Shown piece by piece: positions 1 through 64,000 of a stretch of 64,000 bases of DNA. How positions within the stretch are numbered: the first letter of the stretch is position 1; the number at the start of each line of letters is the position of its first letter. The DNA lies in IMG/VR virus record IMGVR_UViG_3300035212_003113, positions 124,001 through 188,000 of that record, one strand, 5' to 3'. The notes beneath the pieces are model-generated. The model saw only the letters and a list, made by a program, of their open reading frames with translations, was not told the origin of the DNA and searched no databases. A program made the position numbers and the translations under genes.

Positions 1-2
1 TG

Positions 3-164
3 GAGCACGAGATTGACCCGCTTGTCAATCGAACCTATGAAAAGATTGGTACGGAGCTGGTAAATGGTGATGTGCAGACTCTACAGAATCTGGTCGGCGA
101 CCAGAAGATGAAGGACACCTTTTACGAGGACGACACTTGGGTCGACCCGCTGGACATGCCCTGA
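3..164 (+). CDS. 3' end of a hypothetical protein (partial, enters from left edge)
   Basis: Open frame EHEIDPLVNRTYEKIG...WVDPLDMP ending TGA at 162-164, 1 nt before next ATG. Confidence 0.6.
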   Translation, partial: EHEIDPLVNRTYEKIGTELVNGDVQTLQNLVGDQKMKDTFYEDDTWVDPLDMP

Positions 165-165
165 T

Positions 166-609
166 ATGATAGATGCTAAGAGATTGCACAAGTATCTTTA
201 TCTTGCGGACGTGGCAGTCTGCTGTGATATATGCGGAAAAGATACTTGGACTTGCACCCTACCAGAGAATGAAATCTTCGTAGAGCATCGCTGGCACCAT
301 GCCACCTGTCCGCTTCAAGGAAGAGCAGATGTCTATAGCGACTGGGGAGGTCATCTTGATCCGGAAGTTGCCCCATGGAGCGGCAAGGTTGTGCTGAGTG
401 CTAGGTTTGACCAAGGCAAACGCATTCATACACTGTGGCTAGAGACACATGATTCAAAGCGCTATCGTATAGTTCCTATTTCAGAGTTCGGATTGTATGA
501 CGCAGACCCTTGCTTGCTTGACGGCAAAGATGTGCATATAGTCGGCAGCCTTGTTAACAACGAAACAATTTACTACTCAATGATGATGCAGAGGTTTGAA
601 CATGAGTGA
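166..609 (+). CDS. hypothetical protein, Cys/His-containing
   Basis: 147-aa ORF tightly packed between neighbours; CCDIC and HATCP could bind metal. Confidence 0.6.
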   Translation: MIDAKRLHKYLYLADVAVCCDICGKDTWTCTLPENEIFVEHRWHHATCPLQGRADVYSDWGGHLDPEVAPWSGKVVLSARFDQGKRIHTLWLETHDSKRYRIVPISEFGLYDADPCLLDGKDVHIVGSLVNNETIYYSMMMQRFEHE

Positions 610-1114
610 TCAGGAAACACCGGTTTTTCATTTTTGTCGATCAACGCTTAGCCCACACATCGATGCTTCTTTTCTACCCAAGAAGCAGAATAATGGCGAC
701 GCCGGATTTGATGTACGCGCAGTAATCCTGGATGATAATGGCGAGCCGGGATCAATTGCTCTTCAGCCAGATCAGGCTGTCAAAATTGATCTCGGTATTC
801 GAGTGATTGCTCCTCCTGGCTGGTGGCTTCAGCTAAATCCGCGTAGCAGTACATTTGCCAAACTGCATCTTGCCTGCCTTGTTGGCGTTGTCGACAACGG
901 CTATGAAGGACCTATGATGTTGGCTGGCAAGTATCTGCCGCCGTCAAATGAAACGATTACGATTAAACACGGTGATCGAATTGGTCAGCTCATTCCGATG
1001 CGACTCGAGCAGATGGATGCTCGCTGGGTATCGGAAGAAGAGTTTGACCTACTAAGCCGCTCGCGTAACAATACTCGCGGCACAGGCGGATTCGGCAGCA
1101 GCGGAACGAACTGA
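602..1114 (+). CDS. dut: trimeric dUTPase
   Basis: All five motifs: AGFDV, PRSS, GVVDNGYEG, GDRIGQL, RGTGGFGSSG. Confidence 0.95.
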   Translation: MSDQETPVFHFCRSTLSPHIDASFLPKKQNNGDAGFDVRAVILDDNGEPGSIALQPDQAVKIDLGIRVIAPPGWWLQLNPRSSTFAKLHLACLVGVVDNGYEGPMMLAGKYLPPSNETITIKHGDRIGQLIPMRLEQMDARWVSEEEFDLLSRSRNNTRGTGGFGSSGTN

Positions 1115-1131
1115 AGGGACAAGGCAGGAAG

Positions 1132-2703
1132 TTGAAACCACTCAAAGAGCATTATCCATTTCCTGCCTTTCGCCCTGGCGTAGAGGAGCTGCTTGACGCG
1201 CTAGACAGCAGCGAGCAAAAGAAATACTTTATTATACGCGGCAGAACAGGGTCAGGCAAAAGCGCAATTTCAGTTGCACTTTCGCGAAAGTACGAAGCAC
1301 ACATCCTAACTGCCACTAAGCTCCTACAGGACCAGTATTCAGGCACTCCTGTATTCAATGCGGAGTTCGTGCTCAAAGGCAAGAGCAATTATTCTTGTAC
1401 TATTTCTGGCGGCAGCATGTCTGATGCGCCATGTGGTAGCAGGAAGCTGCTTCAGCTAGGTAAGGCAAAATACAGCTTGCCGGAGAATACGCAGGCCGAG
1501 TTGCGACAGGCATGTGCCAAAAATAACAGGTGCGAGTATTACCAGAAAAAGTATGCACTGCCGCATACAGCTGGCGGGATCCTGAACTATGACCTGGCAT
1601 TTTCTAGCGCCTTTACCGGAAAAGCTATTATCCTTGACGAAGCACATAACTTCATCGACAAGGTGCTGGACTTCTATTCTCTAGAGATTCCTGTAAAACG
1701 CATCGTCTCGCTGCTTAAAATAAAAGACCTGCCAAATCAAACCAATTACGCTGACTGGCTAAAGCGTGTTCGCGGTGCTGCGGCTATCCGTGCCGAAGTA
1801 TCATCTGATGCAAAAACAATCGAGCAGTGTAAGCAGATCGCAGACCGAGTATCTGCCATTCTACAGGAGGCGCGCCTGCCAGGCGACTTCTATGTAGACT
1901 CAGAAAACGAAAAGGTGCAGATTAAACCAATCTATCCGCATAGCATTGCGCATAAATTTTTGTCGCGCTTTGAAAAGATCTTTTTTCTTTCAGCCACAAT
2001 AGACGCAAAGTTTGCAGAAGTACTTGGCCTTGAGCCCGAGCGCACAGCAGAATTTAATCTAGAGTCCAGCTTTCCACTTGAAAATCGGCCTATTTACTTT
2101 CCGAAAGACATACCTACGATCAACTACTCTACCAAGTTTGATCGCAGCCTGCCTTGTATCCAGTTGCTTGATTCAATTCTAGAGCGGCATCAGGGCCAAC
2201 GCGGAATTATACACACCTCGAATTATCGAGTATTTAATGCGCTACAGCTAATGTACGGCACAAATAAGCGCTTTACTTGGGTCGAACAGGGTGCCAATAA
2301 AAGCCTGGCGCTATCGGCGCATCGGGCACAACCAGACTCTGTATTAGTAAGTCCTTCCATGATGGAAGGCGTAGACCTTGCAGGCGATCTAGGCAGGTTT
2401 CAGGTTATTCTAAAACTGCCGTTTCCAGCCCGTTCGGACTACATGGAAGCGCTAAATAACGCCATGCCAGGTATCTATGAAATGGCAACCCGTAATGCTC
2501 TAGTGCAGGCATATGGTCGCGCGGTAAGATCAGATGATGACTGGGCTCATACTTATGTGCTGGACGGTAGCTTGCGATTTATGCTTGAAAGTATCGATTC
2601 ATATTTTGCTAAAGCAGTACGCATGGGTTCATGGGAAAAGCTCAAGGGAGCTTTGCAGTCTGGTGCTATTGGCCAAGATATAAAAGCAAAGCAGGAGAAG
2701 TGA
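1132..2703 (+). CDS. DinG/XPD-family SF2 helicase with putative Fe-S cluster
   Basis: GRTGSGKS Walker A, LKGKSNYSC plus three more Cys, DEAH, LSAT, EGVDL, QAYGRAVRSDDD. Confidence 0.9.
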   Translation: MKPLKEHYPFPAFRPGVEELLDALDSSEQKKYFIIRGRTGSGKSAISVALSRKYEAHILTATKLLQDQYSGTPVFNAEFVLKGKSNYSCTISGGSMSDAPCGSRKLLQLGKAKYSLPENTQAELRQACAKNNRCEYYQKKYALPHTAGGILNYDLAFSSAFTGKAIILDEAHNFIDKVLDFYSLEIPVKRIVSLLKIKDLPNQTNYADWLKRVRGAAAIRAEVSSDAKTIEQCKQIADRVSAILQEARLPGDFYVDSENEKVQIKPIYPHSIAHKFLSRFEKIFFLSATIDAKFAEVLGLEPERTAEFNLESSFPLENRPIYFPKDIPTINYSTKFDRSLPCIQLLDSILERHQGQRGIIHTSNYRVFNALQLMYGTNKRFTWVEQGANKSLALSAHRAQPDSVLVSPSMMEGVDLAGDLGRFQVILKLPFPARSDYMEALNNAMPGIYEMATRNALVQAYGRAVRSDDDWAHTYVLDGSLRFMLESIDSYFAKAVRMGSWEKLKGALQSGAIGQDIKAKQEK

Positions 2704-4007
2704 TGGCAGAGAAAAATTTCTTGGACAAGCTAAAGCAGAAGGCCGGCGAAGTATTAGGTCACCCGTATTTGCAGCAGGCTTCGTCGCTGGGAAATAATCT
2801 GCTTGAAATTACTGCTAATCTCACGCACAATAAAAATCCGCTCAGCATTGGATCTGCTGTGCTTGCTGGAGCAAATGTAATTGCGGATGCCCTGAACGTC
2901 GAATTCACCAATCCTATAAACTTCTACGCATCAAAGCACGACCTGCGCGTACATGACGGACACCTTCACAAGCTCCTGTTGCGCTCCGGAGTTACCAGCC
3001 AATTCCCGCTCGCAACTGTTCTTAAGTATGATACAATGAGTTTTGTAAAGCTGGCTTTTAGCGAAGAGTCGGCCATGTACTGGATTAAGCAAGTGCCACA
3101 GGTAAAGTCGTATGACGTCTATGCTGCGACAGACGAATCTGCAAATCAATACTGGGTTAGTCCTAATTTCGACAGCTCATTGGTACACAATTTTCTGTGG
3201 AGTAAGTTTAAAAACGGCATAAATCTATCCTATGGCAGCTCTGCTGATGATCATTCAGGACTAGACGTAGAAATCTCAGAGCTTCCAGACCTAGGGACAT
3301 ATACCGAGCTAACCGAGCGGTCTGCTGCGGAAATGGTCGACTACATCAAGCTTTCAAAGAGCATTGGAATAAGCCGCAGCTTCCTGCTGTACGGCAAGCC
3401 TGGAACTGGCAAGACAAGCTGGACCGAGCAGATCGCGAAGTCATTCGGTAGCCGGCTTGTCAAGGTAGACTCCTCATTCTTAGAGCAAGTAGATAATAAA
3501 GAGATTGAGCAGATCCTGTCGCTGCTTAAGCCAGAGCTGGTACTGTTTGACGATTTTGATCGGGTTGATTTCGAAGAATTCGAAGGCAAGTTCCTCTATA
3601 TAACCGAGAACTTAAAGCGCAAATATCCTAATATTGCGTTCTTTGCTACCGCCAACAACACCGAGGTCATTGGCGAAGCTCTTATGCGACCAGGCCGTTT
3701 TGATGAGAAGTACGAGTTCTCTTGCCCAACATCAAAAGCTTGCCTAGAGATAATGGACGTTTACGCTAAGAATCTTGGCGTGCAAATTGATGCTGCGGAT
3801 GCCATGCTAGCGATATCAAAATACAGCCTTACTCCGGCAGAGTGCAAGGAGATAGTTCTGCGGTTGCGCCTACGCCCCGGCCTCAAGATAAAGGCGATAG
3901 TTGCAGATCTTAAGAAGTTTGAGATCACTGACGACAATGACGGTGAGCCCTTGCCAGAGCAAGGCGCAAAAAAGCGCGGTCGCCCGCGAAAGAACCCAGA
4001 AGAATGA
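2703..4007 (+). CDS. classical AAA+ ATPase with unique N-terminal domain
   Basis: GKPGTGKT Walker A, LFDDFD Walker B, ATAN sensor 1, RPGRFD; ATG 2703 overlaps upstream stop. Confidence 0.88.
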   Translation: MAEKNFLDKLKQKAGEVLGHPYLQQASSLGNNLLEITANLTHNKNPLSIGSAVLAGANVIADALNVEFTNPINFYASKHDLRVHDGHLHKLLLRSGVTSQFPLATVLKYDTMSFVKLAFSEESAMYWIKQVPQVKSYDVYAATDESANQYWVSPNFDSSLVHNFLWSKFKNGINLSYGSSADDHSGLDVEISELPDLGTYTELTERSAAEMVDYIKLSKSIGISRSFLLYGKPGTGKTSWTEQIAKSFGSRLVKVDSSFLEQVDNKEIEQILSLLKPELVLFDDFDRVDFEEFEGKFLYITENLKRKYPNIAFFATANNTEVIGEALMRPGRFDEKYEFSCPTSKACLEIMDVYAKNLGVQIDAADAMLAISKYSLTPAECKEIVLRLRLRPGLKIKAIVADLKKFEITDDNDGEPLPEQGAKKRGRPRKNPEE

Positions 4008-5077
4008 AAAAGATTAATTTTGTATCTCCTATAAAGACCCAGATGGGATATGCCCAGATGGCTCGTCTTATCTGGCCTGCACTAAAGCAGGCGGGTCAGG
4101 TCGGATGCCATGACATAGATATGCAAACCACGGGCGCCGAATTAGGGCCTGTTAATCGCGAAATGCTTGCCGCCAAATTTAACAGCAGCCCTGATGTTAC
4201 CATAGTTAACATGGTACCAGTATTGTGGCGGCGACTGGCTGGACAGAGCAGGAATATAGGCTATACCACATTTGAAGCCGACAGCATTCCGCGCGACTGG
4301 ACACAGACTATAAACTCTTTTGACTGCTGCTGGACAACATCTGAGTGGAACAAGTCAGTCATGGAGAACTCTGGAGTACTTAAGCCAATCCGCGTTGTCA
4401 CTCCTATCGCTGAGGCACCGGCTGTAACTGCGCCAGAGGAAGAAAAATTTACCTTCTTAGCTTCATTCCAGTGGAGTGAGCGCAAGAATCCCGGCGCGCT
4501 TATAAAGGCATTCTGCGCTGCATTTAATGGCAGCCCGGATGTGCGACTAGTAATTAAGACGCACGTAAGCTCTAATGCAGCTGCATCGAGTACTGCCGTG
4601 CAAAAAGATATTGCATCTTTGCTGTCTGGCATACAGACTCGCAAACCTCCAGATATAAAAGTAAACTGCAATATCGAGTCGGCCGCCAGCATCCAAAAGC
4701 TTAATGCTTCGTCGCATGCTCATTTTAGCATGTCTCATGGAGAAGGCTGGGGGCTTCCTGCATGGGAAGCGGCTCTAGCTGGCAAGCCGGTAATAGCTCC
4801 AGGTTGGTCGGCAACATCTGAGTGGCTTGGTAGCAACTATCCGTACAAGGTGCGATATAATATGACTCCGGTATCTGGAGTTAGCCGAGAGATCTCTCCA
4901 TTCTTTGATATCTCAATGAGCTGGGCAGAGCCACACATTGATGATGCTGTAGACAAGCTGCGATATGTGGTAAAGAACTATTCGACAGCAGCCGAAGTTG
5001 CACGGCAGCGTGCGGCAGAGCTGCTGCAAGAATACAGTGAAGAACGTACGCTGTCCGCTATAATCAATAGCATCTGA
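4004..5077 (+). CDS. GT-B fold glycosyltransferase (GT4-like)
   Basis: GYAQMAR, TTFEAD, RKN, SHGEGWGLPAWEA (EX7E motif). Confidence 0.88.
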   Translation: MKKINFVSPIKTQMGYAQMARLIWPALKQAGQVGCHDIDMQTTGAELGPVNREMLAAKFNSSPDVTIVNMVPVLWRRLAGQSRNIGYTTFEADSIPRDWTQTINSFDCCWTTSEWNKSVMENSGVLKPIRVVTPIAEAPAVTAPEEEKFTFLASFQWSERKNPGALIKAFCAAFNGSPDVRLVIKTHVSSNAAASSTAVQKDIASLLSGIQTRKPPDIKVNCNIESAASIQKLNASSHAHFSMSHGEGWGLPAWEAALAGKPVIAPGWSATSEWLGSNYPYKVRYNMTPVSGVSREISPFFDISMSWAEPHIDDAVDKLRYVVKNYSTAAEVARQRAAELLQEYSEERTLSAIINSI

Positions 5078-5087
5078 CTGGAGATAT

Positions 5088-5771
5088 ATGAACCTGGCCA
5101 TGACAATGACGGCATTTCGCCGAGCAGATTACCTAAAGACTGTTCTTAAAAGCCTAGAGGGCAATTCTGGCACAGAAGACTATGTCCTGCATTTTGGCGT
5201 AGAACCGGTTGACCAGAACGTCATCAATGTATGTAGAGGCGTAAGCTTTATGCGTACGGTTACAACCGTAAATCCCGAGCGTCTAGGAGTACTCAAGAAT
5301 CCATTCGAGCTGCTGCGCCGCACATTTGACACTGGCGCTGACGGAGTGTTATATCTAGAGGATGACGTCGTACTTAGTCCAGATGCAGTTGCAATGGCTT
5401 CTTGGTATTTCAATCATCCTGCTGCAAACAACTATATCTGTCTAAATCTATATAACCACGACAGTGTACCAGGAGCTGATCCAGCCGCTCTATTTGGCGG
5501 AGATAAATTCTCTGCCCTTGGTATCGGCATTACGCGCCATCAGTGGAAGACGCATTTCGAGCCAAACTGGGAAAAGGATAAGCGCGGCTGGGACTTCAGC
5601 ATTACCGGCTTGCTTTCAAGCGGCATGAAGGTATTGCAGCCCCGCTACTCCCGATCACACCATATCGGTCGCGAAGGCGGAATCCATTACCGAGCAGTGC
5701 TTCATGACAAGATGTATGTGAACAATGCTCTGTGGACTGGAAACGTCAGCGACTTTAAGATCGAGGAGTGA
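5088..5771 (+). CDS. GT-A fold glycosyltransferase
   Basis: AFRRADYL N-terminus, YLEDDVVLSPD DxD-type motif, GWD, RSHHIG. Confidence 0.8.
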   Translation: MNLAMTMTAFRRADYLKTVLKSLEGNSGTEDYVLHFGVEPVDQNVINVCRGVSFMRTVTTVNPERLGVLKNPFELLRRTFDTGADGVLYLEDDVVLSPDAVAMASWYFNHPAANNYICLNLYNHDSVPGADPAALFGGDKFSALGIGITRHQWKTHFEPNWEKDKRGWDFSITGLLSSGMKVLQPRYSRSHHIGREGGIHYRAVLHDKMYVNNALWTGNVSDFKIEE

Positions 5772-5774
5772 GGA

Positions 5775-6338
5775 ATGAAAGGCGAAGTAATTCCATTTGG
5801 GCAGATCGCTCCTGACAAGCTAGTGGAAAAAACCCTTGTAGGTCTTGAGGCCGAGAAAGGTCGCTTCGAACTACACGAGGTGGTGACAAAGGTTGCTACA
5901 GGTCAAGATCACGCCGACATGCTAATCTGCCGCTCCTTTATAGAGCCAGACAAGATAAAGACGATTAGCTTCTGGACTGACCTTGAAAAGCAGATTTTTC
6001 TACCAGAAAAGGCCGCCAGCATCTCCGACTTTGTTTTCGTTGCGCCGCTGAATACATCTGCTTTAGCTAGCGATGCAGCACAAGCTGATCTGTCTAATGT
6101 AATCCTACGCGGAGAAAAAGCGCTTGTGTATTATGCTGAAAAGACCATGTCTAGTGGACGCATTAAGTTTGCCCTCATTCAGCAGACTGGCAAAAACTTC
6201 GAGCTATATGAGCTGATGTCTGGTGCAGTACCTCGTCGCAGCAATCCTATTAAGTTGTACACCAAGTATGATGTTGAGTGCAACACAAAGCGCCTCTCCA
6301 AGCTTGGCTACAAAGAAAAGCAACTGCACGCCAAATGA
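5775..6338 (+). CDS. hypothetical protein, possible degenerate WGR-like C-terminal domain
   Basis: RBS GAGG; C-terminus KFALIQ...KRLSKLGYKE resembles a WGR domain end. Confidence 0.55.
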   Translation: MKGEVIPFGQIAPDKLVEKTLVGLEAEKGRFELHEVVTKVATGQDHADMLICRSFIEPDKIKTISFWTDLEKQIFLPEKAASISDFVFVAPLNTSALASDAAQADLSNVILRGEKALVYYAEKTMSSGRIKFALIQQTGKNFELYELMSGAVPRRSNPIKLYTKYDVECNTKRLSKLGYKEKQLHAK

Positions 6339-6946
6339 AGCTCGAGTTATACATAATCAGATATGGCAGCCGAGAAGAGTTGCTAGATTCAGAGCATTCT
6401 GATGTATGTGTAACAATCGTCATGGCCCTACCACCAGAAATACGCGCTAGGATTAGCGGAGTAGGACCAAGCTGGACGAGTAGTAGTGGAGATGGCAACG
6501 TTGAATTGCGTTTTTCTCCTGGCACATTTATAGTCAGCCGCGTAGACAGGAATATATTTGTACCGTTTTTTCTAGAGGATGCAGGTAGTTTTGGTTTGCT
6601 CCGCTGGCAAATGGCAAGATATGCTCGCACCGGATTATGGATTGAGCCACGAGAAGGCATCAATTCTAGCACACTAGGATTTAGGACTCCGCATTCAAAA
6701 TGGGAACGAGTGGAGATGTTTGCCCTGGTAGGTGCTGCTCCACTTATTTTTCCACTGTTAGTACTAGCTGACAATGTTTTAAAAACAGTCAGAAGGATAA
6801 CTGGCTATTTTAAAAACGCGTTGCGCCGGGCGCTACCAACGCGCGCGCCCGCGCGGGCGCGCGGCGGGGCGGCGGCGGCGGCGGGGCCGCGCGCGGGGCG
6901 CGGGGGCGGGGGCGCCCGGCGCCGAACTTGGCAAGATATAAAATGA
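6335..6946 (+). CDS. hypothetical protein, possible membrane helix; 3' end runs through a GC-only tract
   Basis: ATGA overlap with upstream gene; hydrophobic FALVGAAPLIFPLLVLA; true end uncertain. Confidence 0.4.
   Translation: MKLELYIIRYGSREELLDSEHSDVCVTIVMALPPEIRARISGVGPSWTSSSGDGNVELRFSPGTFIVSRVDRNIFVPFFLEDAGSFGLLRWQMARYARTGLWIEPREGINSSTLGFRTPHSKWERVEMFALVGAAPLIFPLLVLADNVLKTVRRITGYFKNALRRALPTRAPARARGGAAAAAGPRAGRGGGGARRRTWQDIK
6840..6924. repeat. G/C-only low-complexity tract with 22-bp perfect palindrome and G-runs
   Basis: cgcgcgcccgcgcgggcgcgcg followed by (ggc)n and five runs of at least 4 G. Confidence 0.8.
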
Positions 6947-6954
6947 GGTTTAAT

Positions 6955-8058
6955 GTGAGTGAAGCTTTTTCAATGCCATCTCTTTATTCTAGGACTGAGA
7001 CCGGTGCCGTCCAGGTTTGGATTGTAGAGGTCGAAGACAATCGCTTTAGAACAATCAGTGGCCAACTAGAGGGCAAGAAGATCACTTCAGAATGGACTGT
7101 CTGCCACGGCAAGAACACTGGTCGCAAGAATGCTACAACAGATGATCAGCAGGCACAGGCAGAAGCGGCTGCAAAGTGGAAAAAGAAGCTAGAGTCGGGC
7201 TACCGCGAATCGGTAGACCAGATTGACCAGCGAGCCTTTATCGAACCGATGCTTGCCAAAAACTACCCGGACTACGCCGACGAGATCCGGTTCCCGGTGT
7301 TCTCCCAGCCAAAGTATGACGGCATCCGCTGTGTGGTAGATGCCTCTTCTATGCGCACCAGGAACGGTAAGGCTATCCTTAGTGCACCCCATATTCAGGC
7401 AGCCCTTGCCCCGATTTTTGAAAAATTTCCAAATTTGGTGCTTGATGGCGAGCTGTACTGCGACAAGCTTGCAAACGACTTTAACAAGATTTGTTCGCTA
7501 GTTAAGAAAACAAAACCAGCGGAAGCTGACCTTGTTGAGAGCGCTGTCAGCATTCAATACTGGATTTATGATATCGCAGACTCCTCTCTAGCATTTTCGC
7601 AGCGAACTGCCTGGATAAAAGACAATATCCCCGCCAGCGATTGCATAAAGATCGTTCCTACTGAGCAAGTAGACGACGCTAGCCGGCTAGATGCACTGTA
7701 CACCAAGTACATGGACGAGGGTTACGAAGGACAGATGGTGCGCCTCGACAGCAAGTACGAGTTCAAGCGCAGTCGCTCGCTCCTAAAGCGCAAGGAATTC
7801 GTTGACGAGGAGTTCAAGATCCTAGGAATTATCGAGGGCGAAGGCAACAAGACCGGCATGGCCGGGTCAATGATCTTTAAAAATGCCGCCGGATCGCAAT
7901 TTAATTCAAACATAAAGGGTGACCGGGAATACCTGCGCAGTCTGCTGCTAAACTCAGGGACAATCGTAGGCAAGCTTGCAACAGTAAAATACTTCAATCT
8001 AACGCCTGATGGCGTGCCGCGTTTTCCTTATGTCGTGGCAATCAGAGATTACGAGTGA
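6955..8058 (+). CDS. ATP-dependent DNA ligase with N-terminal WGR-like domain
   Basis: PMLA, KYDGIR (motif I), LDGELY, IYDI, EGQMVR, LLKRK, RFP. Confidence 0.95.
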   Translation: MSEAFSMPSLYSRTETGAVQVWIVEVEDNRFRTISGQLEGKKITSEWTVCHGKNTGRKNATTDDQQAQAEAAAKWKKKLESGYRESVDQIDQRAFIEPMLAKNYPDYADEIRFPVFSQPKYDGIRCVVDASSMRTRNGKAILSAPHIQAALAPIFEKFPNLVLDGELYCDKLANDFNKICSLVKKTKPAEADLVESAVSIQYWIYDIADSSLAFSQRTAWIKDNIPASDCIKIVPTEQVDDASRLDALYTKYMDEGYEGQMVRLDSKYEFKRSRSLLKRKEFVDEEFKILGIIEGEGNKTGMAGSMIFKNAAGSQFNSNIKGDREYLRSLLLNSGTIVGKLATVKYFNLTPDGVPRFPYVVAIRDYE

Positions 8059-8061
8059 AAC

Positions 8062-8520
8062 ATGAAAATAACTAAAGCATCAACCGCTGGAATTGAATTA
8101 ATCAAGAAATTCGAGTCATTCGTCGCCAAGCCTTATAAGTGCAGCGCCGGAGTGCCAACAATTGGCTACGGTGCAACGTACTATCCGGATGGTCGCAAGG
8201 TGACTCTGAATGATCCGCCCATTAGCGAAGCGTACGCAGTCTCGCTGTTAGAAGAGATGCTGGTTTCATTTGAGAAGTCAGTAGATTCTTTTTGCCGTGA
8301 TGACGTTAATCAGAATCAGTTCGACGCTCTTGTTTGCTTTGCCTATAACATAGGGACGAGCGCTCTAAAAAAGAGCACGCTGTTAAAGAAAGTAAACGAA
8401 AACCCGGCGGATCCTACGATCCGAGCGGAGTTCTTGAAGTGGAACAAGGCTGCTGGGCGAGTGCTAAAGGGCCTAACTCGTCGTCGCGAAGAAGAGGCGG
8501 CGCTCTATTTCAAAGCCTGA
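8062..8520 (+). CDS. GH24 phage lysozyme (endolysin)
   Basis: LIKKFE, GVPTIGYG, NQFDALVCFAYNIG, GLTRRREEE. Confidence 0.93.
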   Translation: MKITKASTAGIELIKKFESFVAKPYKCSAGVPTIGYGATYYPDGRKVTLNDPPISEAYAVSLLEEMLVSFEKSVDSFCRDDVNQNQFDALVCFAYNIGTSALKKSTLLKKVNENPADPTIRAEFLKWNKAAGRVLKGLTRRREEEAALYFKA

Positions 8521-8521
8521 A

Positions 8522-8872
8522 ATGCAAGAAACTGCAGAAATACCGGAGCTGCTAGTACAGGTTGATTGCCCCGTTATTGTCCGGTTTATATCGGACTCTT
8601 TGCATGGCGAAAGTCCTGAGGGAATAGCTCTTGTTGAGCTCCGAGAAATTCCCTGGGAAAACTACTATGCACTTAGGTGTAGCAGCGATGTGCTAGAGGA
8701 AATCCGGCGTCTATCTTCTAAATACGACTTTTGTAAATGGGAATTTGAAGTAAAGAATATAGGCGAGGGCAAGCTTGTTGTCCTCCCAGAACAAGAAATA
8801 GTATGCAAGCAAGAGGATCCAGATGAAAAAAATAACACACAGCTGGCTACAGAAGAACCGAGACTTTCATGA
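8522..8872 (+). CDS. hypothetical protein
   Basis: 116-aa ORF starting 1 nt after the lysozyme stop. Confidence 0.55.
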   Translation: MQETAEIPELLVQVDCPVIVRFISDSLHGESPEGIALVELREIPWENYYALRCSSDVLEEIRRLSSKYDFCKWEFEVKNIGEGKLVVLPEQEIVCKQEDPDEKNNTQLATEEPRLS

Positions 8873-8981
8873 CCGATATGGAATGAAGCCGGTCATTAGC
8901 CGAGCGCCGTGGTACTGGCGTCTATGGTTCGCCGTAACCAATCCAATTACATATGTTTTGTTTGGATTCAAGCGCCTATGA
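8823..8981 (+). CDS. small basic, Trp-rich protein (52 aa; not in ORF track)
   Basis: MKKITHSWLQKNRDFHDRYGMKPVISRAPWYWRLWFAVTNPITYVLFGFKRL; GAGGA upstream; ATGA coupling to next gene. Confidence 0.5.
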   Translation: MKKITHSWLQKNRDFHDRYGMKPVISRAPWYWRLWFAVTNPITYVLFGFKRL

Positions 8982-9409
8982 TGCCCCGTCTTGCACTGCG
9001 CGCAATAGCAGTATCTGCCTGGAAATGGATGCCAGGTATGATGGCTAATGGCCGCATACTTGACTTTAGTCCTGCCGGCAGCACAGTAATAAGAGGCACT
9101 TTTCTAGTTACCGAAGTAGATGGCAATATACCGCGAACCGCTTGGGGATCTCAGGCAATACTAGATGCCTCACCGGTACTGGAAGATCCTGCTACAAAAG
9201 GCTGCTTGCTGCAGCTTGTCCGCAACGCATTCCCAGAGGCGCCTGCTACAACGGATAGCATCCTTGCCTGGTGCAAGGCCGAGCGGCGAGACAGGCACAA
9301 GTGGGTTTGCAATTACAAGAACAATGATGGATTTTGCCAGGCAATTGGCGACACCGAAGAAGAGGCTCTAGTGCTCGCACTAGAGGCTTCTGATGGAGAT
9401 GCAAAATGA
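8978..9409 (+). CDS. phage hypothetical protein
   Basis: WKWMPGM, DPATKGCLLQLVR and TEEEALVLALE pattern recalled from small phage proteins; ATGA coupling at both ends. Confidence 0.65.
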   Translation: MMPRLALRAIAVSAWKWMPGMMANGRILDFSPAGSTVIRGTFLVTEVDGNIPRTAWGSQAILDASPVLEDPATKGCLLQLVRNAFPEAPATTDSILAWCKAERRDRHKWVCNYKNNDGFCQAIGDTEEEALVLALEASDGDAK

Positions 9410-9615
9410 ATAAAGCACCAAACATGTCAGATGATATTGAGCGCATTGCAAAAGAATATTTTCGTGTAGAAACCTTAGATACGCGCCGCAGTGATCGCCT
9501 GGACTTCTATGATGTCGCCGTCTGGAGCATTAAGTCGGCACTGACTGCGGCATATATGGCTGGCGCATCTGCTCGCAAAGACGTTAAAGTTCAGACCGTA
9601 AGCGGTGATGCGTGA
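9406..9615 (+). CDS. DUF6900-like small protein
   Basis: IAKEYFRVETLDTRRSDRLDFYDVAVWSIKSALTAAYMAG matches the family pattern as recalled. Confidence 0.75.
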   Translation: MNKAPNMSDDIERIAKEYFRVETLDTRRSDRLDFYDVAVWSIKSALTAAYMAGASARKDVKVQTVSGDA

Positions 9616-9986
9616 AGCTCGTTTATGTTGCCGGTCCGTATCGTGGCCCATCTACATGGCAGATCGACCGCAACATAAGTGCTGCACGCGAATGGGGTAT
9701 GCTGGTCGCAATGTGCGGAGCATATCCGGTAATTCCTCATTCAAATACTGCTCATTTTGATGGTACACTAGATGACCGATTCTGGCTTGAAGGCACTCTC
9801 GAGTTGCTATCAAGATGCGACGGCAGCATATTCATCCCTGGATGGATCCGGTCTACCGGATCTCGTGGTGAATGGACCTTAGCAGAGCGCATGGGAATTC
9901 CTGCTTTGGATCTAGAAGAAGTAGATCTTGGGTCGTCAATCAAGATACTAACTGGCTGGATTTCTGGCCTAGGTGCTCGCAAATGA
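9612..9986 (+). CDS. DUF4406/DUF1937-like protein (nucleoside deoxyribosyltransferase-like fold)
   Basis: VYVAGPY, PVIPH, LLSRCD, GWIRSTGSRGE. Confidence 0.75.
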   Translation: MKLVYVAGPYRGPSTWQIDRNISAAREWGMLVAMCGAYPVIPHSNTAHFDGTLDDRFWLEGTLELLSRCDGSIFIPGWIRSTGSRGEWTLAERMGIPALDLEEVDLGSSIKILTGWISGLGARK

Positions 9987-10426
9987 ATGCAACAATGGCA
10001 GCTAAGTTCAAGGCACTTGTAGACAAGCTCGAGGGCACGTCCCTACCGCATGGCGCGCTCGCCTGCAGCGATAGCCGGCGCTGGCGAGATCCTGCCGTTG
10101 ATACAGAGCTACTGCTATCAAAAGCAGAGGCCGCCGGTTCCGCTGATTTCGAGGAAGTGCTGATGCTATGTGATCGCATTCACGAACTAGAGGCCGAGCT
10201 AGACTTTTTAAACTCTTCGTATGCGCCTGATGATGATTCAAATCTAACTGCAGGCGGCATCAAGATTGCGCGAAATGCACGAGCACTGATTGCCTTGAAG
10301 ACAAAAAATGAACGGCTGGCTGGCGCGTGCAAAACTGCTATTTCAGAGATACTGCTTGCGTCGGAATTGTCTACTGAAGCAAGAAATCGAATGCTTCTCG
10401 TTATCTCTGCCGCACTATCTGACTGA
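9983..10426 (+). CDS. hypothetical protein
   Basis: ATGA-coupled ORF with coiled-coil character. Confidence 0.6.
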   Translation: MNATMAAKFKALVDKLEGTSLPHGALACSDSRRWRDPAVDTELLLSKAEAAGSADFEEVLMLCDRIHELEAELDFLNSSYAPDDDSNLTAGGIKIARNARALIALKTKNERLAGACKTAISEILLASELSTEARNRMLLVISAALSD

Positions 10427-10450
10427 ACCCGCCGTCTGCCACTTTATCCC

Positions 10451-10490
10451 GAGCCGATCCAGTATTACGATTGGATCGGCTCAGATTTTT
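10451..10490 (+). terminator. hairpin, putative intrinsic terminator upstream of lon
   Basis: gagccgatcca-N10-tggatcggctc followed by agattttt. Confidence 0.6.
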
Positions 10491-10539
10491 AATCTGTAAG
10501 ATTCTAAGACAAATGCTGCATTCCGCAGCCGGAGTATAA

Positions 10540-12960
10540 ATGACATCAAGTAGTCGTCCAGAATTCAATATGAGCGAAGTGCCCGAGCAGCTACCTCTCC
10601 TGCCACTTCGCAACAGCGTATTTTTTCCAGGGGCGGTTATGCCGCTCACAATCGGCCGCCAGAAGACCATCCGTCTTATCGAAGAGACTATGCGCGAGAA
10701 TGCGCTTATTGGCGTCGTGGCTCAGCGTTCGCCCGAGATCGACGACCCAGCCGCTACCGATATGTATCAGATCGGCACGATTGCGCGAGTGATCAAGCTT
10801 ACTCGCACGGGCAAGGAAGGTTTTTCCATCGTAGTGGAGGGCCTTGCCCGATTTAAGACTGATGAGATTACCCAGACCGATCCGTACTTCTTTGCTCGTG
10901 TAACGCCACTGCTTGACGTTGGCGCGGGCGACGCCGAGACGGCTGCGCTCGCAGCAACAGTAAAGGCGACTGCTCGTGAAATCGTCGATATGCTTCCCGA
11001 GATGCCAGTCATGGCCAAGCAGCTACTCGAGAGCATCTCTGACCCAGGCCACCTGGCAGATCTCATCACGGCGAACATGGATGCCATGATCGAGGAAAAG
11101 CAGGAAGTTCTTGAGTCACTAAACGTCAAGAACCGACTGAAAGCCGTTCTCAATCTGCTGACTCAGCAGGCTGAGGTCACTAAGCTGAGCAACAAGATCA
11201 ACTCGCAGGTAAAAGGCGAGATGAGCAAGTCGCAGCGCGATTACTACCTCCGTCAGCAGATGAAGGCAATTAAGGACGAGCTAGGTGAGCGCGAGGATGA
11301 CGAGAGCGGGCTTGACGAGCTAGAGCGTCGACTGCGTAACGCCGGTCTCTCTGAAGAGGCGGAGAAGGCCGCTAATCGTGAGCTGCGACGCCTCCGCAAC
11401 ATGCAGCCAACCCAGGCTGAGTACACTGTAGCGCGTACCTATCTCGAGTGGCTTGCCGAAATGCCATGGGTCACTGCTTCTGTAGATAATCTTGATATCA
11501 GCAATGCCCAGCGCCAACTTGACGAGGACCACTACGGCCTCGACAAGATTAAGAAGCGTATCGTCGAGTACCTCGCCGTCCGCAAGCTGAAGGCCGACAT
11601 GAAAGGCCCAATCCTTTGCTTTGTAGGCCCACCCGGTGTAGGCAAGACATCACTCGGTCGTTCAATCGCTGATAGCCTTGGCCGCAAATTTGGGCGTATT
11701 GCGCTGGGCGGTGTTCGTGATGAGGCCGAGATCCGCGGTCATCGTCGCACATACATTGGCGCTCTCCCAGGTCGCCTTATTCAGGCTATGAAGAAGGCTG
11801 GCACAACGAACCCGGTAGTTCTTCTTGACGAGATCGACAAGCTCGGTCATGACGTACGAGGAGATCCCGCTGCTGCGCTGCTTGAGGTACTTGATCCAGA
11901 GCAGAATAACAGCTTCAATGACCACTACCTTGATTTGCCATATGACCTTTCCAAGGTCCTGTTTATCGCGACGGCTAACCAGCTCGACACAATTCCTGCG
12001 CCGCTCCGTGATCGCATGGAAATCATCGAAGTCCCTGGCTATACTTTCGAGGAAAAACTAAACATTGCTAAGCAGCACCTGGTGCCAAAGCAGATGCGCG
12101 AACACGGTATCACTGATGCACACATCGAGATCCCTGATGCGACCCTGTTGAAGCTTGCTATGAGCTATACCCGCGAAGCCGGTGTACGTAATCTGGAGCG
12201 TGAGGTTGCTAGCGTTTGTCGCGGAGTTGCCGTAGATGTTGCTCGTCACGATGCCACTGCTGGTGAGTTTAACCGTGTTGTCGTAGATGTTTCCAAGCTA
12301 GATGACATCCTCGGCGCCGAGCGCTACTTCAATGAAACTGCCGAGCGCACGTCGGTCCCTGGCGTTGCGACCGGTCTTGCCTGGACGGCCGCAGGCGGCG
12401 ACCTGCTCTTCATCGAAGCAACCAAGATGGGCGGCAAGGGCTCACTGATCCTTACGGGCCAACTTGGCGATGTCATGAAGGAATCGGCTCAGGCAGCCAT
12501 GTCATGGATCCGCAGCCGTGCTGTAGACCTCGGCATTGCGACTGACCTTGAGCACCACTTCCTTGACAAGAGCGACCTGCACCTCCATTTCCCGGCTGGC
12601 GCAATTCCAAAGGATGGTCCTTCTGCCGGCGTAACGATTACTACTGCAATTGTTTCGCTGCTAACTGGCAAGAACGTACGCTCTGATACTGCGATGAGCG
12701 GCGAGATCACTCTGCGCGGCCACGTTCTACCAGTAGGCGGAATCAAGGAAAAGGTACTTGCTGCGCATCGCGGTGGTGCTCGTCGCGTAATCCTGCCCGC
12801 TCGCAACGAAAAAGATCTACGTGATATTCCAAAGAATGTACGCGAAGAGATGGAGTTCATCTTTGCGAAGACAATCGATACCGTGCTGGAGAATGCTATC
12901 GAGGGCGGCTTTCACTTTAGAATGGGTGACGGCACTACAGTGCCTCAGGCCGATGCCTGA
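10540..12960 (+). CDS. lon: Lon protease (LonA), LonD/BsgA-like
   Basis: [12 protein letters not shown]-domain, [23 protein letters not shown] catalytic Ser, GGIKEK catalytic Lys. Confidence 0.97.
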
Positions 12961-12964
12961 ATCT

Positions 12965-12992
12965 AAAAAGGGCCCGCAAGGGCCCTTTTTTT
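12965..12992 (+). terminator. intrinsic terminator
   Basis: aaaaagggccc-gcaa-gggccc plus T7. Confidence 0.9.
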
Positions 12993-13006
12993 ATTGTAAC
13001 GAGGAC

Positions 13007-13618
13007 ATGATGAAGAACGGAAGATTTATAGTTATAGAGGGGGCAGACGGCGTTGGCTCGACTACCCAGGCGAAGCTACTGGTCGAGCACCTTAATAGGG
13101 CCGGCGTACAAACCGTCTTCACAGCAGAGCCATCCGGTGGAGAGATCGGCACACTAGCTCGAAGAATGCTGCGGGGGGACTCTAAGCAAAAGCCCGAAAC
13201 GCTGGCACTGCTATTCGCTGCAGACAGGCTTCAGCACTACCACTCTGAAATTGCACCGGCACTAGAACACGGAATTACGGTAGTTTCGGACAGGTATGTG
13301 TTATCTAGCCTTGTTTACCAGTCACTAGATATTGCAACAGACTGGGTAAGGCAAATAAACAGCTTTGCACCGGCCCCCGATGCTACTGCACTAATAACAG
13401 TGCCTTTCGAGACTGCTTGGAGCAGGATCCGCAGCCGAATTGCTGCTGGCAACACCGAAGAGATTTTTGACAAGAGGGACCTGCAACAAAGGATCCATGC
13501 CCTATACGAACAACTATTATTGGACGTAAATGGTTATATGGTAGACGGCAGTGGCACACCAGAGGAAGTATTAAACCTGCTTATTAAAGCAGTTGCGCCA
13601 CATATTGCCGCTATCTGA
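13007..13618 (+). CDS. tmk: thymidylate kinase
   Basis: FIVIEGADGVGSTTQ P-loop, TAEPS, LLFAADR, SDRY, SSLVYQ. Confidence 0.93.
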   Translation: MMKNGRFIVIEGADGVGSTTQAKLLVEHLNRAGVQTVFTAEPSGGEIGTLARRMLRGDSKQKPETLALLFAADRLQHYHSEIAPALEHGITVVSDRYVLSSLVYQSLDIATDWVRQINSFAPAPDATALITVPFETAWSRIRSRIAAGNTEEIFDKRDLQQRIHALYEQLLLDVNGYMVDGSGTPEEVLNLLIKAVAPHIAAI

Positions 13619-13624
13619 GGCCAT

Positions 13625-13957
13625 ATGAGCGAGGCAGACAGGCTGTATTTCGAGGCTCTGAACGCAATAAAAGAGGCAGCTGATCAGCAGGTCGGCCCCC
13701 TGAGCAGCAATACCCGGCGCGTAGCTGCTGCCAAGGCAGACATAAGTGACGCCCTTATGGCCCACGGAGTAGACCTTATTATTCAGGCTCTGATGCTGGA
13801 CCTTCAAGAAGATATAGAGCTGCGCAAGAAGGTCGGAGTCGAGTGCCGAGTAGCAGAAAAAAAGCTAGAGATGCTATCCAAGGCGCTTTATTGTTCTATT
13901 CGAAATGCAGATAAGCCTGTGATTGAGATAGAAGAGTTTGAGGAACTTGATGAGTAA
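13625..13957 (+). CDS. hypothetical protein
   Basis: GAGG RBS; in-operon ORF. Confidence 0.6.
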   Translation: MSEADRLYFEALNAIKEAADQQVGPLSSNTRRVAAAKADISDALMAHGVDLIIQALMLDLQEDIELRKKVGVECRVAEKKLEMLSKALYCSIRNADKPVIEIEEFEELDE

Positions 13958-14375
13958 ATTTGAATTGCTGTCCAGCGATCATCCTGCCCTGCGGCAGGTG
14001 TGCAGGCCGGTGAGTTTTGATGATGATATCCTTGAGCTGCGCGAAGCGCTCTTTCGCATATGCAAAGAAAATGCCGGCATGGGTCTGGCAGCAAATCAAA
14101 TAGGCAGCAATCTACGGGCTTTCGTAATAGACAATGGCGGATTAAAACTTTATGCAAATCCTGAAATAGTAGAGGCATCAGAGCCTTTCGTTTTTGATGG
14201 AGAGGGCTGTTTGTCCTTTCCGGGCGAGGTATTATGCACCCGCCGCTACAAAAAAATTCTGCTGCGCAGCGATAGCGGTCCGGATGAAATTCTGACCGGT
14301 ATCGTTGCAGTTGCAGCCCAGCATGAGCTGGATCATTTAAATGGCATAACAATGCACGATAGGAGTAAGATATGA
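13950..14375 (+). CDS. def: peptide deformylase
   Basis: GMGLAANQIG, EGCLS, QHELDHLNG motifs. Confidence 0.95.
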   Translation: MSKFELLSSDHPALRQVCRPVSFDDDILELREALFRICKENAGMGLAANQIGSNLRAFVIDNGGLKLYANPEIVEASEPFVFDGEGCLSFPGEVLCTRRYKKILLRSDSGPDEILTGIVAVAAQHELDHLNGITMHDRSKI

Positions 14376-14638
14376 CTGCTAGAAAAATCTCACGAGACCG
14401 GGCAAAAACTGCACTTAAGAAGCTGAAGAAAGAGGGTCGACTGCCGCGCAATTATCCTCTGGCCGCCTACTACAAGCTTCATCTTCTGCAGGAGAAGGGC
14501 GAGCGCCTACTTGCCCAGACGCAGTTCGCCATGAGCCAGCGTGAAGTTGCCGGCGATTTTAGCGCTGATTCCTCGATGGAAGTTGATCTTATTGAGGCAA
14601 CAGATGACACGGTGGCTGCTGAAAGCGTCAGCGAATGA
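14372..14638 (+). CDS. hypothetical protein (basic N-terminus, acidic C-terminus)
   Basis: AGGAG RBS; ATGA overlaps at both ends. Confidence 0.6.
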   Translation: MTARKISRDRAKTALKKLKKEGRLPRNYPLAAYYKLHLLQEKGERLLAQTQFAMSQREVAGDFSADSSMEVDLIEATDDTVAAESVSE

Positions 14639-15051
14639 TGATCCGCAGGATCAATGAGGAACTAGCAGCGGGCAAACTTCTGCCCGTTGTTTTTCCATTT
14701 CCACCATCAAAAATACCAGTTGATGACGCACTAAACGTACGAGCAGATGCAGAGCATGTTCTATACAGCTCCTTAGTCTGGCTAGTAGACGAATCCGCTT
14801 GGGGCATTTTTGAGTTCGATCAAACGATACATGATGCGCTAACTGGCTACGCTTTCCGTAACGGTGGCATGCAGAAGCTAGAATGTCTTCTTAGTAGATA
14901 CCCAGATGGAAGTCTGCGTATAAATGCTGGAAGAATCTTATCTCCTGCTATTGACATTATCGGACCTGATGTTTATAATGAAATGCGTGGGCGCGCAGGA
15001 CGCCTCAAAGATCGCTACCTGAAGTTTGAAAAGTATACCTTCATGGTATAA
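14635..15051 (+). CDS. hypothetical protein
   Basis: ATGA-coupled 138-aa ORF. Confidence 0.6.
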   Translation: MMIRRINEELAAGKLLPVVFPFPPSKIPVDDALNVRADAEHVLYSSLVWLVDESAWGIFEFDQTIHDALTGYAFRNGGMQKLECLLSRYPDGSLRINAGRILSPAIDIIGPDVYNEMRGRAGRLKDRYLKFEKYTFMV

Positions 15052-15061
15052 TGGAGAAAAA

Positions 15062-16774
15062 ATGAAAGCACGTGATATTGTATTCGGCAAAGAGGCGCAG
15101 GACAAGATTACTCGCGGCCTCGAAAAGACTGCGAAAGCCGTACAGAGCACCCTCGGGCCACGCGGCCGCAACGTACTGATTCAGACGCCCTCTGGTTACC
15201 AGTTCACGAAGGATGGGATTACAGTCGCCAAGAACGTAGAGTTTAAGGATGCGTTTGAAAACATGGGCGCCCAGCTTGCTCGTGAAGCCGGCAATCGCTC
15301 GGTTCGTGCTGCAGGTGACGGTACCTCTTCTACGATCACCCTTCTCAATGCTATTGTGCAGGAAGGCAAACGTCAGATCAGCCTCGGTACCGATCCCATG
15401 AGCCTTCGCCGTGGCATTGACGCTGCGTGTACGCGTATTGTTAAGTGGGTCGAGGATCAAGCGGTACCAGTAAAGGGCATGGAAGATCTACTTCGCGTTG
15501 CCACTATCTCTGCAAACGGAGATGGCGAAATCGGCCGAATTATCGCAGATACGCTTGACAAGGTTGGTACTGATGCCACCGTCACCCTGGAAGAGGGCAA
15601 GGGAAATGTCACGAAAGTTACTCTGACAAAGGGCTTTGAGTTTGACCGTGGCATGGTCACCGAGCATTTCATGCGCGATTTTGAAAAGCAGCGCACGGTT
15701 TACGGTGACTCGGTTGACGACAGCATTCTCGCTCAGACGGACGCGCGTTTTTCAAACGCAGAAGACCCGCGCAGTGCGTATGTATGGCTCATCAACGGTC
15801 GCCTGGGCAGCCTTGCACAGGCCGAGGTCCGGGAGTCTTTCACCGCAATCCTGAATATGATTCACCAGACAAACGTTCCATTGCTTATTGTTGCTGAGGC
15901 TGTCGAGGGTGATGCCCTTAAGCTGCTTGCGCAGAATGCCATGCGCGGTATTCTTAATGTCGTAGCCGTACGAGCGCCTGGATTTGGCCAGGATCGCCGC
16001 GATCTAATGGAAGATCTTGCTACGGCCACTGGCGCAAAGGTTCGTCGTACCGATGCTGGTGACTCGCTCTTTGAGGATTTTTCTCTGGCAGAGCTCGGGA
16101 CTGCGCGCTTTGTGCAGGTTGGTCTGGACAAGACGATCATCATTCCACCTGATGAGCAGGCCGAGTCAATCGAGCGCCGTGTCTCAGAAATTGATGCAAA
16201 GATTGCCGTAACCACCGAAGATGATTTCCGCCACACTCTCACCCGCCGGCGCTCAATGCTTACGGGCGGCGTAGCGAATATCATTGTAGGCGGTCGCAGC
16301 GACGCCGAGGTGCGCGAGAAGCGCGATCTGTATGAGGATGCGCTGCTGGCTGCTCGTGCTGCTGCTCAGTCTGGCATCGTTCCTGGCGCGGGCACAATGC
16401 TCACTCGCGCCTCGGACATGCTAGCTGATTTCAGCACTGGCAACGAAGAGCAGAACGTAGGCGTTCATATTCTAAAGAAGGCCCTGCTTGTTCCATTCCA
16501 GGAGATCATCAAGAATGGCGGTGGCAGTGCAGAGGTAGTGCTTCATAATGTTCGCACGTCAACGGATCGTCATGCGGGCTATGATAGTAATCGTAACGAG
16601 TATTGCAATCTTCTAGAGCGCGGCATTATCGACCCCGCCCGTGTGATTGTAAGCGAAGTAGAGCATGCATGTAGCATGGCCGGCCTACTGCTGAGCACTG
16701 ATGTTGTCATTGGATTTGCGGATGAGCCTGATCTGATCAGAGCGCTGTCCGCAGCAAAACAGCAAAACGCTTGA
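15062..16774 (+). CDS. groEL: group I chaperonin (GroEL-like)
   Basis: TLGPRGRNV, TKDGITVAK, AGDGTSS, FDRG, APGFG, GIVPGAG, GIIDP. Confidence 0.95.
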   Translation: MKARDIVFGKEAQDKITRGLEKTAKAVQSTLGPRGRNVLIQTPSGYQFTKDGITVAKNVEFKDAFENMGAQLAREAGNRSVRAAGDGTSSTITLLNAIVQEGKRQISLGTDPMSLRRGIDAACTRIVKWVEDQAVPVKGMEDLLRVATISANGDGEIGRIIADTLDKVGTDATVTLEEGKGNVTKVTLTKGFEFDRGMVTEHFMRDFEKQRTVYGDSVDDSILAQTDARFSNAEDPRSAYVWLINGRLGSLAQAEVRESFTAILNMIHQTNVPLLIVAEAVEGDALKLLAQNAMRGILNVVAVRAPGFGQDRRDLMEDLATATGAKVRRTDAGDSLFEDFSLAELGTARFVQVGLDKTIIIPPDEQAESIERRVSEIDAKIAVTTEDDFRHTLTRRRSMLTGGVANIIVGGRSDAEVREKRDLYEDALLAARAAAQSGIVPGAGTMLTRASDMLADFSTGNEEQNVGVHILKKALLVPFQEIIKNGGGSAEVVLHNVRTSTDRHAGYDSNRNEYCNLLERGIIDPARVIVSEVEHACSMAGLLLSTDVVIGFADEPDLIRALSAAKQQNA

Positions 16775-16808
16775 AATAGGGGCCGGCAAACGGCCCTTAT
16801 TTTTTTTG
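16774..16808 (+). terminator. intrinsic terminator
   Basis: aaataggggccg-gcaaa-cggcccttatt plus T-run. Confidence 0.88.
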
Positions 16809-16815
16809 GAGAAAC

Positions 16816-17874
16816 ATGATAAACCTGGATCGTGCCGCACTTAATTCGCCATTTCCACGAGCAGAGGGCACAATATCACGTGCCATGCGACTGCATCGTC
16901 CGGCATCAAATGTACCTGGACAGGAAGCTCGATCTGCCGTAATAGAATGGCGCTCTGCTATTGCTGATCATCTGCAGCGAGATCATACCGATCTCAGTTT
17001 TTTCGGTTCTGCTACCGCTGCAGTTCGCTTTCTAGCTGACAAGTTAAAGGGCAAAGGCTTGGTCATCTATTGCTCAGAAGTGGAGCATTCGTGCTCCAGG
17101 AGCGTCGCAGATACGCTGCTGCCAGTAGACAGCGAAGGGCAGATATTCGGCAAGCTGGGCGGCGAAGACAATGTTCTGATCATCAGTGCAAAGAATAATG
17201 AGACCGGTATTCAGCCCACTGGCGAGACACGCAGGATTGTATCAGAGTTCCGGGACCGTGGAGGCATATGCGTGGTTGACGCTACAGGAGCAGACTGGCG
17301 CGATCCACTTGTGCTTGAGGCCGATTATATTTTTGCATCGGCTGGAAAGTGGAACGGACTGCCTGGAATGGGCCTGCTTGCAGGAACAAAAGGGATATGG
17401 GATAACCAGAACACAGAAGGCATGGGCGGGCTGATAGCTGGAAGCCCTAATACGATTGGTATTGCATGCCTTGCAGACGCAATGAGCTGGATTTCAAGTT
17501 CCCATGGGGACGGCCTGAAAGAAAAAGCGCGCAACTATAACGCAGCTTTTGATGAGCTGGCCGCAGAACTAGGCTGGATTAAAAATGGCTCAGGAGATTT
17601 TATAGCTAATTACTGCACAGGTATTCCGTCTGACCTATTCGTCGCTGCTGCAGGCGAACACGAGTTGGCGATAAGCGCAGGGTCTGCATGTAATTCTGGT
17701 TTTGCTACAGGCTCTCATGTCATTGCAGCTATGCACGGCGATGACCGGGCGCGATGCAGTGTACGCTTTAGCTGGGACAGGCTAACAAAAGAAACAGAGA
17801 TATCACAGGCTATCGCGATTGTAAGAAAGATCGACAATGAACTAAAGGCACTTCTGCCTAAAGGAGATAGATAA
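16816..17874 (+). CDS. divergent IscS/NifS-like PLP-dependent cysteine desulfurase
   Basis: EHS, NNETG, VDA, SAGK (PLP Lys), SAGSACNSG (catalytic Cys), SHVIAAM, SVRFS. Confidence 0.82.
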   Translation: MINLDRAALNSPFPRAEGTISRAMRLHRPASNVPGQEARSAVIEWRSAIADHLQRDHTDLSFFGSATAAVRFLADKLKGKGLVIYCSEVEHSCSRSVADTLLPVDSEGQIFGKLGGEDNVLIISAKNNETGIQPTGETRRIVSEFRDRGGICVVDATGADWRDPLVLEADYIFASAGKWNGLPGMGLLAGTKGIWDNQNTEGMGGLIAGSPNTIGIACLADAMSWISSSHGDGLKEKARNYNAAFDELAAELGWIKNGSGDFIANYCTGIPSDLFVAAAGEHELAISAGSACNSGFATGSHVIAAMHGDDRARCSVRFSWDRLTKETEISQAIAIVRKIDNELKALLPKGDR

Positions 17875-18464
17875 TGTCAAAGTCAAAGAAGAATGAAGCC
17901 GCTACAGAAGTCAGTGCTGCGCCAGTTGCTGCCGTAGAGGATACCCGTTTTGCCGATCTTGCTGCGCTGCTCGAGGCGCTAGATACGCGAGTCTCTGCCC
18001 TGGAGACTGGCCTTGCTAAGTTTGGCTCGGCTGCAGCGGCGCCTACGGATGCTGACCGCACCGAACCAAAGCGCAAGTCTGCTAAGATTGCTGCAGAGGC
18101 CCGAGGCGGTGCTACGACTGATGGCAGCTTTAATCCGGCCGTTGGCGGCGCCGCTCTTGCCCCAGATGTACTTGCCAAGTACGCCGAGCTGCAGGAGAAG
18201 CGTCAGCGTGATGCCGCTGCTCGTGCCGACTCACGCGTTCGCAAGGTAGTCGAGCCAGGTCGTCTGGAGCAGCTTGCTCGTGAGTTCGAAGGAGCCAACG
18301 TCACCTCGGCTCGCATGCGCCTGCAGGATCTGCAGACCAAAGGCACGATCTCTGACTTCCGAGTACTGCCACCAGGCTCAGCCATGCCGGCCGATACCAA
18401 TCCTGCTCGCATCCTGTTGACGACCGATGCACATGGTTTTATCATCAGTGCCGACGTAGGTTGA
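17874..18464 (+). CDS. protein with C-terminal I78/potato-inhibitor-like domain
   Basis: FRVLPPGSAMPADTNPARILLTTDAHGFIISADVG resembles the I78 consensus; Ala-rich N-terminus. Confidence 0.6.
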   Translation: MSKSKKNEAATEVSAAPVAAVEDTRFADLAALLEALDTRVSALETGLAKFGSAAAAPTDADRTEPKRKSAKIAAEARGGATTDGSFNPAVGGAALAPDVLAKYAELQEKRQRDAAARADSRVRKVVEPGRLEQLAREFEGANVTSARMRLQDLQTKGTISDFRVLPPGSAMPADTNPARILLTTDAHGFIISADVG

Positions 18465-18478
18465 TAAAAAAGAAGTAG

Positions 18479-18516
18479 AATGAGAAAGGCGGGCGTTTTG
18501 CCCGCCTTTCTCATTT
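18479..18516. terminator. long-stem terminator between convergent transcription units
   Basis: aatgagaaaggcgggc-gtttt-gcccgcctttctcatt (16-bp stem). Confidence 0.88.
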
Positions 18517-18558
18517 CCTGAAACCCGGCCTAGGACTGGTAACAAGAAGCGCTAGCCC

Positions 18559-21500
18559 TTACACGTTACTGATGCAGTACCAGGCAGTGCTTATCCAGAC
18601 CCAAGTCTGCCCGCCACCAGCGGTCATCGTGCGCGCTACGCCGGTCGAAGGGGTTACCGTAGACCCGGCGCCCGAGATATTGACGAGCGAGATGGTGAGG
18701 CCGTCGTCGCTCACGGTCATCGCAGGGAGTGCCACTGCAGCTACGTTCACTGTGTAGGCGACGTTCGTGCGGAGGTTTGCTGCTGTTGGTGTTGCCGGAC
18801 AACTGCCCAGCGCCTTCACGCTGCTGGCCAGTTTGTCGAGAGCCGACCAGACCGTGGTGGGGTCAGGGTCGAGCCATTGGGTAGGCACCGTCGGCGTGTA
18901 CGCGAGCGAGCGCGAGTCGTCGAGGAAGTCGTAGGCGACGAGCGCGGAGACGGTGTACGTCGTCCCGGCAGCGGGGATCGGACTCCACGCAGGCGACACC
19001 GTGATGACCGTCCCGGTGTTGGACGAGACGGTGCGCGTCTGCCCCGATCCGGTTCCGCCCGTCAACGTGATCGTGCCGCCCACCCACTGATTTGTCGTGA
19101 ACGCCTTACTGGTGTCCGTGATCGTCGCAGATGCGCCCGCTGTTGCCGTTCCAGAACTCGTCGGGATGTTCAGCGGGCGCGCAGTGAGCACGCCGGTTGT
19201 CGTGCTGCGGCTGAACGCGAGCGTCGTGTACGACGTCGAGTCCATCTTGTAGCGAGCGCCGCCTCCAGAAGAACCGATCTGGTACCGCGAAGCCGGGATT
19301 CCCGTACCCGAATACACGCGGAACTGGTCGACGACCATTCCGAGGTAGGACGTCGAGGTCGATCCGGTGACACCGCCATTGTCGACGGTGCCGAGCATCG
19401 TGCGGTCGATGTCATAGATGCGGCAGCCGTCGATCTCACCGATGACCAGAGTCGGGCCGAGGGCTGCGCCAAGTGTTGAGTTATGGCACTTGAGCGTGAC
19501 GACACCTGACGGTGCTTTGTTCGCCGTGCCGATCAGCGAGTAGCCGGTGCTATTGGCAAGTGGCAGCAGCGGCGACCACGCGGGCGTGACCGTCAGCGTG
19601 TTCGCCGTGTTGGAAACGACCGTAGCCGTCTGGCCCGAACCTTGTCCTCCCGTCAGCGTGACCGTAGCACCAGCATACTGGTTGACCGTCCATGCCTTCG
19701 TCGTGTCTTGCAGGGTCGTGCTGCTCTGGGTGCCCGTGGCTTGGCCCGTGCCGAGGTTCCACGTCGACGGGCTGGAAGCGTAGGCGTAAGGCACCGCGCC
19801 GAGATAGGTGCGAACGAAGCCTGCCTCGCCGACGGTGCAGCCGTCGATCTCGATGACGCACGTCGGAAGACCGTTTGTCGTCGGGATCGTGTACGCGGTC
19901 GCGATAACCTGACCACCAATCAGGTTGGCCCGGTTCGCGTAGAAATTGAACTGCCCGTAGTTGGCATCCCAGTTTTGGCCGAGGTTCGATCCGGGGAAAG
20001 TCGGCTCGTTGAACAAGAGAGTGCTCAAGCCCGTGACCAACAGCGGATCAGAAGTCGCGTCGGCCTCGACACCGCCACCGACAGCACCCGTGATCTCGAA
20101 CGTCGTCAGCGCACCCGCACCAGTCCACGGCGCAGGGAAGCTCGCCCTGATAGACTGCATGTTCGATGCTGGGAAGTCGGCACGCACAGCAGCGAGCGTG
20201 ACGTTTCCGACGATCTGCACGCCGTTGCCGATCAACTGCACTCGCGCCCGCTTGAAGCCGAGTGTCACGTCACCGACGTAGCGCCCCGGCGCAAGCTGGA
20301 AGATCAGCTTCTCAGTGACGAACTGGCCGACGCTTGCGTTGTAGGTGGTGTTGCTGGGATCGCCAAGCGAAGGAACCTGCGAGTAGGCGTAGTTGATGCT
20401 CGCGTAGGGTTGGCCGAGCGTTCCGCCACCGGGGGCATCGGTGCCGTTGACCGGGTCGACGTAGACGGTGAGCGCCCCAGCGAAAACTGCGCCCGTTGCT
20501 GGCGCGCTCCACGCCACGCCAGTCGCTTGCGTGCTGTCGGCGGTGAGTACTTGACCGTTGGTGCCAACTGGGACACGAGTATTCGCGGTGCTGAAACCGA
20601 GAACGTCGCCCTTTGTCGTCAGCGGCGAAAGCGCGCCGAACGCTGCAGAGACAGTCGTCTGTCCTGTACCACCATTTAATACAGGAAGTATTCCTATTAT
20701 TTCACTAGGGCCGTCACCTAGATCAATAGGGGATGCAGGTGACTGCACTACGCCATCAATCACATGTATGACGCCTGTCCCGGATATTCCAAGGATAGTT
20801 GTCAACACATGGCTTGGATGACCATCTCCAAAATGGAAGGACACAGTGTGGCCAGCATCTGTGCATGTAGCTTCAAGCTCTACATAAACTCTGTCAGTTG
20901 ACAGCACAGTTGTTGATGAAAGCACAACAGAGCAAGTGTACTGTGTAATTGACCCAGGATTATATATAGGCGTTGGCTCTGAAGTAGTAAGAAGATTGGC
21001 GGTATATCCGTCATACTTATATACTTTTGCACGCATGTATGCTGCGCCGGGAAGGTCAACATCTGATGACGCCCATACGTTGAAGTCCCAGATTCCAGCT
21101 GGAATCACAGTTATCCCCGGAACATCAACTGCAGTCAAGAAGCCACCTACATAATCGTATACTCCTCCAGTTGACAGTACATTTGAAGTAAAGACCGTGT
21201 CTGCTGGATTTGATAAAAGAGTAAGTGCCTTAGTTGAATAAGGCGTAGACGGGAGTCCACCTAGTGGAGATTCTGCATCAGAACCGGCCTCCAGGAAGTA
21301 GGTCACTCCTCCACCGCCTCCAGAACCGCCGGATGCATTTGCTCCAGGAACCCAGGCGCTGCCGCTCCACGTAAGAACTTGCCCCGCTACTGGAGAAAGG
21401 CTGGACACCGCATTGCCGCGCAGTGCAATCACATCTGGAGAGAAAAGACTGCCCGACAGATCGCCGTCTACAGTAGATGATTTAATTGCGTCAATTGCAT

Positions 21501-22092
21501 CTTGAACATTCGTAACACCAAACGCAGGAGCAGCCAGCGAATCATCGTAGCTTATTCCATCTGCACTGTTAATGATTGCGGGCGGCACTACCCACGACAG
21601 GGCTCCATAACCATCATTGGCAAGCATCCCCTCCTCATCAATCGGCCAACCAGGAAAAGAGATATCAGGCGCAAGTCCTCCTGATGAAGCGAGTGGTGAT
21701 GTCGCTGTAACGCTCGACACTCCGCCACTGCCACCTCCCCCGCCGGACAACCACTTCAGCTCTCCGCTCTCGAATCCAAGGACCGCTCCCTCGAAATAAG
21801 CATTAGATGTCGAGAAGGAATCGGCAGATACGCCTGCGCCAGCATGGGTTGGGTTTACAAACTCGATGACTCGGATTACATTTAGTACTTTCCAGAGCCT
21901 GTATATCTCGCCACTTGGAGACTCCAGTTCTTTTAGAACGGTGGCTGTTAGTGAGCCAAAATCATTATACTCTAGCTCCGCGTACAAGTCTCTCTCTTCA
22001 CCAGGACGCAGCTTGACCCTGCCAAGAATATTAACATCTGACCTTGATATATTCCTTATTAAAAGTACTGGTTTTATCGGCGTAAAAGACAT
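18559..22092 (-). CDS. tail fibre / virion surface protein D (1177 aa, mosaic)
   Basis: Gly/Thr/Ser-rich; N-terminal ~120 aa paralogous to 22399..25647; fibre motifs GQVLTWSGSAW, LTTKGD, GTNGQVLTADST; YVDPVNGTD. Confidence 0.8.
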   Translation of the reverse strand: MSFTPIKPVLLIRNISRSDVNILGRVKLRPGEERDLYAELEYNDFGSLTATVLKELESPSGEIYRLWKVLNVIRVIEFVNPTHAGAGVSADSFSTSNAYFEGAVLGFESGELKWLSGGGGGSGGVSSVTATSPLASSGGLAPDISFPGWPIDEEGMLANDGYGALSWVVPPAIINSADGISYDDSLAAPAFGVTNVQDAIDAIKSSTVDGDLSGSLFSPDVIALRGNAVSSLSPVAGQVLTWSGSAWVPGANASGGSGGGGGVTYFLEAGSDAESPLGGLPSTPYSTKALTLLSNPADTVFTSNVLSTGGVYDYVGGFLTAVDVPGITVIPAGIWDFNVWASSDVDLPGAAYMRAKVYKYDGYTANLLTTSEPTPIYNPGSITQYTCSVVLSSTTVLSTDRVYVELEATCTDAGHTVSFHFGDGHPSHVLTTILGISGTGVIHVIDGVVQSPASPIDLGDGPSEIIGILPVLNGGTGQTTVSAAFGALSPLTTKGDVLGFSTANTRVPVGTNGQVLTADSTQATGVAWSAPATGAVFAGALTVYVDPVNGTDAPGGGTLGQPYASINYAYSQVPSLGDPSNTTYNASVGQFVTEKLIFQLAPGRYVGDVTLGFKRARVQLIGNGVQIVGNVTLAAVRADFPASNMQSIRASFPAPWTGAGALTTFEITGAVGGGVEADATSDPLLVTGLSTLLFNEPTFPGSNLGQNWDANYGQFNFYANRANLIGGQVIATAYTIPTTNGLPTCVIEIDGCTVGEAGFVRTYLGAVPYAYASSPSTWNLGTGQATGTQSSTTLQDTTKAWTVNQYAGATVTLTGGQGSGQTATVVSNTANTLTVTPAWSPLLPLANSTGYSLIGTANKAPSGVVTLKCHNSTLGAALGPTLVIGEIDGCRIYDIDRTMLGTVDNGGVTGSTSTSYLGMVVDQFRVYSGTGIPASRYQIGSSGGGARYKMDSTSYTTLAFSRSTTTGVLTARPLNIPTSSGTATAGASATITDTSKAFTTNQWVGGTITLTGGTGSGQTRTVSSNTGTVITVSPAWSPIPAAGTTYTVSALVAYDFLDDSRSLAYTPTVPTQWLDPDPTTVWSALDKLASSVKALGSCPATPTAANLRTNVAYTVNVAAVALPAMTVSDDGLTISLVNISGAGSTVTPSTGVARTMTAGGGQTWVWISTAWYCISNV

Positions 22093-22131
22093 GGTTCGCT
22101 CCCTCTAATTATTCTTTTCTGCAAAAAGCCC

Positions 22132-22374
22132 TCAAAATAAACCTAACTCAATGATAAGGTCCGCATCAGCAGAGCCATCCACTTGAAACAAAAAAAGCAA
22201 TATATGAGCAAGATTAACTCTGCGCAAATAGCTAGCGGCATCGGTCTCTGTGCCGATGGAAGTTAATTTCATTAATATCGCAGTATCACAAGCACTCACT
22301 GCATTAACTTCTAGCGGCGACATGGATAAAATGCCCTTTACCGCGACTACAGATACCCGGATGATTTTATTAAA
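22132..22374 (-). pseudogene. decayed duplicate of the C-terminal ~80 codons of the adjacent fibre gene
   Basis: AILMKLTSIGTETDAASYLRRVNLA...QVDGSADADLIIELGLF* aligns with [25 protein letters not shown]...[20 protein letters not shown]. Confidence 0.75.
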
Positions 22375-22398
22375 TCACTGCGGCATGCATCTGCCTTG

Positions 22399-25300
22399 CT
22401 AGTAGAGATCTATCTCTACAACGAGGTCCGCAGCCAACGACCCGTTGGAGCAATCGACCTGCACCGAGAGATAGTCGAATTGCGCGAAATCCACGCTGCG
22501 AAGGTAGCTGGTGGCGCTCGTTGAGGTACCACTTATCGTAGCCTTCATCAGTGTCGCGACGCCCGTATTACCCATGCCCGTTGTCGACTTGTTGATCGTG
22601 ACCGTGAGGTCTTCGCCGACGCCGCCTGCGGTGCGGATATTAATGAACATGCCTTGCAAAATCGTCTTCTGCTGAAAGCGATAAAATACTTCATCCGGGT
22701 CCATGCTGTTGACAAGTGTTCCAGGCCACAGGTAATGCTTACCGGAGTCGATATTACCCCGTACACAAAACTGAATCGTTGTCGGAGTGACGTAAGTGGT
22801 AAACGGGTGCGTGCAGGCAGTCTTTGTAACAAGATCGGTTCCCGGCCCTAGCTGTATGCCGTTTGTTCCGTTGCCTGCCTGTGGTGCGGACTGCAGAATG
22901 TCGCCGCCCGCGTACCGCTGCACCCACGTCAACGCTGCTGTTCCGACGAGGCCCGTGGTTGTACACTCCCAGCCTGTATACGCAAAGGTGCCGTCGTTGC
23001 AGAAGGTATATGCACCGAGCGCCTGGGAGCCCGATGCCATGTCGCCTGCACGCGTCCATGCACCTGCGGCAACGACGTAGATGCCGTTATCCACAGGGTT
23101 AGTTTGGCCAGTGGCAAGCACACGGTCACCGGCAACAAGGGCTACGCCTTGCAGCGTGTAGAGGCCAGTCAGCGCAGTGCTTGACGTTGTCACGACAACT
23201 GGCAGCTTTAGCTGTATTGCAGGATAAGGCGAACCTGCAATGCTTGTTGAGCGCGTCTGAATTTGCGAACCGCTATTCTCGACATAGACTCCGACATAGA
23301 GGCCCGTCGAGGTCGCGGTCGTCGGTGCCGCGACGTATATGTTGAGGTCGCGCGTCGAGAGCTGATTTCCTGCGCCCGTCGACGGCTGGTAGACGCCGAA
23401 CTTGTTGCCCGCGCCGTTGCTACGGACGTTGAGCGTGCTGCCCTTCAAGCAGTTGAACGAGAACGTCGCGACGTTGAGAGCACCCGTGCCGTTAGAGAGC
23501 ACCCCGTAGACGTTCGTCGTCGTGCCAACAGCGAGGCCGCTGTTGTCAACGGTGAGGACCGACGTGCGAAGTTTGCTCGTCACGCTCGTCGTGCCGGGGA
23601 GCGCGATGCCGACGAGATTCGTCGTCGCGTTCGCTGAGTTGAGCGTGAGGCTCAAGTCCTCGACACGCGTGTTCTCGCCCATCGTCAGCAACGTGACCGT
23701 GCCGCCGGGGTTGCTCGCGCTCATCACGATCCGCGTCGTCTGCAACGACATGCCGCGCAGTGAACAGTTGGCTGGGATCGTGAGGCCCGTCGTCGCCGAC
23801 GCGAGCGTATACGTCCCCGGCATGATCCACACGCTTACGCCTGTGAGGGAGTTCGTGTTAATATGCGAGATTGCGGCTTCGACGGTGAGGAACGGCGGAC
23901 CGTTCACGGTGCCCGTCGCGTCGTTGCCGTTCACGCCGTCCACGATCAGTACGTTGCCGAGCTTCGGAGTCAGCGCGCCGCTCGGAAGAGCGATTGCGAC
24001 ATTCGACGCGCTCGTGATGCGGCCCTTAGCGTCAACAGCTATCTGAGCAACGCTGGTGCTGCTACCATAAGTATTAGCTGCAACACCCGTCGTTGTCAGC
24101 GTTGGGTTCGGATACGTATCGGTGAGGTCACCACCAGCAGGACCGCTTGGCGGGAGACTTGTTGGAGGCGCAGGGAACGCGATTGGGGTCGTCGTCGCGG
24201 TGGTGACGTGGCCCTTCGCGTCCACGGTGACCTGCGCGACGTTGGTGCCGTCGCCGTAGGTACCTGCGACGACGCCGCTGGCGTTGTGGGAGACGACCGG
24301 GTTCGCTCCTGTCGTCACGTTGATCGGGGCGGTGCCGGTGACTGACTGGATCGGAGCCGCCGGGAACGCGATGGCGACTTCCGTCGCCGACGTGACGCGA
24401 CCCTTCGTATCGACGGCGACCTGTGCGACGTGCGTACCGTCGCCGTAGGTGGTCGCGACGACTCCCGTCGTCGTGAGCGTTGGGTTCGGATAGCTGCCAG
24501 TCAGATCGCCACCCGCTGGGCCGTTCGGCGGAAGGCTCGTCGGAGGTGCGGGGAACGCAATAGGGGTAGTCGTTGCCGAGGTGACATGCCCCTTGGCATC
24601 GACCGTGAGCCTCGCGCTATTCGTACCGTCACCGTAGGTGGCAGCCACGACACCGCTCGCATCATGACTGACGGTCGGGTTCACACCCGCAGTGACGCTG
24701 ATAGGAGCAGTACCAGTGACCGATTGAATCGGTGAGGAGGGGAACGCAATCGCAACGCTACTCGCGCTCGTGACACGACCCTTGGCGTCGACCGTGACCT
24801 GAGCAACGCTGGTGCCGCTGCCATAGGTATTAGCGGCAACCCCTGTTGTCGTCAGCGTTGGGTTCGGGTAGGTGCCCGTGAGATCGCCGCCGGCGCTTCC
24901 GTTCGGAGGGATGCTTGCTGGAAATGATATCGGAGTTGTCGTCGCCGAGGTGATGCGACCTTTTGCGTCGACCGTCAAACTAGCACTATTTGTGCCGTCG
25001 CCATAGGTATTTGCGACCACACCTGTTGCCGTAAGTGTCGGATTTGGATAAGTCCCAGAGAGATCCCCTCCAGCAGAACCCAATGGAGGCAGTGCAGCTG
25101 GAAATGATATCGGCTCATTGCTTGCACTTGTAATTATGCCTTTTTCACTTACGGTCAGTATGGGCACAGTTGCGCCGTTGCCATAGGTACCTGCAACTAC
25201 TCCGCTATCCTGAATACTTATATTTGGCGTTACTCCGCCTGTAGATGATAGCGGGTTCGATGCACTCACGCCTGATACGCCTACTGTCGCGCCGCCGGCA

Positions 25301-25647
25301 AGCCACTTTAATCCGCCGCTTTCAAAACCTAGTACAGCTCCTTCGAAATAGCTATTTGTTGTTTGAATAGCGCTTGCAACTAATCCATCGCCTTGGTAAG
25401 ATGGATTTATAAAGTTAATTACTTCAATCTTTCTATATATCTTCCACAGAAGATAGATCTCTCCTGCCGGAGCCTCGAGCTCTCTTAGTATTGTGCTGGT
25501 AAGAGGAGATCCATACTCTTTATATTCTAGCCGACTATAAAGATCAACAATTTCCCCTGGTCTTATCTTTACTTTTCCAAGTAGATTGACATCAGATTTA
25601 GTTATATTCTTTACAGTAAATATCGGAAATACCGGATCAGTCCTCAT
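22399..25647 (-). CDS. tail fibre / virion surface protein C (1082 aa) with repetitive shaft
   Basis: Seven TYG-x8-VDAKGRxTSA-type repeats, GDRVL...NGIY fibre module, globular C-terminus. Confidence 0.85.
23985..25285 (-). repeat. intragenic tandem repeat, seven ~60-codon units with two linker types
   Basis: GGDLxxxYPNPTL linker x4 and VTGTAPI/VSASNPL linker x3, each followed by GVxAxTYG...VDxKG. Confidence 0.85.
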
Positions 25648-25666
25648 GAGTCGCCCCCTCTTCTAC

Positions 25667-28600
25667 TCACTTCAGCGGCTCTAGTAATAGCTCTAATGCT
25701 GCCAGTCTGGCTTCTAGATCCTGATTCTTCTGATGCAGCTCCTGGCATGCCTTTACGACGACGGGAAATAGTCGCAGTGGGGTTGCCTCTAATCTATCTG
25801 GATTATCTTTTAGGGCCAGGCCCATCCACTCCGCATTAGCAGCAGTCTGCGCGGCGTCGAGTTCCTGCGCAATGAATCCGCCCTCAAACTTTTCCTGCTT
25901 CTTGCTGCCGTCAGACACCCCCGGTGTCTGGCCGATAACATTGCCTTCGTCGTCGAGGACTGGAGAGGAGTACCACTCACGGCGGTCCCATTTGAACTGC
26001 ACAGGGCGCACGGTCGAGAGAAAATCTATGCCGAGCGAAATGTCTTGGATGTCAGCCTTGTCGCGCGCGTCGGAGATCAGCGTGATCGTGTTAACTGCGC
26101 AACGCAGCGTCGTCACCGACGAGTTGCCAAGCGTGATCTGATTTGTCGCACTAACGGCAGTCGGAGTCGCGCCATTTCCGATACAAGTCAGGTTCGTTCC
26201 TGATAGAAAAGCGACGCCGCCTGCCGTCTGCCCGAGCACGGTGTTCGTGATCTGCGAGCCCAGCCCTCTTCCGACGTTCAAGCCGTTGATCAGCGCATCA
26301 CCGCCTTGAACATCAAGCGTGGCCGCAGGGTTGACGTTCCCGCCAGTCGCATTTACCAGTACCCTGTTGTTTGACGTATCTACTGCAAATATGCGTACTG
26401 AACCGGCTGCATTTTGTACCTGAAATGCAGTGGTATTGCCCGTATTCGCTCTGGCTATAACAGAGCCAGCGATTCCAGCGTTCGCTCTTGCTCCTGCGAC
26501 AATCACTACGTCGCCGCCGTTTGTGTTTCCTACTGCTGCACCGGCTTGAGCAGTCAGAGTGATACTTGTTCCGTTGCCAGACCCGGCCGTGCCACCTGCC
26601 ACTTGCAGCGGCCCTGTAGGCGTCGACGTACCGACTCCGAGCCGTGAGTTCGTGTTATCCCAGAACAGCCTAGCATTATTCTGCGAATAGATGCCTGATG
26701 CGCCAGCGAAAACAACGCTGCCTAGGGTGAACGCGGTTGCCGTTCCCGTGCCGCCGTTCGCTGCACTGACCGTGCTCCATGAAAACGTGCCCGACCCGTT
26801 GTTCGTCAATACGCCCGAAGCGTTCGCTGCCGGGAACGTCGTCGTCTGACCCCGGATGGCGACGATGTCGCCATCCGCGCTGACTTGAAACTGACCCGTC
26901 GTGCCGACGTTGAGCGTCGATGACAACGTGCGCGAACTGGAGGCCACCGTCGTCGTCGTGTAATAGCCAGACGGGAGTGTCAGCCCGCCGTTCACTATCG
27001 TTGGCGTCGCCAAGATGGCAAAATTTGTGGGAGCTAGCAGAGCCGACGCCAGTGTGTTTCCGGTGACGCCCGTTCCGTACCGAACCATGACCGAGCTAGC
27101 AGTGTTCACGTCTCTGACGACGGTTCCAGCCGGGACAAACAGGTCAAACGACGCCTCAACGGTACACACTGCTGTCGTGGTCAGGGAAATAGTCGTACTG
27201 CCGAGCGTGAGAACGCCGCTGAACGTGACCGCAGGGACAAAGCCAATGCCCAACCGGTTGTTCGTGTCGTCCCAGAATAGGTTGTTGTTGTCCTGCGTAT
27301 AGACACCCGACGCGCCAGCGAAGACAACGCTGCCGAGGGTCAACGCAGGGCCGCTCGGTGCAGTTGCCCATGACAGATTGCCTGCACCATCATTAACAAG
27401 AGCTCCTACTGCATCTGGAGTAGGGAACCCGCGATCCAATACGCCGCCGCCTAGTAACTCGTAAGAAGATGCAGTTATCCTGCCGCCATTTGAAATAGTT
27501 ACTTGAGGAATTCCCGTCTCAGAAATATTGAGATAGCCGTCATCAATATTTACTCCTATGGACCAGTCTGCTGGAAATGCAGACTCGCTAAGTTTAGAGA
27601 CCAGGTGCAGGGACGTTGGGCCGAAATACCCATCTGCCCAGCGGTTTGCGTATGACCCTATTTCATATGCAAGATCGGTATCAGGAATGAGCGAGGCATT
27701 TATAGACGTAGTTGTGAGATTACTAAGTGCTCTGTTGGCTATGCTGGCATCGTCTATAGTATCAAGCGCACTCTGAACAGTGGTGTCCGCTGGAGACAAT
27801 ATGCCATTAAAGCTAGCTGTGTCAGTGTATATCGCACTCGCCGGATGATCTGGATCAAGTAGCCCAGAAAGATTACCGTGATCGCTTATCTGATTTATTG
27901 GCAACGAAGAGACTTTGCGCAAGTCTACGTAATTTGCGCCTGTATCGGTGGACACAATTCTACCTTTTATGGCATTTGTATAGGCATTTGCTGTTTGATA
28001 TATAACTGTGCCAATTATCACTATCTCTGCGAATGGCAGACCCGACAGCGTAGCAAGCTCGGTTGTAGCTCCGGAGCGGGCCGCACTTATGTTGTTGTAT
28101 TCGTTTATGCCCTGTATTGCTATAATTGGATGATTTATGTCATTTGTTGCAAAGACATGCACTAGCACGAAATTGCCGCTTGTCAGCTCTGTTAGCTGCC
28201 ACGTAGAGCCGGTCCACTGATTATAAGGAAGCCTCCCGCCAGCACCTGTATAGCCCGCAGTTCCAGAATAGATTATAGGAAATGTGTCGGCCGTCTTACT
28301 TCTCCAATTACCGGAGACTCCCTCTCTAAAGAAAACCGGTATGCTGGCAATTGGAGCAAGCTCCTGGGGGGCACCATCTGTTATTATATGCTTTATGTCT
28401 TCGTCATAAAACATGCCATTTCCGGCAGAAAACTGGCCATGAATTGCGCTGTCTCCGGCGCCGTCAACATTGAAATCGCTTAGTGCGAATCCATTTATAA
28501 AAGCAGCGCCCATGCTATTATGTAGCCACAGGTGCGTTCCGCCGTCCATGACAAGACCATGACGCTCATCTGCAACGTATATCGCCTTGTTGTTTCCGGC

Positions 28601-28912
28601 GTCCCAGTATACGATTGATACGATTGCATAGGATAAAATCAAGTCATCTGAAAATGTTTGTGTGGTCTCTAGCGTGTAGCCATCAAAATAAAAAAACCAC
28701 AGCCCCTCTGTGTCTGTTATAGAAGCAGATGCAGCGGACAGATGAGTATATTTCACTCCTTGTGCATAGTACTCGAAACGAGATGATGTCGGGGTAATCG
28801 TAAGAGTGCGACTTGTGTCATCAAACGACAGCGTCGTGTCGGCTCTGTTGGGAAAACCGGTTGGCTCCTTGGACATCTCATATATTGTCTTTACGTTTGG
28901 ATTGTGCGACAT
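25667..28912 (-). CDS. tail fibre protein B with C-terminal S74 intramolecular chaperone
   Basis: ISDARDKADI...GIDFLSTVRPVQFKW...GFIAQE...VVKACQEL coiled coil; LFWDxTNxRLGxG repeats. Confidence 0.9.
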   Translation of the reverse strand: MSHNPNVKTIYEMSKEPTGFPNRADTTLSFDDTSRTLTITPTSSRFEYYAQGVKYTHLSAASASITDTEGLWFFYFDGYTLETTQTFSDDLILSYAIVSIVYWDAGNNKAIYVADERHGLVMDGGTHLWLHNSMGAAFINGFALSDFNVDGAGDSAIHGQFSAGNGMFYDEDIKHIITDGAPQELAPIASIPVFFREGVSGNWRSKTADTFPIIYSGTAGYTGAGGRLPYNQWTGSTWQLTELTSGNFVLVHVFATNDINHPIIAIQGINEYNNISAARSGATTELATLSGLPFAEIVIIGTVIYQTANAYTNAIKGRIVSTDTGANYVDLRKVSSLPINQISDHGNLSGLLDPDHPASAIYTDTASFNGILSPADTTVQSALDTIDDASIANRALSNLTTTSINASLIPDTDLAYEIGSYANRWADGYFGPTSLHLVSKLSESAFPADWSIGVNIDDGYLNISETGIPQVTISNGGRITASSYELLGGGVLDRGFPTPDAVGALVNDGAGNLSWATAPSGPALTLGSVVFAGASGVYTQDNNNLFWDDTNNRLGIGFVPAVTFSGVLTLGSTTISLTTTAVCTVEASFDLFVPAGTVVRDVNTASSVMVRYGTGVTGNTLASALLAPTNFAILATPTIVNGGLTLPSGYYTTTTVASSSRTLSSTLNVGTTGQFQVSADGDIVAIRGQTTTFPAANASGVLTNNGSGTFSWSTVSAANGGTGTATAFTLGSVVFAGASGIYSQNNARLFWDNTNSRLGVGTSTPTGPLQVAGGTAGSGNGTSITLTAQAGAAVGNTNGGDVVIVAGARANAGIAGSVIARANTGNTTAFQVQNAAGSVRIFAVDTSNNRVLVNATGGNVNPAATLDVQGGDALINGLNVGRGLGSQITNTVLGQTAGGVAFLSGTNLTCIGNGATPTAVSATNQITLGNSSVTTLRCAVNTITLISDARDKADIQDISLGIDFLSTVRPVQFKWDRREWYSSPVLDDEGNVIGQTPGVSDGSKKQEKFEGGFIAQELDAAQTAANAEWMGLALKDNPDRLEATPLRLFPVVVKACQELHQKNQDLEARLAALELLLEPLK

Positions 28913-28928
28913 ATTTACTCCACCCTGA

Positions 28929-31900
28929 TCAGATTATCCACCAAGCGCTGCCATCCGATTGAATCTTTATTGCTTCATACTGTGTGCTGAGCGTGTATGT
29001 TGTCGCGCCGTCTATTAGTTCGGACGCATCAGCATCTACGGTGACAATATTCGCCGTGATGTCTTTTTTCTTTATAGTAAATATGCGTTCGACTGCTGAT
29101 GCAGCGGATGGCAGCGTCATCGTTATTGCGCCGGAAGAAGCATCGGCCAAAATTGTGCCATCGGAAGAGGCCAGAGTATAATTGGCAGTTTTGGTTGAAA
29201 TCGGCGCAGTGCTGTTCTGTGCGGCGCCCGAGGTCCATGACAGAGTTCCGCTTCCATTGTTTGTTAGAATAGAATTTGCAGAGCCCTGAGATGATGGGAA
29301 GCTATATGGGATATCGTTTATTCTAGTTAGATCCCCGCTAGAGCTTACCTGGAACTGCGAGCTGGCGCCGACGGATAGCGCCGAAGCTGGCGCGTTCGTA
29401 CCGACACCGACACGCGCATTCGTCGTGTCGACGTCGAAGATGGTCGAGCCCGCTGCGTTCTGCACCGAGAATGCGGTCGTGCCGTCCGACGTGTTCCTCG
29501 AGAGCACGACGCCGTCGTTGCCGACGCTGAAAGTGGTCGTGCCGTTATCACGGGCAAGGAAGATTGGATCGCCCTTGTCCATGTTGTCTGCTATCAGCGC
29601 CGCTGAGGCGTTGACCGTAGGCTGCGACGCGCCTGTGGTCTGCAAAGCGAACAGGCCGCCGATGCGGATACCGCTGTTGTTCTTCGCCATGCCCGTGACG
29701 GCTATGTTGGCACCAGTGCCGTCGCCTGTTGTGTTGCCGAAGACGGCGTAGTTGCGGGCGCCGTTCGACGCGAGGCCCATCATACCGATGTTGTGGCCAG
29801 ATGCCGTCGTGCCCGCAGCCGAGCCTTGCAGCGCGAAGTTGGCTTGTAGCGCCGAGACGGGGTCTTGTCCGCTGCCTGCGATCACGGTGCCGAAGCTGCC
29901 CGCGTAAGAAGTTGACGGCGTACCTGCGCCGCTCAAATAACCGATAACGCCGTAGACCGGGGCGACGACGCTCGCAGATACGCTTCCTTCAATGTACGAA
30001 ACGATGGTTCCGCCGCCAGGGGTCAGGGTTGCGTCGACGTTCAGCGCGTACACGCCACTGGCCGTCGAGCCTGCCTGCACGTCGACGACGTGCGCCGGAG
30101 TTGCTATGCCTACGCCTAGGCGATTATTTGAATCGTCCCAGTACAGGTTGGAATCCGATGATAGCGATGAAGTGCCGCTCCAAAATGCCACGCGCGTAGC
30201 TACGCCACTGCCTGTAACAGTACCTGCTGGTGACCATGACAGGTTGCCCGAGCCATCATTTGTCAGCGCGCCCGACGCATTCGCCGCCGGGAACGTCGTC
30301 GTCTGGCCCCGGATAGCGACAATGTCGCCCGAGGAATTAACTTGGAACTGAGAGGATGAGCCAACAGATAATAGCGATATAGGACTTGTAGTCCCTATGC
30401 CAACGCTCCCGGCATTTGTGATACGCACACGCTCAGTCGTTGAGCTGCCTAACGTAGTAAATCCATCAGTGCCGCTAGCAGTCGTGTGAAATTCAATTCG
30501 ACCGCCGCTCGCCGTCGACGTAAAAGCCTGCTCGGCCTTCATAGTCATCATCGCGCCGTAGTTAATGCCGCCCGTGGCAGTCCAACCTGCACCGAGCACA
30601 TTGATCATGCCGTCGCCAGCGCCGATCTGCGTCGGCGCGGCCTTCGTTCCTCTCGAACGCACACCGGCAAACTGACCACCGCGATATGACTCTTGAAGCA
30701 CGGTTCCAGCGGCGCCGTGCCCAAGCATCACCGCGCCTGCTGTCACGTCAGAACTGTCAAACGTAAACTGCCCGTATACAGTCGACGTTCCAACCAGAAA
30801 CACGGGCGATCCGCCCGACTGCTGGAAGCGCGCGATCTCCGTGCCGTTGACGCCGACACCGATAATATCGTTCGACGGCGAGAAGAAGCCGCTGTTCAGG
30901 TTGTCGCGGAAGGCGACGGCGGGAGCGGCGGCGCTACCATCGGGGATGGCGAGTTGGCCGCTGGCGATGTCAAGGGCGGCAACGGGGGCGTTGGTGCCGA
31001 TACCCAGTTTACCGCTGCCCGTGTTGTCCCAATAGAGGTTCGCATTCGACGACAGCGACGAAGCGCCATCCCAGAATGCCACACGCGTTGCAGTACCGCT
31101 GCCGGTGACCGTGCCACTTCCGCCCGCCGCAGCCCACGACACGTTGCCGGCGCCGTCTGTCGTGAGTACTTCACCGCTCGCGCCGTCTATCATTGGAAGG
31201 GTAAATGCATCGCTTATATTTACCGGAGTGGTGACGGAACCGATGGTTACCCCAGTTGTTAAATAATAGGCCGAATTATTTCCTATTTTAATTGGTCCGC
31301 CATCATTATCAATCCACAGCGGCTTCTCAATCGGATACTCGTTATTGGTATAGCGAAGCGAAAGACCAGGCGAGAATCCAAGTGACCCCTGAAGCTGTAG
31401 GAGTGCAGTGTCGTCGGTAGCGCCGAGCTTAAGATAAAGCGCAGGGTCGCCCAGATCTAGACCGAGTGCAGCCTCGTTGCCCCCTATAGAAGGGACCAAC
31501 GGCCCCGCCACAAATCGGGCATACTGACTGGATAAAATTCCTTCTACTCCAAGATTCTCGACTACCACTGCTCCAGTAGTCAGCCACTTCAAGGCAGAGC
31601 TGCCGTCAAAAACTCCTGCATTGCTAAATTGAATCGCCCGATCTGGACCGCCTGGTGCGCCACTTGCAGGCGAATCCCACGATAGATTTCCGGCTCCATC
31701 GTTCGTTAATACAGTTCCGGCAGAGCCCACGGCCGCAGGCCAGGCCGCATCAACGCCTCCAGACCCCAGAAACAAGGTTCCTATTGCAGAAATCTGAATG
31801 TCAGCAAAGCTTGACAGCGATATATTTTCTGTGCCAGAGACAGAAAACTCGCCATTCCCGGAATCCGTTGTAATCGTGTTGCCCGACTCATAAGCAGCCT

Positions 31901-32216
31901 GTAAGCTAGAGCTAGCAGAGGAAAGAAGGGCAAGTAGGCTGTCAACACTTATTTTATTTAACTCTGTAGAGGCATAATCTATGTACGCAATGTAGCCGTC
32001 TAGCAGCGGTGGTACTATTGGAGCCACCAGGAATTCGCCATAAAAGTAGCCATCTGCCGAGCCGGACAACCCCTGATATGACCCACCATCCAGTGAAAGC
32101 TCTATTCGGCCAAGGTCGTAGTTATACCTAATTATGGCCATACCGGCTTCTGGAACGCCTAGACCCTCGCCCGCCCTAAAGGTCAGAAAAGGAATTGTTT
32201 GTTTTTTCTGCGTCAT
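28929..32216 (-). CDS. tail fibre / virion surface protein A
   Basis: GAGGAG RBS before ATG 32216; repeated LTxDGxGNxSW, ERVRITNAGSVGIGT; C-terminal TKTANYTL...SDGSAWWII domain. Confidence 0.85.
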   Translation of the reverse strand: MTQKKQTIPFLTFRAGEGLGVPEAGMAIIRYNYDLGRIELSLDGGSYQGLSGSADGYFYGEFLVAPIVPPLLDGYIAYIDYASTELNKISVDSLLALLSSASSSLQAAYESGNTITTDSGNGEFSVSGTENISLSSFADIQISAIGTLFLGSGGVDAAWPAAVGSAGTVLTNDGAGNLSWDSPASGAPGGPDRAIQFSNAGVFDGSSALKWLTTGAVVVENLGVEGILSSQYARFVAGPLVPSIGGNEAALGLDLGDPALYLKLGATDDTALLQLQGSLGFSPGLSLRYTNNEYPIEKPLWIDNDGGPIKIGNNSAYYLTTGVTIGSVTTPVNISDAFTLPMIDGASGEVLTTDGAGNVSWAAAGGSGTVTGSGTATRVAFWDGASSLSSNANLYWDNTGSGKLGIGTNAPVAALDIASGQLAIPDGSAAAPAVAFRDNLNSGFFSPSNDIIGVGVNGTEIARFQQSGGSPVFLVGTSTVYGQFTFDSSDVTAGAVMLGHGAAGTVLQESYRGGQFAGVRSRGTKAAPTQIGAGDGMINVLGAGWTATGGINYGAMMTMKAEQAFTSTASGGRIEFHTTASGTDGFTTLGSSTTERVRITNAGSVGIGTTSPISLLSVGSSSQFQVNSSGDIVAIRGQTTTFPAANASGALTNDGSGNLSWSPAGTVTGSGVATRVAFWSGTSSLSSDSNLYWDDSNNRLGVGIATPAHVVDVQAGSTASGVYALNVDATLTPGGGTIVSYIEGSVSASVVAPVYGVIGYLSGAGTPSTSYAGSFGTVIAGSGQDPVSALQANFALQGSAAGTTASGHNIGMMGLASNGARNYAVFGNTTGDGTGANIAVTGMAKNNSGIRIGGLFALQTTGASQPTVNASAALIADNMDKGDPIFLARDNGTTTFSVGNDGVVLSRNTSDGTTAFSVQNAAGSTIFDVDTTNARVGVGTNAPASALSVGASSQFQVSSSGDLTRINDIPYSFPSSQGSANSILTNNGSGTLSWTSGAAQNSTAPISTKTANYTLASSDGTILADASSGAITMTLPSAASAVERIFTIKKKDITANIVTVDADASELIDGATTYTLSTQYEAIKIQSDGSAWWII

Positions 32217-32401
32217 ATGCTCCTCAGCGCCAGGGGATCCAGCCCAATACAATGCACGGAGAACCATAGTTATTAAATGCGGGTGGTCCGCGAGCATTAA
32301 TTATATTTGCGTCAGATCGCAAACAAGCCGCGACCGCCGGCTGCAACTGAAGGCAACTAATTGAATAACAGTCTTTCTGATCTTTTCACATGGAGCAAAT
32401 A

Positions 32402-33301
32402 ATGAAATTTCCGCTTATAAAGATGGCAGCTGACCCCAGCCTAGGCAAAACCTGGCACGATATCTTTAAAAAAACTCCTGTCGCCCAGTTTGTTTCTTCC
32501 TTCAGCGGAAGCGACGATGCTTCGCGTAAAAAGGCACTTCAGCCGATATACGACAGCTACGTGGTATATATGACCACGCTGTCTGATGCAGCGGAAAAAG
32601 AACTGGCAATGAAAAATATTCAAGAGTTGGTGACGGCTCTAACTGCCAGCCCCAAGGCTCCGCAGGCAACGCCCGCGACGGGCAATGCCTCCCCTGCTGC
32701 GCAACCAAAAAAGACCGATACCAATAAATCTGGCCCGCACCCTGGTATGACCGCTCTACAGCAAAAGCTAAATGAATATCTCGCTGCAAATCCAAAAGAA
32801 GGCGTTTCGCCAGTAAAAGTGACCGGCTACCAGGGTGACCAGGGCACATGGGGAGTGATAAAGAAAGTATGGCCGCAATGGTTCGATGGCAACAAGACGA
32901 AGTTCAAAAGCTATTCACAGGTGACTGGCTGGATTGAGAAAGAGATGAGCGCGAAGCCGGCCGGCGCGCCAGATGCTCAAAAAGCTGCACTAAACAACAA
33001 AATTGTCTCAGAAGAAGATCGGCAATTGGTGGCTGCATGGAGAGCATTCTTGCAGGCAGACTCGCTAAATGTAGGCGCTGATGTCGTCAGCACATATGCG
33101 GCCGGCAGCCCTAAGACGGTCGGATCCAATATTGCAAAATACATTGCAGATGGAAAGATGAAAACACCGGTAAAAGCGCCGCTTGAAGCTGCGCAGGCCC
33201 ATCTTGCAATTGGTTTCCCAGCAGAAGCGACAAAGGCCCTTGCCCAAGGCGCTGCAGCTGCAAAAAAATACAAGGGCATGCGAAAGCTGGATAATAAATG
33301 A
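32402..33301 (+). CDS. hypothetical protein with possible peptidoglycan-binding-like segment
   Basis: GGAG RBS; LQQKLN...VTGYQGDQGTWGVIKK resembles PG_binding_1; N-terminal MKFPLIKMA. Confidence 0.6.
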   Translation: MKFPLIKMAADPSLGKTWHDIFKKTPVAQFVSSFSGSDDASRKKALQPIYDSYVVYMTTLSDAAEKELAMKNIQELVTALTASPKAPQATPATGNASPAAQPKKTDTNKSGPHPGMTALQQKLNEYLAANPKEGVSPVKVTGYQGDQGTWGVIKKVWPQWFDGNKTKFKSYSQVTGWIEKEMSAKPAGAPDAQKAALNNKIVSEEDRQLVAAWRAFLQADSLNVGADVVSTYAAGSPKTVGSNIAKYIADGKMKTPVKAPLEAAQAHLAIGFPAEATKALAQGAAAAKKYKGMRKLDNK

Positions 33302-33319
33302 GCGTCTGCTGCACACAGC

Positions 33320-33388
33320 ATGAGAAATAAACCAACTTTTGACCTCGAGTCCTCGGCATAGTCCGAGGACTTCTTTTTTGCCGCTTGA
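33320..33388 (+). pseudogene. relic duplicate of RNase HII 5' end containing a terminator hairpin
   Basis: MRNKPTFDLESSA*SEDFFFAA* vs MIKNSPTFALESSAWSEDLFFAAC; stem agtcctcgg/ccgaggact plus T-run. Confidence 0.85.
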
Positions 33389-33487
33389 TAAAGAGAGGTG
33401 CGCGAGGCCATCAGTAACAAGCCGAATATCAATATATTAGCAAAACGACAGAGGCGGGCAAGATAAATGATACTTAAATATTAAAAT

Positions 33488-35389
33488 ATGAAGTATTTTG
33501 TATACAAAGTAGATCACGACTTTAAGCGGCCAGGTGGCTTTCAAGAGGCCACGGATGCAGAGGACAAGATATGGTCGTGTCTAAAGATGTTTCACCAAGA
33601 AGTCGACAGCATCGACAATGCTGACATAGCCTTTATAGGATTGAATAATGCTTCATTTTACTTCAATAAGGGTGACCTTAAGAAAGTGTGGCAAGAGTCT
33701 GTTTGCCCAAGACTCGTCAATAAAGATATCCCACATGTGGCAATATTCACTTACGTTATAAATGAAGATGACCTGAGCTTTATCCCGCCATGGATAACAA
33801 TATGGGCATACGAAACAGAATGCTCGCATCACGACTCCCCGTCTCTGCAGACCACGGACAGCGGATGCGGAGACCGGATGTGCATGATACCATATGTACT
33901 CACTCCTCAGACACATCCTGCGGCAGGAGTTATTGAGACCACAAATATAAATCCTGAAAACTTCAATACCGAGCTGTGGACCAGGAGATCTAACACGGCA
34001 TTTATAGGCTCTTTACAGGCAGGCGGGCGACCGCGCATAAATACTCGCGCTAGCCAAGTTATTGGCTGGCAGTCGCAAATTGGGTGCGACATATATGGAG
34101 ATCGACAAGCTACCGAGCCAAATGACACGTACTCTAGATACAAATTCGCTCTAATTCTGCGAGGGGATACTCCGACTCGTAAAGCGTTCTATCAAGCCAT
34201 TGCAGCCGGGGCAATTCCAGTAATTACTGAAAGCGCATGGCAACAGTACAGCGAGCTGTACAGAGGTCATTGCGAAAGCCTGGCCGACATAGTCGTAGTT
34301 GTGCCAGATAATGCCGAGCTATGGGACTGCGCCGAAATACAAAAGATCCTAAATAAAAGAGCAATGGAGTGCGCTACGTTGCTTCCACGGCTGCACAGCT
34401 GGTCGAGCAAATATCTTGATTATGACAGCGGCGGGGTCGTAGATGCGGCAATGCGCGCAACTCTGGCCAAAGTGAGGAAGCCAGCCATGCCCTTGGCATA
34501 CATCCACTCACTGGAGCCAGCAAGCGTATATCGACCGACAAGCGTAAAGATTAGTGAACAAGAGGTGATAACTGAAGAAAACATACTAGAAAGCCAGTAT
34601 GCCCTGGAGCAAATAATTCTCAAAACCGTCTACAACTATCCTTATAAAACTGGTTGCCTAGACAAGGCAACGGCTGCAATAGTACCAGTTCATACCTTTT
34701 TAACATGCTGGAATCGGCCGAATCACTATTCCGTGATCGACTCTGTAAACGTAATAAAAAAAGCTTTAAATGCGCTCCCTGCATGGAAAAACAGCAGCGT
34801 GCCCCATTACCTTGGATATGCCGATGTTCTTTGGAATGACGAGCGCGTCTTTCTCCGACACGTAGATATTCCTGATAATACAACAGTTATTGCCCTGGAG
34901 GCTTGCGACCTTCCGGTGCAACAAGAGGCAGTCCCATTTCCATGCGGAAGCATGCCTGGTGTTCTTTCATCAGCGGATCGGCAATTAGCTGTGTACATAG
35001 GAAGGGAGAGAGAAGAGGTCAGCGGGTACGATATCGATTACGAGATGATAAACACACCTGGCTGGCACTCTACAAATACCCAAAACACCAGGATTGTGCA
35101 GGCCTACTCCCAGCATAAATTTTCTTTGCAACCTCACGGAGACCGAGTGACAAGGCGAGGCTTCTATCAGTCCGTGGCATGCGGGTGCATACCCGTGATT
35201 ACTGCTGACTGCGTCAAGGCGTATAGCGATGCTACCGGGCTGGATGTATCAGAGTTTTGCATAATTATCCCGGAGTGGCACGAAAACGTTGTAGAACTAT
35301 TGCGACAATCAGACTTCGAGTCCATGCAAAAGAAATTGCCCCAGTTATCATTATCAGGCAGGATCTTGAAAATCACGGGGTTGTACTGA
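33488..35389 (+). CDS. exostosin-family (GT47-like) protein with two tandem domains
   Basis: FALILRGDTPTRKAFYQAIAAGAIPVI and FSLQPHGDRVTRRGFYQSVACGCIPVI. Confidence 0.85.
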   Translation: MKYFVYKVDHDFKRPGGFQEATDAEDKIWSCLKMFHQEVDSIDNADIAFIGLNNASFYFNKGDLKKVWQESVCPRLVNKDIPHVAIFTYVINEDDLSFIPPWITIWAYETECSHHDSPSLQTTDSGCGDRMCMIPYVLTPQTHPAAGVIETTNINPENFNTELWTRRSNTAFIGSLQAGGRPRINTRASQVIGWQSQIGCDIYGDRQATEPNDTYSRYKFALILRGDTPTRKAFYQAIAAGAIPVITESAWQQYSELYRGHCESLADIVVVVPDNAELWDCAEIQKILNKRAMECATLLPRLHSWSSKYLDYDSGGVVDAAMRATLAKVRKPAMPLAYIHSLEPASVYRPTSVKISEQEVITEENILESQYALEQIILKTVYNYPYKTGCLDKATAAIVPVHTFLTCWNRPNHYSVIDSVNVIKKALNALPAWKNSSVPHYLGYADVLWNDERVFLRHVDIPDNTTVIALEACDLPVQQEAVPFPCGSMPGVLSSADRQLAVYIGREREEVSGYDIDYEMINTPGWHSTNTQNTRIVQAYSQHKFSLQPHGDRVTRRGFYQSVACGCIPVITADCVKAYSDATGLDVSEFCIIIPEWHENVVELLRQSDFESMQKKLPQLSLSGRILKITGLY

Positions 35390-35443
35390 GGCAATGCTCT
35401 CGGCTCTGCGTCTGGGCTTTTTTTCTAAGCGTCTCGCGTTAGC

Positions 35444-36055
35444 ATGATCAAAAATTCGCCAACATTCGCTCTTGAGTCCTCGGCGTGGTCCGAGGATCTC
35501 TTTTTTGCTGCTTGCGATGAGGCAGGCTATGGCTGTGCTGCAGGCAGCATGTGGGTGGCCGCAACAATCTGGCCCAAGAATAGTCCCATTCTGCCGTCGA
35601 TGTCGGGCATAAAAGACAGCAAAAAGACTACAGCGGCACAGCGAGAAGAGCTGGTCAAGCTGATTAAAGACAGCTGTCAGTGGTTCTTATGGGAGATAAC
35701 AGTCGACCAGATCAACTCAGGCAATCCATATTGGCTTCGCTTCGAAGCCGCTGACACAGGCCTGGCATCTCTGCCCCCGCTAGTCACATGCTTTGATGGG
35801 AATGTCTGCTTGAAGAATAACAAGCACCACAACACTTGCCAAGTAAAAGGTGACGCGATAAGTATCAGCATAGCTGCGGCGTCTATTCTTGCGAAACATG
35901 CTAAAGATTTAGAATGTAAGGACCTACACGAAAAACATCCAGCATATGGATTCATTAATCACAGCGGATACTTAACAGAAGAGCACACAAAAGCACTAAA
36001 GACGTTCGGCCCAGCGCCCTGTCATCGCAGCAAATACATATCAGCTCACATATAA
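35444..36055 (+). CDS. rnhB: ribonuclease HII
   Basis: DEAGYG, DSKK, FDG, KGD, IAAASILAK, YGFxxHxGY, HR. Confidence 0.93.
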   Translation: MIKNSPTFALESSAWSEDLFFAACDEAGYGCAAGSMWVAATIWPKNSPILPSMSGIKDSKKTTAAQREELVKLIKDSCQWFLWEITVDQINSGNPYWLRFEAADTGLASLPPLVTCFDGNVCLKNNKHHNTCQVKGDAISISIAAASILAKHAKDLECKDLHEKHPAYGFINHSGYLTEEHTKALKTFGPAPCHRSKYISAHI

Positions 36056-36100
36056 ACCGCGCAAAACTTCGACAAAGTAAGAAAAAATGATAGGATAGAT

Positions 36101-37795
36101 ATGAGCGCGCAATGGCTGCCGGTACTGGCAAGCCCTAAGACAAGTAACAAGCATCTCGGGAGAAAAGGTCAAGTGACTTTTTCCGGCGATGCCTTTGATA
36201 AACTTGTTGCAAGCGCAAATATCTCGCTGCAGAACTGGCCGCGCATGGTGCCGCACCGTGCCGAATTTCGCGTTCTAGTCGAGGCGACATTTCCTGGGTT
36301 CTGGGCGCGAGCAGAGGGCGTTGGCGTAGAGCTGGCTACGCGTCTTGTCATGGCCGCCGGACGTGCCGCCGAGACTGGTGCAGCAGTCAAGATCCCAGCT
36401 GGCGATGTTTTTCTATATAAAGCGAAGCAGCTAGGTTTTGCTCAGAAAAAGAACCACTCTTACTTTGCAGAGCGCGAGCGCGCTCGTCAGTTTGTTGCGC
36501 GACGTGGCGGTGGCAGCAGCGCATCACGTATCCTAAAAGATGCCGTAAATAAACTAGGCATGCAGAATCACTGCAGCATTGCCGTCTATGCTGCGCCAAG
36601 CGCCACTCACGTAGTGTTGATACCACATTCTGCCGACGCAGATGTCGGCAGAGTTTATACTGCCGGCCGCGGCGACCAATTCTATCTGGCTGCCGAAGAA
36701 GCAGGAAACAACAACAATCATGTGTCGCGCTACATGACCAGCGTACCAGTAGGCCGCTGGCAGTCTACCGCCTCTAGGCAGCAAATACTGCAGCTTATTG
36801 ATGAGCGCTGCTCACATGCTGGTTATCGCGAAATTCTAAAAGAGACCGTGATCGTCGGCATGGCGAGCGACTTTCGCTCAAACTATATTCAAGAGCACGA
36901 CTCGCAGCGAGTATTTGCGACTGGCGCCAGCATGCAGTTTATGCCATCCTGGTTGCGCAGTGCGTTGTTTCCAGAATGGTTTGAGATGGACTTCTCAAAC
37001 ATGCATCTTGCAATCCTCAATAGCCAAGCCGATCTCGGCATCAACCTGGATACTTCTATTTGGACCCAGATCATGGATACCTGGGAGACTGCGATCAATG
37101 CCGCAGGAGAAGCCCTGGGTCGCGAGGCGATGCTAGATGAGGCCGGAATAAAAGACCTGTTCGACGGCAGCATGAACAGCGGAAATAGCAAAACACTGTT
37201 TTTCGATACCTCCAAGGTTGATCGGACTGCCCTAAAGAAGGCGCTAAAGGTGAGCCTATATAGCCTGCAATTCGGGATGACAGCGCCAGCAGCGCGGCGC
37301 GGCTTTACTGGCGACTTGCTTAAAATGGGCTTCTCGCGCGGAGAGGCTACATTCCTGGGGAACCTTTGGTCACGCGATCCGATCCTGCAAAAGATTGCCA
37401 GTGGTATAAAGGCATACTGCGAAACACATGCCATTAGCCCCAGCGAATTGGCGCTCCGCTGCCAGGCAATCGAAACCACCCTGGTAAAAGAAATCTATAC
37501 AGTTGCACGCAGATTTAAGCGCTCAGACGTCTGCATCACCCTGCACAGCCATGACGGTGTATCAGTGTGGTCGCGTAGCGCGAGCGTAGGGCGAAAGTTT
37601 CATGCGCGCTGTGCGGCACGATGTGCGCGCCTTCTGGAGAAGCTAGGAATCCAGTCACGACTGGAGAGCAAAGGCTTGCCAAAAGAGGTCCGGACAGAAA
37701 AGGCACCCGCGCCCAAGTCAGAAGTGACGTCTTGTGTAGAACTGGCCCTGGTCACTGAGCGCGATTCACGTCCCGTGGCAACCGGCCCTCCTTAG
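36101..37795 (+). CDS. divergent family-A-like polymerase (TV-Pol-like), no exonuclease motifs seen
   Basis: RVF...MQFMPSWLR, EMDFSNMHLAIL (motif A), RxxLKxxLKxxLYxxxFG (motif B), LHSHDGV (motif C). Confidence 0.7.
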   Translation: MSAQWLPVLASPKTSNKHLGRKGQVTFSGDAFDKLVASANISLQNWPRMVPHRAEFRVLVEATFPGFWARAEGVGVELATRLVMAAGRAAETGAAVKIPAGDVFLYKAKQLGFAQKKNHSYFAERERARQFVARRGGGSSASRILKDAVNKLGMQNHCSIAVYAAPSATHVVLIPHSADADVGRVYTAGRGDQFYLAAEEAGNNNNHVSRYMTSVPVGRWQSTASRQQILQLIDERCSHAGYREILKETVIVGMASDFRSNYIQEHDSQRVFATGASMQFMPSWLRSALFPEWFEMDFSNMHLAILNSQADLGINLDTSIWTQIMDTWETAINAAGEALGREAMLDEAGIKDLFDGSMNSGNSKTLFFDTSKVDRTALKKALKVSLYSLQFGMTAPAARRGFTGDLLKMGFSRGEATFLGNLWSRDPILQKIASGIKAYCETHAISPSELALRCQAIETTLVKEIYTVARRFKRSDVCITLHSHDGVSVWSRSASVGRKFHARCAARCARLLEKLGIQSRLESKGLPKEVRTEKAPAPKSEVTSCVELALVTERDSRPVATGPP

Positions 37796-37992
37796 AACTG
37801 CTACAGCTTAAATCCGCAGCTGCCTGAGAGACCGGCGGCTTTTTGTGTTTCTCTTTCATATAAAATCAGCAAAAGCAGCGCCGCCCAGGGCGCCAGAGAA
37901 GTAAGAGCAGATAATCAACGGCAGTCAGCTAGGTGCGGATACTGCCAAATAGCCACTGAGCGTACAGCTTAGGTAAAGAGATTGGTACCTGT

Positions 37993-38379
37993 ATGAAATT
38001 AGAACAAAGTCTTCATATCATGAATGAGTTAGAATTATCACGCTACTTGCTCGCCCGCGGGTTTCCCGAGGAGCTACCGTGTTTCTCTGTCTACGACCTC
38101 TCAATGTTCATGATGGGTCGCCAGGTCACGGAGGCTGAGATTATTACTGGTGGCAAGTCCGTATGCTTGTTTTGGTCATCTAAGAATCTAATTGCTACTA
38201 CAAATATTCTAGAGGAGCCGTGTGCAAGCACCGTTATTCTATCTTCTTTGCGTGGCAGCAATTTCTCTATCTCACTGAGGAGAGCCGGGTTCCACAGTTC
38301 TATTCATCCAATTCAATATACTCCAGAGTGGGTGGACTGTTTTGTGTTTTCGTTGGGCGCGGGGGTGAAGTATGAGTAA
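37993..38379 (+). CDS. hypothetical protein, module gene X1 (paralog of 39173..39559)
   Basis: Shared MKLExxLH, GFP, CxFWSS, LRGSxFS, SIHPxxYTPEWVxCFVF. Confidence 0.75.
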   Translation: MKLEQSLHIMNELELSRYLLARGFPEELPCFSVYDLSMFMMGRQVTEAEIITGGKSVCLFWSSKNLIATTNILEEPCASTVILSSLRGSNFSISLRRAGFHSSIHPIQYTPEWVDCFVFSLGAGVKYE

Positions 38380-39157
38380 GACGGCAGCGCAACAGTATGC
38401 CGAGCTTAAACGAAATAAGCTAAACGCCGCGCGTCAAGCAAAGCTAGAATTAGCTGCATCTAGAGCCAGAAGAGCATCTGTTGCCAAAGATGACAGCATT
38501 GTGCCTTCTGCATCTGCCAATACTATCGGGAAAAGGAATATGAAAAAGGTACCGCTTTACTTCAATTTTGTTGGATCCAGACGCGACATGCTTGACACAG
38601 CGATGGAGTCATATGATCGAGTCGCTGGCGATCTGATAGACGTCAGAGTGCACTATTCATACAGACCGCGCAGATTCACAGAATGCTTAAATGAAATCCT
38701 GAAGATAAATGATGAGCCATACTTCTTCGCTCACTTTGATTCTGTTCTGACAGATCGTAGCGCTATAGAGAATATCCTTGCACATGAGCCAGGTCCCGCT
38801 GGACTAGTAGCGCACTGCTTGATTGTGGACCTTCTCATGTTGGTCGTGCCGAAGGCCGTAAGAAGCATAGGCGGGTGGGACGAAGCATACAGCAATTCCT
38901 GCATGGATCTCGACCTGCAACAGCGGCTGCATAGGAGTGGCCAGACGATGCACATAATTCATTCTGATATAGAGCAGGGCCGCGGAGTTGATCATTTTAA
39001 TGCCAGTGCCGCTAGAAAAGATCCTGCTATGAGAAAAGTGTATGGCGTAACAATGCAGCAGGATTACGACCGATACTATGACAAGTATCACAATCGGTCG
39101 GACCCAGGCTATTTGCATGTGTGTGAGTACATTAAAAAAGAATTTGGCGACGGCTGA
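38372..39157 (+). CDS. GT2-like glycosyltransferase with shared N-terminal tag
   Basis: FAHFDS, IGGWDE, MDLDLQQRL; N-terminus paralogous to 39556..40896. Confidence 0.75.
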   Translation: MSKTAAQQYAELKRNKLNAARQAKLELAASRARRASVAKDDSIVPSASANTIGKRNMKKVPLYFNFVGSRRDMLDTAMESYDRVAGDLIDVRVHYSYRPRRFTECLNEILKINDEPYFFAHFDSVLTDRSAIENILAHEPGPAGLVAHCLIVDLLMLVVPKAVRSIGGWDEAYSNSCMDLDLQQRLHRSGQTMHIIHSDIEQGRGVDHFNASAARKDPAMRKVYGVTMQQDYDRYYDKYHNRSDPGYLHVCEYIKKEFGDG

Positions 39158-39172
39158 TCTGGACTAGTCGGC

Positions 39173-39559
39173 ATGAAGCTTGAAGATCAACTGCATTTGC
39201 TAGAGCCTGTCAGCCTTGCAAGATTTTTTTCTTCCTGCGGTGGGTTTCCATCAGATTGCCAGAGTATGTCCGCGCACGAGGTCGCAGTGAGCTTGCTCAA
39301 CAGAGAGCTGTACGAAGCAGAATGGTCCACTGGAAACATGGAAACTGCTTGTGTATTCTGGTCATCAGGAAAGCTACGCTTAATAAGGCGTCAAACTTTT
39401 GACACTTTTGTGCCGCATGTGGTGGTGGTATCTGCACTTAGGGGTAGTTCGTTCTCGGCAAATGCTGTGCGCCTTGGTCTTTTGCGCTCTATTCATCCTT
39501 TTGCATACACTCCTGAATGGGTCGAATGTTTTGTGTTTGGCGCTAGGGGGGAGGTATGA
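39173..39559 (+). CDS. hypothetical protein, module gene X2 (paralog of 37993..38379)
   Basis: Same conserved blocks as X1; ATGA-coupled to next gene. Confidence 0.75.
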   Translation: MKLEDQLHLLEPVSLARFFSSCGGFPSDCQSMSAHEVAVSLLNRELYEAEWSTGNMETACVFWSSGKLRLIRRQTFDTFVPHVVVVSALRGSSFSANAVRLGLLRSIHPFAYTPEWVECFVFGARGEV

Positions 39560-40896
39560 GCAAGACAGCAGAGCAACGTTATGCCGAGTTCAAGAGGAAT
39601 AGGCTAAATGCCGCGCGACAGGCCAGGATAGAAATGGCCAAGGAAAGGATGCGCAAAGCCTCCGCCATTAAAAATAGCGCCATTTCTTCTAGTCAGACAA
39701 CTGTATTAGATAGCCCGCCCCAAGAGTCACCGATAGCAGTCAGCCATGTAGATAGTTCTTCTGCCGAGCAAGCAAGCACCATTAGTGATGGCTTGTATCA
39801 AGGCCTAGGTGATGAAGAATTTATAATACGACAATTCAAGGATTTCTGTGGTCGCAGTCCCAGTGCAGGCGAACTCAATGCCCATGTCGGTTCGCTTGCA
39901 TCCATGTCGCGATCCGCCGTCAATGACAGATTTGCTTACTGTGACGAGGTCGTGCGCCGTACATGGGCACACAAGAGTGCGCCATTTGATTCTCGATCTA
40001 CATTTAGCGGCTTCCATGGATTGCGAATTGCTGTTCTTCTTACTGGTCACCTAAGAACATTTAAGCAAACCTATCCTGTTTTGCGTTCGCAATTAATTAC
40101 CCCGGCATCCGCAGACGTTTTTGTTCATACGTGGGATACGCTAGGCATCCAGAGGCATGATCCTATATATGGTCCTATTCCTGATGACACTCTAAAAGTC
40201 GATATCTCTGAGATATATAGACTGCTTCCGGAGACGGTTGACGTTAGAGTAGAGGGCAATGCTGCATTTATCGCATGTGCGAAAACGCGCAACAGTCGTC
40301 CATATGTATTTGGATCAGGCAGTGGTCCTAATTCGAAAATGCTTAGCGCTAAGCCGGTTCTTATCGAGAGTCAGTTGTACGGCATATCTTCTGCTTTTAA
40401 GCTAATGGAGCAGCACGAAATAAAAAACGGCTTCAGATATGATCTTGTTATAAAGCTACGCTCGGACATGGAGGTTTTAGATTTTTTTCCTGATCTGGCA
40501 AATTTGAGCACAAAGGATCTTTGGGTTTCAAGCCCACCAGAGAATAATCACAACCACCCTGTATGCTTTGCATGCGAGAGAGGGCCGCACGAAGGGTGTC
40601 ATGCGACAGATGTGTGCGATACATATGCATATGGTGGCCGCGAAGCGATGGCACATTACTGCAGTCTGTGGGATAATCTCGAGACAGTATATGCCCGCAT
40701 GTGCGCAGAAAATAATGTTAATATTATGGATCCAACCGCATCTCACGGTCTTAGGGATGGGCACGTAGTTGTTCCAATTTGGAAAAATGGCGCTAGCCAT
40801 CGTCTGCATTGCTTTTATCCAGAAAGAATACTAAGACTGTATCTAGAGGGCTGGCATCTGAAAAAAGGACGCGTTTCGTGCAAGGTGAAGCGATGA
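39556..40896 (+). CDS. shared tag + DUF4214-like domain + putative glycosyltransferase domain
   Basis: LGDEEFI...GRSP...SR...F..E segment; IAVLLTGHLRTF, DVFVHTW, YDLVIKLRSD, PE. Confidence 0.7.
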   Translation: MSKTAEQRYAEFKRNRLNAARQARIEMAKERMRKASAIKNSAISSSQTTVLDSPPQESPIAVSHVDSSSAEQASTISDGLYQGLGDEEFIIRQFKDFCGRSPSAGELNAHVGSLASMSRSAVNDRFAYCDEVVRRTWAHKSAPFDSRSTFSGFHGLRIAVLLTGHLRTFKQTYPVLRSQLITPASADVFVHTWDTLGIQRHDPIYGPIPDDTLKVDISEIYRLLPETVDVRVEGNAAFIACAKTRNSRPYVFGSGSGPNSKMLSAKPVLIESQLYGISSAFKLMEQHEIKNGFRYDLVIKLRSDMEVLDFFPDLANLSTKDLWVSSPPENNHNHPVCFACERGPHEGCHATDVCDTYAYGGREAMAHYCSLWDNLETVYARMCAENNVNIMDPTASHGLRDGHVVVPIWKNGASHRLHCFYPERILRLYLEGWHLKKGRVSCKVKR

Positions 40897-41095
40897 ATAA
40901 GACGCACCTGCACTTCAACCATGCCGGTGCTCAGTCGTACGGCTGCATCATCCAGTATGTATGCTGCATTAATGAAGGCTGACCTGGAGACATGTTGTAG
41001 TCAAAAAGCGATCCAGATCTCCTCAGACTTGAGGCGCATATTCTAGAGGTATTTGGATAAACACACGATCTGCATTATAATTTTAAAACAAACAG

Positions 41096-41782
41096 ATGAT
41101 GAAAAAAATCGCAATCATAATGCCAACTCGTTCCGCTGGCGGCATCCGTAATACGGCTGCCCAACTAGCTTTTGCCAGCTGGCAGGCAACAACCTCTGGT
41201 CACTCCGACTTCTATTATGGCATGGACACAGATGATCATCATCTTTATGTAGTGCCTGCTGGTGCGAAAACTCTTATAAATGAGAGGTTGCGCCTTGTGC
41301 CAAAGCTAAATAGGATGGCGCAGCAGCTTCAAGAAGAGTACAAGTATTTGTATTTCATAGGCGATGATCATAGATTTGTGACAGCTGCATGGGAAGAGCG
41401 CTTTCTAGAGGATGCCGAAAAGACAGCTGGTTTAACCATAATGTACGGTAATGATCTACTGCAGGGTGCGGCTCTACCGACTGCGGTCTTCATAAGTACT
41501 GCTATCACCTCTGCGCTTGGCTTTATGGCACCTCCATGCATTCAGCATATGTATGCTGATAATTTTTGGAAGGACCTGGGCAGCTCTCTCGGTGTACTAA
41601 AATACTATCCCGATATCATAGTAGAACACATGCATTTCTCAGTTAAGAAATCTAAGTCTGATGCACAATATCGTGAGGTTGCTGCCCTACATAGATCTGA
41701 TGAAGTTGCTTATAAAGAATATCTAAAAAATACTTTTTCTGCTGATATTGAGCGCGTGAGGAAGGCGTGCGGATTGCTGTAG
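41096..41782 (+). CDS. GT2-family glycosyltransferase
   Basis: IIMPTR, DTDD, FIGDDH, HMYADN, VEHMH. Confidence 0.85.
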   Translation: MMKKIAIIMPTRSAGGIRNTAAQLAFASWQATTSGHSDFYYGMDTDDHHLYVVPAGAKTLINERLRLVPKLNRMAQQLQEEYKYLYFIGDDHRFVTAAWEERFLEDAEKTAGLTIMYGNDLLQGAALPTAVFISTAITSALGFMAPPCIQHMYADNFWKDLGSSLGVLKYYPDIIVEHMHFSVKKSKSDAQYREVAALHRSDEVAYKEYLKNTFSADIERVRKACGLL

Positions 41783-42777
41783 TAGGTGGTGGCTTTTACG
41801 GCTGCCTGATTGCGCTACGCTTGTCCGATATTAGCGTAGCGCAAATTGATTTATTTGAGAAAAAGGACAGGCTGCTATCGGGGGCAATCTCCGCAAATCA
41901 GCATCGACTGCACCTGGGGTTTCACTACCCGAGATGCGATCTCACGATATCTCAGGCGATAGAATCTTTTGAACTGTTTGGCTCGCATTATGGCTCTGCA
42001 GTAGAGAATATTGCAGATAACATATACTGTGTTCACGAGAGCAGTGGCGTATCTGCAGAAAATTATGCGGCAAAGATGCTGCAGCACGGGCTTGAGTTCA
42101 AAGAGGTCTCTACCCCGGATGCCATACTAGACAAGGGCTCGATGCCTCTCTCAATACGCGTCAACGAGAAAATGATAAATCTTTCTACTCTGACAAGTAT
42201 CGTGCGCGAGCAAGTATCTCAGTCAAAGGTAAATATTCTCCTTGGGACTGAGGCAGATCCCCGTGAATTATCATCTAGTTATGACTATGTGATAAACTGC
42301 ACATACACGGAGCCTGGTCTAGGCGTAGGTATTAAAACAAAATCAGAGCTGGCGGTCATGCTTCTTGCGCAAGCCCCCGCCCAGTGGGCAGGAAAGGCGA
42401 TAACAATAATGGACGGCCCATTCTGTAGCATATATCCTGCTGACAACGGGATGCATACAATAAGCTCCGTAGTTCATACGCCTGCTATCCGAGCTGCATC
42501 AAGCAGGATGCTAGAAAGAATAGCCGGATCACTCGGCCCAGCGGACTGGGCTGAGATAGATCAGAATATACTTTATCATGCTGGTTCTCTTGTTAATCTA
42601 GACGGCTTTAACATAGTTGGTCGCTATGTCACGATAAAGACAAAGCTCGAACAAGATCGGAATGATTTCCGAGGCACATTTGTTGTTCAAAAAGATAATG
42701 TAATTTCTGTTATGGCAGGAAAGATATCCTGCGCATTTCTTGTCATAGATGAAATTCTAAAAAAGATTGGTGCATGA
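41767..42777 (+). CDS. FAD-dependent oxidoreductase
   Basis: IAVVGGGFYG Rossmann motif, NQHRLHLGFHYPR, INCTY, TIMDGPF, GKI. Confidence 0.88.
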   Translation: MRIAVVGGGFYGCLIALRLSDISVAQIDLFEKKDRLLSGAISANQHRLHLGFHYPRCDLTISQAIESFELFGSHYGSAVENIADNIYCVHESSGVSAENYAAKMLQHGLEFKEVSTPDAILDKGSMPLSIRVNEKMINLSTLTSIVREQVSQSKVNILLGTEADPRELSSSYDYVINCTYTEPGLGVGIKTKSELAVMLLAQAPAQWAGKAITIMDGPFCSIYPADNGMHTISSVVHTPAIRAASSRMLERIAGSLGPADWAEIDQNILYHAGSLVNLDGFNIVGRYVTIKTKLEQDRNDFRGTFVVQKDNVISVMAGKISCAFLVIDEILKKIGA

Positions 42778-43511
42778 TGGATGCTATAGTCGGAGCGTCG
42801 GGCTTTGTAGGCGCAAGTCTCGCTAAGATAATAAATGCAAAGCATTTTACCTCTGCGAATATCTCAGAGCTAGCGGATCACCGGCCCGATACGGTATGGG
42901 TAGCTGCGCCATCTGCGGTCAAGTGGAAGGCCAATGCCGAGCCAGACGTAGACGCGGCCAGTGTGCGTGCCTTGTGCGCAAGCGTAAACTCTGCTGCTCC
43001 CACTAGAATAGTGCATTTCAGCACCGTCGATGTTTACGGCTCGGCCCAATTTGTTCATGCTCCAGATGAGAATGTGCTGCCACTGCCAGACTGTCCATAT
43101 GGAGCCAATCGCCTGTGGCTGGAAAACAACTGGAGTGCAGACTCCGTACAAGTAGTAAGATTGCCAGGTCTATTTGGCAGCGGACTGAAAAAGAACATTA
43201 TATTCGACCTAATAAACTCTCGGAATCACGGAGCTGTATCATTAGACAGCCATTTCCAGTGGTATGATATGTCGGACTTTGAAAGTCTAGTATCTGAAAT
43301 CAATTCAGCTGGACCCGGTGTATTGAATATAGCGGTCGAGCCACTGCACACAGAACTACTGGTTCAGAGTGCGTTTCCTGAGGTGCAAGATCTATGCACA
43401 GGAACCGGTCGTGCAAAATATGACATGCGGAGCAAGAATGGATACCGATTTTCAAAAGATATCGTCATTGAACAGATCCAGAGATACGTTGCAGCATGTC
43501 GCAATATGTAG
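42774..43511 (+). CDS. NAD-dependent epimerase/dehydratase-like SDR
   Basis: VGASGFVG, SAVKWKAN, STVDVY, YGANR, RLPGLFG, FQWYD. Confidence 0.88.
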   Translation: MMDAIVGASGFVGASLAKIINAKHFTSANISELADHRPDTVWVAAPSAVKWKANAEPDVDAASVRALCASVNSAAPTRIVHFSTVDVYGSAQFVHAPDENVLPLPDCPYGANRLWLENNWSADSVQVVRLPGLFGSGLKKNIIFDLINSRNHGAVSLDSHFQWYDMSDFESLVSEINSAGPGVLNIAVEPLHTELLVQSAFPEVQDLCTGTGRAKYDMRSKNGYRFSKDIVIEQIQRYVAACRNM

Positions 43512-44211
43512 CATATCAGGAGTAGCATTTCCAAAGATGGAGATTGCTCCAACCATGTACGGCGACTGGGAATCCCTGTTTTCTGGTGCTGCGAAAATAG
43601 ACATCGTACCCGCTGCAATTCAGAGTTGCTTTTTTAACACCAAGCATAATCTGTACTCTGGTCCAGATGAATGGGTCCAGCACTTGAATATGGTTGCGGA
43701 CCTCTCCCGTAGTCTGGGGTGCTTTTACTTGGTCGTAGGTAGCCCAGGTGCTCGTTTCGCGCCGGCCCACATGCTAGGCGTCCCCGGCGAGTTATCCGCA
43801 GCAGACCGTGTATTGGCAAATGTGCTTGCAAAAGCTGCCGACTCAAACAAAGACATCTTTTTTGGGCTAGAGGCAAATCCGGTCAAGTATGGAGCGAATA
43901 CGGCTACAGATGCTGCCTCAGCAATAAGAATAGCAGAGTTTGCAGATCGCAGCAATATATGCTTTCATATTGACACGGGTTGCCTAAGGGTTGCGGGCGA
44001 TGATCCGGTTCAAGTATTATCAGATGGCGCTGCAATAATTAAACGTGGCCACGTCTCTATGCCCGACTTGCTGCCATACGACGGGTCGGAGCGCGAGTTC
44101 ATACGCAAGGCGCTGCAGCTTGGCATAGGACTGAGTTATGAGGCTCGACCCAGTGCAACTGGAGAGGATGGTGCTGCACGTTTTTTGCAGGATGTTGAAG
44201 CAGCTTTATAG
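43489..44211 (+). CDS. sugar phosphate isomerase/epimerase (xylose-isomerase-like TIM barrel)
   Basis: EIAPT, VVGSPGAR, LEANPVKYG, HIDTG, HVSMP, SYE; start inferred at TTG 43489. Confidence 0.8.
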   Translation: MQHVAICSISGVAFPKMEIAPTMYGDWESLFSGAAKIDIVPAAIQSCFFNTKHNLYSGPDEWVQHLNMVADLSRSLGCFYLVVGSPGARFAPAHMLGVPGELSAADRVLANVLAKAADSNKDIFFGLEANPVKYGANTATDAASAIRIAEFADRSNICFHIDTGCLRVAGDDPVQVLSDGAAIIKRGHVSMPDLLPYDGSEREFIRKALQLGIGLSYEARPSATGEDGAARFLQDVEAAL

Positions 44212-44239
44212 GAATAGTTTAGAATGTTAACGGTGAAAT

Positions 44240-44560
44240 ATGAAGTCAAAGTGCAATGAATGCTGGGATCTGGCGCGGCAGTTTGCCGCTGCGGGCGACT
44301 CGGATCATGCTGCAGAGGCGGCGGAGCTGGGTCATAAATTTGCGGTCGCCGAGCGCCGGCCCCGTAAAGCTGAGCACGATCACGAGGGCCGCATGGCCGT
44401 TGGAGAGCTGAGCTCGCTTGCGAAAAACGTAGACGAGCTACGCTCTCTCGTAGGTAAAGACGACGAGCTTCCGGGCTGGGTCTCGGCCTATATTACGCTC
44501 GCTTCGGATTACATGAACAGCGTCGCGCAATACATGCGCCATCCTGACGACGAAGAGTAG
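44240..44560 (+). CDS. phage hypothetical protein
   Basis: DHEGRMA...DELPGWVSAYITLASDYM pattern recalled from large-phage proteins. Confidence 0.65.
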   Translation: MKSKCNECWDLARQFAAAGDSDHAAEAAELGHKFAVAERRPRKAEHDHEGRMAVGELSSLAKNVDELRSLVGKDDELPGWVSAYITLASDYMNSVAQYMRHPDDEE

Positions 44561-44616
44561 TCACTCGTCTGGCGATATATCTCCTGCCCCTCTATACAGA
44601 GCCACAGGAGATTGTC

Positions 44617-45678
44617 ATGAGTGACATAGGAATTACGTTTGATGATATTACGCTGGTACCGCAGCTAAATGAAGTGCGGAGCCGCAGCGAAGTTGTACTG
44701 GAAACAGTGTTAGGAGAAGTCCGACCACTGATGCTAAAAATTCCTCTTATTAGCGCTCCGATGGACACAGTGTCAAGTCCTGCGCTTGCAGCGTTGCTCT
44801 CTGACCGCGGCGGAATCTGTATCCTTCATCGCTATTTATCTATTGCTGACCAGGTAGCTCAGGTGCATGCTGCACGTGATTTCGCCCAGAACAAGGACGA
44901 GTTTCAAGTAGGCGCAGCGGTCGGCTCTACTGGCGACTACGAAGAACGGGCGGCGGCGCTTGTTGAGGCCGGAGTTGTGACAATCTGTGTCGACGTCGCC
45001 CACGGGCATTCGCGCGTGGTCGCAGATGCAATAAGGTCTTTGCGAAAGACGCACCCATCGCTCCACATAATGGCCGGAAATATTGCAACGGCAGAGGCTT
45101 ATGATTATCTTGTCGATGCCGGCGCAGATTCACTGCGGGTTTCGATTGGCAGTGGCTCGTGCTGCGAGACACGAGTAAACACTGGCCATGGACTTCCTGC
45201 GCTATACAGCGTAATAGATGTTGTGGCCAATGCTGGAACAGGACAACCGAATACAGCAGGACGCCGTCGTCCCGCTGGCGTCATTCTGGACGGAGGGATT
45301 CGTAACCCTGGCGACATTGTCAAATCACTTGCAGTAGGCGCCCATGCAGTTATGATGGGCAGCATGTTTGCTGGTACAGATGAGTCGCCAGGCAAGAGGA
45401 TTACGGTTAATGGCAAAGATAAAATCCTCTTCCGTGGAATGGCGTCGGCAGACTCTCAGCTAGAGTGGCGTGGCTTCGTTGGCAGCGAAGAGGGCACTTC
45501 TCATTACGTAGACCCAAAGGGCTCTGCCTCTGTAGTAGTAGATAAGATTCTGAACGGGGTGCGATCTGGCTTTACTTATACAGGAGCAAGAAACTTAGCA
45601 GAGTTTCATGCAAAGGCCCGATTTGTGAAACAGACCCTGTCCGGCCTAGTAGAGGGTCGCCCGCACATCAAACTTTGA
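44617..45678 (+). CDS. guaB: IMP dehydrogenase / GMP reductase family, no CBS domains
   Basis: TFDDITLVP, SAPMDTV, DVAHGH, AGNIAT, IGSGSCCETR, DGGIR, FRGMAS. Confidence 0.88.
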   Translation: MSDIGITFDDITLVPQLNEVRSRSEVVLETVLGEVRPLMLKIPLISAPMDTVSSPALAALLSDRGGICILHRYLSIADQVAQVHAARDFAQNKDEFQVGAAVGSTGDYEERAAALVEAGVVTICVDVAHGHSRVVADAIRSLRKTHPSLHIMAGNIATAEAYDYLVDAGADSLRVSIGSGSCCETRVNTGHGLPALYSVIDVVANAGTGQPNTAGRRRPAGVILDGGIRNPGDIVKSLAVGAHAVMMGSMFAGTDESPGKRITVNGKDKILFRGMASADSQLEWRGFVGSEEGTSHYVDPKGSASVVVDKILNGVRSGFTYTGARNLAEFHAKARFVKQTLSGLVEGRPHIKL

Positions 45679-45687
45679 GAGTCTAAT

Positions 45688-46449
45688 ATGAGCTATGCAG
45701 ATGGATATTGTTACTGGCCAGTTGATTATTCTATTATTCCGTCTGCGGCAGATGGCGTACTCTTGACAAAGTCTTCAAAGACCGAGGGCGCGCGAGCAGT
45801 TGTCGACGCAAGCTGGCAGGTGCCGGCTACAGCAACGCAGCTTCACAAGGTTAATCAAGGGGCGCATGCTTCTGCCGCAGATCTTGTAGAGCAGCAGATA
45901 GTTGGCATACGCAACGGCGCCAGTATTGATCTATATAAGATAGATTTTGTCAGTAAGCATAGGCCAGATCATGATCTGCATGATCGCGTAGATATGCTTG
46001 TGCTATCCGGTCTAATTAGCAAAGAGGTTCGCACGCTGACGTACTGGACTGACTTTGACGCAGAACTGATTCTACCTAAAACAGCTGCATCCAGCAGACT
46101 TTTTGTAGAAGATCTGCTTAAGCCGAAGGTAGTGGTAGTGGGAGGAGATGCCGTCGCCCAGCAGAACTCGACTGTTATTGTAGCGAGTACTGCAAAGCAT
46201 TCTTGGCCAGCCGTCAAAAAAGATCAGGATGATCTTGTAAGAATGGAGGCGACGGAGGATGGTGAGTGGAAATTTTGGTCGATTTGGAAAAATGGACCAC
46301 GGGTTTACTATCACCATGGACGTATCGGAGAGCCCTCTGGAAATGAGGGCGTCTACGTGGGCAGCTCAGTCCGAGCAGGCGGAGGAGCTGACACCTTTAT
46401 GCAACGCAAAATTGCAGAAAAGGTACGCAAAGGGTATGTAAAAGTGTGA
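45688..46449 (+). CDS. hypothetical protein with C-terminal WGR domain
   Basis: KFWSIW...YHHGRIG...KIAEKVRKGY. Confidence 0.75.
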   Translation: MSYADGYCYWPVDYSIIPSAADGVLLTKSSKTEGARAVVDASWQVPATATQLHKVNQGAHASAADLVEQQIVGIRNGASIDLYKIDFVSKHRPDHDLHDRVDMLVLSGLISKEVRTLTYWTDFDAELILPKTAASSRLFVEDLLKPKVVVVGGDAVAQQNSTVIVASTAKHSWPAVKKDQDDLVRMEATEDGEWKFWSIWKNGPRVYYHHGRIGEPSGNEGVYVGSSVRAGGGADTFMQRKIAEKVRKGYVKV

Positions 46450-46481
46450 TATTGCCGTACAGGCAGAAACGAGAATAATAA

Positions 46482-46745
46482 GTGGAAGATAATAAGGGGC
46501 GGCGTTTCTTTCGCCGTCGAGACCGCAACGAGGATGACTCGTTTGAGGTCAAAGTAGTACTCCGTGATGGAGAGACTGCTGAGTCGTTAGTTAGACGTTT
46601 CAAATGGGCCGTTGAGGCCAGTGGCGTACTGAAGGAGGTGAAAGATCGTGAATACGCCATGACGCCGTCTGAAAAAGCAAAATTCAAACAGCGCCGCGCT
46701 GCAAAGCGCCGAAACAAGTCTAGGCAAGATCGAGACGAGGGATGA
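46482..46745 (+). CDS. rpsU: ribosomal protein bS21
   Basis: VVLRDGETAESLVRRFK...GVLKEVKDREYAMTPSEK...AAKRR. Confidence 0.88.
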   Translation: MEDNKGRRFFRRRDRNEDDSFEVKVVLRDGETAESLVRRFKWAVEASGVLKEVKDREYAMTPSEKAKFKQRRAAKRRNKSRQDRDEG

Positions 46746-46750
46746 TTCCC

Positions 46751-46778
46751 AAACGGCCGGAGTAAAATCCGGCCGTTT
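46751..46778 (+). terminator. hairpin terminator after rpsU
   Basis: aaacggccgga-gtaaaa-tccggccgttt. Confidence 0.75.
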
Positions 46779-46856
46779 CTGCTATTAAATGGACAGCTGT
46801 ATTTTGTCTGCAGTTTAAGGCCACTGGATCTAGCTTGCAGAGTAGGAGTATAATTC

Positions 46857-47444
46857 GTGGCTAGACCTAAGAAACCAATTACGCCAATCGCGCCGCCACC
46901 GATCCAGCAGGGCCGGGATCGCATACTGCCGCACAATCCAAAGCGCAGCATATTGCTATTTGGAGAAGTGAATACAGATATGACAAAGCAACTGGCGGAG
47001 CAGATAGCGGTTCTCCTAAAAGAGGACGATAAGAGTCCTATTTGCGTAGTGGTCAATACTGAAGGAGGCGGTGTTTATGAATCATTTGCAATGCATGATC
47101 TCATTCGCGCCTGTTCCGTGCCGATCTACACGTACGGTCTTGGTACGGTAATGAGCGCCGGCACGATTATGCTTGCAGCAGGCAAAAAGCGGTATGCTTA
47201 TCCTAACTGCTGGATCATGGCTCATGAGCCGTGGTTTGTTGGCTCAGAGCTACGAGCAGGCGAGCTGAAAGCAGACCTGATGCACAATGAAAAACTGAGC
47301 ATGGTTTTCTACGGGCTTTATAGCCGTTACTGTCAGAAGCCAGCAGACATTATTGAAAACGATCTAAATGGCAGGACGATATACTTCAATGCAATCGAGG
47401 CGAAGAAGTATGGATTTGTGGACGACATCGTAGATATCGACTAG
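46857..47444 (+). CDS. clpP: ClpP-family protease
   Basis: LFGEV, NTEGGGV, VMSAG (Ser), MAHEP (His), YFNAIEAKKYGFVD. Confidence 0.9.
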   Translation: MARPKKPITPIAPPPIQQGRDRILPHNPKRSILLFGEVNTDMTKQLAEQIAVLLKEDDKSPICVVVNTEGGGVYESFAMHDLIRACSVPIYTYGLGTVMSAGTIMLAAGKKRYAYPNCWIMAHEPWFVGSELRAGELKADLMHNEKLSMVFYGLYSRYCQKPADIIENDLNGRTIYFNAIEAKKYGFVDDIVDID

Positions 47445-47494
47445 CTGGTCTGCTCGGAATATGACCCAGCTTCTAATGAGAAGGGCTAGGCGCA

Positions 47495-47803
47495 GTGAAC
47501 AGAGCAGATCTTGTATTAGGATGCAACGGTCGGGAGGAGCACGGCATATGCTTGTGCGGTGGTACCTCATCTGTCTTGCTAGATATGGCCAGTATATCCG
47601 TTACAGATCGCAGATTCTACGATTACATGTTCAAGCTAATGCGGCTCGAGACCCGGCCAATTACAGACTACAATGCTGTCATTAGCGCCCTCCAGTTCTT
47701 GAAAGATTCGTATCTAACCGAGCAGCAATATAATTCTATCGGCGAGTGGTTGCGCTTTCATAAGCGCTGCGGTATATATATGTACAGGAGTTCCTATGAG
47801 TAA
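47495..47803 (+). CDS. hypothetical protein
   Basis: 102-aa ORF overlapping the next start. Confidence 0.5.
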   Translation: MNRADLVLGCNGREEHGICLCGGTSSVLLDMASISVTDRRFYDYMFKLMRLETRPITDYNAVISALQFLKDSYLTEQQYNSIGEWLRFHKRCGIYMYRSSYE

Positions 47804-48158
47804 GCAGATGAGTCCAACAAAGCTTTCTGCGGCATATCGCAAGCTGCAGGATGCTCAGGATTCAATGACTGCCGCAGGGAAAAGCTTCTGGGCATATTTT
47901 AAATCTCGTCCACTTGATGCAGACATGGAGCAGCTAAATACCGCGGCGAAAAATCTAAATGCGGTCACTACTGCCGAAGGAGCACAGACCAGCGCCACGC
48001 TGGCACTAAACGGTCTGTTGCATTTGGCTTCGCGGATTCGAGATCTAGAGGAAGAGAATCGCAGTTTGCGCAGACGTCTAGAAAGGTTGGAAGCAAATGC
48101 AGAACGGCCGAGTGAAGTTCCAGCAGAGCAACCACCAGCTGAAATCACTCCTGAGTGA
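47796..48158 (+). CDS. hypothetical coiled-coil protein
   Basis: AGGAG RBS; RIRDLEEENRSLRRRLERLE. Confidence 0.65.
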   Translation: MSKQMSPTKLSAAYRKLQDAQDSMTAAGKSFWAYFKSRPLDADMEQLNTAAKNLNAVTTAEGAQTSATLALNGLLHLASRIRDLEEENRSLRRRLERLEANAERPSEVPAEQPPAEITPE

Positions 48159-48669
48159 GCGAGCAGCGGAATCAGCATTCGCTCTACTCTCCGCAAGGCG
48201 TCAGCTACAGGCAGGCAGTGGAAAGTTTACGCACAAATGCAGCTGTCCTCATCCTGCCCATAAAGGTGGCAGCGAGAAGACGGCTAGTTTTTACTTTAGC
48301 CGTGACACAGGGCAATTCTTCTGCTTTGGCTGCAACATATATGGCAACGCTTTTGATCTAATCTCTTTGCTGGGAGGCAGCAGCGACAATGCTCTTGATG
48401 CCGCAATGCAACAGGGACCTATTGCGATACCAGAGACGCCAAACATTCAAAAGCTAATTGGCGATCACAGCAGAAAACTAGTCAAGAAGTGTAGAAGTAA
48501 GCTGGCGGCCGCGGTGGGCGGATCAACCTGGGAAGCAGACTTTAAGTGGATGCAGGACTTCTATTGTAAGCTCGACAAGATACTTCCAGAGCTAGAGGAC
48601 GAATCGGCAGAGCAGATTCATGGACGGTTTCTCCAGTTCAACATGGAGCTAAACAGGAGATTTAAGTGA
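48097..48669 (+). CDS. stand-alone primase-type CHC2 zinc-binding domain protein
   Basis: CPHPAH...EKTASF...FFCFGC...GNAFDL; no TOPRIM domain; start uncertain. Confidence 0.8.
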   Translation: MQNGRVKFQQSNHQLKSLLSERAAESAFALLSARRQLQAGSGKFTHKCSCPHPAHKGGSEKTASFYFSRDTGQFFCFGCNIYGNAFDLISLLGGSSDNALDAAMQQGPIAIPETPNIQKLIGDHSRKLVKKCRSKLAAAVGGSTWEADFKWMQDFYCKLDKILPELEDESAEQIHGRFLQFNMELNRRFK

Positions 48670-49832
48670 TTGGAATTATTGGCGACTGCCATCTTGGGGC
48701 AAGTCTAAAAGCAGGAACAAAAGATCCGGTAACAGGAATACCGAGCCGTCTGATAGATTATCACAACACTCTGCTATTTTGTATCGAGGATATTGCGAAG
48801 ACGTGCGATACAATCGTATTCACTGGCGATATCTTCGAGCACAGATATCCTCACATGATTCAGCAGCAGATGTTCAGCAATGCATTGCGCCGAGCACTGG
48901 AGCTTGGCATCAAGCAGATACATATCCTTATTGGGAATCATGATCAGCAGCGGACCGCTAGTACGACTACGCTGGCGTATCTCTCAGAGCTAAAGCTGCC
49001 CAATATCGTCATCCATGATGATCCGAGCACTGTCCGATTGGGAGATCATGCCCTGCATTTCTTCCCGTATCGCGACAGGAAATATCTCGCTGCTGCCTCA
49101 TATATCGAGGGCATCGCCGCTGCAGATGCAATTATTGCCGAGCTAGCCTCACATAGGGCGCCAGGCTCTAATGTTCTGATTGGTCACATGGCAATCGAAG
49201 GTACCTTCTTTGCTGAAGAAGAGGCAGAGCTTTATACGGATAACGAGCTGATGTTGCCGAAAGCCAGCTTTGCGCCGTTTGATCTAACAATCATGGGCCA
49301 TGTGCATACGCCCGGTCTGGTTTGCGAATCTCCGCCAATTTATTATGTTGGCTCACTCGAGAAGCGCGGCGCGTTTGAAAGCCACAAGAAGCAGTATTGT
49401 TTGCTTGATCTTGAAAACCGCTGTGCAGAATGGAAGACACTGCCGTGCCGAGATTTTTTCGAGTACGAAGTCGTAATGCAGAAAACAGGCACCGACTTGA
49501 TGGCAGTCATGCTACAGGAGATCGACAAGCAGATAGGTGACACCGCTCTGCGAGGCTGCATAGCAAAAGCGGCCGTCACGATTTCGTCTGATGATATCGG
49601 TCACCTGAATACAGAGCAACTGGTGATGCATCTCGGCACAAAAGGCTGCGCGTTCGTTTATCCGCCCACCGTCTCTGTAAAGACCGAGCGAGCTGCCCGC
49701 AGCGACATCAAAGAGCTTGGCTCAGACACCGAGACGTGGGCGCAATATGTCCAGGGAATTATCCCTGATAAAGATTTTGCCGCACAGTTAATTGCTACCG
49801 GTAACAGCATAATTGCAGAGGAAGAAGCATGA
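48666..49832 (+). CDS. sbcD: Mre11/SbcD nuclease
   Basis: DCHLG, TGDIFE, GNHD, GH, MGHVH, YVGS. Confidence 0.92.
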   Translation: MIGIIGDCHLGASLKAGTKDPVTGIPSRLIDYHNTLLFCIEDIAKTCDTIVFTGDIFEHRYPHMIQQQMFSNALRRALELGIKQIHILIGNHDQQRTASTTTLAYLSELKLPNIVIHDDPSTVRLGDHALHFFPYRDRKYLAAASYIEGIAAADAIIAELASHRAPGSNVLIGHMAIEGTFFAEEEAELYTDNELMLPKASFAPFDLTIMGHVHTPGLVCESPPIYYVGSLEKRGAFESHKKQYCLLDLENRCAEWKTLPCRDFFEYEVVMQKTGTDLMAVMLQEIDKQIGDTALRGCIAKAAVTISSDDIGHLNTEQLVMHLGTKGCAFVYPPTVSVKTERAARSDIKELGSDTETWAQYVQGIIPDKDFAAQLIATGNSIIAEEEA

Positions 49833-51844
49833 TTCCATTAAAGATGCACATGGTGAATTTCGGTCCCTATGCGGATTCCGCAGTAGACTTTAACTTTAAG
49901 TCTGCTCTCGTTGTTGGCGAGAACTCTTCTGTTTCGGGTGCCAGCAATGGCACTGGCAAGAGTACTATATTTCAGGCACTGACATGGGTCCTCACTGGCA
50001 GCTCTCGTTACAAGAATTCAAACTCAATTATCCGAGACGGCACCGATGCTGCAAAGGTAACACTTCTTTTTAAAGTTGGCGAGGAGCATTATCAGATTAT
50101 TCGTGGTCGAAACAGAACGAACAAGCAGACGCTTGATTTTAATAAGGTTCTGCCGGATGGCAAACTTGAGCCGGTAAAGGCAGATACGAACTCAAAGTTA
50201 GACGAAAAGATCGCAGAGGTCACCCGTGTTCGTTACGACTCGTTTGTTAATACCGCGTACTTTGCGCAGAATACGATATCCGAGTTTATGTATGGCACCA
50301 GCTCTGTTCGGCAGAAGTTGATTGCAGAGATCCTGTCAATGGACAGGTGGAATAGCTACGCGAAGAATGCCGCCACGCATCTAGCCGACACAGAGCGCGA
50401 GCTAGAGATGGCGCGTTACAAGGCAAGCGTATTTGGCAACCTTGCAGAGCAAAAGAAAAAGGCAGCAGCTGACCGCGAGACGGCCGAGGTCACTGCTGCT
50501 TCGCTCCTCCAGAAGATTGCAGAACTGGAGTCCGCGGAAGAAGCAGTCAGGACAGCGGCGGCCAGTGAGGCCGGACGGGTGCAGGCTGCAGCAACTAGGT
50601 CCGCACTACAGCAGCTGTTGGCATCTGCCCAGCGTGGCGCGGCAGACGCGCGAAAAGCATCTACAGATGCGGATGCACATGTACAGCGTATCGATGCAGA
50701 CATCTTGTCACTTGCGTCTGCTGTAGTCGAGCCGGGTGCGAGGCCAGATGTATCGGCAGCAATTGCACAGCGCTTGGCGGAGCGTCGCGGCGATCTTGCG
50801 GTAATTCAGCGCCGTGTCGCTGCGATGGAGGCCGGCAAGTGCGACACCTGCGGTTCATCCTGGGGTCATGATCATAGCTCGGAAATCGAATCCCTGCGAG
50901 CGCAGGCCAACGACTTACGTAATCGTATTTCGGTTGGCGAAGGTAAACTAGCAGAGGCGAGGGCCGCAGAGCTTGCCTGGGACCAAGCCAACTCTAAGTA
51001 CATGACAGCTATCAACAGGCGCGACAGCTTGGTGCGAGAGCTCGAGTCCGCTAGCGCTGCAGCTCGATCCGCTGCAAATCGTATAGCCGCAGCAGAAGCA
51101 GAATTACGCAGTGCAGAGGGCAAGCTGGCATCTGCGCCTGAGCCGCCTGTCGGCGCTTCTGATGCTATCGATAAACTAAAGAAGATACAGGCCGATCTTA
51201 GTGCATCTCGACAGAAGCACTCAACCTGCATGGCGAGCCTTGGTCAGCTGTCCGCTAAAGCTGATTTACTACAGCAGCAGGAGACCGAGTTCTCTGTCTT
51301 AGCCGTCAGAACGGTAGAGCTAGAAAAAGAAGTAAATCTGTACACTGCTCTTTCTAAGCATTTTTCAAAAACCGGCATCCAGGCATCAATTCTGGATACG
51401 GTTGTCTCCGAGATTGAGACGCTCAGCAATACATTCTTGAGGCGCCTAAGCCACAAGCCATTCAGCATTCGTTTCATCACTCAGAAGCAGGACACGAAAG
51501 GCCAGATGAAGGAGACCCTGGATGTAGAGGTAATGAGCCCCGGGTCGATTAAGTACATCGAGGATTTGAGCGGTGGAGAGCAGTTCAGGGTCGCATTCAG
51601 TGTTCGCCTTGCCCTTGCTGCAGTACAGGCCCGGCGTCAGGGCGGCGAGCTAACACTGCTGTTGCTCGACGAGGTGTCGAGCAGCCTTGATAAGGTTGGA
51701 ATCGAGACGTTTGTCAGCATAGTAAAAGAGTTGCAGAAAACCATGATCGTCATGCTAATTACTCATGATGATTCTCTCAAAGAGCACTTCGACAATGTTA
51801 TTAAGGTTAGCAGCGACGGACAAGTAGCAAAGATCATTCAATAG
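49829..51844 (+). CDS. sbcC: Rad50/SbcC ABC ATPase
   Basis: NGTGKS, coiled coil with CDTC zinc hook, LSGGE, LLLDE, ITH. Confidence 0.93.
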   Translation: MIPLKMHMVNFGPYADSAVDFNFKSALVVGENSSVSGASNGTGKSTIFQALTWVLTGSSRYKNSNSIIRDGTDAAKVTLLFKVGEEHYQIIRGRNRTNKQTLDFNKVLPDGKLEPVKADTNSKLDEKIAEVTRVRYDSFVNTAYFAQNTISEFMYGTSSVRQKLIAEILSMDRWNSYAKNAATHLADTERELEMARYKASVFGNLAEQKKKAAADRETAEVTAASLLQKIAELESAEEAVRTAAASEAGRVQAAATRSALQQLLASAQRGAADARKASTDADAHVQRIDADILSLASAVVEPGARPDVSAAIAQRLAERRGDLAVIQRRVAAMEAGKCDTCGSSWGHDHSSEIESLRAQANDLRNRISVGEGKLAEARAAELAWDQANSKYMTAINRRDSLVRELESASAAARSAANRIAAAEAELRSAEGKLASAPEPPVGASDAIDKLKKIQADLSASRQKHSTCMASLGQLSAKADLLQQQETEFSVLAVRTVELEKEVNLYTALSKHFSKTGIQASILDTVVSEIETLSNTFLRRLSHKPFSIRFITQKQDTKGQMKETLDVEVMSPGSIKYIEDLSGGEQFRVAFSVRLALAAVQARRQGGELTLLLLDEVSSSLDKVGIETFVSIVKELQKTMIVMLITHDDSLKEHFDNVIKVSSDGQVAKIIQ

Positions 51845-51849
51845 GTTAT

Positions 51850-51876
51850 AAGGCCGGCTATTAATGCCGGCCTTTT
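51850..51876 (+). terminator. intrinsic terminator
   Basis: aaggccggc-tattaat-gccggcctttt. Confidence 0.8.
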
Positions 51877-51909
51877 ACTATGTAATGAGTATTTGCGAAG
51901 AGGAACGAC

Positions 51910-52227
51910 GTGGATGTGCTAGCCTTTATGCAGCCAGAGACTACCAATAGCCTTGCAGCTATAAAGATGCTGGGATTCGAAGGAGCCCAGCGCGCAGCAT
52001 TTGTTAGAGCTATGGCGTGTGTCAGTCCGCGAGAAGAGGCATTGCGATGCCTTAAACTCTCAAGATCGTACTTAAAGGATGCTCGTCTTTTTGAGTTCTC
52101 TAGCGGTCTTAATTCCAGATACCTGCTGCTTGCCAGTTTCTACAGAGTACTGGCTCACCGGGTTTATAGGGCAGCGGGCGCAGGCGAGGAAGGCATTCGG
52201 CAGGGATTCTTGAGAGTGGTGAAATGA
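51910..52227 (+). CDS. hypothetical protein
   Basis: GAGGA RBS, GTG start, ATGA coupling. Confidence 0.6.
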   Translation: MDVLAFMQPETTNSLAAIKMLGFEGAQRAAFVRAMACVSPREEALRCLKLSRSYLKDARLFEFSSGLNSRYLLLASFYRVLAHRVYRAAGAGEEGIRQGFLRVVK

Positions 52228-53108
52228 CTATTTCTAGCCTTATATTCGAAGAATCCGAGGACCAGATAATATCTGGCTTCCCTGTGCGCGTATCGATTCT
52301 AGCATCTGAAGCTTCTGCGATTATATATTTTACGACCGATGGTTCGTCTCCCGACCCACTGTCAAATGTGTATATTGAGCCGGTACTGCTGCCTACTGAT
52401 GGCTCCCCGTTTACCCTAAGCGCTATTGCCTATTCAGATGTCGATGGGTATTATGTCCCGAGTAGCATAATTACCTATACATGGACGCTTGACAATACGG
52501 CTTACTTTGAGCAGCGCAAGTCGCATAAAGCAGGAATAGCATATATATATCCAGGTGGCCAGGACATACCGTTTTGGTATGACTTCGAGGGAAATCCGGC
52601 CACATATATTGATGAAGATCCTTACTATATTCCTTTTCTAATTTCCGACCGAGACGCGCAAGGTCGCCCGCAGTCTAGCGCGTACAATAACGAGATCGCG
52701 GGTCCATCTAATACGGACATGTCATACCTGAGTACTCTTGGGTCTGACAACTTCAATCCTGATGCACACATAATAGTGATCGATACCCGCCCTGGATCCG
52801 AAAGGGCCCCATCGGTAACCGTTATAAACGGTCCGTACATGACGTTGCGCAATCCGGACCGGTACTACCGCGGTATAGATTACAGGGCTGTAGACGTATC
52901 GAATCACACGTCCGGTCAGCATATTCAGAGCTTTTATAACCGGAAGACCGGAACTCACGTAGCTTATTATTTTGATACCGTTGACGCCCGCTGGATAAAG
53001 TCTATAAGCTATGTTCCGGTTGTAGAAAACAAAGAGAGGCCGTTGCCAGTTTACCAGCGGCCGCTGGTTTTCCAGTGGAACCTTTTCGGCAGGTTCAATA
53101 CGTTCTAG
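52224..53108 (+). CDS. putative structural protein with CHB_HEX_C/Fn3-associated Ig-like N-terminal domain
   Basis: IYFTTDGSSP...YIEPV...TLSAIAY. Confidence 0.7.
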   Translation: MTISSLIFEESEDQIISGFPVRVSILASEASAIIYFTTDGSSPDPLSNVYIEPVLLPTDGSPFTLSAIAYSDVDGYYVPSSIITYTWTLDNTAYFEQRKSHKAGIAYIYPGGQDIPFWYDFEGNPATYIDEDPYYIPFLISDRDAQGRPQSSAYNNEIAGPSNTDMSYLSTLGSDNFNPDAHIIVIDTRPGSERAPSVTVINGPYMTLRNPDRYYRGIDYRAVDVSNHTSGQHIQSFYNRKTGTHVAYYFDTVDARWIKSISYVPVVENKERPLPVYQRPLVFQWNLFGRFNTF

Positions 53109-53176
53109 GCCGTCTGCGCAAAATCTGCAAACCACTAATATAGGTAGGACCCGAAACCTATGATTGGTGGTATAAA

Positions 53177-53947
53177 TTGACTCTAAAAGTTTCAGTAAGC
53201 AGCTTAGATACGTACGAGAGCTGCCCTCGTAAATACAAATTTCAGCAAATCGACAGGCTTCCGAGGAAAAGCTGGGAGCATCTGGACGTCGGCAACTACG
53301 TCCACGAGGTGCTAGAGCATTTTCACAAAGAGCTGAATGCGGATGCCAGTCAGCAGCCAGAGGCACTACTGAAGCGCCTTGCGAAGTCCACTTGGGAGAA
53401 GTTTGAGAAAAAGATCTCCGTAGAGGGCCAGGAGAAGAGCAAGGGACTGCTGAAGTCTTATTTGGCGCATATAAATAGCACAGGCTGGCCCACGGTCCTC
53501 GCCACAGAGGATCGATTTAGTATACAGATTAACGAGAATCTGCTGATTCGTGGTGTAGTTGATCGCATCGATAGGGACGGGGATAATTATATAATCTTAG
53601 ATTACAAAACGGGCCAGTCGAAGTACCTCGACAAATTCCAGCTCCAGGTCTACGGCATGCACCTCAAGAACATGGTTCCTGACCTCAAAGAATACGAAGG
53701 CGTATACCTAGTCTTGCCGGAAGGTCCTAAAAAACTTAGTTATAAGATTACTCTAGATGATGTCGAGGAGGCCAAGGCGGACATTATTAAGACCGCAGAG
53801 CAGATCGCAAGCGACCGTACCTGGGCACCAAAGCCAACGTTTCTCTGCAAATACTGTGACTATATTGATGCTTGCCCAGACGCTTGGGGCAAGTCTAAGT
53901 CGAGTGAGGCAGATCTAGTTAAGATTTCAGGCAGAAAGAAGTTTTGA
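53177..53947 (+). CDS. PD-(D/E)XK nuclease (RecB/AddB/Cas4-like)
   Basis: SVSSLDTYESCPRKY, GNYVHEVLE, RGVVDRID, LDYKTG, QLQVY, CKYCDYIDAC. Confidence 0.92.
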   Translation: MTLKVSVSSLDTYESCPRKYKFQQIDRLPRKSWEHLDVGNYVHEVLEHFHKELNADASQQPEALLKRLAKSTWEKFEKKISVEGQEKSKGLLKSYLAHINSTGWPTVLATEDRFSIQINENLLIRGVVDRIDRDGDNYIILDYKTGQSKYLDKFQLQVYGMHLKNMVPDLKEYEGVYLVLPEGPKKLSYKITLDDVEEAKADIIKTAEQIASDRTWAPKPTFLCKYCDYIDACPDAWGKSKSSEADLVKISGRKKF

Positions 53948-53956
53948 GGAAAGCAT

Positions 53957-54745
53957 ATGAACATTGACGGCACATACAAAGTAGGCAATAACAAGTATAT
54001 CTACCTAAACAGCCGAACAGGCGAGGGCTTTAGCAAGCTGATCGGCCTAATGCGAGGCTTCCTTAATTACCAGCTATCTATAATGGAGTTTCCGAGCTTT
54101 GGGCGGGACGATCTTGAGCAGGAGATGCTGGCACTGGCCATGGAGGCCCTGCCGCGGTACGACGAGAGTAAGCCTGCGAATTTGCTCACCTTTCTACAGA
54201 ACCACGTGAAAAATCGTCTGATCAATATGTGTAAGTTCTACAGTGAGAAGCGGCGCTGTGCTACCCACGTGGACAGCGGCATGCAGAAGGTTCGTTGTAA
54301 TTCGTGCCGCACGTTCTTCAGGGCTCGGAACGAAGTAGAGACCCTGTCCTGTGCAAAGTGCGGCGAGTCAGCTGCTCGAAATAGTGGGATGTGGAAGTTT
54401 TATAATCTGATTGCCATTCCTGGCCAGATTCCGGTTAATGACAGTGACGTACCAATTGAGCAGGAAATCGACCCAGACCTGTCGCAATTTACCGCAATAG
54501 GATGCGCTGGCGGCCCGATTACAGTGGATCATAACATTGATATTTCACGGCTTTTGGACAAGGAAGACGAAGTAAATAAATCAATAATCAATCTAGTTTG
54601 TCAGGGATACAGCCGGGCAGAGATCGCGATTAGACTTAATTTGAGTTCTTCAATTGTAAGTAAAAATCTGACGGATGTCTGCAACAGGCTAAGAAATAGG
54701 ATAACAGAGGATGGTAATGAATTTTCAGCTCTTCAAGACGGCTAA
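53957..54745 (+). CDS. sigma-70-family-like factor with internal zinc ribbon
   Basis: RDDLEQE...ALPRYD...TFL...VKNRL (region 2); CNSC...CAKC; GYSRAEIAIRLNLS (region 4 HTH). Confidence 0.8.
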   Translation: MNIDGTYKVGNNKYIYLNSRTGEGFSKLIGLMRGFLNYQLSIMEFPSFGRDDLEQEMLALAMEALPRYDESKPANLLTFLQNHVKNRLINMCKFYSEKRRCATHVDSGMQKVRCNSCRTFFRARNEVETLSCAKCGESAARNSGMWKFYNLIAIPGQIPVNDSDVPIEQEIDPDLSQFTAIGCAGGPITVDHNIDISRLLDKEDEVNKSIINLVCQGYSRAEIAIRLNLSSSIVSKNLTDVCNRLRNRITEDGNEFSALQDG

Positions 54746-57700
54746 GCTACAGAACGAGATCACCCTTCCCCGGACCGACTTCCTTGTAGAGGTATTGCGG
54801 AGCATCATTGCTCCGCTTTACCTTATGAATGACAAGGCTCATCCGGAGCTTAATGGCATTGCCGAAGCACTGGCCTCTTATTACGAAGAGAGTCAGCCAG
54901 GAGAACTGGTGTTCAGGAGCACGCGTTCGCGTGATCCATATGAGCTGTTCAATCCCAAACTATTGAATCTAAAGCTATCGGATGTCCGCGGCATTGCCTC
55001 CAAGGTCTCTAATAGCTCTATTGAGTTGACAGACAAAAGCATTATCAGTCTGATAGATCTCGTAATGCACGAGACGATCTACATTTGCTGGCTAGAGTTT
55101 TGTGCAATGCATCCCGGTCTTAGCTTTTTCGCTGGAGCCGAGGGCCTTTCTCCGGCAGAGCTGATTAAGACAGCCGTTGAGCAGGTAGAGGCGGGAGAAG
55201 AGGATGGAGAAAGCGAACAGCCAGCAGGCAAGGACAGGAATACGGGCAGGCGTATAAAAAGGAACAATGAAGTTCTAAAGACTAACCTTGGTCCTTCTTA
55301 TGATCAAGTTCGTAGAGCCAAGGCGGCATTGGCGTATCGCGCTGCATTCAATGGCTATACCCATAAAGGCTGGATGGACCTTATGCCATCGCACCAAGTG
55401 CAGACCCCCAAAGGCCTAAAGACCAAGGTGATAAGCACTGCTACCAGAGATGCGTTAAAAAATAAAAGCTTTAACATGATGGTGTTTTGGGCAGATAGCT
55501 CGGACCACGTCTCAAACGTAATGGCCAATATAGCCGAAAGGCTTGATCGCGGCGAGCGTCCGAACGTAGATGGCATGCCGCTGACTCGCAATCCTGTTGC
55601 ATCAAACGCAATTTACACAAATCCTGATTACTACTATACTGCTGGACAGAGCAAGGTCAGCCCCGCTGCCATCTATTCTGCATTCAACCTCGGGCACTCG
55701 GAGACAGTTGCCACACAGGCCGCAAACATGGGCCTGCTTAAGCACAAGCTTCTCTTTGGAGAAGAGGGTGACAGAGAGACGTTAATCTCTGGTTATGCAC
55801 AGTCTGCAATCGGCGCTCACAAGCGCATCCGCTCGGCATTCGGCAAGAATCCGGAACTCCTAAAGGATAAGCTGTCCTCTGTTCTAGTTGACGGCTTTAA
55901 TTTTCATGTCGAGCTGATGAAGAGCAATGGCGTGAATTCTCTTGAGTACCTGAATATCTTCAAGGCTCTGTCCAATAGTTCGTTTAAATCTTTTGCGGAT
56001 AGATTTCTCGCTCGCATAGTGGCGTCTTTGCGCACAGACTATGCATCGCTCCAACAGGCAAGCCAAGACTCATTCAACATTGTAGAAAAGCATATCTTAG
56101 AGTCCAAGACAGAGTTTGAGGGGCTTGCATCAGAGCTCCGGCACATGATGATTAGCGACGAAGACATGGCCAAGATCAATTCCGGCATGGGGTACTCTGA
56201 CTTCTTGCACTTCTTTGCGGAGATTGAGCTGAATCTGCCGAGCTATCTCCACTCCAAGTTTTCACAAGAAAACGTAAATAGCTTTTTTGCACCAGTTCCT
56301 GTTCTCAATACAGAGGCCTCTATAAAGCTCGGAGATAAAGAAATTAGGGCTAGCAACATGGTAGAGTCCTTCTTGGGCACCGCCAAAGAGAAGCAGAATC
56401 CCGATGAGCTAAAGTTTGAAAGTGCGGTCGCGCAGGCACTGAAAACACTTTCTTCGAAAAAAGTTAAGATGTCGCAAGATTCCATCAGTCTAATCCGCTC
56501 TGCATTAGAGTCGGTTTCTAAGCCGAACAGGCTCATGATGCCAGATGTTGATTTCGAAAGCGCCATCAAAGATCTTCAGACGCTGCAGAATGCGATCAAG
56601 CAGGGCGTAGAATTGGCTCCAGAGCAGGTAGACGCGATGCTAAAGGGCTTGCAGGTCCGCAATATCTATAGCAAAGAGTCGGCCCCAGAAGATATTCGCG
56701 AGGTATCTGCCAAGGCCGCAGCTGCCGTTGCAGATCACGGGTACAAGGATACGCTGTTCAATGTGTTTTCTCACTCTACGGTCGCATTGAGAAATCTATA
56801 CGTACAGACAAAGCAGCTCTCGATACTGCTCGCCAGCAAAAGAAAAAACAAAGAGCAGACGAGTGCTGCTCAAAAGCAGTGGAGAGAGGCTCCTAGTGGA
56901 AGCAGGGACCAGGGCATTGCATTCAAGATGCGAAATCTCTTAGAGACAGAAGGAAAAGACATAGATGCGCAGATCTCTGCTGCGCGTAAGTCGGTTTCAG
57001 TAAGACTGGAGCAGCTACTGCGAGGCGCCAAGGAAGACGAAAAGTCTTCTGCTTTGGCCGGAACAGGCCTGAAAAAAACTTCTGAGAAGGTCGTGGGAGA
57101 AATAAGGCTTGCTCTTGCCGAGGGCAAAACTTACAAAAAGCTTGATCGTGATGCAATGCTCAGTATTGTCAACGCTTATGACATGTCTGAGTCAGGTAGA
57201 CTTAATATTGAGGCGAGCCTGTTAGAGGGGATGCTCACCGCGCACGCTACCGCTGGGACACCGCTGTCTGCAGATGGCAAAATTCTAACTACTGCAGATC
57301 TAAGCAATGCTTGCCGCGCATTGGTGCAAAACAAGCAGACTGAGGCCGACTATGACACAATATCTGCATTTCTAGCGTCGTCATTCAGTGACGACTTTAA
57401 CCCAGATTTGCCTACGCAAACGTACTCGGACTTCTTTGGAGCTCAAAAGGAGTACCGAGGAACTCTTTCTGTTCTAAAGCCTGACTCAAATGAGCCAGAT
57501 GAAGAGGCAGATCCTATCTTGCACCTAGGCGTAGGTAGCGTGCCGTTTACTGTCGATACGGTACTTGAGAAGTTTATCGGAGATGTCTCTGGCCATGCCC
57601 TAAACAACCAACTTTTAACAAATGCCGTCTCTAGCCAGTTTTCTGCAAACAAGGAGAGGATTGAAAAAGAGATCGAAGAGAACTTTGAAGTAGATAGTGA

Positions 57701-60700
57701 CTCGGGCCTTACCAAGGGCACAAGAGACGACTTAAATGAAAAAATAAGACAGCTTGATTCGTCGTCAATATTGGGGCAGCACGGCCTCGATCTTGAGCCA
57801 CAAGCCGATGAAATTGCGAAATGGGGAACTGGGCCAGATGCTCGAGCCTCAGAGATAAAGTTCCGTATTGCGGCACTGGGCAGATTTCTTGGCAAGCGAA
57901 CGCGCTCCTCTGTAATAGCTGTCCTTGAAAAGACAATCAATCCTGGTATTAAGACAAAGAAGAAAGATGGCTCAGAGGAGGATTCGTATTTTGATGAGTC
58001 TTATTACGACCCCCTCTTGACTCTAGTCTCCAGAGAGATGAGACTTGCTCTTGAGACAGAGATCCAGGACGCAGTAGTTGCGCGCTATAAGCGTGGCAAA
58101 TTTAGAGAAACCACTAGCCTCGAACAGGCAGAGGGCGGAGCTGCCCGGGTCGATGAGTCCGAGGGGGACATCTCGGAGAAGAAAAAGAAGACCGTGAAAG
58201 AGGATGCTGGAGAATCTGTTGTCAGAGGAGAGGATATAAAGCAGTACGTATCTCGTTGGATTCAGTACCCTAATTACGGTGTCCGCGGAGGTCTGACTTC
58301 CTACTCAATGGCAGGAGTGATTGCTGATGCGCTCGAGAAGCGTGACTCTGGAGATGCCGGCCCTTTTTCCAATGCCATATCTTCTGGTTCTAAGCTTTCC
58401 TCTGATACGGTCAAGCTAAACAGCCTTCCGCAATTCGTAAGAGTTCTAAAGAATATGGCCAAGCTCGCCACTGGTTATCAGCTGTTCTATGTTCCAGCTG
58501 CCAAGAATCTTTCCCAGATTCTTGCGATCAGCAAGAAGAGTGGAGGTCTTTCTAGCCATCGCGAGATTGCTATTGACATAGGCGTTTATTGCGATCCGCT
58601 GACTGCAGCCAAGAACCTTGCCCGTGGAGCTAAGATCGGTGACACATTCAAGGAGGCCTTTGATCGCTTACTTATCAAGGTCGGAGACGAAAAGACAGAT
58701 AGCTATGAAGAGTGGCGAAATGCCGTCATAGAAGTGTCAAATTACTCTGTTGGCTCAAGGAGAAAGGCGGTATCAGGCTTGCACCAGCTTTCTACCGAGG
58801 ACAAGGATTTTCTAGATTCTCTTTTGGACAGAAAGTACGAACCAAGCCTATCATGGGGAGGAGACATGTACTCTGACTCAGAGAGGACGAGGTTGCGTGT
58901 GATCGGAAAAATTCTCCTGGAGCCTCGCCAGATTCCATGGTTAAAAGAATTCGTACAAGTTACCAAGGATCCGCAGCTGCTAGATGCCATGAAAAAGCGC
59001 TTTCCCAAAAAAGCAGAGGTCCTTGGAAAAGAGTTGGAAGACCTAGAGAAAAGCGTCGAGATGCGCAAAGCGTTCGCGTACGAGGCAAATGCCGCCCGCG
59101 ACCAGGAACCCGCATCTACCGGCACAGATCTTGTGAAGATTTTTCTTTCTGCCTATGCAAAACTAAATCATATTGATGCAGAAAAGAAGAAAACCTATAG
59201 AGCAGCTGTGTCCAAGGTGTCATCCGAAGTAAGGCCGAATGATCTAGTGCTGGCAATTTCTCGAGACACGAAATGCCAGGCGGCGACGGACTCTATGCTA
59301 GATAATTTACTCGAAAGCGGCGGAAAGCTAATCAACTCTGCTCTTGCGGGCGTTGCCGGCTACAAAGATATGGAGAGCGCAAAGGCAGACCCGTCTTTCA
59401 AGATAAAACTGCGCGAAGGCTTTTTGCAAAAACTATCTAAAGACCCATACTTTATCATTTCCTTTAAGGCTGGGCTAGAAGATCTATTTGGAGATGATTT
59501 CGATGACGCTGGCGAAGCCAAAGCGATATCCGCTGCGCTCAGCACGACAGGAGAGGTAGTACAGGATAACCGCGAAGTGGTAACGGGCGCACTTCTTGCC
59601 GCAGTGGGCGAGACGTGGAGGATTGTTCTCGGGGTTGCCTCCAAGGATGACGCATCGCGCGCAGCTGTCGACTCGCACGAATCGACCGCGCTTGCCGCCG
59701 TCGAGGGCTTTGCCAGAGTGCAGGGCGATCACCTGTCCAAGTATTCTGACGGGGTTTCGGTAAGAGATGCGATCCGCAGTGCCTGCGGAGCTAATGCAAA
59801 CCTAAATAAATTCATTGGCATGGTTGCCATGAAATACACAGGCGAAACGTTGCTCGGTGGGGAGAAGATTGAAGCGACGCGAACAATGATGAGTGATATG
59901 GCTTCTCTGTTCACTCCGAACTCAGAGCAGGTAAAGAAGTTTATAGAGACTGGCGACACCGCGCCAACTGCTTCTAAGACAATAAGAAGAAATGCGCCTG
60001 CTGCTCCGCCACAGCCAGTTGTTCGTCCGCCAGGTTTTTATGAAAATCTTTGCGAGGATGCTCAGTCTGTAGTTACGCAAGTCCTCGATTACTTTAATGC
60101 ATCTGAGGCTGTCCGTGACCGCGTTTTTGAGGCCAAGCAAGCAGCATCACGCGCCACTGCAAACTCGCAGGATAATCAGATCCGCCAGTTGTTTGAAGAG
60201 ATTAGCGTGGCAACAATGCCTGTGGCTGGTGCCCTGTCTCAGTATAAAACCGCATATCAGCTACATGCTAAGCATATACTTGAAAGGGCGAATGAGCTTA
60301 CTGGCATAATGAAGCAGGCATATCCCGATATTCACAATGTCCTTGACGAGATCTCTGCCAAAGGTATGGATCTTGCTCGAATCACTGACGAAGATCTTAA
60401 GAACTTGATTGCTGGAGATATGGCAAAAAATGCTCCAGAGGTCAAAGCATTTGTCTCTGCAGTGTCGACCGAGGGGGTTGACGCAGTCGTAGCGGCTACG
60501 CGTCGACAGGTCTACAGTGGAGTTGTGCCAAAAGGCAAGAAGATCGTAAGCCCTGCAGAAAGGGACAGGGCAAATATCACTCTGGACAAAATCTCTGCAG
60601 AGATAAAAAAATATCTTGATGTCAACGGACTAAACCTACTTGGCGACGAGGTGCTTAACAGCAGGATCTTGAGAGCTATCGGAATGGACGTTCTTAATGT

Positions 60701-62807
60701 ATTTAGAAACGGCAAGGTTGTCTTTGCCGAAGCAAGCAAAATCCTTGTCTCGCTTGGCGACTCCGCACCGATTACCCAAGAGGAGCTGGACCAGCGCCTG
60801 CGCTCCATGGTGCAAGACGCCATGGCGGACAAGGCGGCCGTCATAACCCGTTATATTTCCGGTAGCACCCAAAGCTTTGAAGACGTAGAAGAAGCAATGG
60901 AGTACGAGAGGACCGGGGCGACCGATCAGGATGAGCTGGAGGCAAGATTTAAGCTTGTTCGCCGCCATGGCCCAGGTATTCTTGAAAAGAAAAAGATCAT
61001 AACTGAGCGCGTGGTTTTCGCTTCCGATCTTTCAAAGAAAGCAGAGACGCAGTCGAGCCGCATTTCTCCCGAATTCCAATCAGAATTCCAAAAGGCTCAG
61101 GAGAAGATTAATGCGGGACGAAATATTGCTCAAGAGATAATTGAAAGTGCTCAGGGGGCAACAGACAGTGTTGACGAAGAGGTCACCATCTCCGAAGCCG
61201 AAGAGGCGCAAAAAGAAGACGTCCGCCGAAAGATCTCGGCTTATCTTGCCGCTCGCGCCGCTTCTGCACAAGGTGTTGCCAAGAAGATGATCGAGCTACT
61301 CCAGACAGAGGTAGACTCGGCACTTGGTGACGAAGAGGTCTTTGCATTCGTCTCTTTGCCAGGACTCAATACCATGTTGCGTTCACTACAGGGAGTAGAG
61401 AGCATCAGGCCGAATGAACTAGAGAGATCCGCTCGCTCACGCATAGAGCTCGTACTATCGAAAGTGAACGAGGCTTTTGAGGGAAGATTCCGCATTGTCT
61501 TGGACTACGGCAAAAAGGCTTCAGACTTTGATCTAAAGTTAGATGAAAAGCTTTTGGCAATAGTTCGTAAAGTAGATGCTCTAGCGAAGAATGTCGACCC
61601 AGACTCGGCCTCAGGGATCGGTCTATATAATATTCGACTTGCAGCGAGCAGCATACTCGCAGAAAAGAGAACCGTTCGCGATGACGCCAATATCTCCAGT
61701 GTCATCTCCTCTTTAAATGATCTTGATAGTCTGATTGCCATTGATCGCGCTGATCGCGCAAATCCGCGCACTGTCTCAAGTATAATGAGCAGAGTGTCTA
61801 ACCTTGGCGTATCAAGTGCAGATCGCACTGTGATATACAAAGAAGTTCCAGATGGCGCAGGAAGTCAGCAGGCAGTCGCAGACTTTGACAAGGAACTGGC
61901 CAAGATTGATGATTTTGTAAAAGCCAGCGAGGGATTCGGCCTAGAGCCAGAGCTAAAGGCAGTCGTCACACGACTAGGCGAAATGGCAAGTCTCTTGTCT
62001 CCTGGTCGCAGAAAGATAGATACCGGCGCCAACATGGACGGAGCCCTTTCTGCAATAAGAGAGCTTAATAGAGCACTGATCAGAGGCACTAAGCTAGAGA
62101 GAGCACAGCTGGATATGTTCCTTGATAGCATGCATCGCTTTGGCATAAAGACGGACGAGTTTGGCGCCGAGGTTATCGAGGTCACAGAGGATGTCGAGAC
62201 CGCGCCGCTAGAGGCCACAGGTCCTACTGCAGAGGTCCAGGTCGAAGCACCGACAGAAGAGGACGTTTTGGAAATTAGTGAGGATGACGTAACTTCCCTA
62301 GAGCCCCCCGCCGCAGAGTCAGGAAAAATGGCGCCTGATGAGGAGGAGCCGGTTGAAATCTCACAAGAGGATATTCAGCCGATTGAAGAGCCAGCCGCAG
62401 AAGCCCCTCCGGCCCCTGTTGCCCCGGCCTATGACCTGACCGAGGCACATGATGCCTTGCACCAGGTCGCAGAAGGTACTTCGTCTGCTGCCAAGGCCGC
62501 CGGCGCAGTTGGCGATACCGCCAACAAGCTCTCGACCCTGGTCAGCCGGCTCAGTGCAATGCTGCCCCCAACTGTGGACGTAGCTGCACTGCCCGCCAAG
62601 TTGCATGCTGCAACTGAAACGGCCAAGGCGGTGCAGGCCCTGGTGTCCTCGTCTGTCCGCTCGCCCACATGGACGGCAGGTTCTGAGTTGCCGCACATGC
62701 CCGAGTTGGACAAACTGATCTCCGAAGTAGATCAGATTATGTCGCCAACACGGCGGGCATCTAGGTCTCTCCGCTTCGTAAGAACAGGAGACTCCTGGTT
62801 GATCTGA
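54717..62807 (+). CDS. giant hypothetical protein (~2,700 aa), possibly virion-internal
   Basis: Uninterrupted ORF, charged and helical, acidic Pro-rich region near C-terminus; no catalytic motif recognised. Confidence 0.8.
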   Translation: MNFQLFKTAKLQNEITLPRTDFLVEVLRSIIAPLYLMNDKAHPELNGIAEALASYYEESQPGELVFRSTRSRDPYELFNPKLLNLKLSDVRGIASKVSNSSIELTDKSIISLIDLVMHETIYICWLEFCAMHPGLSFFAGAEGLSPAELIKTAVEQVEAGEEDGESEQPAGKDRNTGRRIKRNNEVLKTNLGPSYDQVRRAKAALAYRAAFNGYTHKGWMDLMPSHQVQTPKGLKTKVISTATRDALKNKSFNMMVFWADSSDHVSNVMANIAERLDRGERPNVDGMPLTRNPVASNAIYTNPDYYYTAGQSKVSPAAIYSAFNLGHSETVATQAANMGLLKHKLLFGEEGDRETLISGYAQSAIGAHKRIRSAFGKNPELLKDKLSSVLVDGFNFHVELMKSNGVNSLEYLNIFKALSNSSFKSFADRFLARIVASLRTDYASLQQASQDSFNIVEKHILESKTEFEGLASELRHMMISDEDMAKINSGMGYSDFLHFFAEIELNLPSYLHSKFSQENVNSFFAPVPVLNTEASIKLGDKEIRASNMVESFLGTAKEKQNPDELKFESAVAQALKTLSSKKVKMSQDSISLIRSALESVSKPNRLMMPDVDFESAIKDLQTLQNAIKQGVELAPEQVDAMLKGLQVRNIYSKESAPEDIREVSAKAAAAVADHGYKDTLFNVFSHSTVALRNLYVQTKQLSILLASKRKNKEQTSAAQKQWREAPSGSRDQGIAFKMRNLLETEGKDIDAQISAARKSVSVRLEQLLRGAKEDEKSSALAGTGLKKTSEKVVGEIRLALAEGKTYKKLDRDAMLSIVNAYDMSESGRLNIEASLLEGMLTAHATAGTPLSADGKILTTADLSNACRALVQNKQTEADYDTISAFLASSFSDDFNPDLPTQTYSDFFGAQKEYRGTLSVLKPDSNEPDEEADPILHLGVGSVPFTVDTVLEKFIGDVSGHALNNQLLTNAVSSQFSANKERIEKEIEENFEVDSDSGLTKGTRDDLNEKIRQLDSSSILGQHGLDLEPQADEIAKWGTGPDARASEIKFRIAALGRFLGKRTRSSVIAVLEKTINPGIKTKKKDGSEEDSYFDESYYDPLLTLVSREMRLALETEIQDAVVARYKRGKFRETTSLEQAEGGAARVDESEGDISEKKKKTVKEDAGESVVRGEDIKQYVSRWIQYPNYGVRGGLTSYSMAGVIADALEKRDSGDAGPFSNAISSGSKLSSDTVKLNSLPQFVRVLKNMAKLATGYQLFYVPAAKNLSQILAISKKSGGLSSHREIAIDIGVYCDPLTAAKNLARGAKIGDTFKEAFDRLLIKVGDEKTDSYEEWRNAVIEVSNYSVGSRRKAVSGLHQLSTEDKDFLDSLLDRKYEPSLSWGGDMYSDSERTRLRVIGKILLEPRQIPWLKEFVQVTKDPQLLDAMKKRFPKKAEVLGKELEDLEKSVEMRKAFAYEANAARDQEPASTGTDLVKIFLSAYAKLNHIDAEKKKTYRAAVSKVSSEVRPNDLVLAISRDTKCQAATDSMLDNLLESGGKLINSALAGVAGYKDMESAKADPSFKIKLREGFLQKLSKDPYFIISFKAGLEDLFGDDFDDAGEAKAISAALSTTGEVVQDNREVVTGALLAAVGETWRIVLGVASKDDASRAAVDSHESTALAAVEGFARVQGDHLSKYSDGVSVRDAIRSACGANANLNKFIGMVAMKYTGETLLGGEKIEATRTMMSDMASLFTPNSEQVKKFIETGDTAPTASKTIRRNAPAAPPQPVVRPPGFYENLCEDAQSVVTQVLDYFNASEAVRDRVFEAKQAASRATANSQDNQIRQLFEEISVATMPVAGALSQYKTAYQLHAKHILERANELTGIMKQAYPDIHNVLDEISAKGMDLARITDEDLKNLIAGDMAKNAPEVKAFVSAVSTEGVDAVVAATRRQVYSGVVPKGKKIVSPAERDRANITLDKISAEIKKYLDVNGLNLLGDEVLNSRILRAIGMDVLNVFRNGKVVFAEASKILVSLGDSAPITQEELDQRLRSMVQDAMADKAAVITRYISGSTQSFEDVEEAMEYERTGATDQDELEARFKLVRRHGPGILEKKKIITERVVFASDLSKKAETQSSRISPEFQSEFQKAQEKINAGRNIAQEIIESAQGATDSVDEEVTISEAEEAQKEDVRRKISAYLAARAASAQGVAKKMIELLQTEVDSALGDEEVFAFVSLPGLNTMLRSLQGVESIRPNELERSARSRIELVLSKVNEAFEGRFRIVLDYGKKASDFDLKLDEKLLAIVRKVDALAKNVDPDSASGIGLYNIRLAASSILAEKRTVRDDANISSVISSLNDLDSLIAIDRADRANPRTVSSIMSRVSNLGVSSADRTVIYKEVPDGAGSQQAVADFDKELAKIDDFVKASEGFGLEPELKAVVTRLGEMASLLSPGRRKIDTGANMDGALSAIRELNRALIRGTKLERAQLDMFLDSMHRFGIKTDEFGAEVIEVTEDVETAPLEATGPTAEVQVEAPTEEDVLEISEDDVTSLEPPAAESGKMAPDEEEPVEISQEDIQPIEEPAAEAPPAPVAPAYDLTEAHDALHQVAEGTSSAAKAAGAVGDTANKLSTLVSRLSAMLPPTVDVAALPAKLHAATETAKAVQALVSSSVRSPTWTAGSELPHMPELDKLISEVDQIMSPTRRASRSLRFVRTGDSWLI

Positions 62808-62809
62808 AG

Positions 62810-62838
62810 AAAAGCCCGGCCCCAAGCCGGGCTTTTTT
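62810..62838 (+). terminator. intrinsic terminator
   Basis: aaaagcccggc-cccaa-gccgggc plus T6. Confidence 0.88.
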
Positions 62839-62873
62839 GTCTGCTGCTTTTTGTGACAAGTGTAAGTCTTGGC

Positions 62874-64000
62874 ATGAACACACCAACCACAAAGCTAGTC
62901 GAAAAAGACGGCAACTTTATAGTGTCAATTACTGTTCCAACCCGTGATGTCGAGGACGCACTAAATTCTGCCGCCTCGGCAATCATGCCTTCGGCCGAAG
63001 TGCCCGGGTTCCGCCCAGGGCACACGCCACTGCCAGTAATTCGTCAGCATTACTCTACGCAGCTAAAGACGCAGGTGTCGGCCAAGCTAGTGCAGGAGGC
63101 AACTCGCACTGCTCTAAAGCAGCTAAGCATCTCGGCCGGCGCCCGTCCTACGTTAGATGGCGACTGTCGTCCGCGCGGCATTCGCAAGTGGCTCGGCAAG
63201 TTCGATATCAATGGTTCATTTTCTTTTTCGGTTGTGACTCCGGTCCCACCAAGAGTAGAGGCGGTCTGTGTCGACGGACTCAACATCGACACTAATGCGG
63301 ACGACTCCTCTCGTGCCGTAGACGAGCAGCTGCACCACCTGCGTCATGACTTTGTCATCAAGACAGTTTCAGAACTGCCATCCGCCGACGGTGACGAGGT
63401 CGTTTGCTCGATTACCGCTACAGATAGCAACGGACAGGAGATCCCAGACTTACGCCTGACAAGCTTTCCACTTTCCATGGATTTGCAAGCCAGCAACATG
63501 CTTAGCAAGACAATGGCACAGCACCTTCTTGGCAAGCGCCCCGGAGATATCGCAGAATTCTCCGAAGACGGCACCACGTACCGCATGGCTGTGGAAAGCG
63601 TCAGCAACCAGCAGCTGCCCCCCCTTGATGACGAATTTGCGGTCAAGTGTGGTTTCACGTCGCTTGCAGATCTGCGCCAACAGGTACTTAATGAGTGGTT
63701 TCTGAAAAATGCCGGCAGGGTTCGACGAGCGCTACATCTGCAGGTTCGCGAGCAGCTTGTAAAGAACAATCCTTTTGAAGTTCCCTCGGAGTGGCTCGCA
63801 GATTACGACAACAAAGTCCGCGGTCTTGCTCAAAATGACGAAACACTCCAGGGAGCAGATGCAGCGGAGTTCGCAAGGGTTTACGCAGCATCAGACTACC
63901 TACTAGAGCTTCTAGAGGATCAGTTCCCGGCAGAGACTACAATTTCAGATGTAGATTTGATTCAGTACGCAAAAGAAGAGCTGGCAACTGCTGCCGTCAA
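62874..64000 (+). CDS. tig: trigger factor (partial, runs off right edge; absent from ORF track)
   Basis: Manual translation: MNTPTTK...EVPGFRPGHTPLPVIRQHY (GFRxGxxP), VDEQLHHLR, DGDEV, LPPLDDEFAVKCGFTSLADLRQ. Confidence 0.88.
   Translation, partial: MNTPTTKLVEKDGNFIVSITVPTRDVEDALNSAASAIMPSAEVPGFRPGHTPLPVIRQHYSTQLKTQVSAKLVQEATRTALKQLSISAGARPTLDGDCRPRGIRKWLGKFDINGSFSFSVVTPVPPRVEAVCVDGLNIDTNADDSSRAVDEQLHHLRHDFVIKTVSELPSADGDEVVCSITATDSNGQEIPDLRLTSFPLSMDLQASNMLSKTMAQHLLGKRPGDIAEFSEDGTTYRMAVESVSNQQLPPLDDEFAVKCGFTSLADLRQQVLNEWFLKNAGRVRRALHLQVREQLVKNNPFEVPSEWLADYDNKVRGLAQNDETLQGADAAEFARVYAASDYLLELLEDQFPAETTISDVDLIQYAKEELATAAV

What the first reader, a model, noticed from the sequence alone, without database searches (positions are those of the whole stretch)
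22132..22650. Ghost copy of a fibre tip in the intergenic spacer
The spacer between fibres C and D encodes, on the same strand, a stop-free ~80-codon AT-drifted copy of fibre C's C-terminus. Register is exact from IR to LMK (27 residues in each), and SYLR, QVD and ADL-x2-E-x2-L-[FY]* are retained. Differences are not limited to adenines, so this is not a DGR TR/VR pair. Inference: the scar of a tip-replacement event, or a silent alternative tip available by recombination.
Basis: seen in the sequence. Interest (0 to 1): 0.6.

Follow-up and report, generated by a model that had tools for sequence, protein, structure and literature searches.

The report
Leftover tip of a replaced phage fibre
The spacer after one tail-fibre gene of a 372-kb freshwater jumbo phage is the decaying, untranslated end of an earlier version of that gene. 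It was left behind when the receptor-binding end was swapped by recombination, and a variant strain has done the same swap once more.

Summary
Window 22132-22374 (minus strand) is an 80-codon, stop-free, degenerate copy of the last ~83 codons of the fibre gene 22399-25647. The local alignment scores 99, against a mean of 24.8 and a maximum of 56 in 5000 shuffles. The copy period is 267 nt, and these are the only two copies in the 371,675-bp genome.

It is not a fresh copy of the present tip, a DGR template or a usable silent cassette.
- Nucleotide identity is 47% and third codon positions are saturated.
- GC3 is 0.39 in the ghost and 0.72 in the tip.
- The ghost keeps 7 of 23 family-conserved residues.
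- It covers about 7 of the 10 strands of a TNF/C1q-like head domain.
- The longest run of bases identical to the tip is 9 nt.
- The genome has no reverse transcriptase and no serine invertase.

The best reading is a C-terminal displacement scar. A GC-richer distal fibre segment with its own stop codon was recombined in, and the old 3' end stayed downstream and is decaying. A variant strain (L040) supports this directly. There a third, unrelated tip has replaced the window-type tip. The last 39 codons of the window-type tip lie out of frame after the new stop, followed by the same old ghost. In L040 the start codon of the 63-aa ghost ORF is lost.

This is a new member of a known kind and of moderate interest.

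The parts
22132..22374 (-). Ghost tip. It is 80 stop-free codons plus TGA and is a decayed remnant of the last ~80 codons of an earlier TNF/C1q-like head domain of fibre C. It contains a 63-aa ATG ORF (22132-22323) that gene callers report (P0115).
   Evidence: P0115 has no relatives among 1.84 billion representatives. Its ATG is GGG in strain L040.
22375..22398 (-). Junction of 24 nt (CAAGGCAGATGCATGCCGCAGTGA), directly after the resident stop codon. It is probably the 5' end of the remnant: CAAGGCA matches the Q998-G999 codons (CAAGGCATG) of the resident copy. It now holds an insertion and an in-frame TGA.
   Evidence: Seen in the sequence. A 7-nt exact match at the collinear place has shuffle P = 0.035, which is moderate support only.
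22399..22656 (-). Resident copy: fibre C residues Q998-Y1082 plus stop TAG. This is the part of the present tip to which the ghost is homologous.
22402..22791 (-). The whole resident tip domain (about residues 953-1082), a 10-strand TNF/C1q-like jelly roll.
   Evidence: AlphaFold model from a 40-sequence alignment, pLDDT 84-96 over this part. Foldseek finds 4-1BBL, C1q-like, Eiger, APRIL and adiponectin heads at E 4e-4 to 3e-3, TM 0.4-0.55 by target.
22399..25647 (-). Fibre C (1082 aa): an anchor shared with fibre D, then repeats, a central domain and the tip. GC3 is 0.22-0.46 in codons 1-250 and 0.48-0.88 (mostly above 0.6) beyond, so the presumed imported part starts near window 24900-24970.
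   Evidence: The full-length orthologue P0001 is 86% identical.
22093..22131 (-). The 39 nt between the ghost's stop and the start of fibre D, with the ribosome-binding site GAGGGAG. The ghost's stop lies close to the next start, much as the stops of fibres A and B do (16 and 19 nt), while the resident stop of fibre C lies 306 nt away.
18559..22092 (-). Fibre D (1177 aa), the next gene in the fibre operon. It is a paralogue of fibre C in its first ~125 residues.
   Evidence: the translations show the shared N-terminal sequence. The GC3 mosaic switches at codon ~500.
22290..22324 (-). A 35-nt patch inside the ghost that holds all 13 differences between the window and strain L040 in the ghost. 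They make 7 amino-acid changes and 2 silent ones, including loss of the ORF's ATG.

Best explanation
The ghost is a C-terminal displacement scar: the untranslated, decaying 3' end of an earlier allele of fibre C.

Proposed mechanism:
1. A related, GC-richer phage supplied a new distal fibre segment with its own stop codon.
2. The left crossover was homologous, within the conserved shaft or repeat region.
3. The right join was illegitimate and fell inside the old tip-coding sequence, about 86 codons before the old stop.
4. Those codons were therefore kept between the new stop and the ribosome-binding site of fibre D.
5. They now sit as a spacer inside the fibre operon, encode nothing useful and are accumulating unconstrained changes.

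Shown here: the homology, the decay, the compositional mismatch, and a second event of the same kind in a variant strain. Inferred: the order of events and the recombination mechanism of the first event.
For: 1. The homology is real, and the only two copies in the genome lie in tandem with a 267-nt period.

2. The ghost is not derived from the present tip sequence.
- Over the last 49 codons, nucleotide identity by codon position is 0.61/0.73/0.33, so synonymous sites are saturated.
- Even tips 80% identical in protein have third-position identity of 0.36.
- GC3 is 0.39 in the ghost and 0.72 in the tip, while the genome's non-coding gaps average 0.49 GC.
- I simulated neutral decay of the resident tip down to GC3 0.39. 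This needs an equilibrium GC of 0.35 or less. It yields amino-acid identity of 0.16-0.26 (0.36 observed), third-position identity of 0.36-0.46 (0.32 observed), a mean of about 3.5 stops, and P(no stop) of about 0.03.

3. The ghost has decayed since.
- It keeps 7 of the 23 columns that are at least 85% conserved in the family; 112 real family tips and the resident tip keep at least 15 of 28, median 27.
- Its matches to the resident tip are as frequent in variable columns (7/16) as in conserved ones (5/21). This is the opposite of every real distant member.
- Its end branch in the tree is 3.35, against a median of 0.068.
- It has an in-frame TGA at its 5' side.

4. The ghost's stop lies 39 nt before the start of fibre D. 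This is close to the 16- and 19-nt gaps at the other fibre junctions, and far from the 306 nt that separate the resident stop of fibre C from fibre D.

5. Strain L040 shows the same process repeated.
- L040 is identical to the window up to window ~24210.
- It then switches, inside a shaft repeat that is 79-93% identical between the two, to a very GC3-rich (0.88-0.94) tip of another kind. This tip is 89% nucleotide-identical to the fibre of L041, a phage of 62% GC.
- Homology to L041 ends exactly at the stop codon.
- After 76 nt come the last 39 codons of the window-type tip (out of frame), then the same junction and the old ghost.

6. There is no sign of constraint on the ghost frame between strains. 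The ghost has 7 non-synonymous and 2 synonymous codon changes, against 2 and 6 in the neighbouring tip remnant (Fisher P = 0.057). The ATG of the 63-aa ORF is lost in L040.

7. All four fibre genes have low-GC3 proximal parts and high-GC3 distal parts, as expected if distal modules are imported repeatedly. The resident tip module occurs on more than 110 fibres with unrelated N-terminal parts.
Against: - No genome with the ancestral state was found, that is, a fibre C that ends in a functional ghost-type tip. The ghost has no relative other than itself among 1.84 billion representatives.
- None of the 30 related loci checked, other than L040, has a second tip copy.
- The ghost starts directly after the resident stop codon. 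It also shares resident-specific residues at variable columns and joins the resident tip's own 11-member clade (quick tree, long branch). A tandem duplication would give the same pattern.
- L040 is a single 2347-bp metagenome contig.
- The depth of decay, about 53% nucleotide difference, is surprising for useless DNA in a phage.
Confidence: 0.78

Rival explanations
1. In-situ tandem duplication. The last ~86 codons plus the stop of the resident fibre C were duplicated head to tail, and the untranslated downstream copy then decayed and drifted towards AT.
For: - The copies abut with no spacer: TAG is followed at once by CAAGGCA, which matches Q998-G999 of the resident copy.
- They are in the same frame.
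- The ghost scores best against the resident tip and its nearest kin and sits in their clade.
- Its matches to the tip are spread evenly over conserved and variable columns.
Against: - Third positions are saturated while second positions keep 57-73% identity.
- GC3 of 0.72 falling to 0.39 cannot arise by drift in a genome whose non-coding DNA is about 0.49 GC. Even with an extreme AT bias, simulations give too little amino-acid identity, too much third-position identity and about 3.5 stops.
- The variant L040 shows that displacement by foreign DNA does happen at this locus.
- The rival survives only if the upstream copy was later swapped for a GC-rich allele, which is itself a tip replacement.
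Confidence: 0.13
2. The ghost is functional. Either it is a small protein (the 63-aa ORF 22132-22323), or it is a silent cassette that can be recombined onto fibre C to change host range.
For: - It has 80 codons without a stop.
- The ORF is called as a gene in public annotations (P0115).
- The sequence is identical in every sampled contig from the seven or more samples.
Against: - The identity across samples extends to the whole 8 kb, so the population is clonal and the identity says nothing about selection.
- In the one diverged strain the ATG is GGG and 7 of 9 changed codons alter the protein.
- There are no homologues anywhere.
- The ghost lacks strands 1-3 of the jelly roll and most family-invariant residues.
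- The longest identical run with the tip is 9 nt.
- The genome has no invertase and no reverse transcriptase.
- There is no RNA structure (z = 0.09) and no Rfam family.
Confidence: 0.05
3. The pair is the template repeat and variable repeat of a diversity-generating retroelement.
For: Only the layout fits: a repeat of the 3' end of a fibre gene lying just downstream of it.
Against: - Nucleotide identity is 47%.
- Mismatches occur at all four bases.
- There is no RVT_1 match in the complete genome, while the control genomes respond.
- There is a 9-nt indel between the copies.
Confidence: 0.005

Closest known systems
C-terminal displacement with orphan remnants in Rhs and CdiA polymorphic toxin loci (Jackson et al. 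2009, as cited in PMC3150448; Poole et al. 2011, PMC3150448)
   Same: - A conserved N-terminal body carries a variable C-terminal module.
- New C-terminal modules arrive by horizontal transfer.
- Fragments that encode alternative C-terminal ends lie immediately downstream without translation starts.
- Several such fragments can stack up; L040 has two.
   Different: - This is a phage receptor-binding fibre, not a toxin.
- There is no immunity gene.
- There is no conserved demarcating motif (VENN or PxxxxDPxGL) at which tips are reloaded. The two right-hand junctions here fall at different places, 86 and 39 codons before the old stops.
- The remnant is decayed and truncated within a domain, so it cannot be reused.
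Mosaic tail-fibre and receptor-binding genes of phages and tailocins, made by recombination (for example the T4-superfamily LTF locus, PMC3157838; Pectobacterium carotovoricin, PMC13195805; relaxed homologous recombination in temperate phages, PMC3945230)
   Same: - The distal, host-recognising part is exchanged among unrelated backbones. The resident tip module sits on more than 110 fibres with different N-terminal parts.
- The crossover falls in conserved shaft repeats.
   Different: In those systems the exchange is usually clean, or both ends are homologous. Here the right end is a non-homologous join that leaves a datable fossil of the previous tip, twice in one lineage. The host genome is a 372-kb jumbo phage with four tandem fibre genes.
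Invertible tail-fibre segments (Mu Gin, P1 Cin, carotovoricin Ein; mentioned in PMC13195805)
   Same: An alternative 3' end of a fibre gene is stored next to the expressed one.
   Different: - The ghost lies in direct, not inverted, orientation.
- The genome has no serine recombinase.
- There are no flanking inverted crossover sites.
- The ghost is not an intact coding end.
DGR target genes such as Bordetella phage BPP-1 mtd (comparison from my own knowledge)
   Same: A repeat of the fibre tip's 3' end lies just downstream of the gene.
   Different: - There is no reverse transcriptase.
- Identity is 47% rather than near-identity.
- Mismatches are not tied to adenines.

Membership tests
C-terminal displacement scar (Rhs/CdiA-type orphan remnant) | A remnant homologous to the 3' end of the upstream gene lies directly downstream on the same strand, without its own 5' part | tested here: met
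   The ghost covers only about the last 7 of the 10 strands of the tip domain.
C-terminal displacement scar (Rhs/CdiA-type orphan remnant) | The expressed C-terminal part is of foreign origin relative to the conserved 5' part | tested here: met
   GC3 is 0.22-0.46 in codons 1-250 and 0.48-0.88 (mostly above 0.6) beyond; the genome mean is 0.51, sd 0.07. The tip module is shared with more than 110 otherwise unrelated fibres.
C-terminal displacement scar (Rhs/CdiA-type orphan remnant) | Related strains differ by which tip is expressed and share the downstream remnants | tested here: met
   L040 has a new tip, then a remnant of the window-type tip, then the same old ghost. This rests on a single short contig.
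C-terminal displacement scar (Rhs/CdiA-type orphan remnant) | The remnant corresponds to the functional end of a full-length gene elsewhere | tested here: not met
   No protein among 1.84 billion representatives resembles the ghost more than the resident tip does. For L040's younger remnant the feature is met, because the window's fibre C is that gene.
C-terminal displacement scar (Rhs/CdiA-type orphan remnant) | A conserved junction motif allows reloading, and there is a linked immunity gene | tested here: not met
   The two right junctions fall at different positions. The longest run identical to the tip is 9 nt. There is no further gene in the 306-nt spacer.
Diversity-generating retroelement | A reverse transcriptase gene in the element | tested here: not met
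   PF00078 finds nothing in the complete 371,675-bp genome, while the control genomes respond.
Diversity-generating retroelement | TR and VR nearly identical, with differences only at TR adenines | tested here: not met
   Identity is 47%. The ghost base at the 120 mismatches is T 51, A 29, G 21, C 19.
Invertase-driven fibre switch (Gin/Cin/Ein, shufflon) | A site-specific invertase, with alternative ends in inverted orientation between inverted repeats | tested here: not met
   PF00239 is absent from the genome. The ghost is in direct orientation. Only weak inverted repeats are present. Tyrosine recombinases were not searched.
TNF/C1q-like trimeric head domain (resident tip) | A 10-strand jelly-roll fold of about 130 residues at the C-terminus of a fibrous protein | tested here: met
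   The model has pLDDT 84-96 over the domain. Foldseek matches TNF-family and C1q heads at E around 4e-4 and probability 1.0, with modest TM of 0.4-0.55. Trimer formation was not tested.

The most novel reading that the evidence does not exclude
The remnants may not be mere debris. The fibre operon might keep a stack of former tip ends as downstream homology that guides later re-acquisition or exchange of tips from co-infecting relatives. That would be a phage counterpart of the orphan cassettes of Rhs and CdiA loci. The 35-nt patch of clustered changes would then mark ongoing conversion.
Probability: 0.05. Interest if true: 0.7.

Novelty: new member of a known kind. Interest (0 to 1): 0.4.

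Why it matters
Host range in phages is set largely by fibre tips, and tips are known to be swapped. The swap itself is rarely caught, because clean exchanges leave no trace.

Here the previous tip's end is preserved, and a sister strain shows the next swap on top of it. This gives the direction, the donor type and both junction types:
- the donors are GC-richer phages;
- the left crossover is homologous, in a shaft repeat;
- the right join is non-homologous.

It also matters for annotation. The 63-aa ORF called in public records is a pseudogene fragment, not a gene. Beyond that the phenomenon is an expected by-product of known mosaic evolution.

Tried and rejected
- Phage GenBank records (INPHARED): no DNA relatives in blastn with window 18500-26000; only two trivial hits.
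- Pfam and PHROGs: nothing informative for the tip.
- Ghost peptide against IMG/VR: only the same phage.
- Ghost against 1.84 billion representatives: only itself, plus a spurious hit to a repetitive 1724-aa protein with no aligned stretch.
- First metagenome scan, with the alignment of fibre C and P0001: nothing.
- Second metagenome scan: 19 relatives, none with a second tip copy.
- P0001, the full-length orthologue (86% identical): its contig has only 127 nt between the fibre and the next gene, but no DNA could be fetched.
- Loci of P0003, P0005 and P0007: no ghost.
No read-level test for junction reads, variants or transcription was made, and read laying was not used.
- Promoter and terminator scan: counts as in the shuffles.
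- RNA fold of the spacer: z = 0.09. Rfam: nothing.
- My early reading that the ghost diverged wholly under purifying selection was dropped after the conserved-column tests. A two-phase history fits better: coding divergence first, then decay.
- Scan of the whole genome for other C-terminal remnants downstream of ORFs: it found only tandem small paralogues and antisense artefacts. With its default filters it did not re-detect this ghost, so it is not evidence of absence.
- One protein comparison failed on a frame error and was not repeated.
- The careful tree did not finish in time, so the quick tree is used.
Full report
**Context**

The window is bases 124001-188000 of a 371,675-bp virus record with direct terminal repeats, that is, a complete jumbo phage genome from IMG/VR. 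Relatives come from metagenome assemblies; several record names look like freshwater-lake samples, but this was not checked. The genome carries phage helicase, SbcC-like and GroEL-like genes.

Four large genes lie in tandem on the minus strand:
- fibre A, 28929-32297 (1122 aa);
- fibre B, 25667-28912 (1081 aa, with a Peptidase_S74 end);
- fibre C, 22399-25647 (1082 aa);
- fibre D, 18559-22092 (1177 aa).

Fibres C and D share their first ~125 residues. The gaps between genes are 16 nt (A-B), 19 nt (B-C) and 306 nt (C-D).

**Check of the observation**

In the frame of fibre C, the stop TAG is followed by seven codons, then TGA, then 80 stop-free codons that end in TGA at 22132-22134. These 80 codons align with the last 83 residues of fibre C.
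- BLASTP gives 25/52 identical, E 5e-12.
- Smith-Waterman gives 99, against 24.8 +/- 4.5 and a maximum of 56 in 5000 shuffles.
- These are the only two copies in the genome. A 267-nt direct-repeat period was found independently.
The 27 residues between IR and LMK are at chance identity.
- The ghost ORF is carried by 13 contigs, and the seven loci with DNA, from seven samples, are base-for-base identical to the window over up to 8.2 kb. The arrangement is therefore real and the sampled population is clonal.

**What the tip is**

The C-terminal ~130 residues of fibre C fold with high confidence (pLDDT 84-96) into a 10-strand beta sandwich. Its nearest solved folds are TNF-family and C1q head domains.

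The module is widespread. 114 proteins carry it at 35-87% identity on very different N-terminal parts, including collagen repeats and Laminin_G_3. The family consensus runs to the last column and ends in the same DL[FY] motif, so the resident stop is the natural end of the protein. P0001 is a full-length orthologue of fibre C, 86% identical with fewer shaft repeats.

The ghost corresponds only to about the last seven strands.

**The ghost is not a recent copy of the present tip**

Nucleotide identity is 47%, and the longest identical run is 9 nt.

Over the well-aligned last 49 codons, identity by codon position is 0.61/0.73/0.33. Third positions are therefore near the chance level of 0.23. Synonymous sites saturate fast in this family: the window tip and the L013 tip are 80% identical in protein, yet their third-position identity is only 0.36.

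GC3 is 0.72 in the tip and 0.39 in the ghost. Genes of this genome average 0.51 (sd 0.07), and its non-coding gaps average 0.49 GC.

I simulated neutral decay of the resident tip sequence until GC3 fell to 0.39. This requires an equilibrium GC of 0.35 or less. It gives 16-26% amino-acid identity (36% observed), third-position identity of 0.36-0.46 (0.32 observed) and about 3.5 stops, with P(no stop) about 0.03.

The two copies were therefore already different alleles when the ghost stopped being translated.

**The ghost has decayed since**

- At family columns conserved in at least 85% of members, the ghost keeps 7 of 23. Real members keep at least 15 of 28, median 27.
- Its identities to the resident tip are spread evenly over conserved (5/21), intermediate (14/41) and variable (7/16) columns. 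Every real distant member is enriched at conserved columns (45-77%) and depleted at variable ones (0-20%).
- In a tree of 114 tips it joins the 11-member clade of the resident tip (SH-aLRT 98) with an end branch of 3.35, against a median of 0.068. This is a quick tree and the long branch calls for caution.

The picture is a two-phase history. First came coding divergence from a fairly close relative of the present tip. Then came unconstrained change. The TGA at the 5' side fits this, as does the probable extension of homology to the base after the resident stop (CAAGGCA against Q998-G999; shuffle P = 0.035).

**A second event seen directly**

Fibre C's 90%-identity cluster holds a 606-aa protein, P0118. 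It lies on the 2347-bp contig L040.
- L040 matches the window at 98.2% from the end of fibre B through codon ~494 of fibre C. It is 100% identical over the last 210 nt before the break.
- At L040 1585-1626 (window ~24210-24170) it switches to a different tip of about 115 residues with GC3 of 0.88-0.94. The switch falls inside a shaft repeat that is 79-93% identical between the window type and the donor type.
- This tip has no counterpart in the window's genome.
- It is 89% nucleotide-identical to the end of a 382-aa fibre on L041, a contig of 62% GC. That homology stops exactly at the stop codon.
- After 76 further nucleotides, L040 resumes homology with the window at 22515. It then carries the last 39 codons of the window-type tip (ATSYLRSV...EIDLY, stop), now out of frame behind the new stop. 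Next come the identical 24-nt junction and the first 54 codons of the old ghost, where the contig ends.

L040 thus carries two stacked remnants. It shows the proposed mechanism in action: a homologous left crossover in the shaft, a non-homologous right join inside the previous tip, and an incoming stop codon that silences what remains.

**Constraint on the ghost**

Between the window and L040, the young tip remnant differs at 9 of 117 nt. Six changed codons are silent and two are not.

The old ghost differs at 13 of 163 nt. The changes fall at codon positions 1, 2 and 3 as 3, 6 and 4, giving seven replacements and two silent changes. They include ATG to GGG at the start of the 63-aa ORF (Fisher P = 0.057).

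The ORF (P0115) has no relative among 1.84 billion representatives. It is therefore not a conserved gene.

**Other readings tested**

- DGR: no reverse transcriptase, and mismatches at all four bases.
- Invertase switch: no serine recombinase, direct orientation, and no convincing inverted repeats.
- Functional RNA: fold z = 0.09 and no Rfam match.
- Regulatory signals: not above the shuffled expectation.
- Silent cassette: runs of 9 nt or less shared with the tip, a truncated domain and lost invariant residues make reuse implausible.
- In-situ tandem duplication remains the main rival, at about 0.13. It is favoured by the exact abutment and by the ghost's closeness to the resident tip. It is disfavoured by the composition, the synonymous saturation and the precedent of L040.

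**Wider pattern**

All four fibre genes have low-GC3 proximal parts and high-GC3 distal parts. The switch comes at about codon 350 in A, 500 in B, 250 in C and 500 in D. In other phages the tip's GC3 roughly follows the GC of the surrounding DNA in most loci, though not in all (L015 is an exception). The distal modules of this 51%-GC phage therefore look like un-ameliorated imports from GC-richer phages.

None of the 30 related loci examined, other than L040, has a remnant. Scars like this are thus uncommon or short-lived.

**Comparison with known systems**

The closest described phenomenon is C-terminal displacement with orphan remnants in Rhs and CdiA loci (PMC3150448 and the Jackson et al. 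2009 reference within it). The closest biological context is mosaic tail-fibre evolution (PMC3157838, PMC13195805, PMC3945230). This case shares the architecture of the former and the biology of the latter. It lacks an immunity gene, a reload motif and intact cassettes.

**Limits**

- L040 is one short contig.
- The ancestral state was not found.
- The 13 clustered changes in 35 nt are unexplained, as are the ghost's GC below the non-coding mean and the survival of a useless remnant to this depth of divergence.

**Verdict**

'Scar of a tip replacement' is supported and 'silent alternative tip' is not. This is a new member of a known kind, with interest about 0.4.

Noticed in passing
window 18559-32297 (minus strand): Four tandem fibre genes of 1081-1177 aa each have low GC3 (0.22-0.54) in the proximal part and high GC3 (0.6-0.88) in the distal part. 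The switch falls at a different codon in each gene. This suggests repeated import of distal modules from GC-richer phages.
   Followed up: partly
window 22290-22324: All 13 differences between the window and strain L040 within the ghost lie in one 35-nt patch. Ten are A/T in the window and G/C in L040. The patch overlaps one arm of a 16-nt inverted repeat (22252-22267 / 22303-22318). The cause is unknown.
   Followed up: partly
L040 1-2347; L041 826-1418: The variant strain carries a different fibre tip of about 115 residues (ending ...GGTFMFVYNGSLWVEV...). It is 89% nucleotide-identical to a 382-aa fibre of a phage contig of 62% GC. The same module occurs at 63-64% identity on two more fibres (P0120, P0121).
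   Followed up: partly
window 23000-25200 (fibre C residues ~150-560): Fibre C holds a long array of repeats ([14 protein letters not shown]...[11 protein letters not shown]) that matches phrog_36881 five times. The orthologue P0001 lacks 252 residues of the array, so repeat number varies between relatives.
   Followed up: partly
window 15026-17874: A GroEL-like chaperonin gene (phrog_5725, E 2e-122) is followed by a 352-aa ORF (16816-17874). From its translation it looked to me like a cysteine-desulfurase-type aminotransferase, but I did not test this.
   Followed up: no
window 54711-62807: A single 2698-aa ORF on the plus strand. It was not examined.
   Followed up: no
genome 30-951, 1968-2495, 344266-344754, 16123-16776 (outside the window): Small ORFs of 150-220 aa whose C-terminal halves recur at 37-64% identity just downstream. 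These are tandem arrays of small paralogues, several of them near the genome ends.
   Followed up: no
window 25667-28912: Fibre B ends in a Peptidase_S74 intramolecular chaperone domain (Pfam E 1.6e-6; phrog_4636 tail spike, E 1e-34). Its mature tip is therefore probably released by self-cleavage.
   Followed up: no

What the first reader, a model, noticed from the sequence alone, without database searches (positions are those of the whole stretch)
33488..44211. Glycan-building island beside the fibre array: candidate virion glycosylation pathway
Seen: GT47x2, GT2-like, DUF4214-GT, GT2 and a sugar-synthesis cassette lie directly beside the fibre genes, with a GT4 + GT-A pair at 4004-5771. That gives six GT-like genes. 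The fibres are very Ser/Thr-rich. Established: virion glycosylation by phage GTs is known in some actinophages and in giant viruses; DNA glucosylation usually needs a base hydroxymethylase, and none is seen here. Inference: assembly of a multi-sugar glycan on the virion or host surface.
Basis: partly seen in the sequence, partly recalled or inferred. Interest (0 to 1): 0.72.

Follow-up and report, generated by a model that had tools for sequence, protein, structure and literature searches.

The report
Phage glycan-building gene island
A 372-kb jumbo phage from lake water carries, beside four tail-fibre genes, several sugar-transferring enzymes and a three-enzyme sugar-remodelling cassette that also occurs in giant viruses and bacterial capsule loci. 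The sequence does not show whether the glycan goes on the virion, the DNA or the host surface.

Summary
33488-35389 is one gene with two GT47 (exostosin) modules. p261 (38372-39157) and p446 (39556-40896) have GT-A folds. 41096-41782 (GT228) belongs to a phage glycosyltransferase family. The "sugar-synthesis cassette" is an overlapping trio: an FAD oxidase with a D-amino-acid-oxidase fold, a short epimerase-like SDR, and a xylose-isomerase-like TIM barrel. It is not a standard nucleotide-sugar pathway, because the genome has no sugar nucleotidyltransferase. RNase HII and a polymerase-like gene interrupt the island. The GT47 gene is an insertion flanked by an 87-nt repeat and is missing from two relatives.

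The main new result is that the trio travels as a unit. It is fused into one 855-aa protein beside a tandem GT47 on a giant-virus-like contig. It sits in a compact GT4-GT228-FAD-SDR-TIM-p446 cassette in an unrelated phage. Relatives of the FAD enzyme lie in bacterial capsule/O-antigen loci.

Genome-wide I found one canonical thymidylate synthase and no TET/JBP, C5-methylase or TGT, so the known routes to DNA glycosylation lack an acceptor-making enzyme.

Assembly of a multi-sugar glycan is well supported. Virion glycosylation is the leading guess but is unproven.

The parts
18559..32297 (-). Array of four large fibre or spike genes: 18559-22092, 22399-25647, 25667-28912, 28929-32297.
   Evidence: The third has a Peptidase_S74 chaperone domain and matches phrog_4636 'tail spike' at 1e-34. 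The second matches virion-structural and head-decoration phrogs. Fibres 1 and 2 share about 220 N-terminal residues (45% identity). Fibres 3 and 4 share repeats with structural ORFs in the main tail block. Ser+Thr is 19.7-23.5%.
32390..33301 (+). 303-aa Ala-rich protein of unknown function, between the fibres and the GT47 gene.
   Evidence: No significant Pfam, NCBIfam or PHROG family. No tblastn hit in L004, and the gene calls for L033 show nothing between the fibre and RNase HII.
33301..33387 (+). Repeat copy 1: a degenerate duplicate of the 5' end of the RNase HII gene, including a hairpin and T-run.
   Evidence: 87-nt direct repeat, 72% identical to 35428-35514. The hairpin scores as terminator-like.
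33488..35389 (+). Tandem GT47 (exostosin-type) glycosyltransferase, 633 aa, two modules, soluble.
   Evidence: Pfam PF03016, 77.8 bits, two stretches. Internal repeat. No transmembrane segment. Only 19 relatives were found in 5.8 billion proteins. Beyond the phage's own lineage they sit on giant-virus-like contigs. The gene is absent from relatives L033 and L035.
35428..35514 (+). Repeat copy 2: the functional 5' end of the RNase HII gene.
35444..36055 (+). RNase HII. It interrupts the island and is not a glycan gene.
   Evidence: Pfam PF01351, 3e-26.
36101..37795 (+). 564-aa protein that weakly resembles a family A DNA polymerase. It is not a GT.
   Evidence: No Pfam hit. Atlas structure matches to DNA_pol_A clusters at TM 0.38-0.46. 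Conserved in L004 and L033.
37993..38379 (+). p128a: small conserved protein of unknown function whose gene overlaps the start of p261.
   Evidence: 39% identical to p128b. Orthologue upstream of the p446 orthologue in L004 and L033.
38372..39157 (+). p261: GT-A (GT2-like) glycosyltransferase with a basic N-terminal helix of about 45 aa.
   Evidence: Atlas feature score 0.97, TM about 0.6 to GT2 clusters over residues 55-261. The N-terminus is 48% identical to that of p446. The orthologues in L004 and L033 lack the helix.
39173..39559 (+). p128b: paralogue of p128a whose gene overlaps the start of p446.
39556..40896 (+). p446: basic helix, then a weak DUF4214-like segment, then a DUF7796-type GT-A domain with a CxxC...H...H insert.
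   Evidence: AF2 pLDDT 93.5. GT-A fold. DUF7796 in 10 of 49 relatives. 618 representative relatives. A p446-like gene lies next to the trio in L034, L036, L042 and L048 and near it in L009.
41096..41782 (+). GT228: small phage-type glycosyltransferase.
   Evidence: phrog_14945 at 7e-38. 35-38% identical to annotated GTs of Streptomyces Stanwilliamsviridae phages. 47% identical to the gene directly upstream of the FAD gene in L036.
41767..42777 (+). FAD336: FAD-dependent oxidase with a D-amino-acid-oxidase / glycine-oxidase fold.
   Evidence: Pfam DAO and NAD_binding_8. AF2 pLDDT 96.4. Best PDB matches are glycine oxidase, DAAO, opine dehydrogenase and glycerol-3-phosphate oxidase. Bacterial relatives lie in capsule/O-antigen clusters, two of them next to an SDR. 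227 viral stretches encode a relative.
42774..43511 (+). SDR245: short epimerase/dehydratase-like NAD(P) enzyme. Its gene overlaps FAD336 by 4 nt.
   Evidence: Pfam Epimerase, 31.3 bits. It is the only Epimerase hit in the genome. Weak PDB matches to nucleotide-sugar epimerases. It follows the FAD gene in L004, L033, L034, L036 and others.
43438..44211 (+). TIM280: xylose-isomerase-like TIM barrel. The ORF is open from 43369. The true start is probably 43420 or 43438.
   Evidence: No Pfam hit of its own. Its 51-53% identical orthologues in L004 and L033, and the homologues in L034 and L009, hit PF01261 AP_endonuc_2.
44240..44560 (+). 106-aa conserved protein of unknown function that follows the trio in this lineage.
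   Evidence: 64-67% identical in L004 and L033.
4004..5771 (+). Distant GT pair: a GT4-type GT-B (4004-5077) and a small GT-A (5088-5771).
   Evidence: GT4-conflict 28.3 bits against cut-off 26. Glyco_tranf_2_3 27.8 against 27. phrog_2170 at 1e-25. The GT4 is homologous to the GT fused or adjacent to the cassette in L034 and L036, and it co-occurs with FAD336 relatives in 20 of 80 viral loci.

Best explanation
The island is a cytoplasmic glycan-assembly system of a jumbo tailed phage.

Shown:
- It encodes five soluble glycosyltransferase genes with six GT domains: a two-module GT47, two GT-A enzymes (p261 and the DUF7796-type p446) and the small GT228.
- It encodes a translationally coupled trio: a DAAO-fold FAD oxidase, an epimerase-like SDR and a xylose-isomerase-like TIM barrel.
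- The trio moves as one unit among tailed phages, giant-virus MAGs and (the FAD enzyme with an SDR partner) bacterial capsule/O-antigen loci. It is always beside glycosyltransferases.

Inferred:
- The phage has no sugar nucleotidyltransferase, so it must draw on host nucleotide sugars.
- The trio converts a common sugar into a rare epimer or keto derivative. The flavoenzyme would oxidise a C-OH (or C-NH2) to a ketone, the TIM barrel would isomerise or epimerise next to the carbonyl, and the SDR would reduce it back. This is the logic of DprE1/DprE2 and RmlC/RmlD.
- The GTs then build a multi-sugar chain. The DUF7796-type GT-A is the most likely user of the trio's product, because it co-occurs with the trio in several separate viral lineages.
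- The GT47 pair is a later add-on that extends the chain.

Least certain step: the acceptor. My leading guess is phage structural proteins (fibres or other virion surface proteins), as in chloroviruses, mimiviruses and mycobacteriophages.
For: - GT assignments.
- Trio anatomy (overlapping genes) and folds.
- Fusion: on the giant-virus-like contig L009 an 855-aa protein carries SDR+TIM+FAD directly upstream of a tandem GT47, with a p446-like gene 3.6 kb away.
- Same gene order in unrelated phages: GT4, GT2, FAD, SDR, TIM, then a DUF7796-like gene in L034; GT4, GT228, FAD, SDR, TIM, p446 in L036.
- Giant-virus MAGs L068, L088 and L110 carry FAD+SDR, the first two with TIM as well.
- Bacterial FAD336 relatives sit among Wzy, Wzx, GT1, heptose and NeuB genes, two of them next to an adh_short gene.
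- Pfam tally of 71 ORFs flanking viral FAD336 relatives: GT1 7, adh_short 6, GFO_IDH_MocA 5, AP_endonuc_2 4, Epimerase 3, sugar methyltransferases, GDP-mannose dehydratase 2; no thymidylate-synthase, TET or DNA-methylase family among the 25 families listed. FAD-GFO_IDH_MocA fusions form whole viral clusters.
- No island protein has a membrane segment.
- No nucleotidyltransferase in the genome.
- For a virion target: the island starts 1.2 kb from the fibre array and stays next to fibres in relatives L004 and L033. A seventh GT follows the baseplate/tail block directly. Close and distant relatives of the module are in giant viruses, where virion glycosylation by virus-encoded cytosolic GTs is established. 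PBCV-1 A075L, once annotated as an exostosin, is one example (PMC11571054, PMC9614988).
Against: - Nothing in the sequence identifies the acceptor.
- The island is on the opposite strand from the fibres. It lies in a plus-strand block with RNase HII, a polymerase-like gene, an IMPDH/GMP-reductase-like gene, ClpP, a primase-like gene and SbcCD-like genes. It is not inside a structural operon.
- The fibre/RNase HII junction is a variable insertion site, so the adjacency may be incidental.
- High Ser/Thr content is not specific to glycosylated proteins.
- The chemistry proposed for the trio rests on folds and gene context only. No characterised orthologue was found.
- The SDR has YxxxR where the usual motif is YxxxK (read from the translation).
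Confidence: 0.45

Rival explanations
1. DNA hypermodification. The GTs and the sugar cassette decorate a hydroxylated base in phage DNA to block host nucleases, as in T4 (glucosyl-hmC), RB69/DLP3 (arabinosyl-5-hydroxycytosine) or the TET/5mYOX-GT phages.
For: - The island is interleaved with RNase HII and a polymerase-like gene and lies in a replication and nucleotide-metabolism block.
- GT228 also matches part of phrog_2675, annotated 'DNA methyltransferase'. Its Streptomyces-phage homologues sit among replication genes.
- The distal GT4 hits the Pfam family 'GT4 in conflict systems'.
- Multi-gene sugar-synthesis plus multi-GT clusters for DNA are documented (PMC13326640; bioRxiv 10.1101/2023.12.21.572611).
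Against: - The genome has a single ThyA-family gene. It keeps the Leu and Asn equivalent to E. coli L143 and N177, which mark a dTMP synthase rather than a hydroxymethyl- or hydroxy-dCMP synthase (criteria from PMC13326640).
- No Tet_JBP, no C5 DNA methylase and no TGT/DpdA was found.
- FAD336 relatives sit in capsule/O-antigen loci and in sugar-modifying neighbourhoods, not next to ThyS or 5mYOX genes.
- The giant-virus-like relatives pair the module with GT11 and CAP59-type glycan-extending GTs.
Confidence: 0.17
2. Host envelope remodelling. During infection the enzymes alter LPS, capsule or S-layer glycan intermediates on the cytoplasmic side. This would block superinfection or stop progeny from sticking to lysed cells.
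For: - Bacterial homologues of FAD336 with a partner SDR work in surface-polysaccharide clusters.
- Atlas structure neighbours of p446 include Campylobacterota 'capsular biosynthesis' clusters.
- The phage depends on host nucleotide sugars.
Against: - No island protein has a transmembrane segment or signal peptide.
- No flippase, polymerase, initiating phosphoglycosyl transferase or Gtr-type membrane component lies in or near the island.
- The same module occurs in giant viruses of eukaryotes, whose hosts have no such envelope.
Confidence: 0.2
3. No single pathway. The GT genes are independent accessory genes gathered in a variable region, each with its own target, and they do not build one glycan.
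For: - The GT47 gene is a separate insertion, absent in L033 and L035.
- The p128/N-helix unit was duplicated only in this phage.
- RNase HII and the polymerase-like gene split the island.
- The GT4/GT-A pair is 28 kb away.
Against: - The block from p128 and p446 through p261, GT228, FAD, SDR and TIM to p106 keeps its order in three members of the lineage.
- Subsets recur as compact or fused units in unrelated viruses, together with GT47 (L009, L042) or with GT4 (L034, L036).
Confidence: 0.1

Closest known systems
Giant-virus virion glycosylation machinery: chlorovirus PBCV-1 A064R, A075L, A111/114R; Mimivirus fibril glycan clusters.
   Same: Virus-encoded, soluble, cytoplasmic GTs, clustered with sugar-modifying enzymes, build a multi-sugar glycan independently of host ER/Golgi-type machinery. 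An exostosin-annotated GT-B (A075L) is involved (PMC11571054, PMC9614988). The nearest relatives of the tandem GT47 outside this phage lineage, and a fused form of the trio, lie on giant-virus-like contigs and GVMAGs.
   Different: The host here is a bacterium and the virus is a tailed phage. There is no detectable sequence similarity to A075L or any other solved structure. The characterised giant-virus pathways (UDP-rhamnose, viosamine, bacillosamine, GDP-fucose) use standard SDR, aminotransferase and dehydratase steps, not a DAAO-fold flavoenzyme plus TIM barrel.
Mycobacteriophage virion glycosylation (Freeman et al. 2023, cited in PMC12619734).
   Same: Phage-encoded GTs lie near structural genes and are thought to decorate virion proteins.
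   Different: As I recall, those systems have one to three GTs inside the capsid/tail operon that act on C-terminal extensions of the capsid and tail-tube proteins. Here there are five to seven GTs plus a sugar-redox cassette, transcribed divergently from the fibres. No acceptor motif has been identified.
Phage DNA glycosylation clusters: T4 alpha/beta-GT; RB69/DLP3 arabinosyl-5hoC; 5mYOX-GT gene clusters.
   Same: Several GTs sit with dedicated sugar-supply genes near replication genes. Epimerase-GT pairing is common.
   Different: The defining acceptor-making enzyme is missing. There is no ThyA homologue with the N177D and L143D/E changes, and no 5mYOX with a C5-methylase.
Two-enzyme oxidation/reduction sugar epimerases (DprE1/DprE2) and keto-sugar epimerase/reductase pairs (RmlC/RmlD).
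   Same: The logic is the same: a flavin oxidase makes a keto sugar and an SDR reduces it with inverted stereochemistry, with an optional epimerisation next to the carbonyl. The FAD gene is coupled to an SDR or GFO_IDH_MocA reductase in most contexts examined.
   Different: As I recall, DprE1 is a VAO-fold flavoenzyme acting on a polyprenyl-phospho-sugar. FAD336 has the DAAO/glycine-oxidase fold. The substrate is unknown and the resemblance is by logic only.
CAZy family GT47 (exostosins; plant MUR3, IRX10, ARAD1).
   Same: Pfam Exostosin_GT47 is matched above the cut-off in both halves.
   Different: The protein is soluble and has no type II membrane anchor. It has two GT47 modules in one chain and is encoded by a phage. 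GT47 activity, donor and acceptor are untested.

Membership tests
GT47 / Pfam Exostosin_GT47 | Sequence match to the family profile above the curated threshold. | tested here: met
   77.8 bits against cut-off 33.4, two stretches. The six-frame search gives 44.9 and 30.4 bits, 79.6 combined.
GT47 / Pfam Exostosin_GT47 | Type II membrane anchor, as in the eukaryotic Golgi enzymes. | tested here: not met
   The highest 19-residue Kyte-Doolittle mean is 1.23 and there is no N-terminal hydrophobic segment. The protein is soluble, like chlorovirus A075L.
GT47 / Pfam Exostosin_GT47 | GT-B fold and inverting transfer from a nucleotide sugar. | not tested
   No structure model was made for this protein (the structure quota went to FAD336 and p446). 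There is no PDB sequence match.
GT-A fold glycosyltransferases (p261, p446) | Single Rossmann-like nucleotide-sugar-binding domain with the GT-A topology. | tested here: met
   p446 residues 140-446: AF2 pLDDT 93.5; Foldseek E 3e-6 and VIA Z about 12 to GT6, GT8 and GT2 enzymes. p261: Atlas TM about 0.6 to GT2 clusters.
GT-A fold glycosyltransferases (p261, p446) | Canonical DxD metal and donor-binding motif. | tested here: inconclusive
   The p446 family conserves YDxVIKxRxD and several other Asp residues but has no clear DxD. I recall that metal-independent GT-A enzymes such as BoGT6a, one of its top structural hits, lack DxD.
Phage DNA glycosylation systems | An enzyme that makes the hydroxylated acceptor base: a ThyA homologue with N177D and L143D/E, or a 5mYOX/TET usually with a C5-methylase. 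| tested here: not met
   There is one ThyA gene, with Leu (ALPPCH) and Asn (PTNIA) retained. No Tet_JBP (the control genomes did not ring either, so this negative is weaker). No DNA_methylase.
Phage DNA glycosylation systems | 7-deazaguanine route (DpdA/TGT). | tested here: not met
   No TGT match.
Phage DNA glycosylation systems | Modified bases present in virion DNA. | not testable with these tools
   Needs nucleoside LC-MS or raw long-read signal. The public runs available are assembled contigs only.
Virion glycosylation systems (giant-virus or mycobacteriophage type) | Virus-encoded soluble GTs linked in the genome to structural genes. | tested here: inconclusive
   The island is adjacent to the fibre array here and in L004 and L033. 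It is divergently transcribed and mixed with replication genes. A seventh GT directly follows the tail/baseplate block.
Virion glycosylation systems (giant-virus or mycobacteriophage type) | Glycan demonstrated on capsid, tail or fibre proteins. | not testable with these tools
   The phage is uncultured and known only from lake-water metagenomes.
Seroconverting Gtr-type or O-antigen-modifying phage systems | Membrane components: GtrA flippase, GtrB bactoprenol GT, an integral-membrane GtrC, or Wzx/Wzy. | tested here: not met
   No transmembrane segment in any island protein. No such Pfam family in the island or its flanks.
Classical nucleotide-sugar biosynthesis cassette | A sugar-1-phosphate nucleotidyltransferase with a 4,6-dehydratase, epimerase and reductase of the extended SDR type. 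| tested here: not met
   No NTP_transferase anywhere in the genome. The only Epimerase-family hit is the 245-aa SDR. The cassette is FAD oxidase + SDR + TIM barrel instead.

The most novel reading that the evidence does not exclude
The FAD oxidase / reductase / TIM-barrel trio, together with the DUF7796-type GT-A, is an undescribed rare-sugar pathway. It would work by oxidising, epimerising and then reducing a sugar. It has been exchanged as a cassette among tailed phages, giant viruses of eukaryotes and bacterial capsule loci. In this jumbo phage, extended by an exostosin-type double GT47 that is otherwise seen mostly on giant-virus-like contigs, it builds a complex glycan coat on the fibres or virion. 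This would be large-scale, giant-virus-style virion glycosylation in a tailed phage that is not an actinophage.
Probability: 0.3. Interest if true: 0.75.

Novelty: new variant of a known kind. Interest (0 to 1): 0.55.

Why it matters
Glycosylation encoded by a virus is well documented in giant viruses and in a few actinophages. For DNA it is documented in several phage groups.

This island gives two things that can be tested. The first is a compact enzyme cassette of unknown chemistry: a DAAO-fold flavoenzyme, a reductase and a TIM barrel, usually with a DUF7796 GT-A. It recurs in at least 227 viral stretches, in giant-virus MAGs and in bacterial capsule loci, so solving it once would annotate many genes. 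The second is a tailed phage that carries an exostosin-type double GT47 whose nearest relatives outside its lineage are on giant-virus-like contigs. That points to gene flow of glycan machinery between viral realms.

If the glycan is on the virion, it would bear on phage adsorption, environmental stability and recognition by grazers or by immunity. If it is on DNA, it would be a glycosylation route that needs no known acceptor-making enzyme.

Tried and rejected
- Megablast of the island and tblastn of the GT47 protein against 50,697 phage records found nothing. A single-protein scan of viral contigs returned only a 100% identical fragment.
- PDB sequence searches for GT47, GT228, FAD336, SDR245 and TIM280 gave no match or only weak ones. 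The weak ThiG hits of the TIM barrel (E 0.003), together with the glycine-oxidase (ThiO) fold of FAD336, suggested thiazole synthesis. I rejected this because the orthologues hit AP_endonuc_2 and the gene contexts are all glycan-related.
- p564 as a second GT47: rejected.
- Complex prediction of p446 with p128b gave 'no answer'. This is evidence neither for nor against binding.
- Read laying over 32000-37900 in four lake runs (assembled contigs) showed no variants and no joints that would indicate excision of the GT47 cassette.
- A promoter-motif search, meant to place the island in a temporal class, found a strong bipartite motif only at 1-100 kb and 351-371 kb of the genome. No shared motif turned up for the window's operons.
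- The impression that p446 orthologues in relatives carry a heptosyltransferase-like N-terminal domain could not be confirmed.
- Searching the contigs behind L006 and L008-L010 for an NCLDV capsid gene was not possible because those records are not held. Their 'giant-virus-like' label therefore rests on gene content: A32-like ATPase, eukaryotic-type kinases, ankyrin, Rpb7, MutS, SNF2 and low GC. The GVMAG-named loci add support.
- No moraphage genome (PMC12619734) was compared here. The abstract gives genomes up to 307 kb, against 372 kb here.

Full report
**Setting.** The window is bases 124001-188000 of a 371,675-bp IMG/VR virus record with direct terminal repeats. My simple ORF call gives about 502 ORFs, 94% coding, 51% GC, with 415 ORFs on the plus strand. 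It is a tailed jumbo phage. A baseplate wedge protein (phrog_6, 9e-43) and tail-fibre and virion phrogs lie at 244-314 kb. No NCLDV capsid gene was found. The sequence occurs in lake and river metagenomes. The window also encodes Lon, a GroEL-type chaperonin, ClpP and a bS21 homologue.

**Checking the observation: the GT genes.**
- 33488-35389 is one 633-aa protein with two Exostosin_GT47 stretches (77.8 bits, cut-off 33.4). Its halves share a conserved 64-residue motif.
- p261 (38372-39157) has no Pfam hit, but residues 57-261 match GT2-type GT-A clusters in the ESM Atlas.
- p446 (39556-40896) has only a sub-threshold DUF4214 match. A high-confidence AF2 model of residues 140-446 (pLDDT 93.5) is a GT-A fold. 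It matches GT6/GT8 enzymes in Foldseek at E 3e-6 and gives VIA Z about 12 to many GT-A enzymes. Ten of 49 relatives hit DUF7796.
- GT228 (41096-41782) matches phrog_14945 'glycosyltransferase' at 7e-38. It is 35-38% identical to annotated GTs of Streptomyces phages.
- The GT4/GT-A pair at 4004-5771 passes the Pfam cut-offs narrowly and matches phrog_2170 at 1e-25.
A seventh, a 387-aa GT4, lies at G000:313990-315153, directly after the tail/baseplate block.

**Checking the observation: corrections.**
- RNase HII (35444-36055) and a 564-aa protein with weak polymerase A-like structure interrupt the island.
- The four minus-strand ORFs at 18559-32297 are fibre or spike proteins. The evidence is an S74 chaperone domain, a tail-spike phrog, shared N-terminal anchors, and repeats shared with ORFs of the main tail block.
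- Their Ser+Thr content is 19.7-23.5%, against a genome mean of 12.6% (sd 3.9). This is enriched but does not diagnose glycosylation.

**The 'sugar cassette'.** Three genes overlap in series. The first is FAD336, which hits Pfam DAO and NAD_binding_8. The second is SDR245, which hits Pfam Epimerase and is the only such hit in the genome. The third is a TIM barrel whose orthologues hit AP_endonuc_2.
- The AF2 model of FAD336 (pLDDT 96.4) is closest to glycine oxidase, D-amino-acid oxidase, opine dehydrogenase and glycerol-3-phosphate oxidase. These are flavoenzymes that oxidise a C-N or C-OH bond.
- The genome has no sugar-1-phosphate nucleotidyltransferase. The phage therefore cannot activate sugars itself, and the cassette is not a classical nucleotide-sugar pathway.

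**Evidence from relatives.** This is the most informative part.
1. *Same lineage.* L004, L033 and L035 keep the gene order p128, p446, p261, GT228, FAD, SDR, TIM, p106, then the IMPDH-like gene.
2. *Giant-virus-like contig L009.* It has 27.5% GC and carries a protein kinase, ankyrin repeats, GT11 and CAP59-type GTs. An 855-aa protein there is a fusion of SDR, TIM and FAD, directly upstream of a tandem GT47. A p446-like gene lies 3.6 kb away.
3. *Unrelated phages.* L034 has GT4, GT2, FAD, SDR, TIM and then a p446-like gene (32% identity, 1e-46). L036 has GT4, GT228, FAD, SDR, TIM and p446 in about 6 kb. L042 (29% GC) has FAD, p446, SDR, GT47 and TIM.
4. *Scale.* A profile scan of IMG/VR found 227 viral stretches that encode FAD336 relatives. 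They include GVMAG-named giant-virus MAGs and other jumbo phages.
5. *Neighbours.* A Pfam tally of 71 ORFs flanking 19 diverse viral loci is dominated by GT1, adh_short, GFO_IDH_MocA, AP_endonuc_2, Epimerase, sugar methyltransferases and GDP-mannose dehydratase. No thymidylate-synthase, TET or DNA-methylase family is among the 25 families listed.
6. *Fusions.* FAD fused to GFO_IDH_MocA forms whole viral clusters.
7. *Bacteria.* FAD336 relatives sit in capsule/O-antigen loci with Wzy, Wzx, GT1, heptose-pathway and NeuB genes. In two of the three loci examined they are coupled to an adh_short gene.

The FAD enzyme with an NAD(P) reductase partner is therefore a recurrent glycan-pathway unit. In viruses it usually comes with the TIM barrel and GTs.

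**The GT47 gene is an add-on.** It is flanked by an 87-nt direct repeat (33301-33387 and 35428-35514). Copy 2 is the start of the RNase HII gene. Copy 1 is a decayed duplicate of that start. L004 shows the same duplication. L033 and L035 go from the fibre (or contig start) straight to RNase HII with no GT47. The tandem GT47 family is tiny: 19 proteins in 5.8 billion. Beyond this phage lineage its members lie on contigs with giant-virus-type genes, including an A32-like ATPase, kinases, Rpb7, SNF2, MutS and PIF1.

**Duplication specific to this phage.** The unit made of p128 plus the first 45 or so residues of p446 has been copied in front of p261. Relatives have one p126 gene and a p446 orthologue with a different, longer N-terminal domain.

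**Where does the glycan go?**

*DNA.* The published criteria for hydroxymethyl- or hydroxy-dCMP synthases are Asp at the position of E. coli N177 and Asp or Glu at L143 (PMC13326640). The only ThyA-family gene in the genome (G000:240087-240941) keeps Leu (ALPPCH) and Asn (PTNIA) and scores as a thymidylate synthase. No Tet_JBP, C5 DNA methylase or TGT was found. The known DNA routes therefore lack an acceptor. Against dismissing DNA:
- the island sits among replication-type genes;
- GT228 partly matches a phrog annotated as DNA methyltransferase;
- DNA-modifying GT clusters of this size exist.

*Host envelope.* No island protein has a membrane segment and there is no flippase or polymerase. 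The module also occurs in viruses of eukaryotes.

*Virion proteins.* This fits three observations. The island stays next to the fibres in three lineage members. A seventh GT follows the tail block. The giant-virus connection also fits, because cytosolic virus-encoded GTs, including the formerly 'exostosin' A075L, glycosylate capsids there. Still, the island is divergently transcribed and the junction is an insertion hot spot, so adjacency is weak evidence.

My estimates are virion proteins about 0.45, host envelope about 0.2, DNA about 0.17 and unrelated accessory genes about 0.1.

**Mechanism.**
- Shown: the domain and fold assignments, the gene coupling, the fusions and the co-occurrence.
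- Inferred: host nucleotide sugars are the donors. The flavoenzyme oxidises a sugar C-OH or C-NH2 to a ketone, the TIM barrel isomerises or epimerises next to it, and the SDR reduces it to give a rare sugar. This is an analogy with DprE1/DprE2 and RmlC/RmlD that I recall, not something tested here. The DUF7796-type GT-A uses or accepts this sugar. p261, GT228 and the two GT47 modules extend the chain. The distal GT4/GT-A pair probably belongs to the same system, because its GT4 homologue is fused or adjacent to the cassette in L034 and L036 and co-occurs in 20 of 80 viral loci.
- Caveat: SDR245 has YxxxR in place of the usual YxxxK (read).

**Comparison and novelty.** Jumbo-phage surveys already note multiple core GTs and mention both DNA and virion targets (PMC12619734). 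A GT-rich island is therefore not new in kind. The new points are:
1. the FAD/SDR/TIM cassette with a DUF7796 GT-A as a mobile unit shared by phages, giant-virus MAGs and, in part, bacterial capsule loci;
2. a soluble double GT47 in a tailed phage, inserted as a cassette, with its other relatives on giant-virus-like contigs;
3. the absence of every known acceptor-making enzyme for DNA glycosylation.

I rate it a new variant of a known kind, with interest 0.55.

**What led nowhere.** The complex prediction for p446 and p128b gave no answer. Laying contigs from four lake runs showed no variants. The promoter-motif analysis could not assign a temporal class.

Noticed in passing
window 33301-33387 and 35428-35514: An 87-nt direct repeat brackets the GT47 gene. 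Copy 2 is the 5' end of the RNase HII gene and includes a strong hairpin and T-run. Copy 1 is a decayed duplicate with an in-frame stop. Relative L004 has the same duplication. Relatives without the GT47 gene (L033, L035) have a single copy. The fibre/RNase HII junction looks like a cassette insertion site.
   Followed up: yes
G000:1-100000 and 351000-371675 (outside the window): About 46 copies of a bipartite promoter-like motif (GGCCCTAAAG, about 12 nt, CGATCCTGA; variant CCGGTCCTAAAAACA, about 10 nt, TGATCCTG). All but four are on the plus strand, many of them 20-60 nt upstream of small ORFs. None occurs between 100 and 200 kb, which includes the window. This is probably an early-gene promoter class.
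   Followed up: partly
G000:313990-315153 (L024:5990-7153): A seventh glycosyltransferase (GT4 type; Glycos_transf_1 at 4e-12) lies immediately downstream of the last large gene of the baseplate/tail block.
   Followed up: partly
G000:317857-319203 (L024:9857-11203): A tubulin/FtsZ-family GTPase with a TubZ-like C-terminal domain (PhuZ/TubZ-like), followed by a UvsW-like helicase.
   Followed up: no
window 46482-46745: An 87-aa ORF is a homologue of ribosomal protein bS21 (E about 1e-6 to bS21 chains in solved ribosomes). The syntenic gene in relative L033 hits Pfam Ribosomal_S21.
   Followed up: partly
window 16816-17874: A class-V aminotransferase / cysteine desulfurase-like gene (weak NifS, IscS and DndA matches) lies just upstream of the fibre array, after the GroEL-type chaperonin (15026-16774) and Lon (10540-12960).
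   Followed up: no
window 37993-40896 compared with L004:14713-17314 and L033:6375-9308: In this phage alone, the unit made of p128 plus the first 45 or so residues (a basic helix) of p446 is duplicated in front of p261. In relatives the p446 orthologue carries an extra N-terminal domain of 150-250 aa of unknown kind, and the p261 orthologue has no helix.
   Followed up: partly
window 44617-45678: An IMPDH/GMP-reductase-family gene of 353 aa, with no CBS insert judging by its length, lies directly after the island. It is conserved in position in L004 and L033.
   Followed up: no
window 54711-62807: A single 2698-aa ORF on the plus strand. It was not examined.
   Followed up: no
L028 (Streptomyces phage Jay2Jay) and L029 (Blueeyedbeauty): Homologues of both GT228 and the window's GT4 occur in Stanwilliamsviridae phages. 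The GT228 homologue sits beside a second GT and a small cytidylyltransferase-like gene among replication genes. Their function appears to be unknown.
   Followed up: no

What the first reader, a model, noticed from the sequence alone, without database searches (positions are those of the whole stretch)
35444..37795. Divergent family-A (TV-Pol-like) polymerase directly downstream of RNase HII
The 564-aa ORF shows, in order, RVF-x4-SMQFMP-x3-R, motif A (EMDFSNMHLAIL), motif B-like (KVSLYSLQFG), QAIE and motif C (HSHDG). No proofreading or 5'-nuclease motifs are visible. This fits the transposon/viral polymerase (TV-Pol) branch related to Pol A and T7 RNAP, proposed to be primase-polymerases, but no D5 helicase is fused here. 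Inference: it may pair with RNase HII and the ligase for primer or ribonucleotide replacement, or act as a priming enzyme with the orphan CHC2 finger.
Basis: partly seen in the sequence, partly recalled or inferred. Interest (0 to 1): 0.7.

Follow-up and report, generated by a model that had tools for sequence, protein, structure and literature searches.

The report
Exonuclease-less PolA-type polymerase paired with RNase HII
A freshwater jumbo phage carries a stripped-down relative of DNA polymerase I that always sits directly behind an RNase HII gene; the pair probably replaces RNA primers or stray ribonucleotides with DNA, in a phage that lacks an ordinary Pol I.

Summary

No Pfam, PHROG, NCBIfam or PDB sequence search names the 564-aa protein. 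Its AlphaFold model (residues 205-531) matches only family-A polymerases at the top: Pol theta Z 12.5, Klenow 12.1, T7 RNAP 9.5. Family profiles align motif 2, A, B and C with E. coli Pol I. The matches are R270=R668, D297=D705, K379/K383/Y387/F391 for the O-helix, and D485=D882.

There is no exonuclease. Residues 45-200 form an orphan fold. The steric-gate Glu is His or Gln across the family, never Glu.

The family profile matches the likely TV-Pol of Microcystis phage Ma-LMM01 (89%) slightly better than Pol I (73%). It does not match T7 RNAP (1%).

RNase HII lies immediately upstream in 11 of 11 loci of this subfamily, down to 23-25% identity, often with 4-bp overlaps.

The phage also encodes DnaE, DnaB and a stand-alone DnaG core, but no Pol I or FEN. 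So the "orphan" CHC2 finger has a likelier partner than this polymerase.

Best reading: a gap-filling partner of RNase HII. A primase-polymerase role remains a live rival.

The parts
35399..35418 (+). Terminator-like hairpin plus T-run between the GT47 glycosyltransferase gene (33488-35389) and RNase HII. It may mark the upstream boundary of the RNase HII-polymerase unit.
   Evidence: Pattern scan. This is a consensus match only.
35444..36055 (+). RNase HII (203 aa) with intact catalytic residues: D25-E26, D58-S-K, D118, D137.
   Evidence: PF01351 E 3e-26. phrog_19422 E 3e-28. The catalytic residues are invariant in 6 orthologs.
36101..37795 (+). 564-aa exonuclease-less PolA-superfamily polymerase (P0001).
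36113..36157 (+). Conserved N-terminal linear motif W-x3-[LV]-x2-P-[KR]-x3-K-[HN]-[LFI] (residues 5-19) in a tail predicted to be disordered. Possibly a docking motif; partner unknown.
   Evidence: Invariant in A1 and A3. pLDDT 27-37. Present in homologs at 23-25% identity.
36233..36700 (+). N-terminal alpha/beta domain (residues 45-200). It occupies the place of the 3'-5' exonuclease of Pol I but has no DEDD residues and no database fold match.
   Evidence: pLDDT 80-92. Best PDB Z 4.4 and no AFDB match. No invariant acidic residues.
36713..36880 (+). Short helical thumb (residues 205-260).
   Evidence: Structural alignments to Klenow and Pol theta start at residue 205. Helices 226-236 and 240-255.
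36908..36958 (+). Motif 2 beta-hairpin region: R270 (= Pol I R668), Q279 (= Q677), P282 (= P680), R286.
   Evidence: hhalign to E. coli Pol I. R270 is invariant in 46/46.
36980..37018 (+). Motif A: catalytic D297 (= D705). H302 sits at the steric-gate position (= E710).
37235..37276 (+). Motif B / O-helix: K379-x3-K383-x3-Y387-x3-F391-G392 (= R754, K758, F762, Y766, G767).
37463..37474 (+). Q455-x-x-E458 helix motif. E458 is invariant across the family. Q455 is about 30 residues before motif C, as Q849 is in Pol I.
   Evidence: Shared with the Ma-LMM01 MAP_030 family.
37538..37567 (+). Motif C beta-hairpin: H484-D485-G486 (= H881-D882-E883).
37688..37792 (+). Hypervariable disordered C-terminal tail ending in the invariant [ST]-G-P-P (residues 561-564).
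37819..37844 (+). Hairpin (GCTGCC / GGCGGC, 9-nt loop) followed by TTTTT, 24 nt after the polymerase stop codon. Likely the end of the transcription unit.
   Evidence: Read directly from the sequence. Not listed by the scan, which allows loops of 3-8 nt only.

Best explanation
The 564-aa protein is a catalytically competent polymerase of the Pol A superfamily with no proofreading domain and a short thumb. It belongs to an uncurated, phage-borne clade nearest to the 'minimal' TV-Pol type. In a lineage of freshwater jumbo phages it forms a fixed two-gene module with RNase HII. Proposed mechanism: RNase HII cuts the RNA strand of RNA-DNA hybrids and leaves a 3'-OH. Those hybrids could be primers made by the phage's own DnaG-type primase, single ribonucleotides left by the DnaE-type replicase, or R-loop RNA. 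The PolA-type enzyme extends that 3'-OH for a short patch. The phage's ATP-dependent ligase, or the host's, seals the nick. The pair would thus stand in for bacterial Pol I, which the phage lacks. Shown: the fold, the catalytic residues, the absence of nuclease domains, the conserved gene pairing, and the phage's replication gene set. Inferred: the substrate, the order of steps, dNTP use, and any physical contact with RNase HII.
For: Fold: the top 16 VIA-align PDB hits are all family-A DNA polymerases or T7-like RNAPs (Pol theta Z 12.5, Klenow 12.1, Pol nu 11.2) over residues 205-531. All 50 top Foldseek PDB hits are Pol I-type enzymes. Sequence: the family profile finds only Pol A chains in the PDB (Taq E 0.003). 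8 of 46 distant homologs touch PF00476. hhalign to E. coli Pol I gives 73%, E 3e-5, pairing R668, Q677, D705, R754, K758, F762, Y766, H881 and D882 with conserved residues here. Linkage: RNase HII is the immediately upstream gene in 11/11 loci of the subfamily. These include homologs at only 23-25% identity, with 4-bp overlaps or 4-bp gaps and with differing outer neighbours. RNase HII keeps its catalytic residues. Need: the genome has DnaE Pol III alpha, DnaB, a DnaG core, an ATP ligase, and RecA and a gp32-like protein. It has no PF00476 Pol I, no PolB and no FEN. There is only one copy of this polymerase. Terminator-like hairpins flank the two genes.
Against: No biochemical or expression data exist, and no RNA runs hold the sequence. 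No 5'-flap nuclease was found to dispose of displaced strands. The ligase is 28 kb away. Both Pol I residues that exclude ribonucleotides are changed: E710 to His/Gln and F762 to Tyr. CcPol keeps them (PMC7581432). The enzyme might therefore use or tolerate rNTPs, which fits a primase better. More distant family members in about 32-kb phage contigs and other jumbo phages lack the RNase HII neighbour, so the family's ancestral role may be different. DnaE itself could fill primer gaps. Conserved adjacency within one phage lineage is partly inherited collinearity.
Confidence: 0.42

Rival explanations
1. It is a primase-polymerase in the sense proposed for TV-Pols and shown for CcPol-MP. It would start chains de novo on single-stranded DNA, perhaps with ribonucleotides. 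RNase HII would be linked because it later removes those primers.
For: Minimal PolA core without nucleases, as in TV-Pols (PMC2579912). The family profile matches the Ma-LMM01 MAP_030 family at 89%, E 2e-6, and shares His at the steric gate, Q..E and HDG. AFDB hits include PolA-like domains fused to primase/D5-type modules. The steric-gate Glu and F762 are changed. The orphan N-terminal domain and the conserved tails could supply template or partner binding. Distant members are the only visible polymerase in small phage contigs.
Against: The phage already has a DnaG catalytic core, a CHC2 zinc-ribbon protein and DnaB. There is no D5 helicase, integrase or transposase next to the gene. No OB-fold partner was detected. 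The downstream 128-aa ORF has no confident fold, is only 33% conserved, and lies beyond a terminator-like hairpin. De novo priming has been shown for only one PolA-type enzyme, and there it needs MP.
Confidence: 0.22
2. It is a repair polymerase of the Pol theta / Pol nu kind (lesion bypass or end joining). It would act with the phage's SbcCD, Cas4-like nuclease, RecA and ligase, and the RNase HII adjacency would be incidental.
For: The best structural matches are Pol theta and Pol nu. There is no proofreading domain. SbcD/SbcC, a PD-(D/E)XK nuclease and RecA are encoded in the genome.
Against: None of those repair genes is adjacent. The RNase HII link survives to 23-25% identity while outer neighbours change. 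Pol theta-specific inserts were not examined, and the match covers only the common core.
Confidence: 0.12
3. It extends R-loop RNA trimmed by RNase HII to start replication at an origin. RNase H plus Pol I do this for ColE1 plasmids, and RNase H1 plus Pol gamma do it in mitochondria. This is a variant of the best explanation with a different biological purpose.
For: The same gene-pair evidence applies. The ColE1 precedent of an A-family polymerase using an RNase H-cut transcript is established knowledge, not tested here. A short-thumb, low-processivity enzyme fits a hand-over to DnaE.
Against: No origin, R-loop-forming region or structured RNA was found nearby. Rfam gave nothing and the downstream spacer folds no better than shuffles. 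ColE1 uses RNase HI, not HII.
Confidence: 0.1
4. It is a small single-subunit RNA polymerase used for phage transcription.
For: T7 RNAP, mitochondrial RNAP and N4 RNAP II appear among structural hits (Z 9.5, 9.2, 7.3). Some AFDB look-alikes are annotated as RNA polymerases. The steric-gate Glu is absent.
Against: hhalign to T7 RNAP gives 1% probability against 73% for Pol I. No family member hits PF00940, while 8 hit PF00476. Motif A and the O-helix follow the DNA-polymerase pattern. The phage carries a sigma-like gene and T4-like traits, which suggests use of the host RNAP.
Confidence: 0.06

Closest known systems
Polymerase domain of bacterial DNA polymerase I (Klenow, KlenTaq) and of Pol theta / Pol nu
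   Same: Same thumb-palm-fingers fold (Z 11-12.5). Same motif 2 Arg/Gln, motif A Asp, O-helix basic-x3-Lys-x3-aromatic-x3-aromatic-Gly, and motif C His-Asp.
   Different: About 330 residues instead of about 400 for the core, with a short thumb. No 5' nuclease and no 3'-5' exonuclease; an orphan domain sits in its place. E710 is His, E883 is Gly, and F762/Y766 are swapped to Y/F. It falls below the Pfam PF00476 threshold.
TV-Pol family (Iyer, Abhiman and Aravind 2008, PMC2579912), represented here by the Ma-LMM01 ORF MAP_030 family
   Same: Minimal PolA core with the four published features. Found in viruses. Profile-profile match 89%, E 2e-6. Shared His at the steric gate, Q..E and HDG.
   Different: No D5 helicase, TV-PolN domain, integrase or transposase context. 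It has a conserved link to a nuclease gene (RNase HII), which the paper says TV-Pols never show. That MAP_030 is the published TV-Pol is my inference, from its being the only ORF in that genome to match and from the adjacent IS605-type transposases.
CcPol-MP primase of SCCmec (PMC7581432, PMC10061031)
   Same: An exonuclease-less A-family polymerase on a mobile or viral genome. The N-terminal region is non-canonical.
   Different: CcPol keeps E710 and F762 and is followed by an OB-fold partner and a helicase. Here both residues differ, and no OB-fold partner or helicase is adjacent.
T7-type single-subunit RNA polymerases
   Same: Shared palm/fingers architecture (Z 9.5). Lacks the steric-gate Glu.
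   Different: No sequence-profile relation (1%). No promoter-recognition N-terminal domain detected. About 560 aa against about 880 aa.
Bacterial ribonucleotide excision repair and Okazaki maturation (RNase HII or HI + Pol I + ligase), and ColE1 primer processing
   Same: The same trio of activities is encoded: RNase HII, an A-family polymerase and a ligase.
   Different: The polymerase lacks Pol I's 5' nuclease. No FEN was found. The coupling is by gene order, not shown biochemically.

Membership tests
Pol A superfamily (family-A DNA polymerase fold) | Right-hand thumb-palm-fingers fold with an RRM-type palm | tested here: met
   AF2 model pLDDT 76. VIA-align Z 12.5/12.1/11.2 to Pol theta, Klenow and Pol nu over residues 205-531. 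The top 16 hits are all of this superfamily. Foldseek top 50 are all Pol I-type.
Pol A superfamily (family-A DNA polymerase fold) | Two catalytic aspartates, in motif A (D705) and motif C (D882) | tested here: met
   D297 is 46/46 and D485 is 45/46 across the family. Both align to D705/D882. D297 ends strand 294-298, and D485 lies in the 477-482/486-491 hairpin.
Pol A superfamily (family-A DNA polymerase fold) | O-helix R/K-x3-K-x3-F/Y-x3-Y/F-G, and motif 2 Arg/Gln | tested here: met
   K379, K383, Y387, F391, G392, and R270, Q279, P282.
Pol A superfamily (family-A DNA polymerase fold) | Match to Pfam DNA_pol_A (PF00476) above its threshold | tested here: not met
   No hit for P0001 even at E 1. 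No six-frame hit in the genome. Only 8/46 distant relatives hit, best E 5e-5.
Pol A superfamily (family-A DNA polymerase fold) | Steric-gate Glu (E710) and motif C Glu (E883), typical of DNA-dependent DNA polymerases of the family | tested here: not met
   H302 (His 22, Gln 22, Trp 2 of 46) and G486 (46/46).
TV-Pol (Iyer et al. 2008) | Minimal core: bi-helical thumb, beta-hairpin with conserved Arg, two-Asp palm, HTH fingers with RxxxK | tested here: met
   Helices 226-236 and 240-255. Hairpin 261-274 with R270. D297 and D485. K379-x3-K383, with Lys in place of Arg.
TV-Pol (Iyer et al. 2008) | Detectable sequence relation to an accepted TV-Pol | tested here: inconclusive
   hhalign A2 against MAP_030 of Ma-LMM01 gives 83%, and against its family 89%, E 2e-6. 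All 68 other Ma-LMM01 ORFs score 0.8% or less. However, the HMMER profile found nothing in that genome. The Pol I score is similar (73%). That MAP_030 is the published TV-Pol is inferred. Sputnik V13 and CcPol were not available to compare.
TV-Pol (Iyer et al. 2008) | Context: fused or adjacent D5-like helicase, or TV-PolN domain with resolvase, integrase or transposase | tested here: not met
   The neighbours are a GT47 glycosyltransferase, RNase HII and unknown ORFs. The N-terminal domain is alpha/beta, not all-helical.
TV-Pol (Iyer et al. 2008) | No fusion or conserved neighbourhood with nuclease domains | tested here: not met
   There is no fusion, but there is a conserved neighbourhood with RNase HII in 11/11 loci.
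TV-Pol (Iyer et al. 2008) | Primase plus polymerase activity | not testable with these tools
   Needs enzyme assays.
CcPol-MP type PolA-SSB primase | Small OB-fold partner gene immediately downstream, followed by a helicase | tested here: not met
   The downstream 128-aa ORF has an ESM model at pLDDT 0.34 with no OB-fold match. It lies 197 bp away, beyond a hairpin plus T-run. No helicase follows. A poor model cannot fully exclude an OB fold.
CcPol-MP type PolA-SSB primase | Pol I-like sugar-discrimination residues E710 and F762 retained | tested here: not met
   H302 and Y387, against E174 and F225 of CcPol.
T7-like single-subunit RNA polymerase | Sequence relation to T7 RNAP / PF00940 and its motifs | tested here: not met
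   hhalign 1%. No PF00940 hits among 46 members. Structural Z 9.5 is lower than for the DNA polymerases.
RNase HII (type 2 RNase H), for the upstream gene | PF01351 match and the DEDD catalytic residues | tested here: met
   E 3e-26, profile positions 3-197 of 199. D25, E26, D118 and D137 are invariant.

The most novel reading that the evidence does not exclude
The RNase HII-polymerase pair is a self-contained initiation or primer-handling device of a kind not described for phages. The polymerase, with a His/Gln steric gate, would tolerate ribonucleotides. It would either lay down ribo-containing primers itself or take over RNA 3' ends that RNase HII trims from R-loops. This would give these jumbo phages a route to start DNA synthesis that is independent of DnaG. 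The conserved N-terminal and C-terminal GPP peptides would dock it to the replisome.
Probability: 0.12. Interest if true: 0.8.

Novelty: new variant of a known kind. Interest (0 to 1): 0.55.

Why it matters
By the literature read here, only one TV-Pol-type or minimal PolA enzyme (CcPol) has been characterised biochemically. What such enzymes do in large phages that already own a full bacterial-type replisome is unknown.

This subfamily is absent from Pfam, PHROGs, NCBIfam and GenBank phages. It comes with a built-in functional clue, a fixed RNase HII partner, and an altered sugar-selection site. That makes a clear bench test possible: is it a gap filler, a primase, or ribonucleotide-tolerant?

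It would also show how phages with DnaE replicases mature lagging strands without Pol I. A compact exonuclease-less A-family polymerase with an unusual steric gate could also interest enzyme engineers.

Tried and rejected
- **Single-sequence searches of P0001.** Pfam, PHROGs, PDB sequences and NCBIfam gave no hits.
- **tblastn against 50,697 GenBank phage records.** P0001, P0020 and P0029 found no match.
- **The search for related loci.** With A1, only 3 IMG/VR loci were found.
- **HMMER profile A2 against Ma-LMM01.** Nothing was found. Only hhalign saw MAP_030.
- **Cluster names for distant homologs.** None were on record.
- **Complex prediction of polymerase with RNase HII.** No verdict (score 0.00). 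This is not evidence either way.
- **N-terminal domain folded alone and searched.** The best PDB Z was 4.4 (R3H, Smr and winged-helix-like scraps), and AFDB gave nothing. I rejected the idea that it is a degenerate 3'-5' exonuclease.
- **Downstream 128-aa ORF as an MP/SSB-like partner.** It has no confident fold.
- **Spacer after the polymerase.** No Rfam family matched and it has no unusual stability.
- **RNA sequencing runs.** None hold the locus.
- **N-terminal QWLPVL as a beta-clamp motif.** Rejected, because the Gln is not conserved in distant homologs.
- **Asp-Asp distance in the model.** It could not be measured, because model coordinates are not exposed to scripts.
Full report
**Where it is.** The window is bases 124001-188000 of a 371,675-bp IMG/VR virus record with direct terminal repeats and 51% G+C. 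The record has T4-like jumbo-myovirus traits: rIIA, topoisomerase II, large terminase, portal and baseplate-wedge-like proteins. It also encodes Lon, GroEL, ClpP, thymidylate kinase and an IMPDH/GMP-reductase-like enzyme. The stretch under study recurs in several lake-water metagenome runs, so it is not an assembly accident. No RNA run holds it.

**Observation.** The finding's range holds two ORFs on the + strand. The first, 35444-36055, is a 203-aa RNase HII (PF01351, E 3e-26). Its catalytic Asp/Glu residues are invariant among orthologs. The second, 36101-37795, is the 564-aa ORF.
- R270-V-F
- S277-MQFMP282
- R286
- E295-MDFSNMHLAIL306
- K383-VSLYSLQFG392
- Q455-AIE458
- H482-SHDG486

Thirteen full-length homologs at 43-68% identity keep these residues invariant. 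All are from metagenomes and none carries a Pfam domain.

A profile search of 1.84 billion representative proteins found 147 clusters. Across 46 of them, R270, D297, K379, K383, E458 and G486 are invariant, and Y262, R286, Y387, G392 and D485 nearly so.

**What the protein is.** The protein alone matches nothing in Pfam, PHROGs, NCBIfam or the PDB sequence set.

Its AlphaFold2 model (mean pLDDT 76) gives only family-A polymerases as the top 50 Foldseek PDB hits. In an exhaustive VIA-align search the first 16 hits are all Pol A-superfamily enzymes, covering residues 205-531:

| Structure | Z |
|---|---|
| Pol theta | 12.5 |
| Klenow | 12.1 |
| Pol nu | 11.2 |
| apicoplast Pol | 11.1 |
| T7 DNAP | 9.7 |
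| T7 RNAP | 9.5 |
| mitochondrial RNAP | 9.2 |
| N4 RNAP II | 7.3 |

The next hits are generic RRM-palm cyclases at Z below 6.

Sequence evidence agrees:
- The family profile retrieves only Pol A chains from the PDB (Taq E 0.003, Pol theta 0.013).
- Eight of 46 distant members touch PF00476.
- hhalign against E. coli Pol I gives 73% probability, E 3e-5, over Pol I residues 665-917.

That alignment fixes the residue equivalences:

| This protein | E. coli Pol I |
|---|---|
| R270 | R668 |
| Q279 | Q677 |
| P282 | P680 |
| D297 | D705 |
| H302 | E710 |
| K379 | R754 |
| K383 | K758 |
| Y387 | F762 |
| F391 | Y766 |
| H484 | H881 |
| D485 | D882 |
| G486 | E883 |

By the same method T7 DNAP scores 20% and T7 RNAP 1%. 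The protein is therefore a Pol A-superfamily polymerase with a complete catalytic set. It is closer in sequence to the DNA polymerases than to the RNA polymerases.

**What is unusual in it.**
1. The core is compact. About 330 residues do the work of about 400 in Klenow, and the thumb is short (two helices, 226-255).
2. Residues 45-200 sit where Pol I has its 3'-5' exonuclease and are confidently modelled (pLDDT 80-92). They have no invariant acidic residue. Folded alone, they match nothing (best PDB Z 4.4, no AFDB hit). There is no proofreading domain and no 5' nuclease.
3. The two residues that E. coli Pol I uses to exclude ribonucleotides are both changed. These residues are as named in the CcPol paper. 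The steric-gate Glu is His (22/46) or Gln (22/46) and never Glu. F762 is Tyr in 45/46. The motif C Glu is Gly in 46/46. Sugar preference cannot be read from this, but it differs from Pol I and CcPol.
4. The disordered tails carry conserved short motifs. One is N-terminal, W-x3-[LV]-x2-P-[KR]-x3-K-[HN]. The other is [ST]GPP at the extreme C-terminus after a hypervariable linker. Both persist in homologs of only 23-25% identity. They look like docking peptides, but the partner is unknown.

**TV-Pol or not.** Iyer et al. (PMC2579912) define the TV-Pol core by four features:
- a bi-helical thumb;
- a beta-hairpin with an invariant Arg;
- a two-Asp palm;
- HTH fingers with RxxxK.

All four are present here, with Lys in place of Arg.

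For a sequence test I used Microcystis phage Ma-LMM01, which that paper names as a TV-Pol host. Of its 69 ORFs of 250 aa or more, only MAP_030 matches our family profile. MAP_030 lies at 22746-24266 on the - strand, next to IS605-type transposase genes. It scores 83%, E 9e-6, and all other ORFs score 0.8% or less. With a six-member MAP_030 family profile the match rises to 89%, E 2e-6.

MAP_030 shares three traits that set both families apart from Pol I: His at the steric gate, Q-x-x-E, and H-D-G. AFDB structure hits also include PolA-like domains fused to primase or D5-type modules, at E about 1e-3 to 1e-5.

Several points weigh against strict membership:
- The Pol I score is nearly as good.
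- HMMER alone sees nothing in Ma-LMM01.
- There is no D5 helicase, TV-PolN domain, integrase or transposase nearby.
- The paper states that TV-Pols never show conserved linkage to nucleases, and this subfamily does.

I therefore call it TV-Pol-like, a new variant, rather than a proven member.

**The RNase HII link.** In every locus of the subfamily that I could read, RNase HII is the gene directly upstream. That is 11 of 11 loci, from eight lineages counting the window's own phage. They include P0019, P0020 and P0021, at 23-25% identity to the window protein. In those three, the genes overlap by 4 bp or lie 4 bp apart.

The outer neighbours differ between loci: GT47 glycosyltransferase, an R2K ATP-grasp gene, DUF7448, or a large reverse-strand gene. 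So the pair is kept as a unit.

RNase HII is much more conserved than the polymerase, at 87-90% against 47-49% identity in the same phages. More distant family members have no RNase HII beside them. These are P0022, P0024, P0026 and P0035, some of them in about 32-kb phage contigs.

Terminator-like hairpins lie before RNase HII (35399-35418) and 24 nt after the polymerase stop (37819-37844; read). This suggests a two-gene unit.

A complex prediction of the two proteins gave no verdict and is not used as evidence.

**Replication genes of the phage.**
- Present:
  - DnaE-type Pol III alpha at genome 188780-192229
  - DnaB
  - a stand-alone DnaG catalytic core of 244 aa at genome 198763-199497
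  - a CHC2 zinc-ribbon ORF at window 48097-48669, just before the SbcD and SbcC genes
  - RecA and a weak gp32-like match
  - an ATP-dependent ligase at window 6928-8058
- Absent: any PF00476 Pol I, PolB, Prim-Pol or FEN. There is no second copy of this polymerase.

The primase is thus split into finger and core. The "orphan" finger has a more ordinary partner than the PolA-like enzyme.

**Mechanism.** The phage runs a bacterial-type replisome that makes RNA-primed Okazaki fragments, and it lacks Pol I. The simplest reading of a fixed RNase HII + exonuclease-less PolA pair is a stand-in for Pol I. RNase HII cuts RNA in hybrids and leaves a 3'-OH. The polymerase fills a short patch. A ligase seals the nick.

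The same chemistry would serve ribonucleotide excision repair or the maturation of R-loop primers. I give this family of readings about 0.4 to 0.5 in total, including the R-loop variant.

The main rival is a TV-Pol or CcPol-like primase-polymerase (about 0.2). It is favoured by the TV-Pol affinity and the altered sugar gate. It is weakened by the phage's own DnaG and DnaB and by the lack of an OB-fold partner or helicase next to the gene. A Pol theta-like repair role (about 0.1) and an RNA polymerase role (about 0.06) are less likely.

**Novelty.** The kind is known: a minimal A-family, TV-Pol-type polymerase. This subfamily has an orphan N-terminal domain, a His/Gln gate, terminal docking-like motifs and obligate RNase HII pairing in DnaE-encoding jumbo phages. 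It is not in Pfam, PHROGs, NCBIfam or GenBank phages. The searches I ran of the held paper library turned up no description of it.

Noticed in passing
window 48097-48669; genome 198763-199497 (L009:10763-11497): The phage's DnaG primase is split. A 190-aa CHC2 zinc-ribbon protein is encoded just upstream of SbcD (48666-49832) and SbcC (49829-51844). A 244-aa DNAG_N+Toprim core without a zinc ribbon lies 26 kb away near RecA and DnaE.
   Followed up: partly
window 33350-33369 and 35477-35496: The same hairpin (TCCTCGG-N6-CCGAGGA, then a T-run) occurs twice. One copy is intergenic, after ORF 32390-33301. The other is inside codons 12-18 of RNase HII. The second copy is kept at the same offset in relatives L022 and L023 but not in L020, which has the same amino acids.
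   Followed up: partly
window 18559-32297 (- strand): Four consecutive ORFs of 1081-1177 aa lie on the opposite strand. One has a C-terminal Peptidase_S74 intramolecular chaperone domain, so they are probably a set of tail-fibre paralogs. G+C rises to 0.62 at 18-20 kb.
   Followed up: no
window 46482-46745: An 87-aa ORF is 92% identical to a relative's gene that carries Ribosomal_S21 (PF01165). It lies between a weak WGR-domain ORF and ClpP (46857-47444), so the phage encodes an S21-like protein.
   Followed up: partly
window 33488-35389: A 633-aa protein has two Exostosin/GT47-type glycosyltransferase stretches directly upstream of RNase HII. It is present in some relatives (L020) but not others (L022). 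More glycosyltransferase genes lie at 4004-5771.
   Followed up: no
window 54711-62807: A 2698-aa ORF of unknown nature follows a sigma-70 region-2-like ORF (53957-54745) and a Cas4-like PD-(D/E)XK nuclease (53177-53947).
   Followed up: no
L029:226-2590; L032:3697-5988: In distant relatives the IMPDH-like gene is interrupted by a NUMOD3/DUF559 homing-endonuclease ORF with a faint intein signal. In addition, an AAA ATPase carries a LAGLIDADG insert. Mobile endonucleases or inteins are therefore active in this phage group.
   Followed up: no
window 35444-37795 versus L020 and L022: RNase HII is 87-90% identical between phages whose adjacent polymerase is only 47-49% identical. The polymerase evolves far faster than its partner.
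   Followed up: partly
window 37993-38379: The 128-aa ORF after the polymerase is kept in relatives (33% identity, 126 aa) but has no recognisable fold or family.
   Followed up: partly
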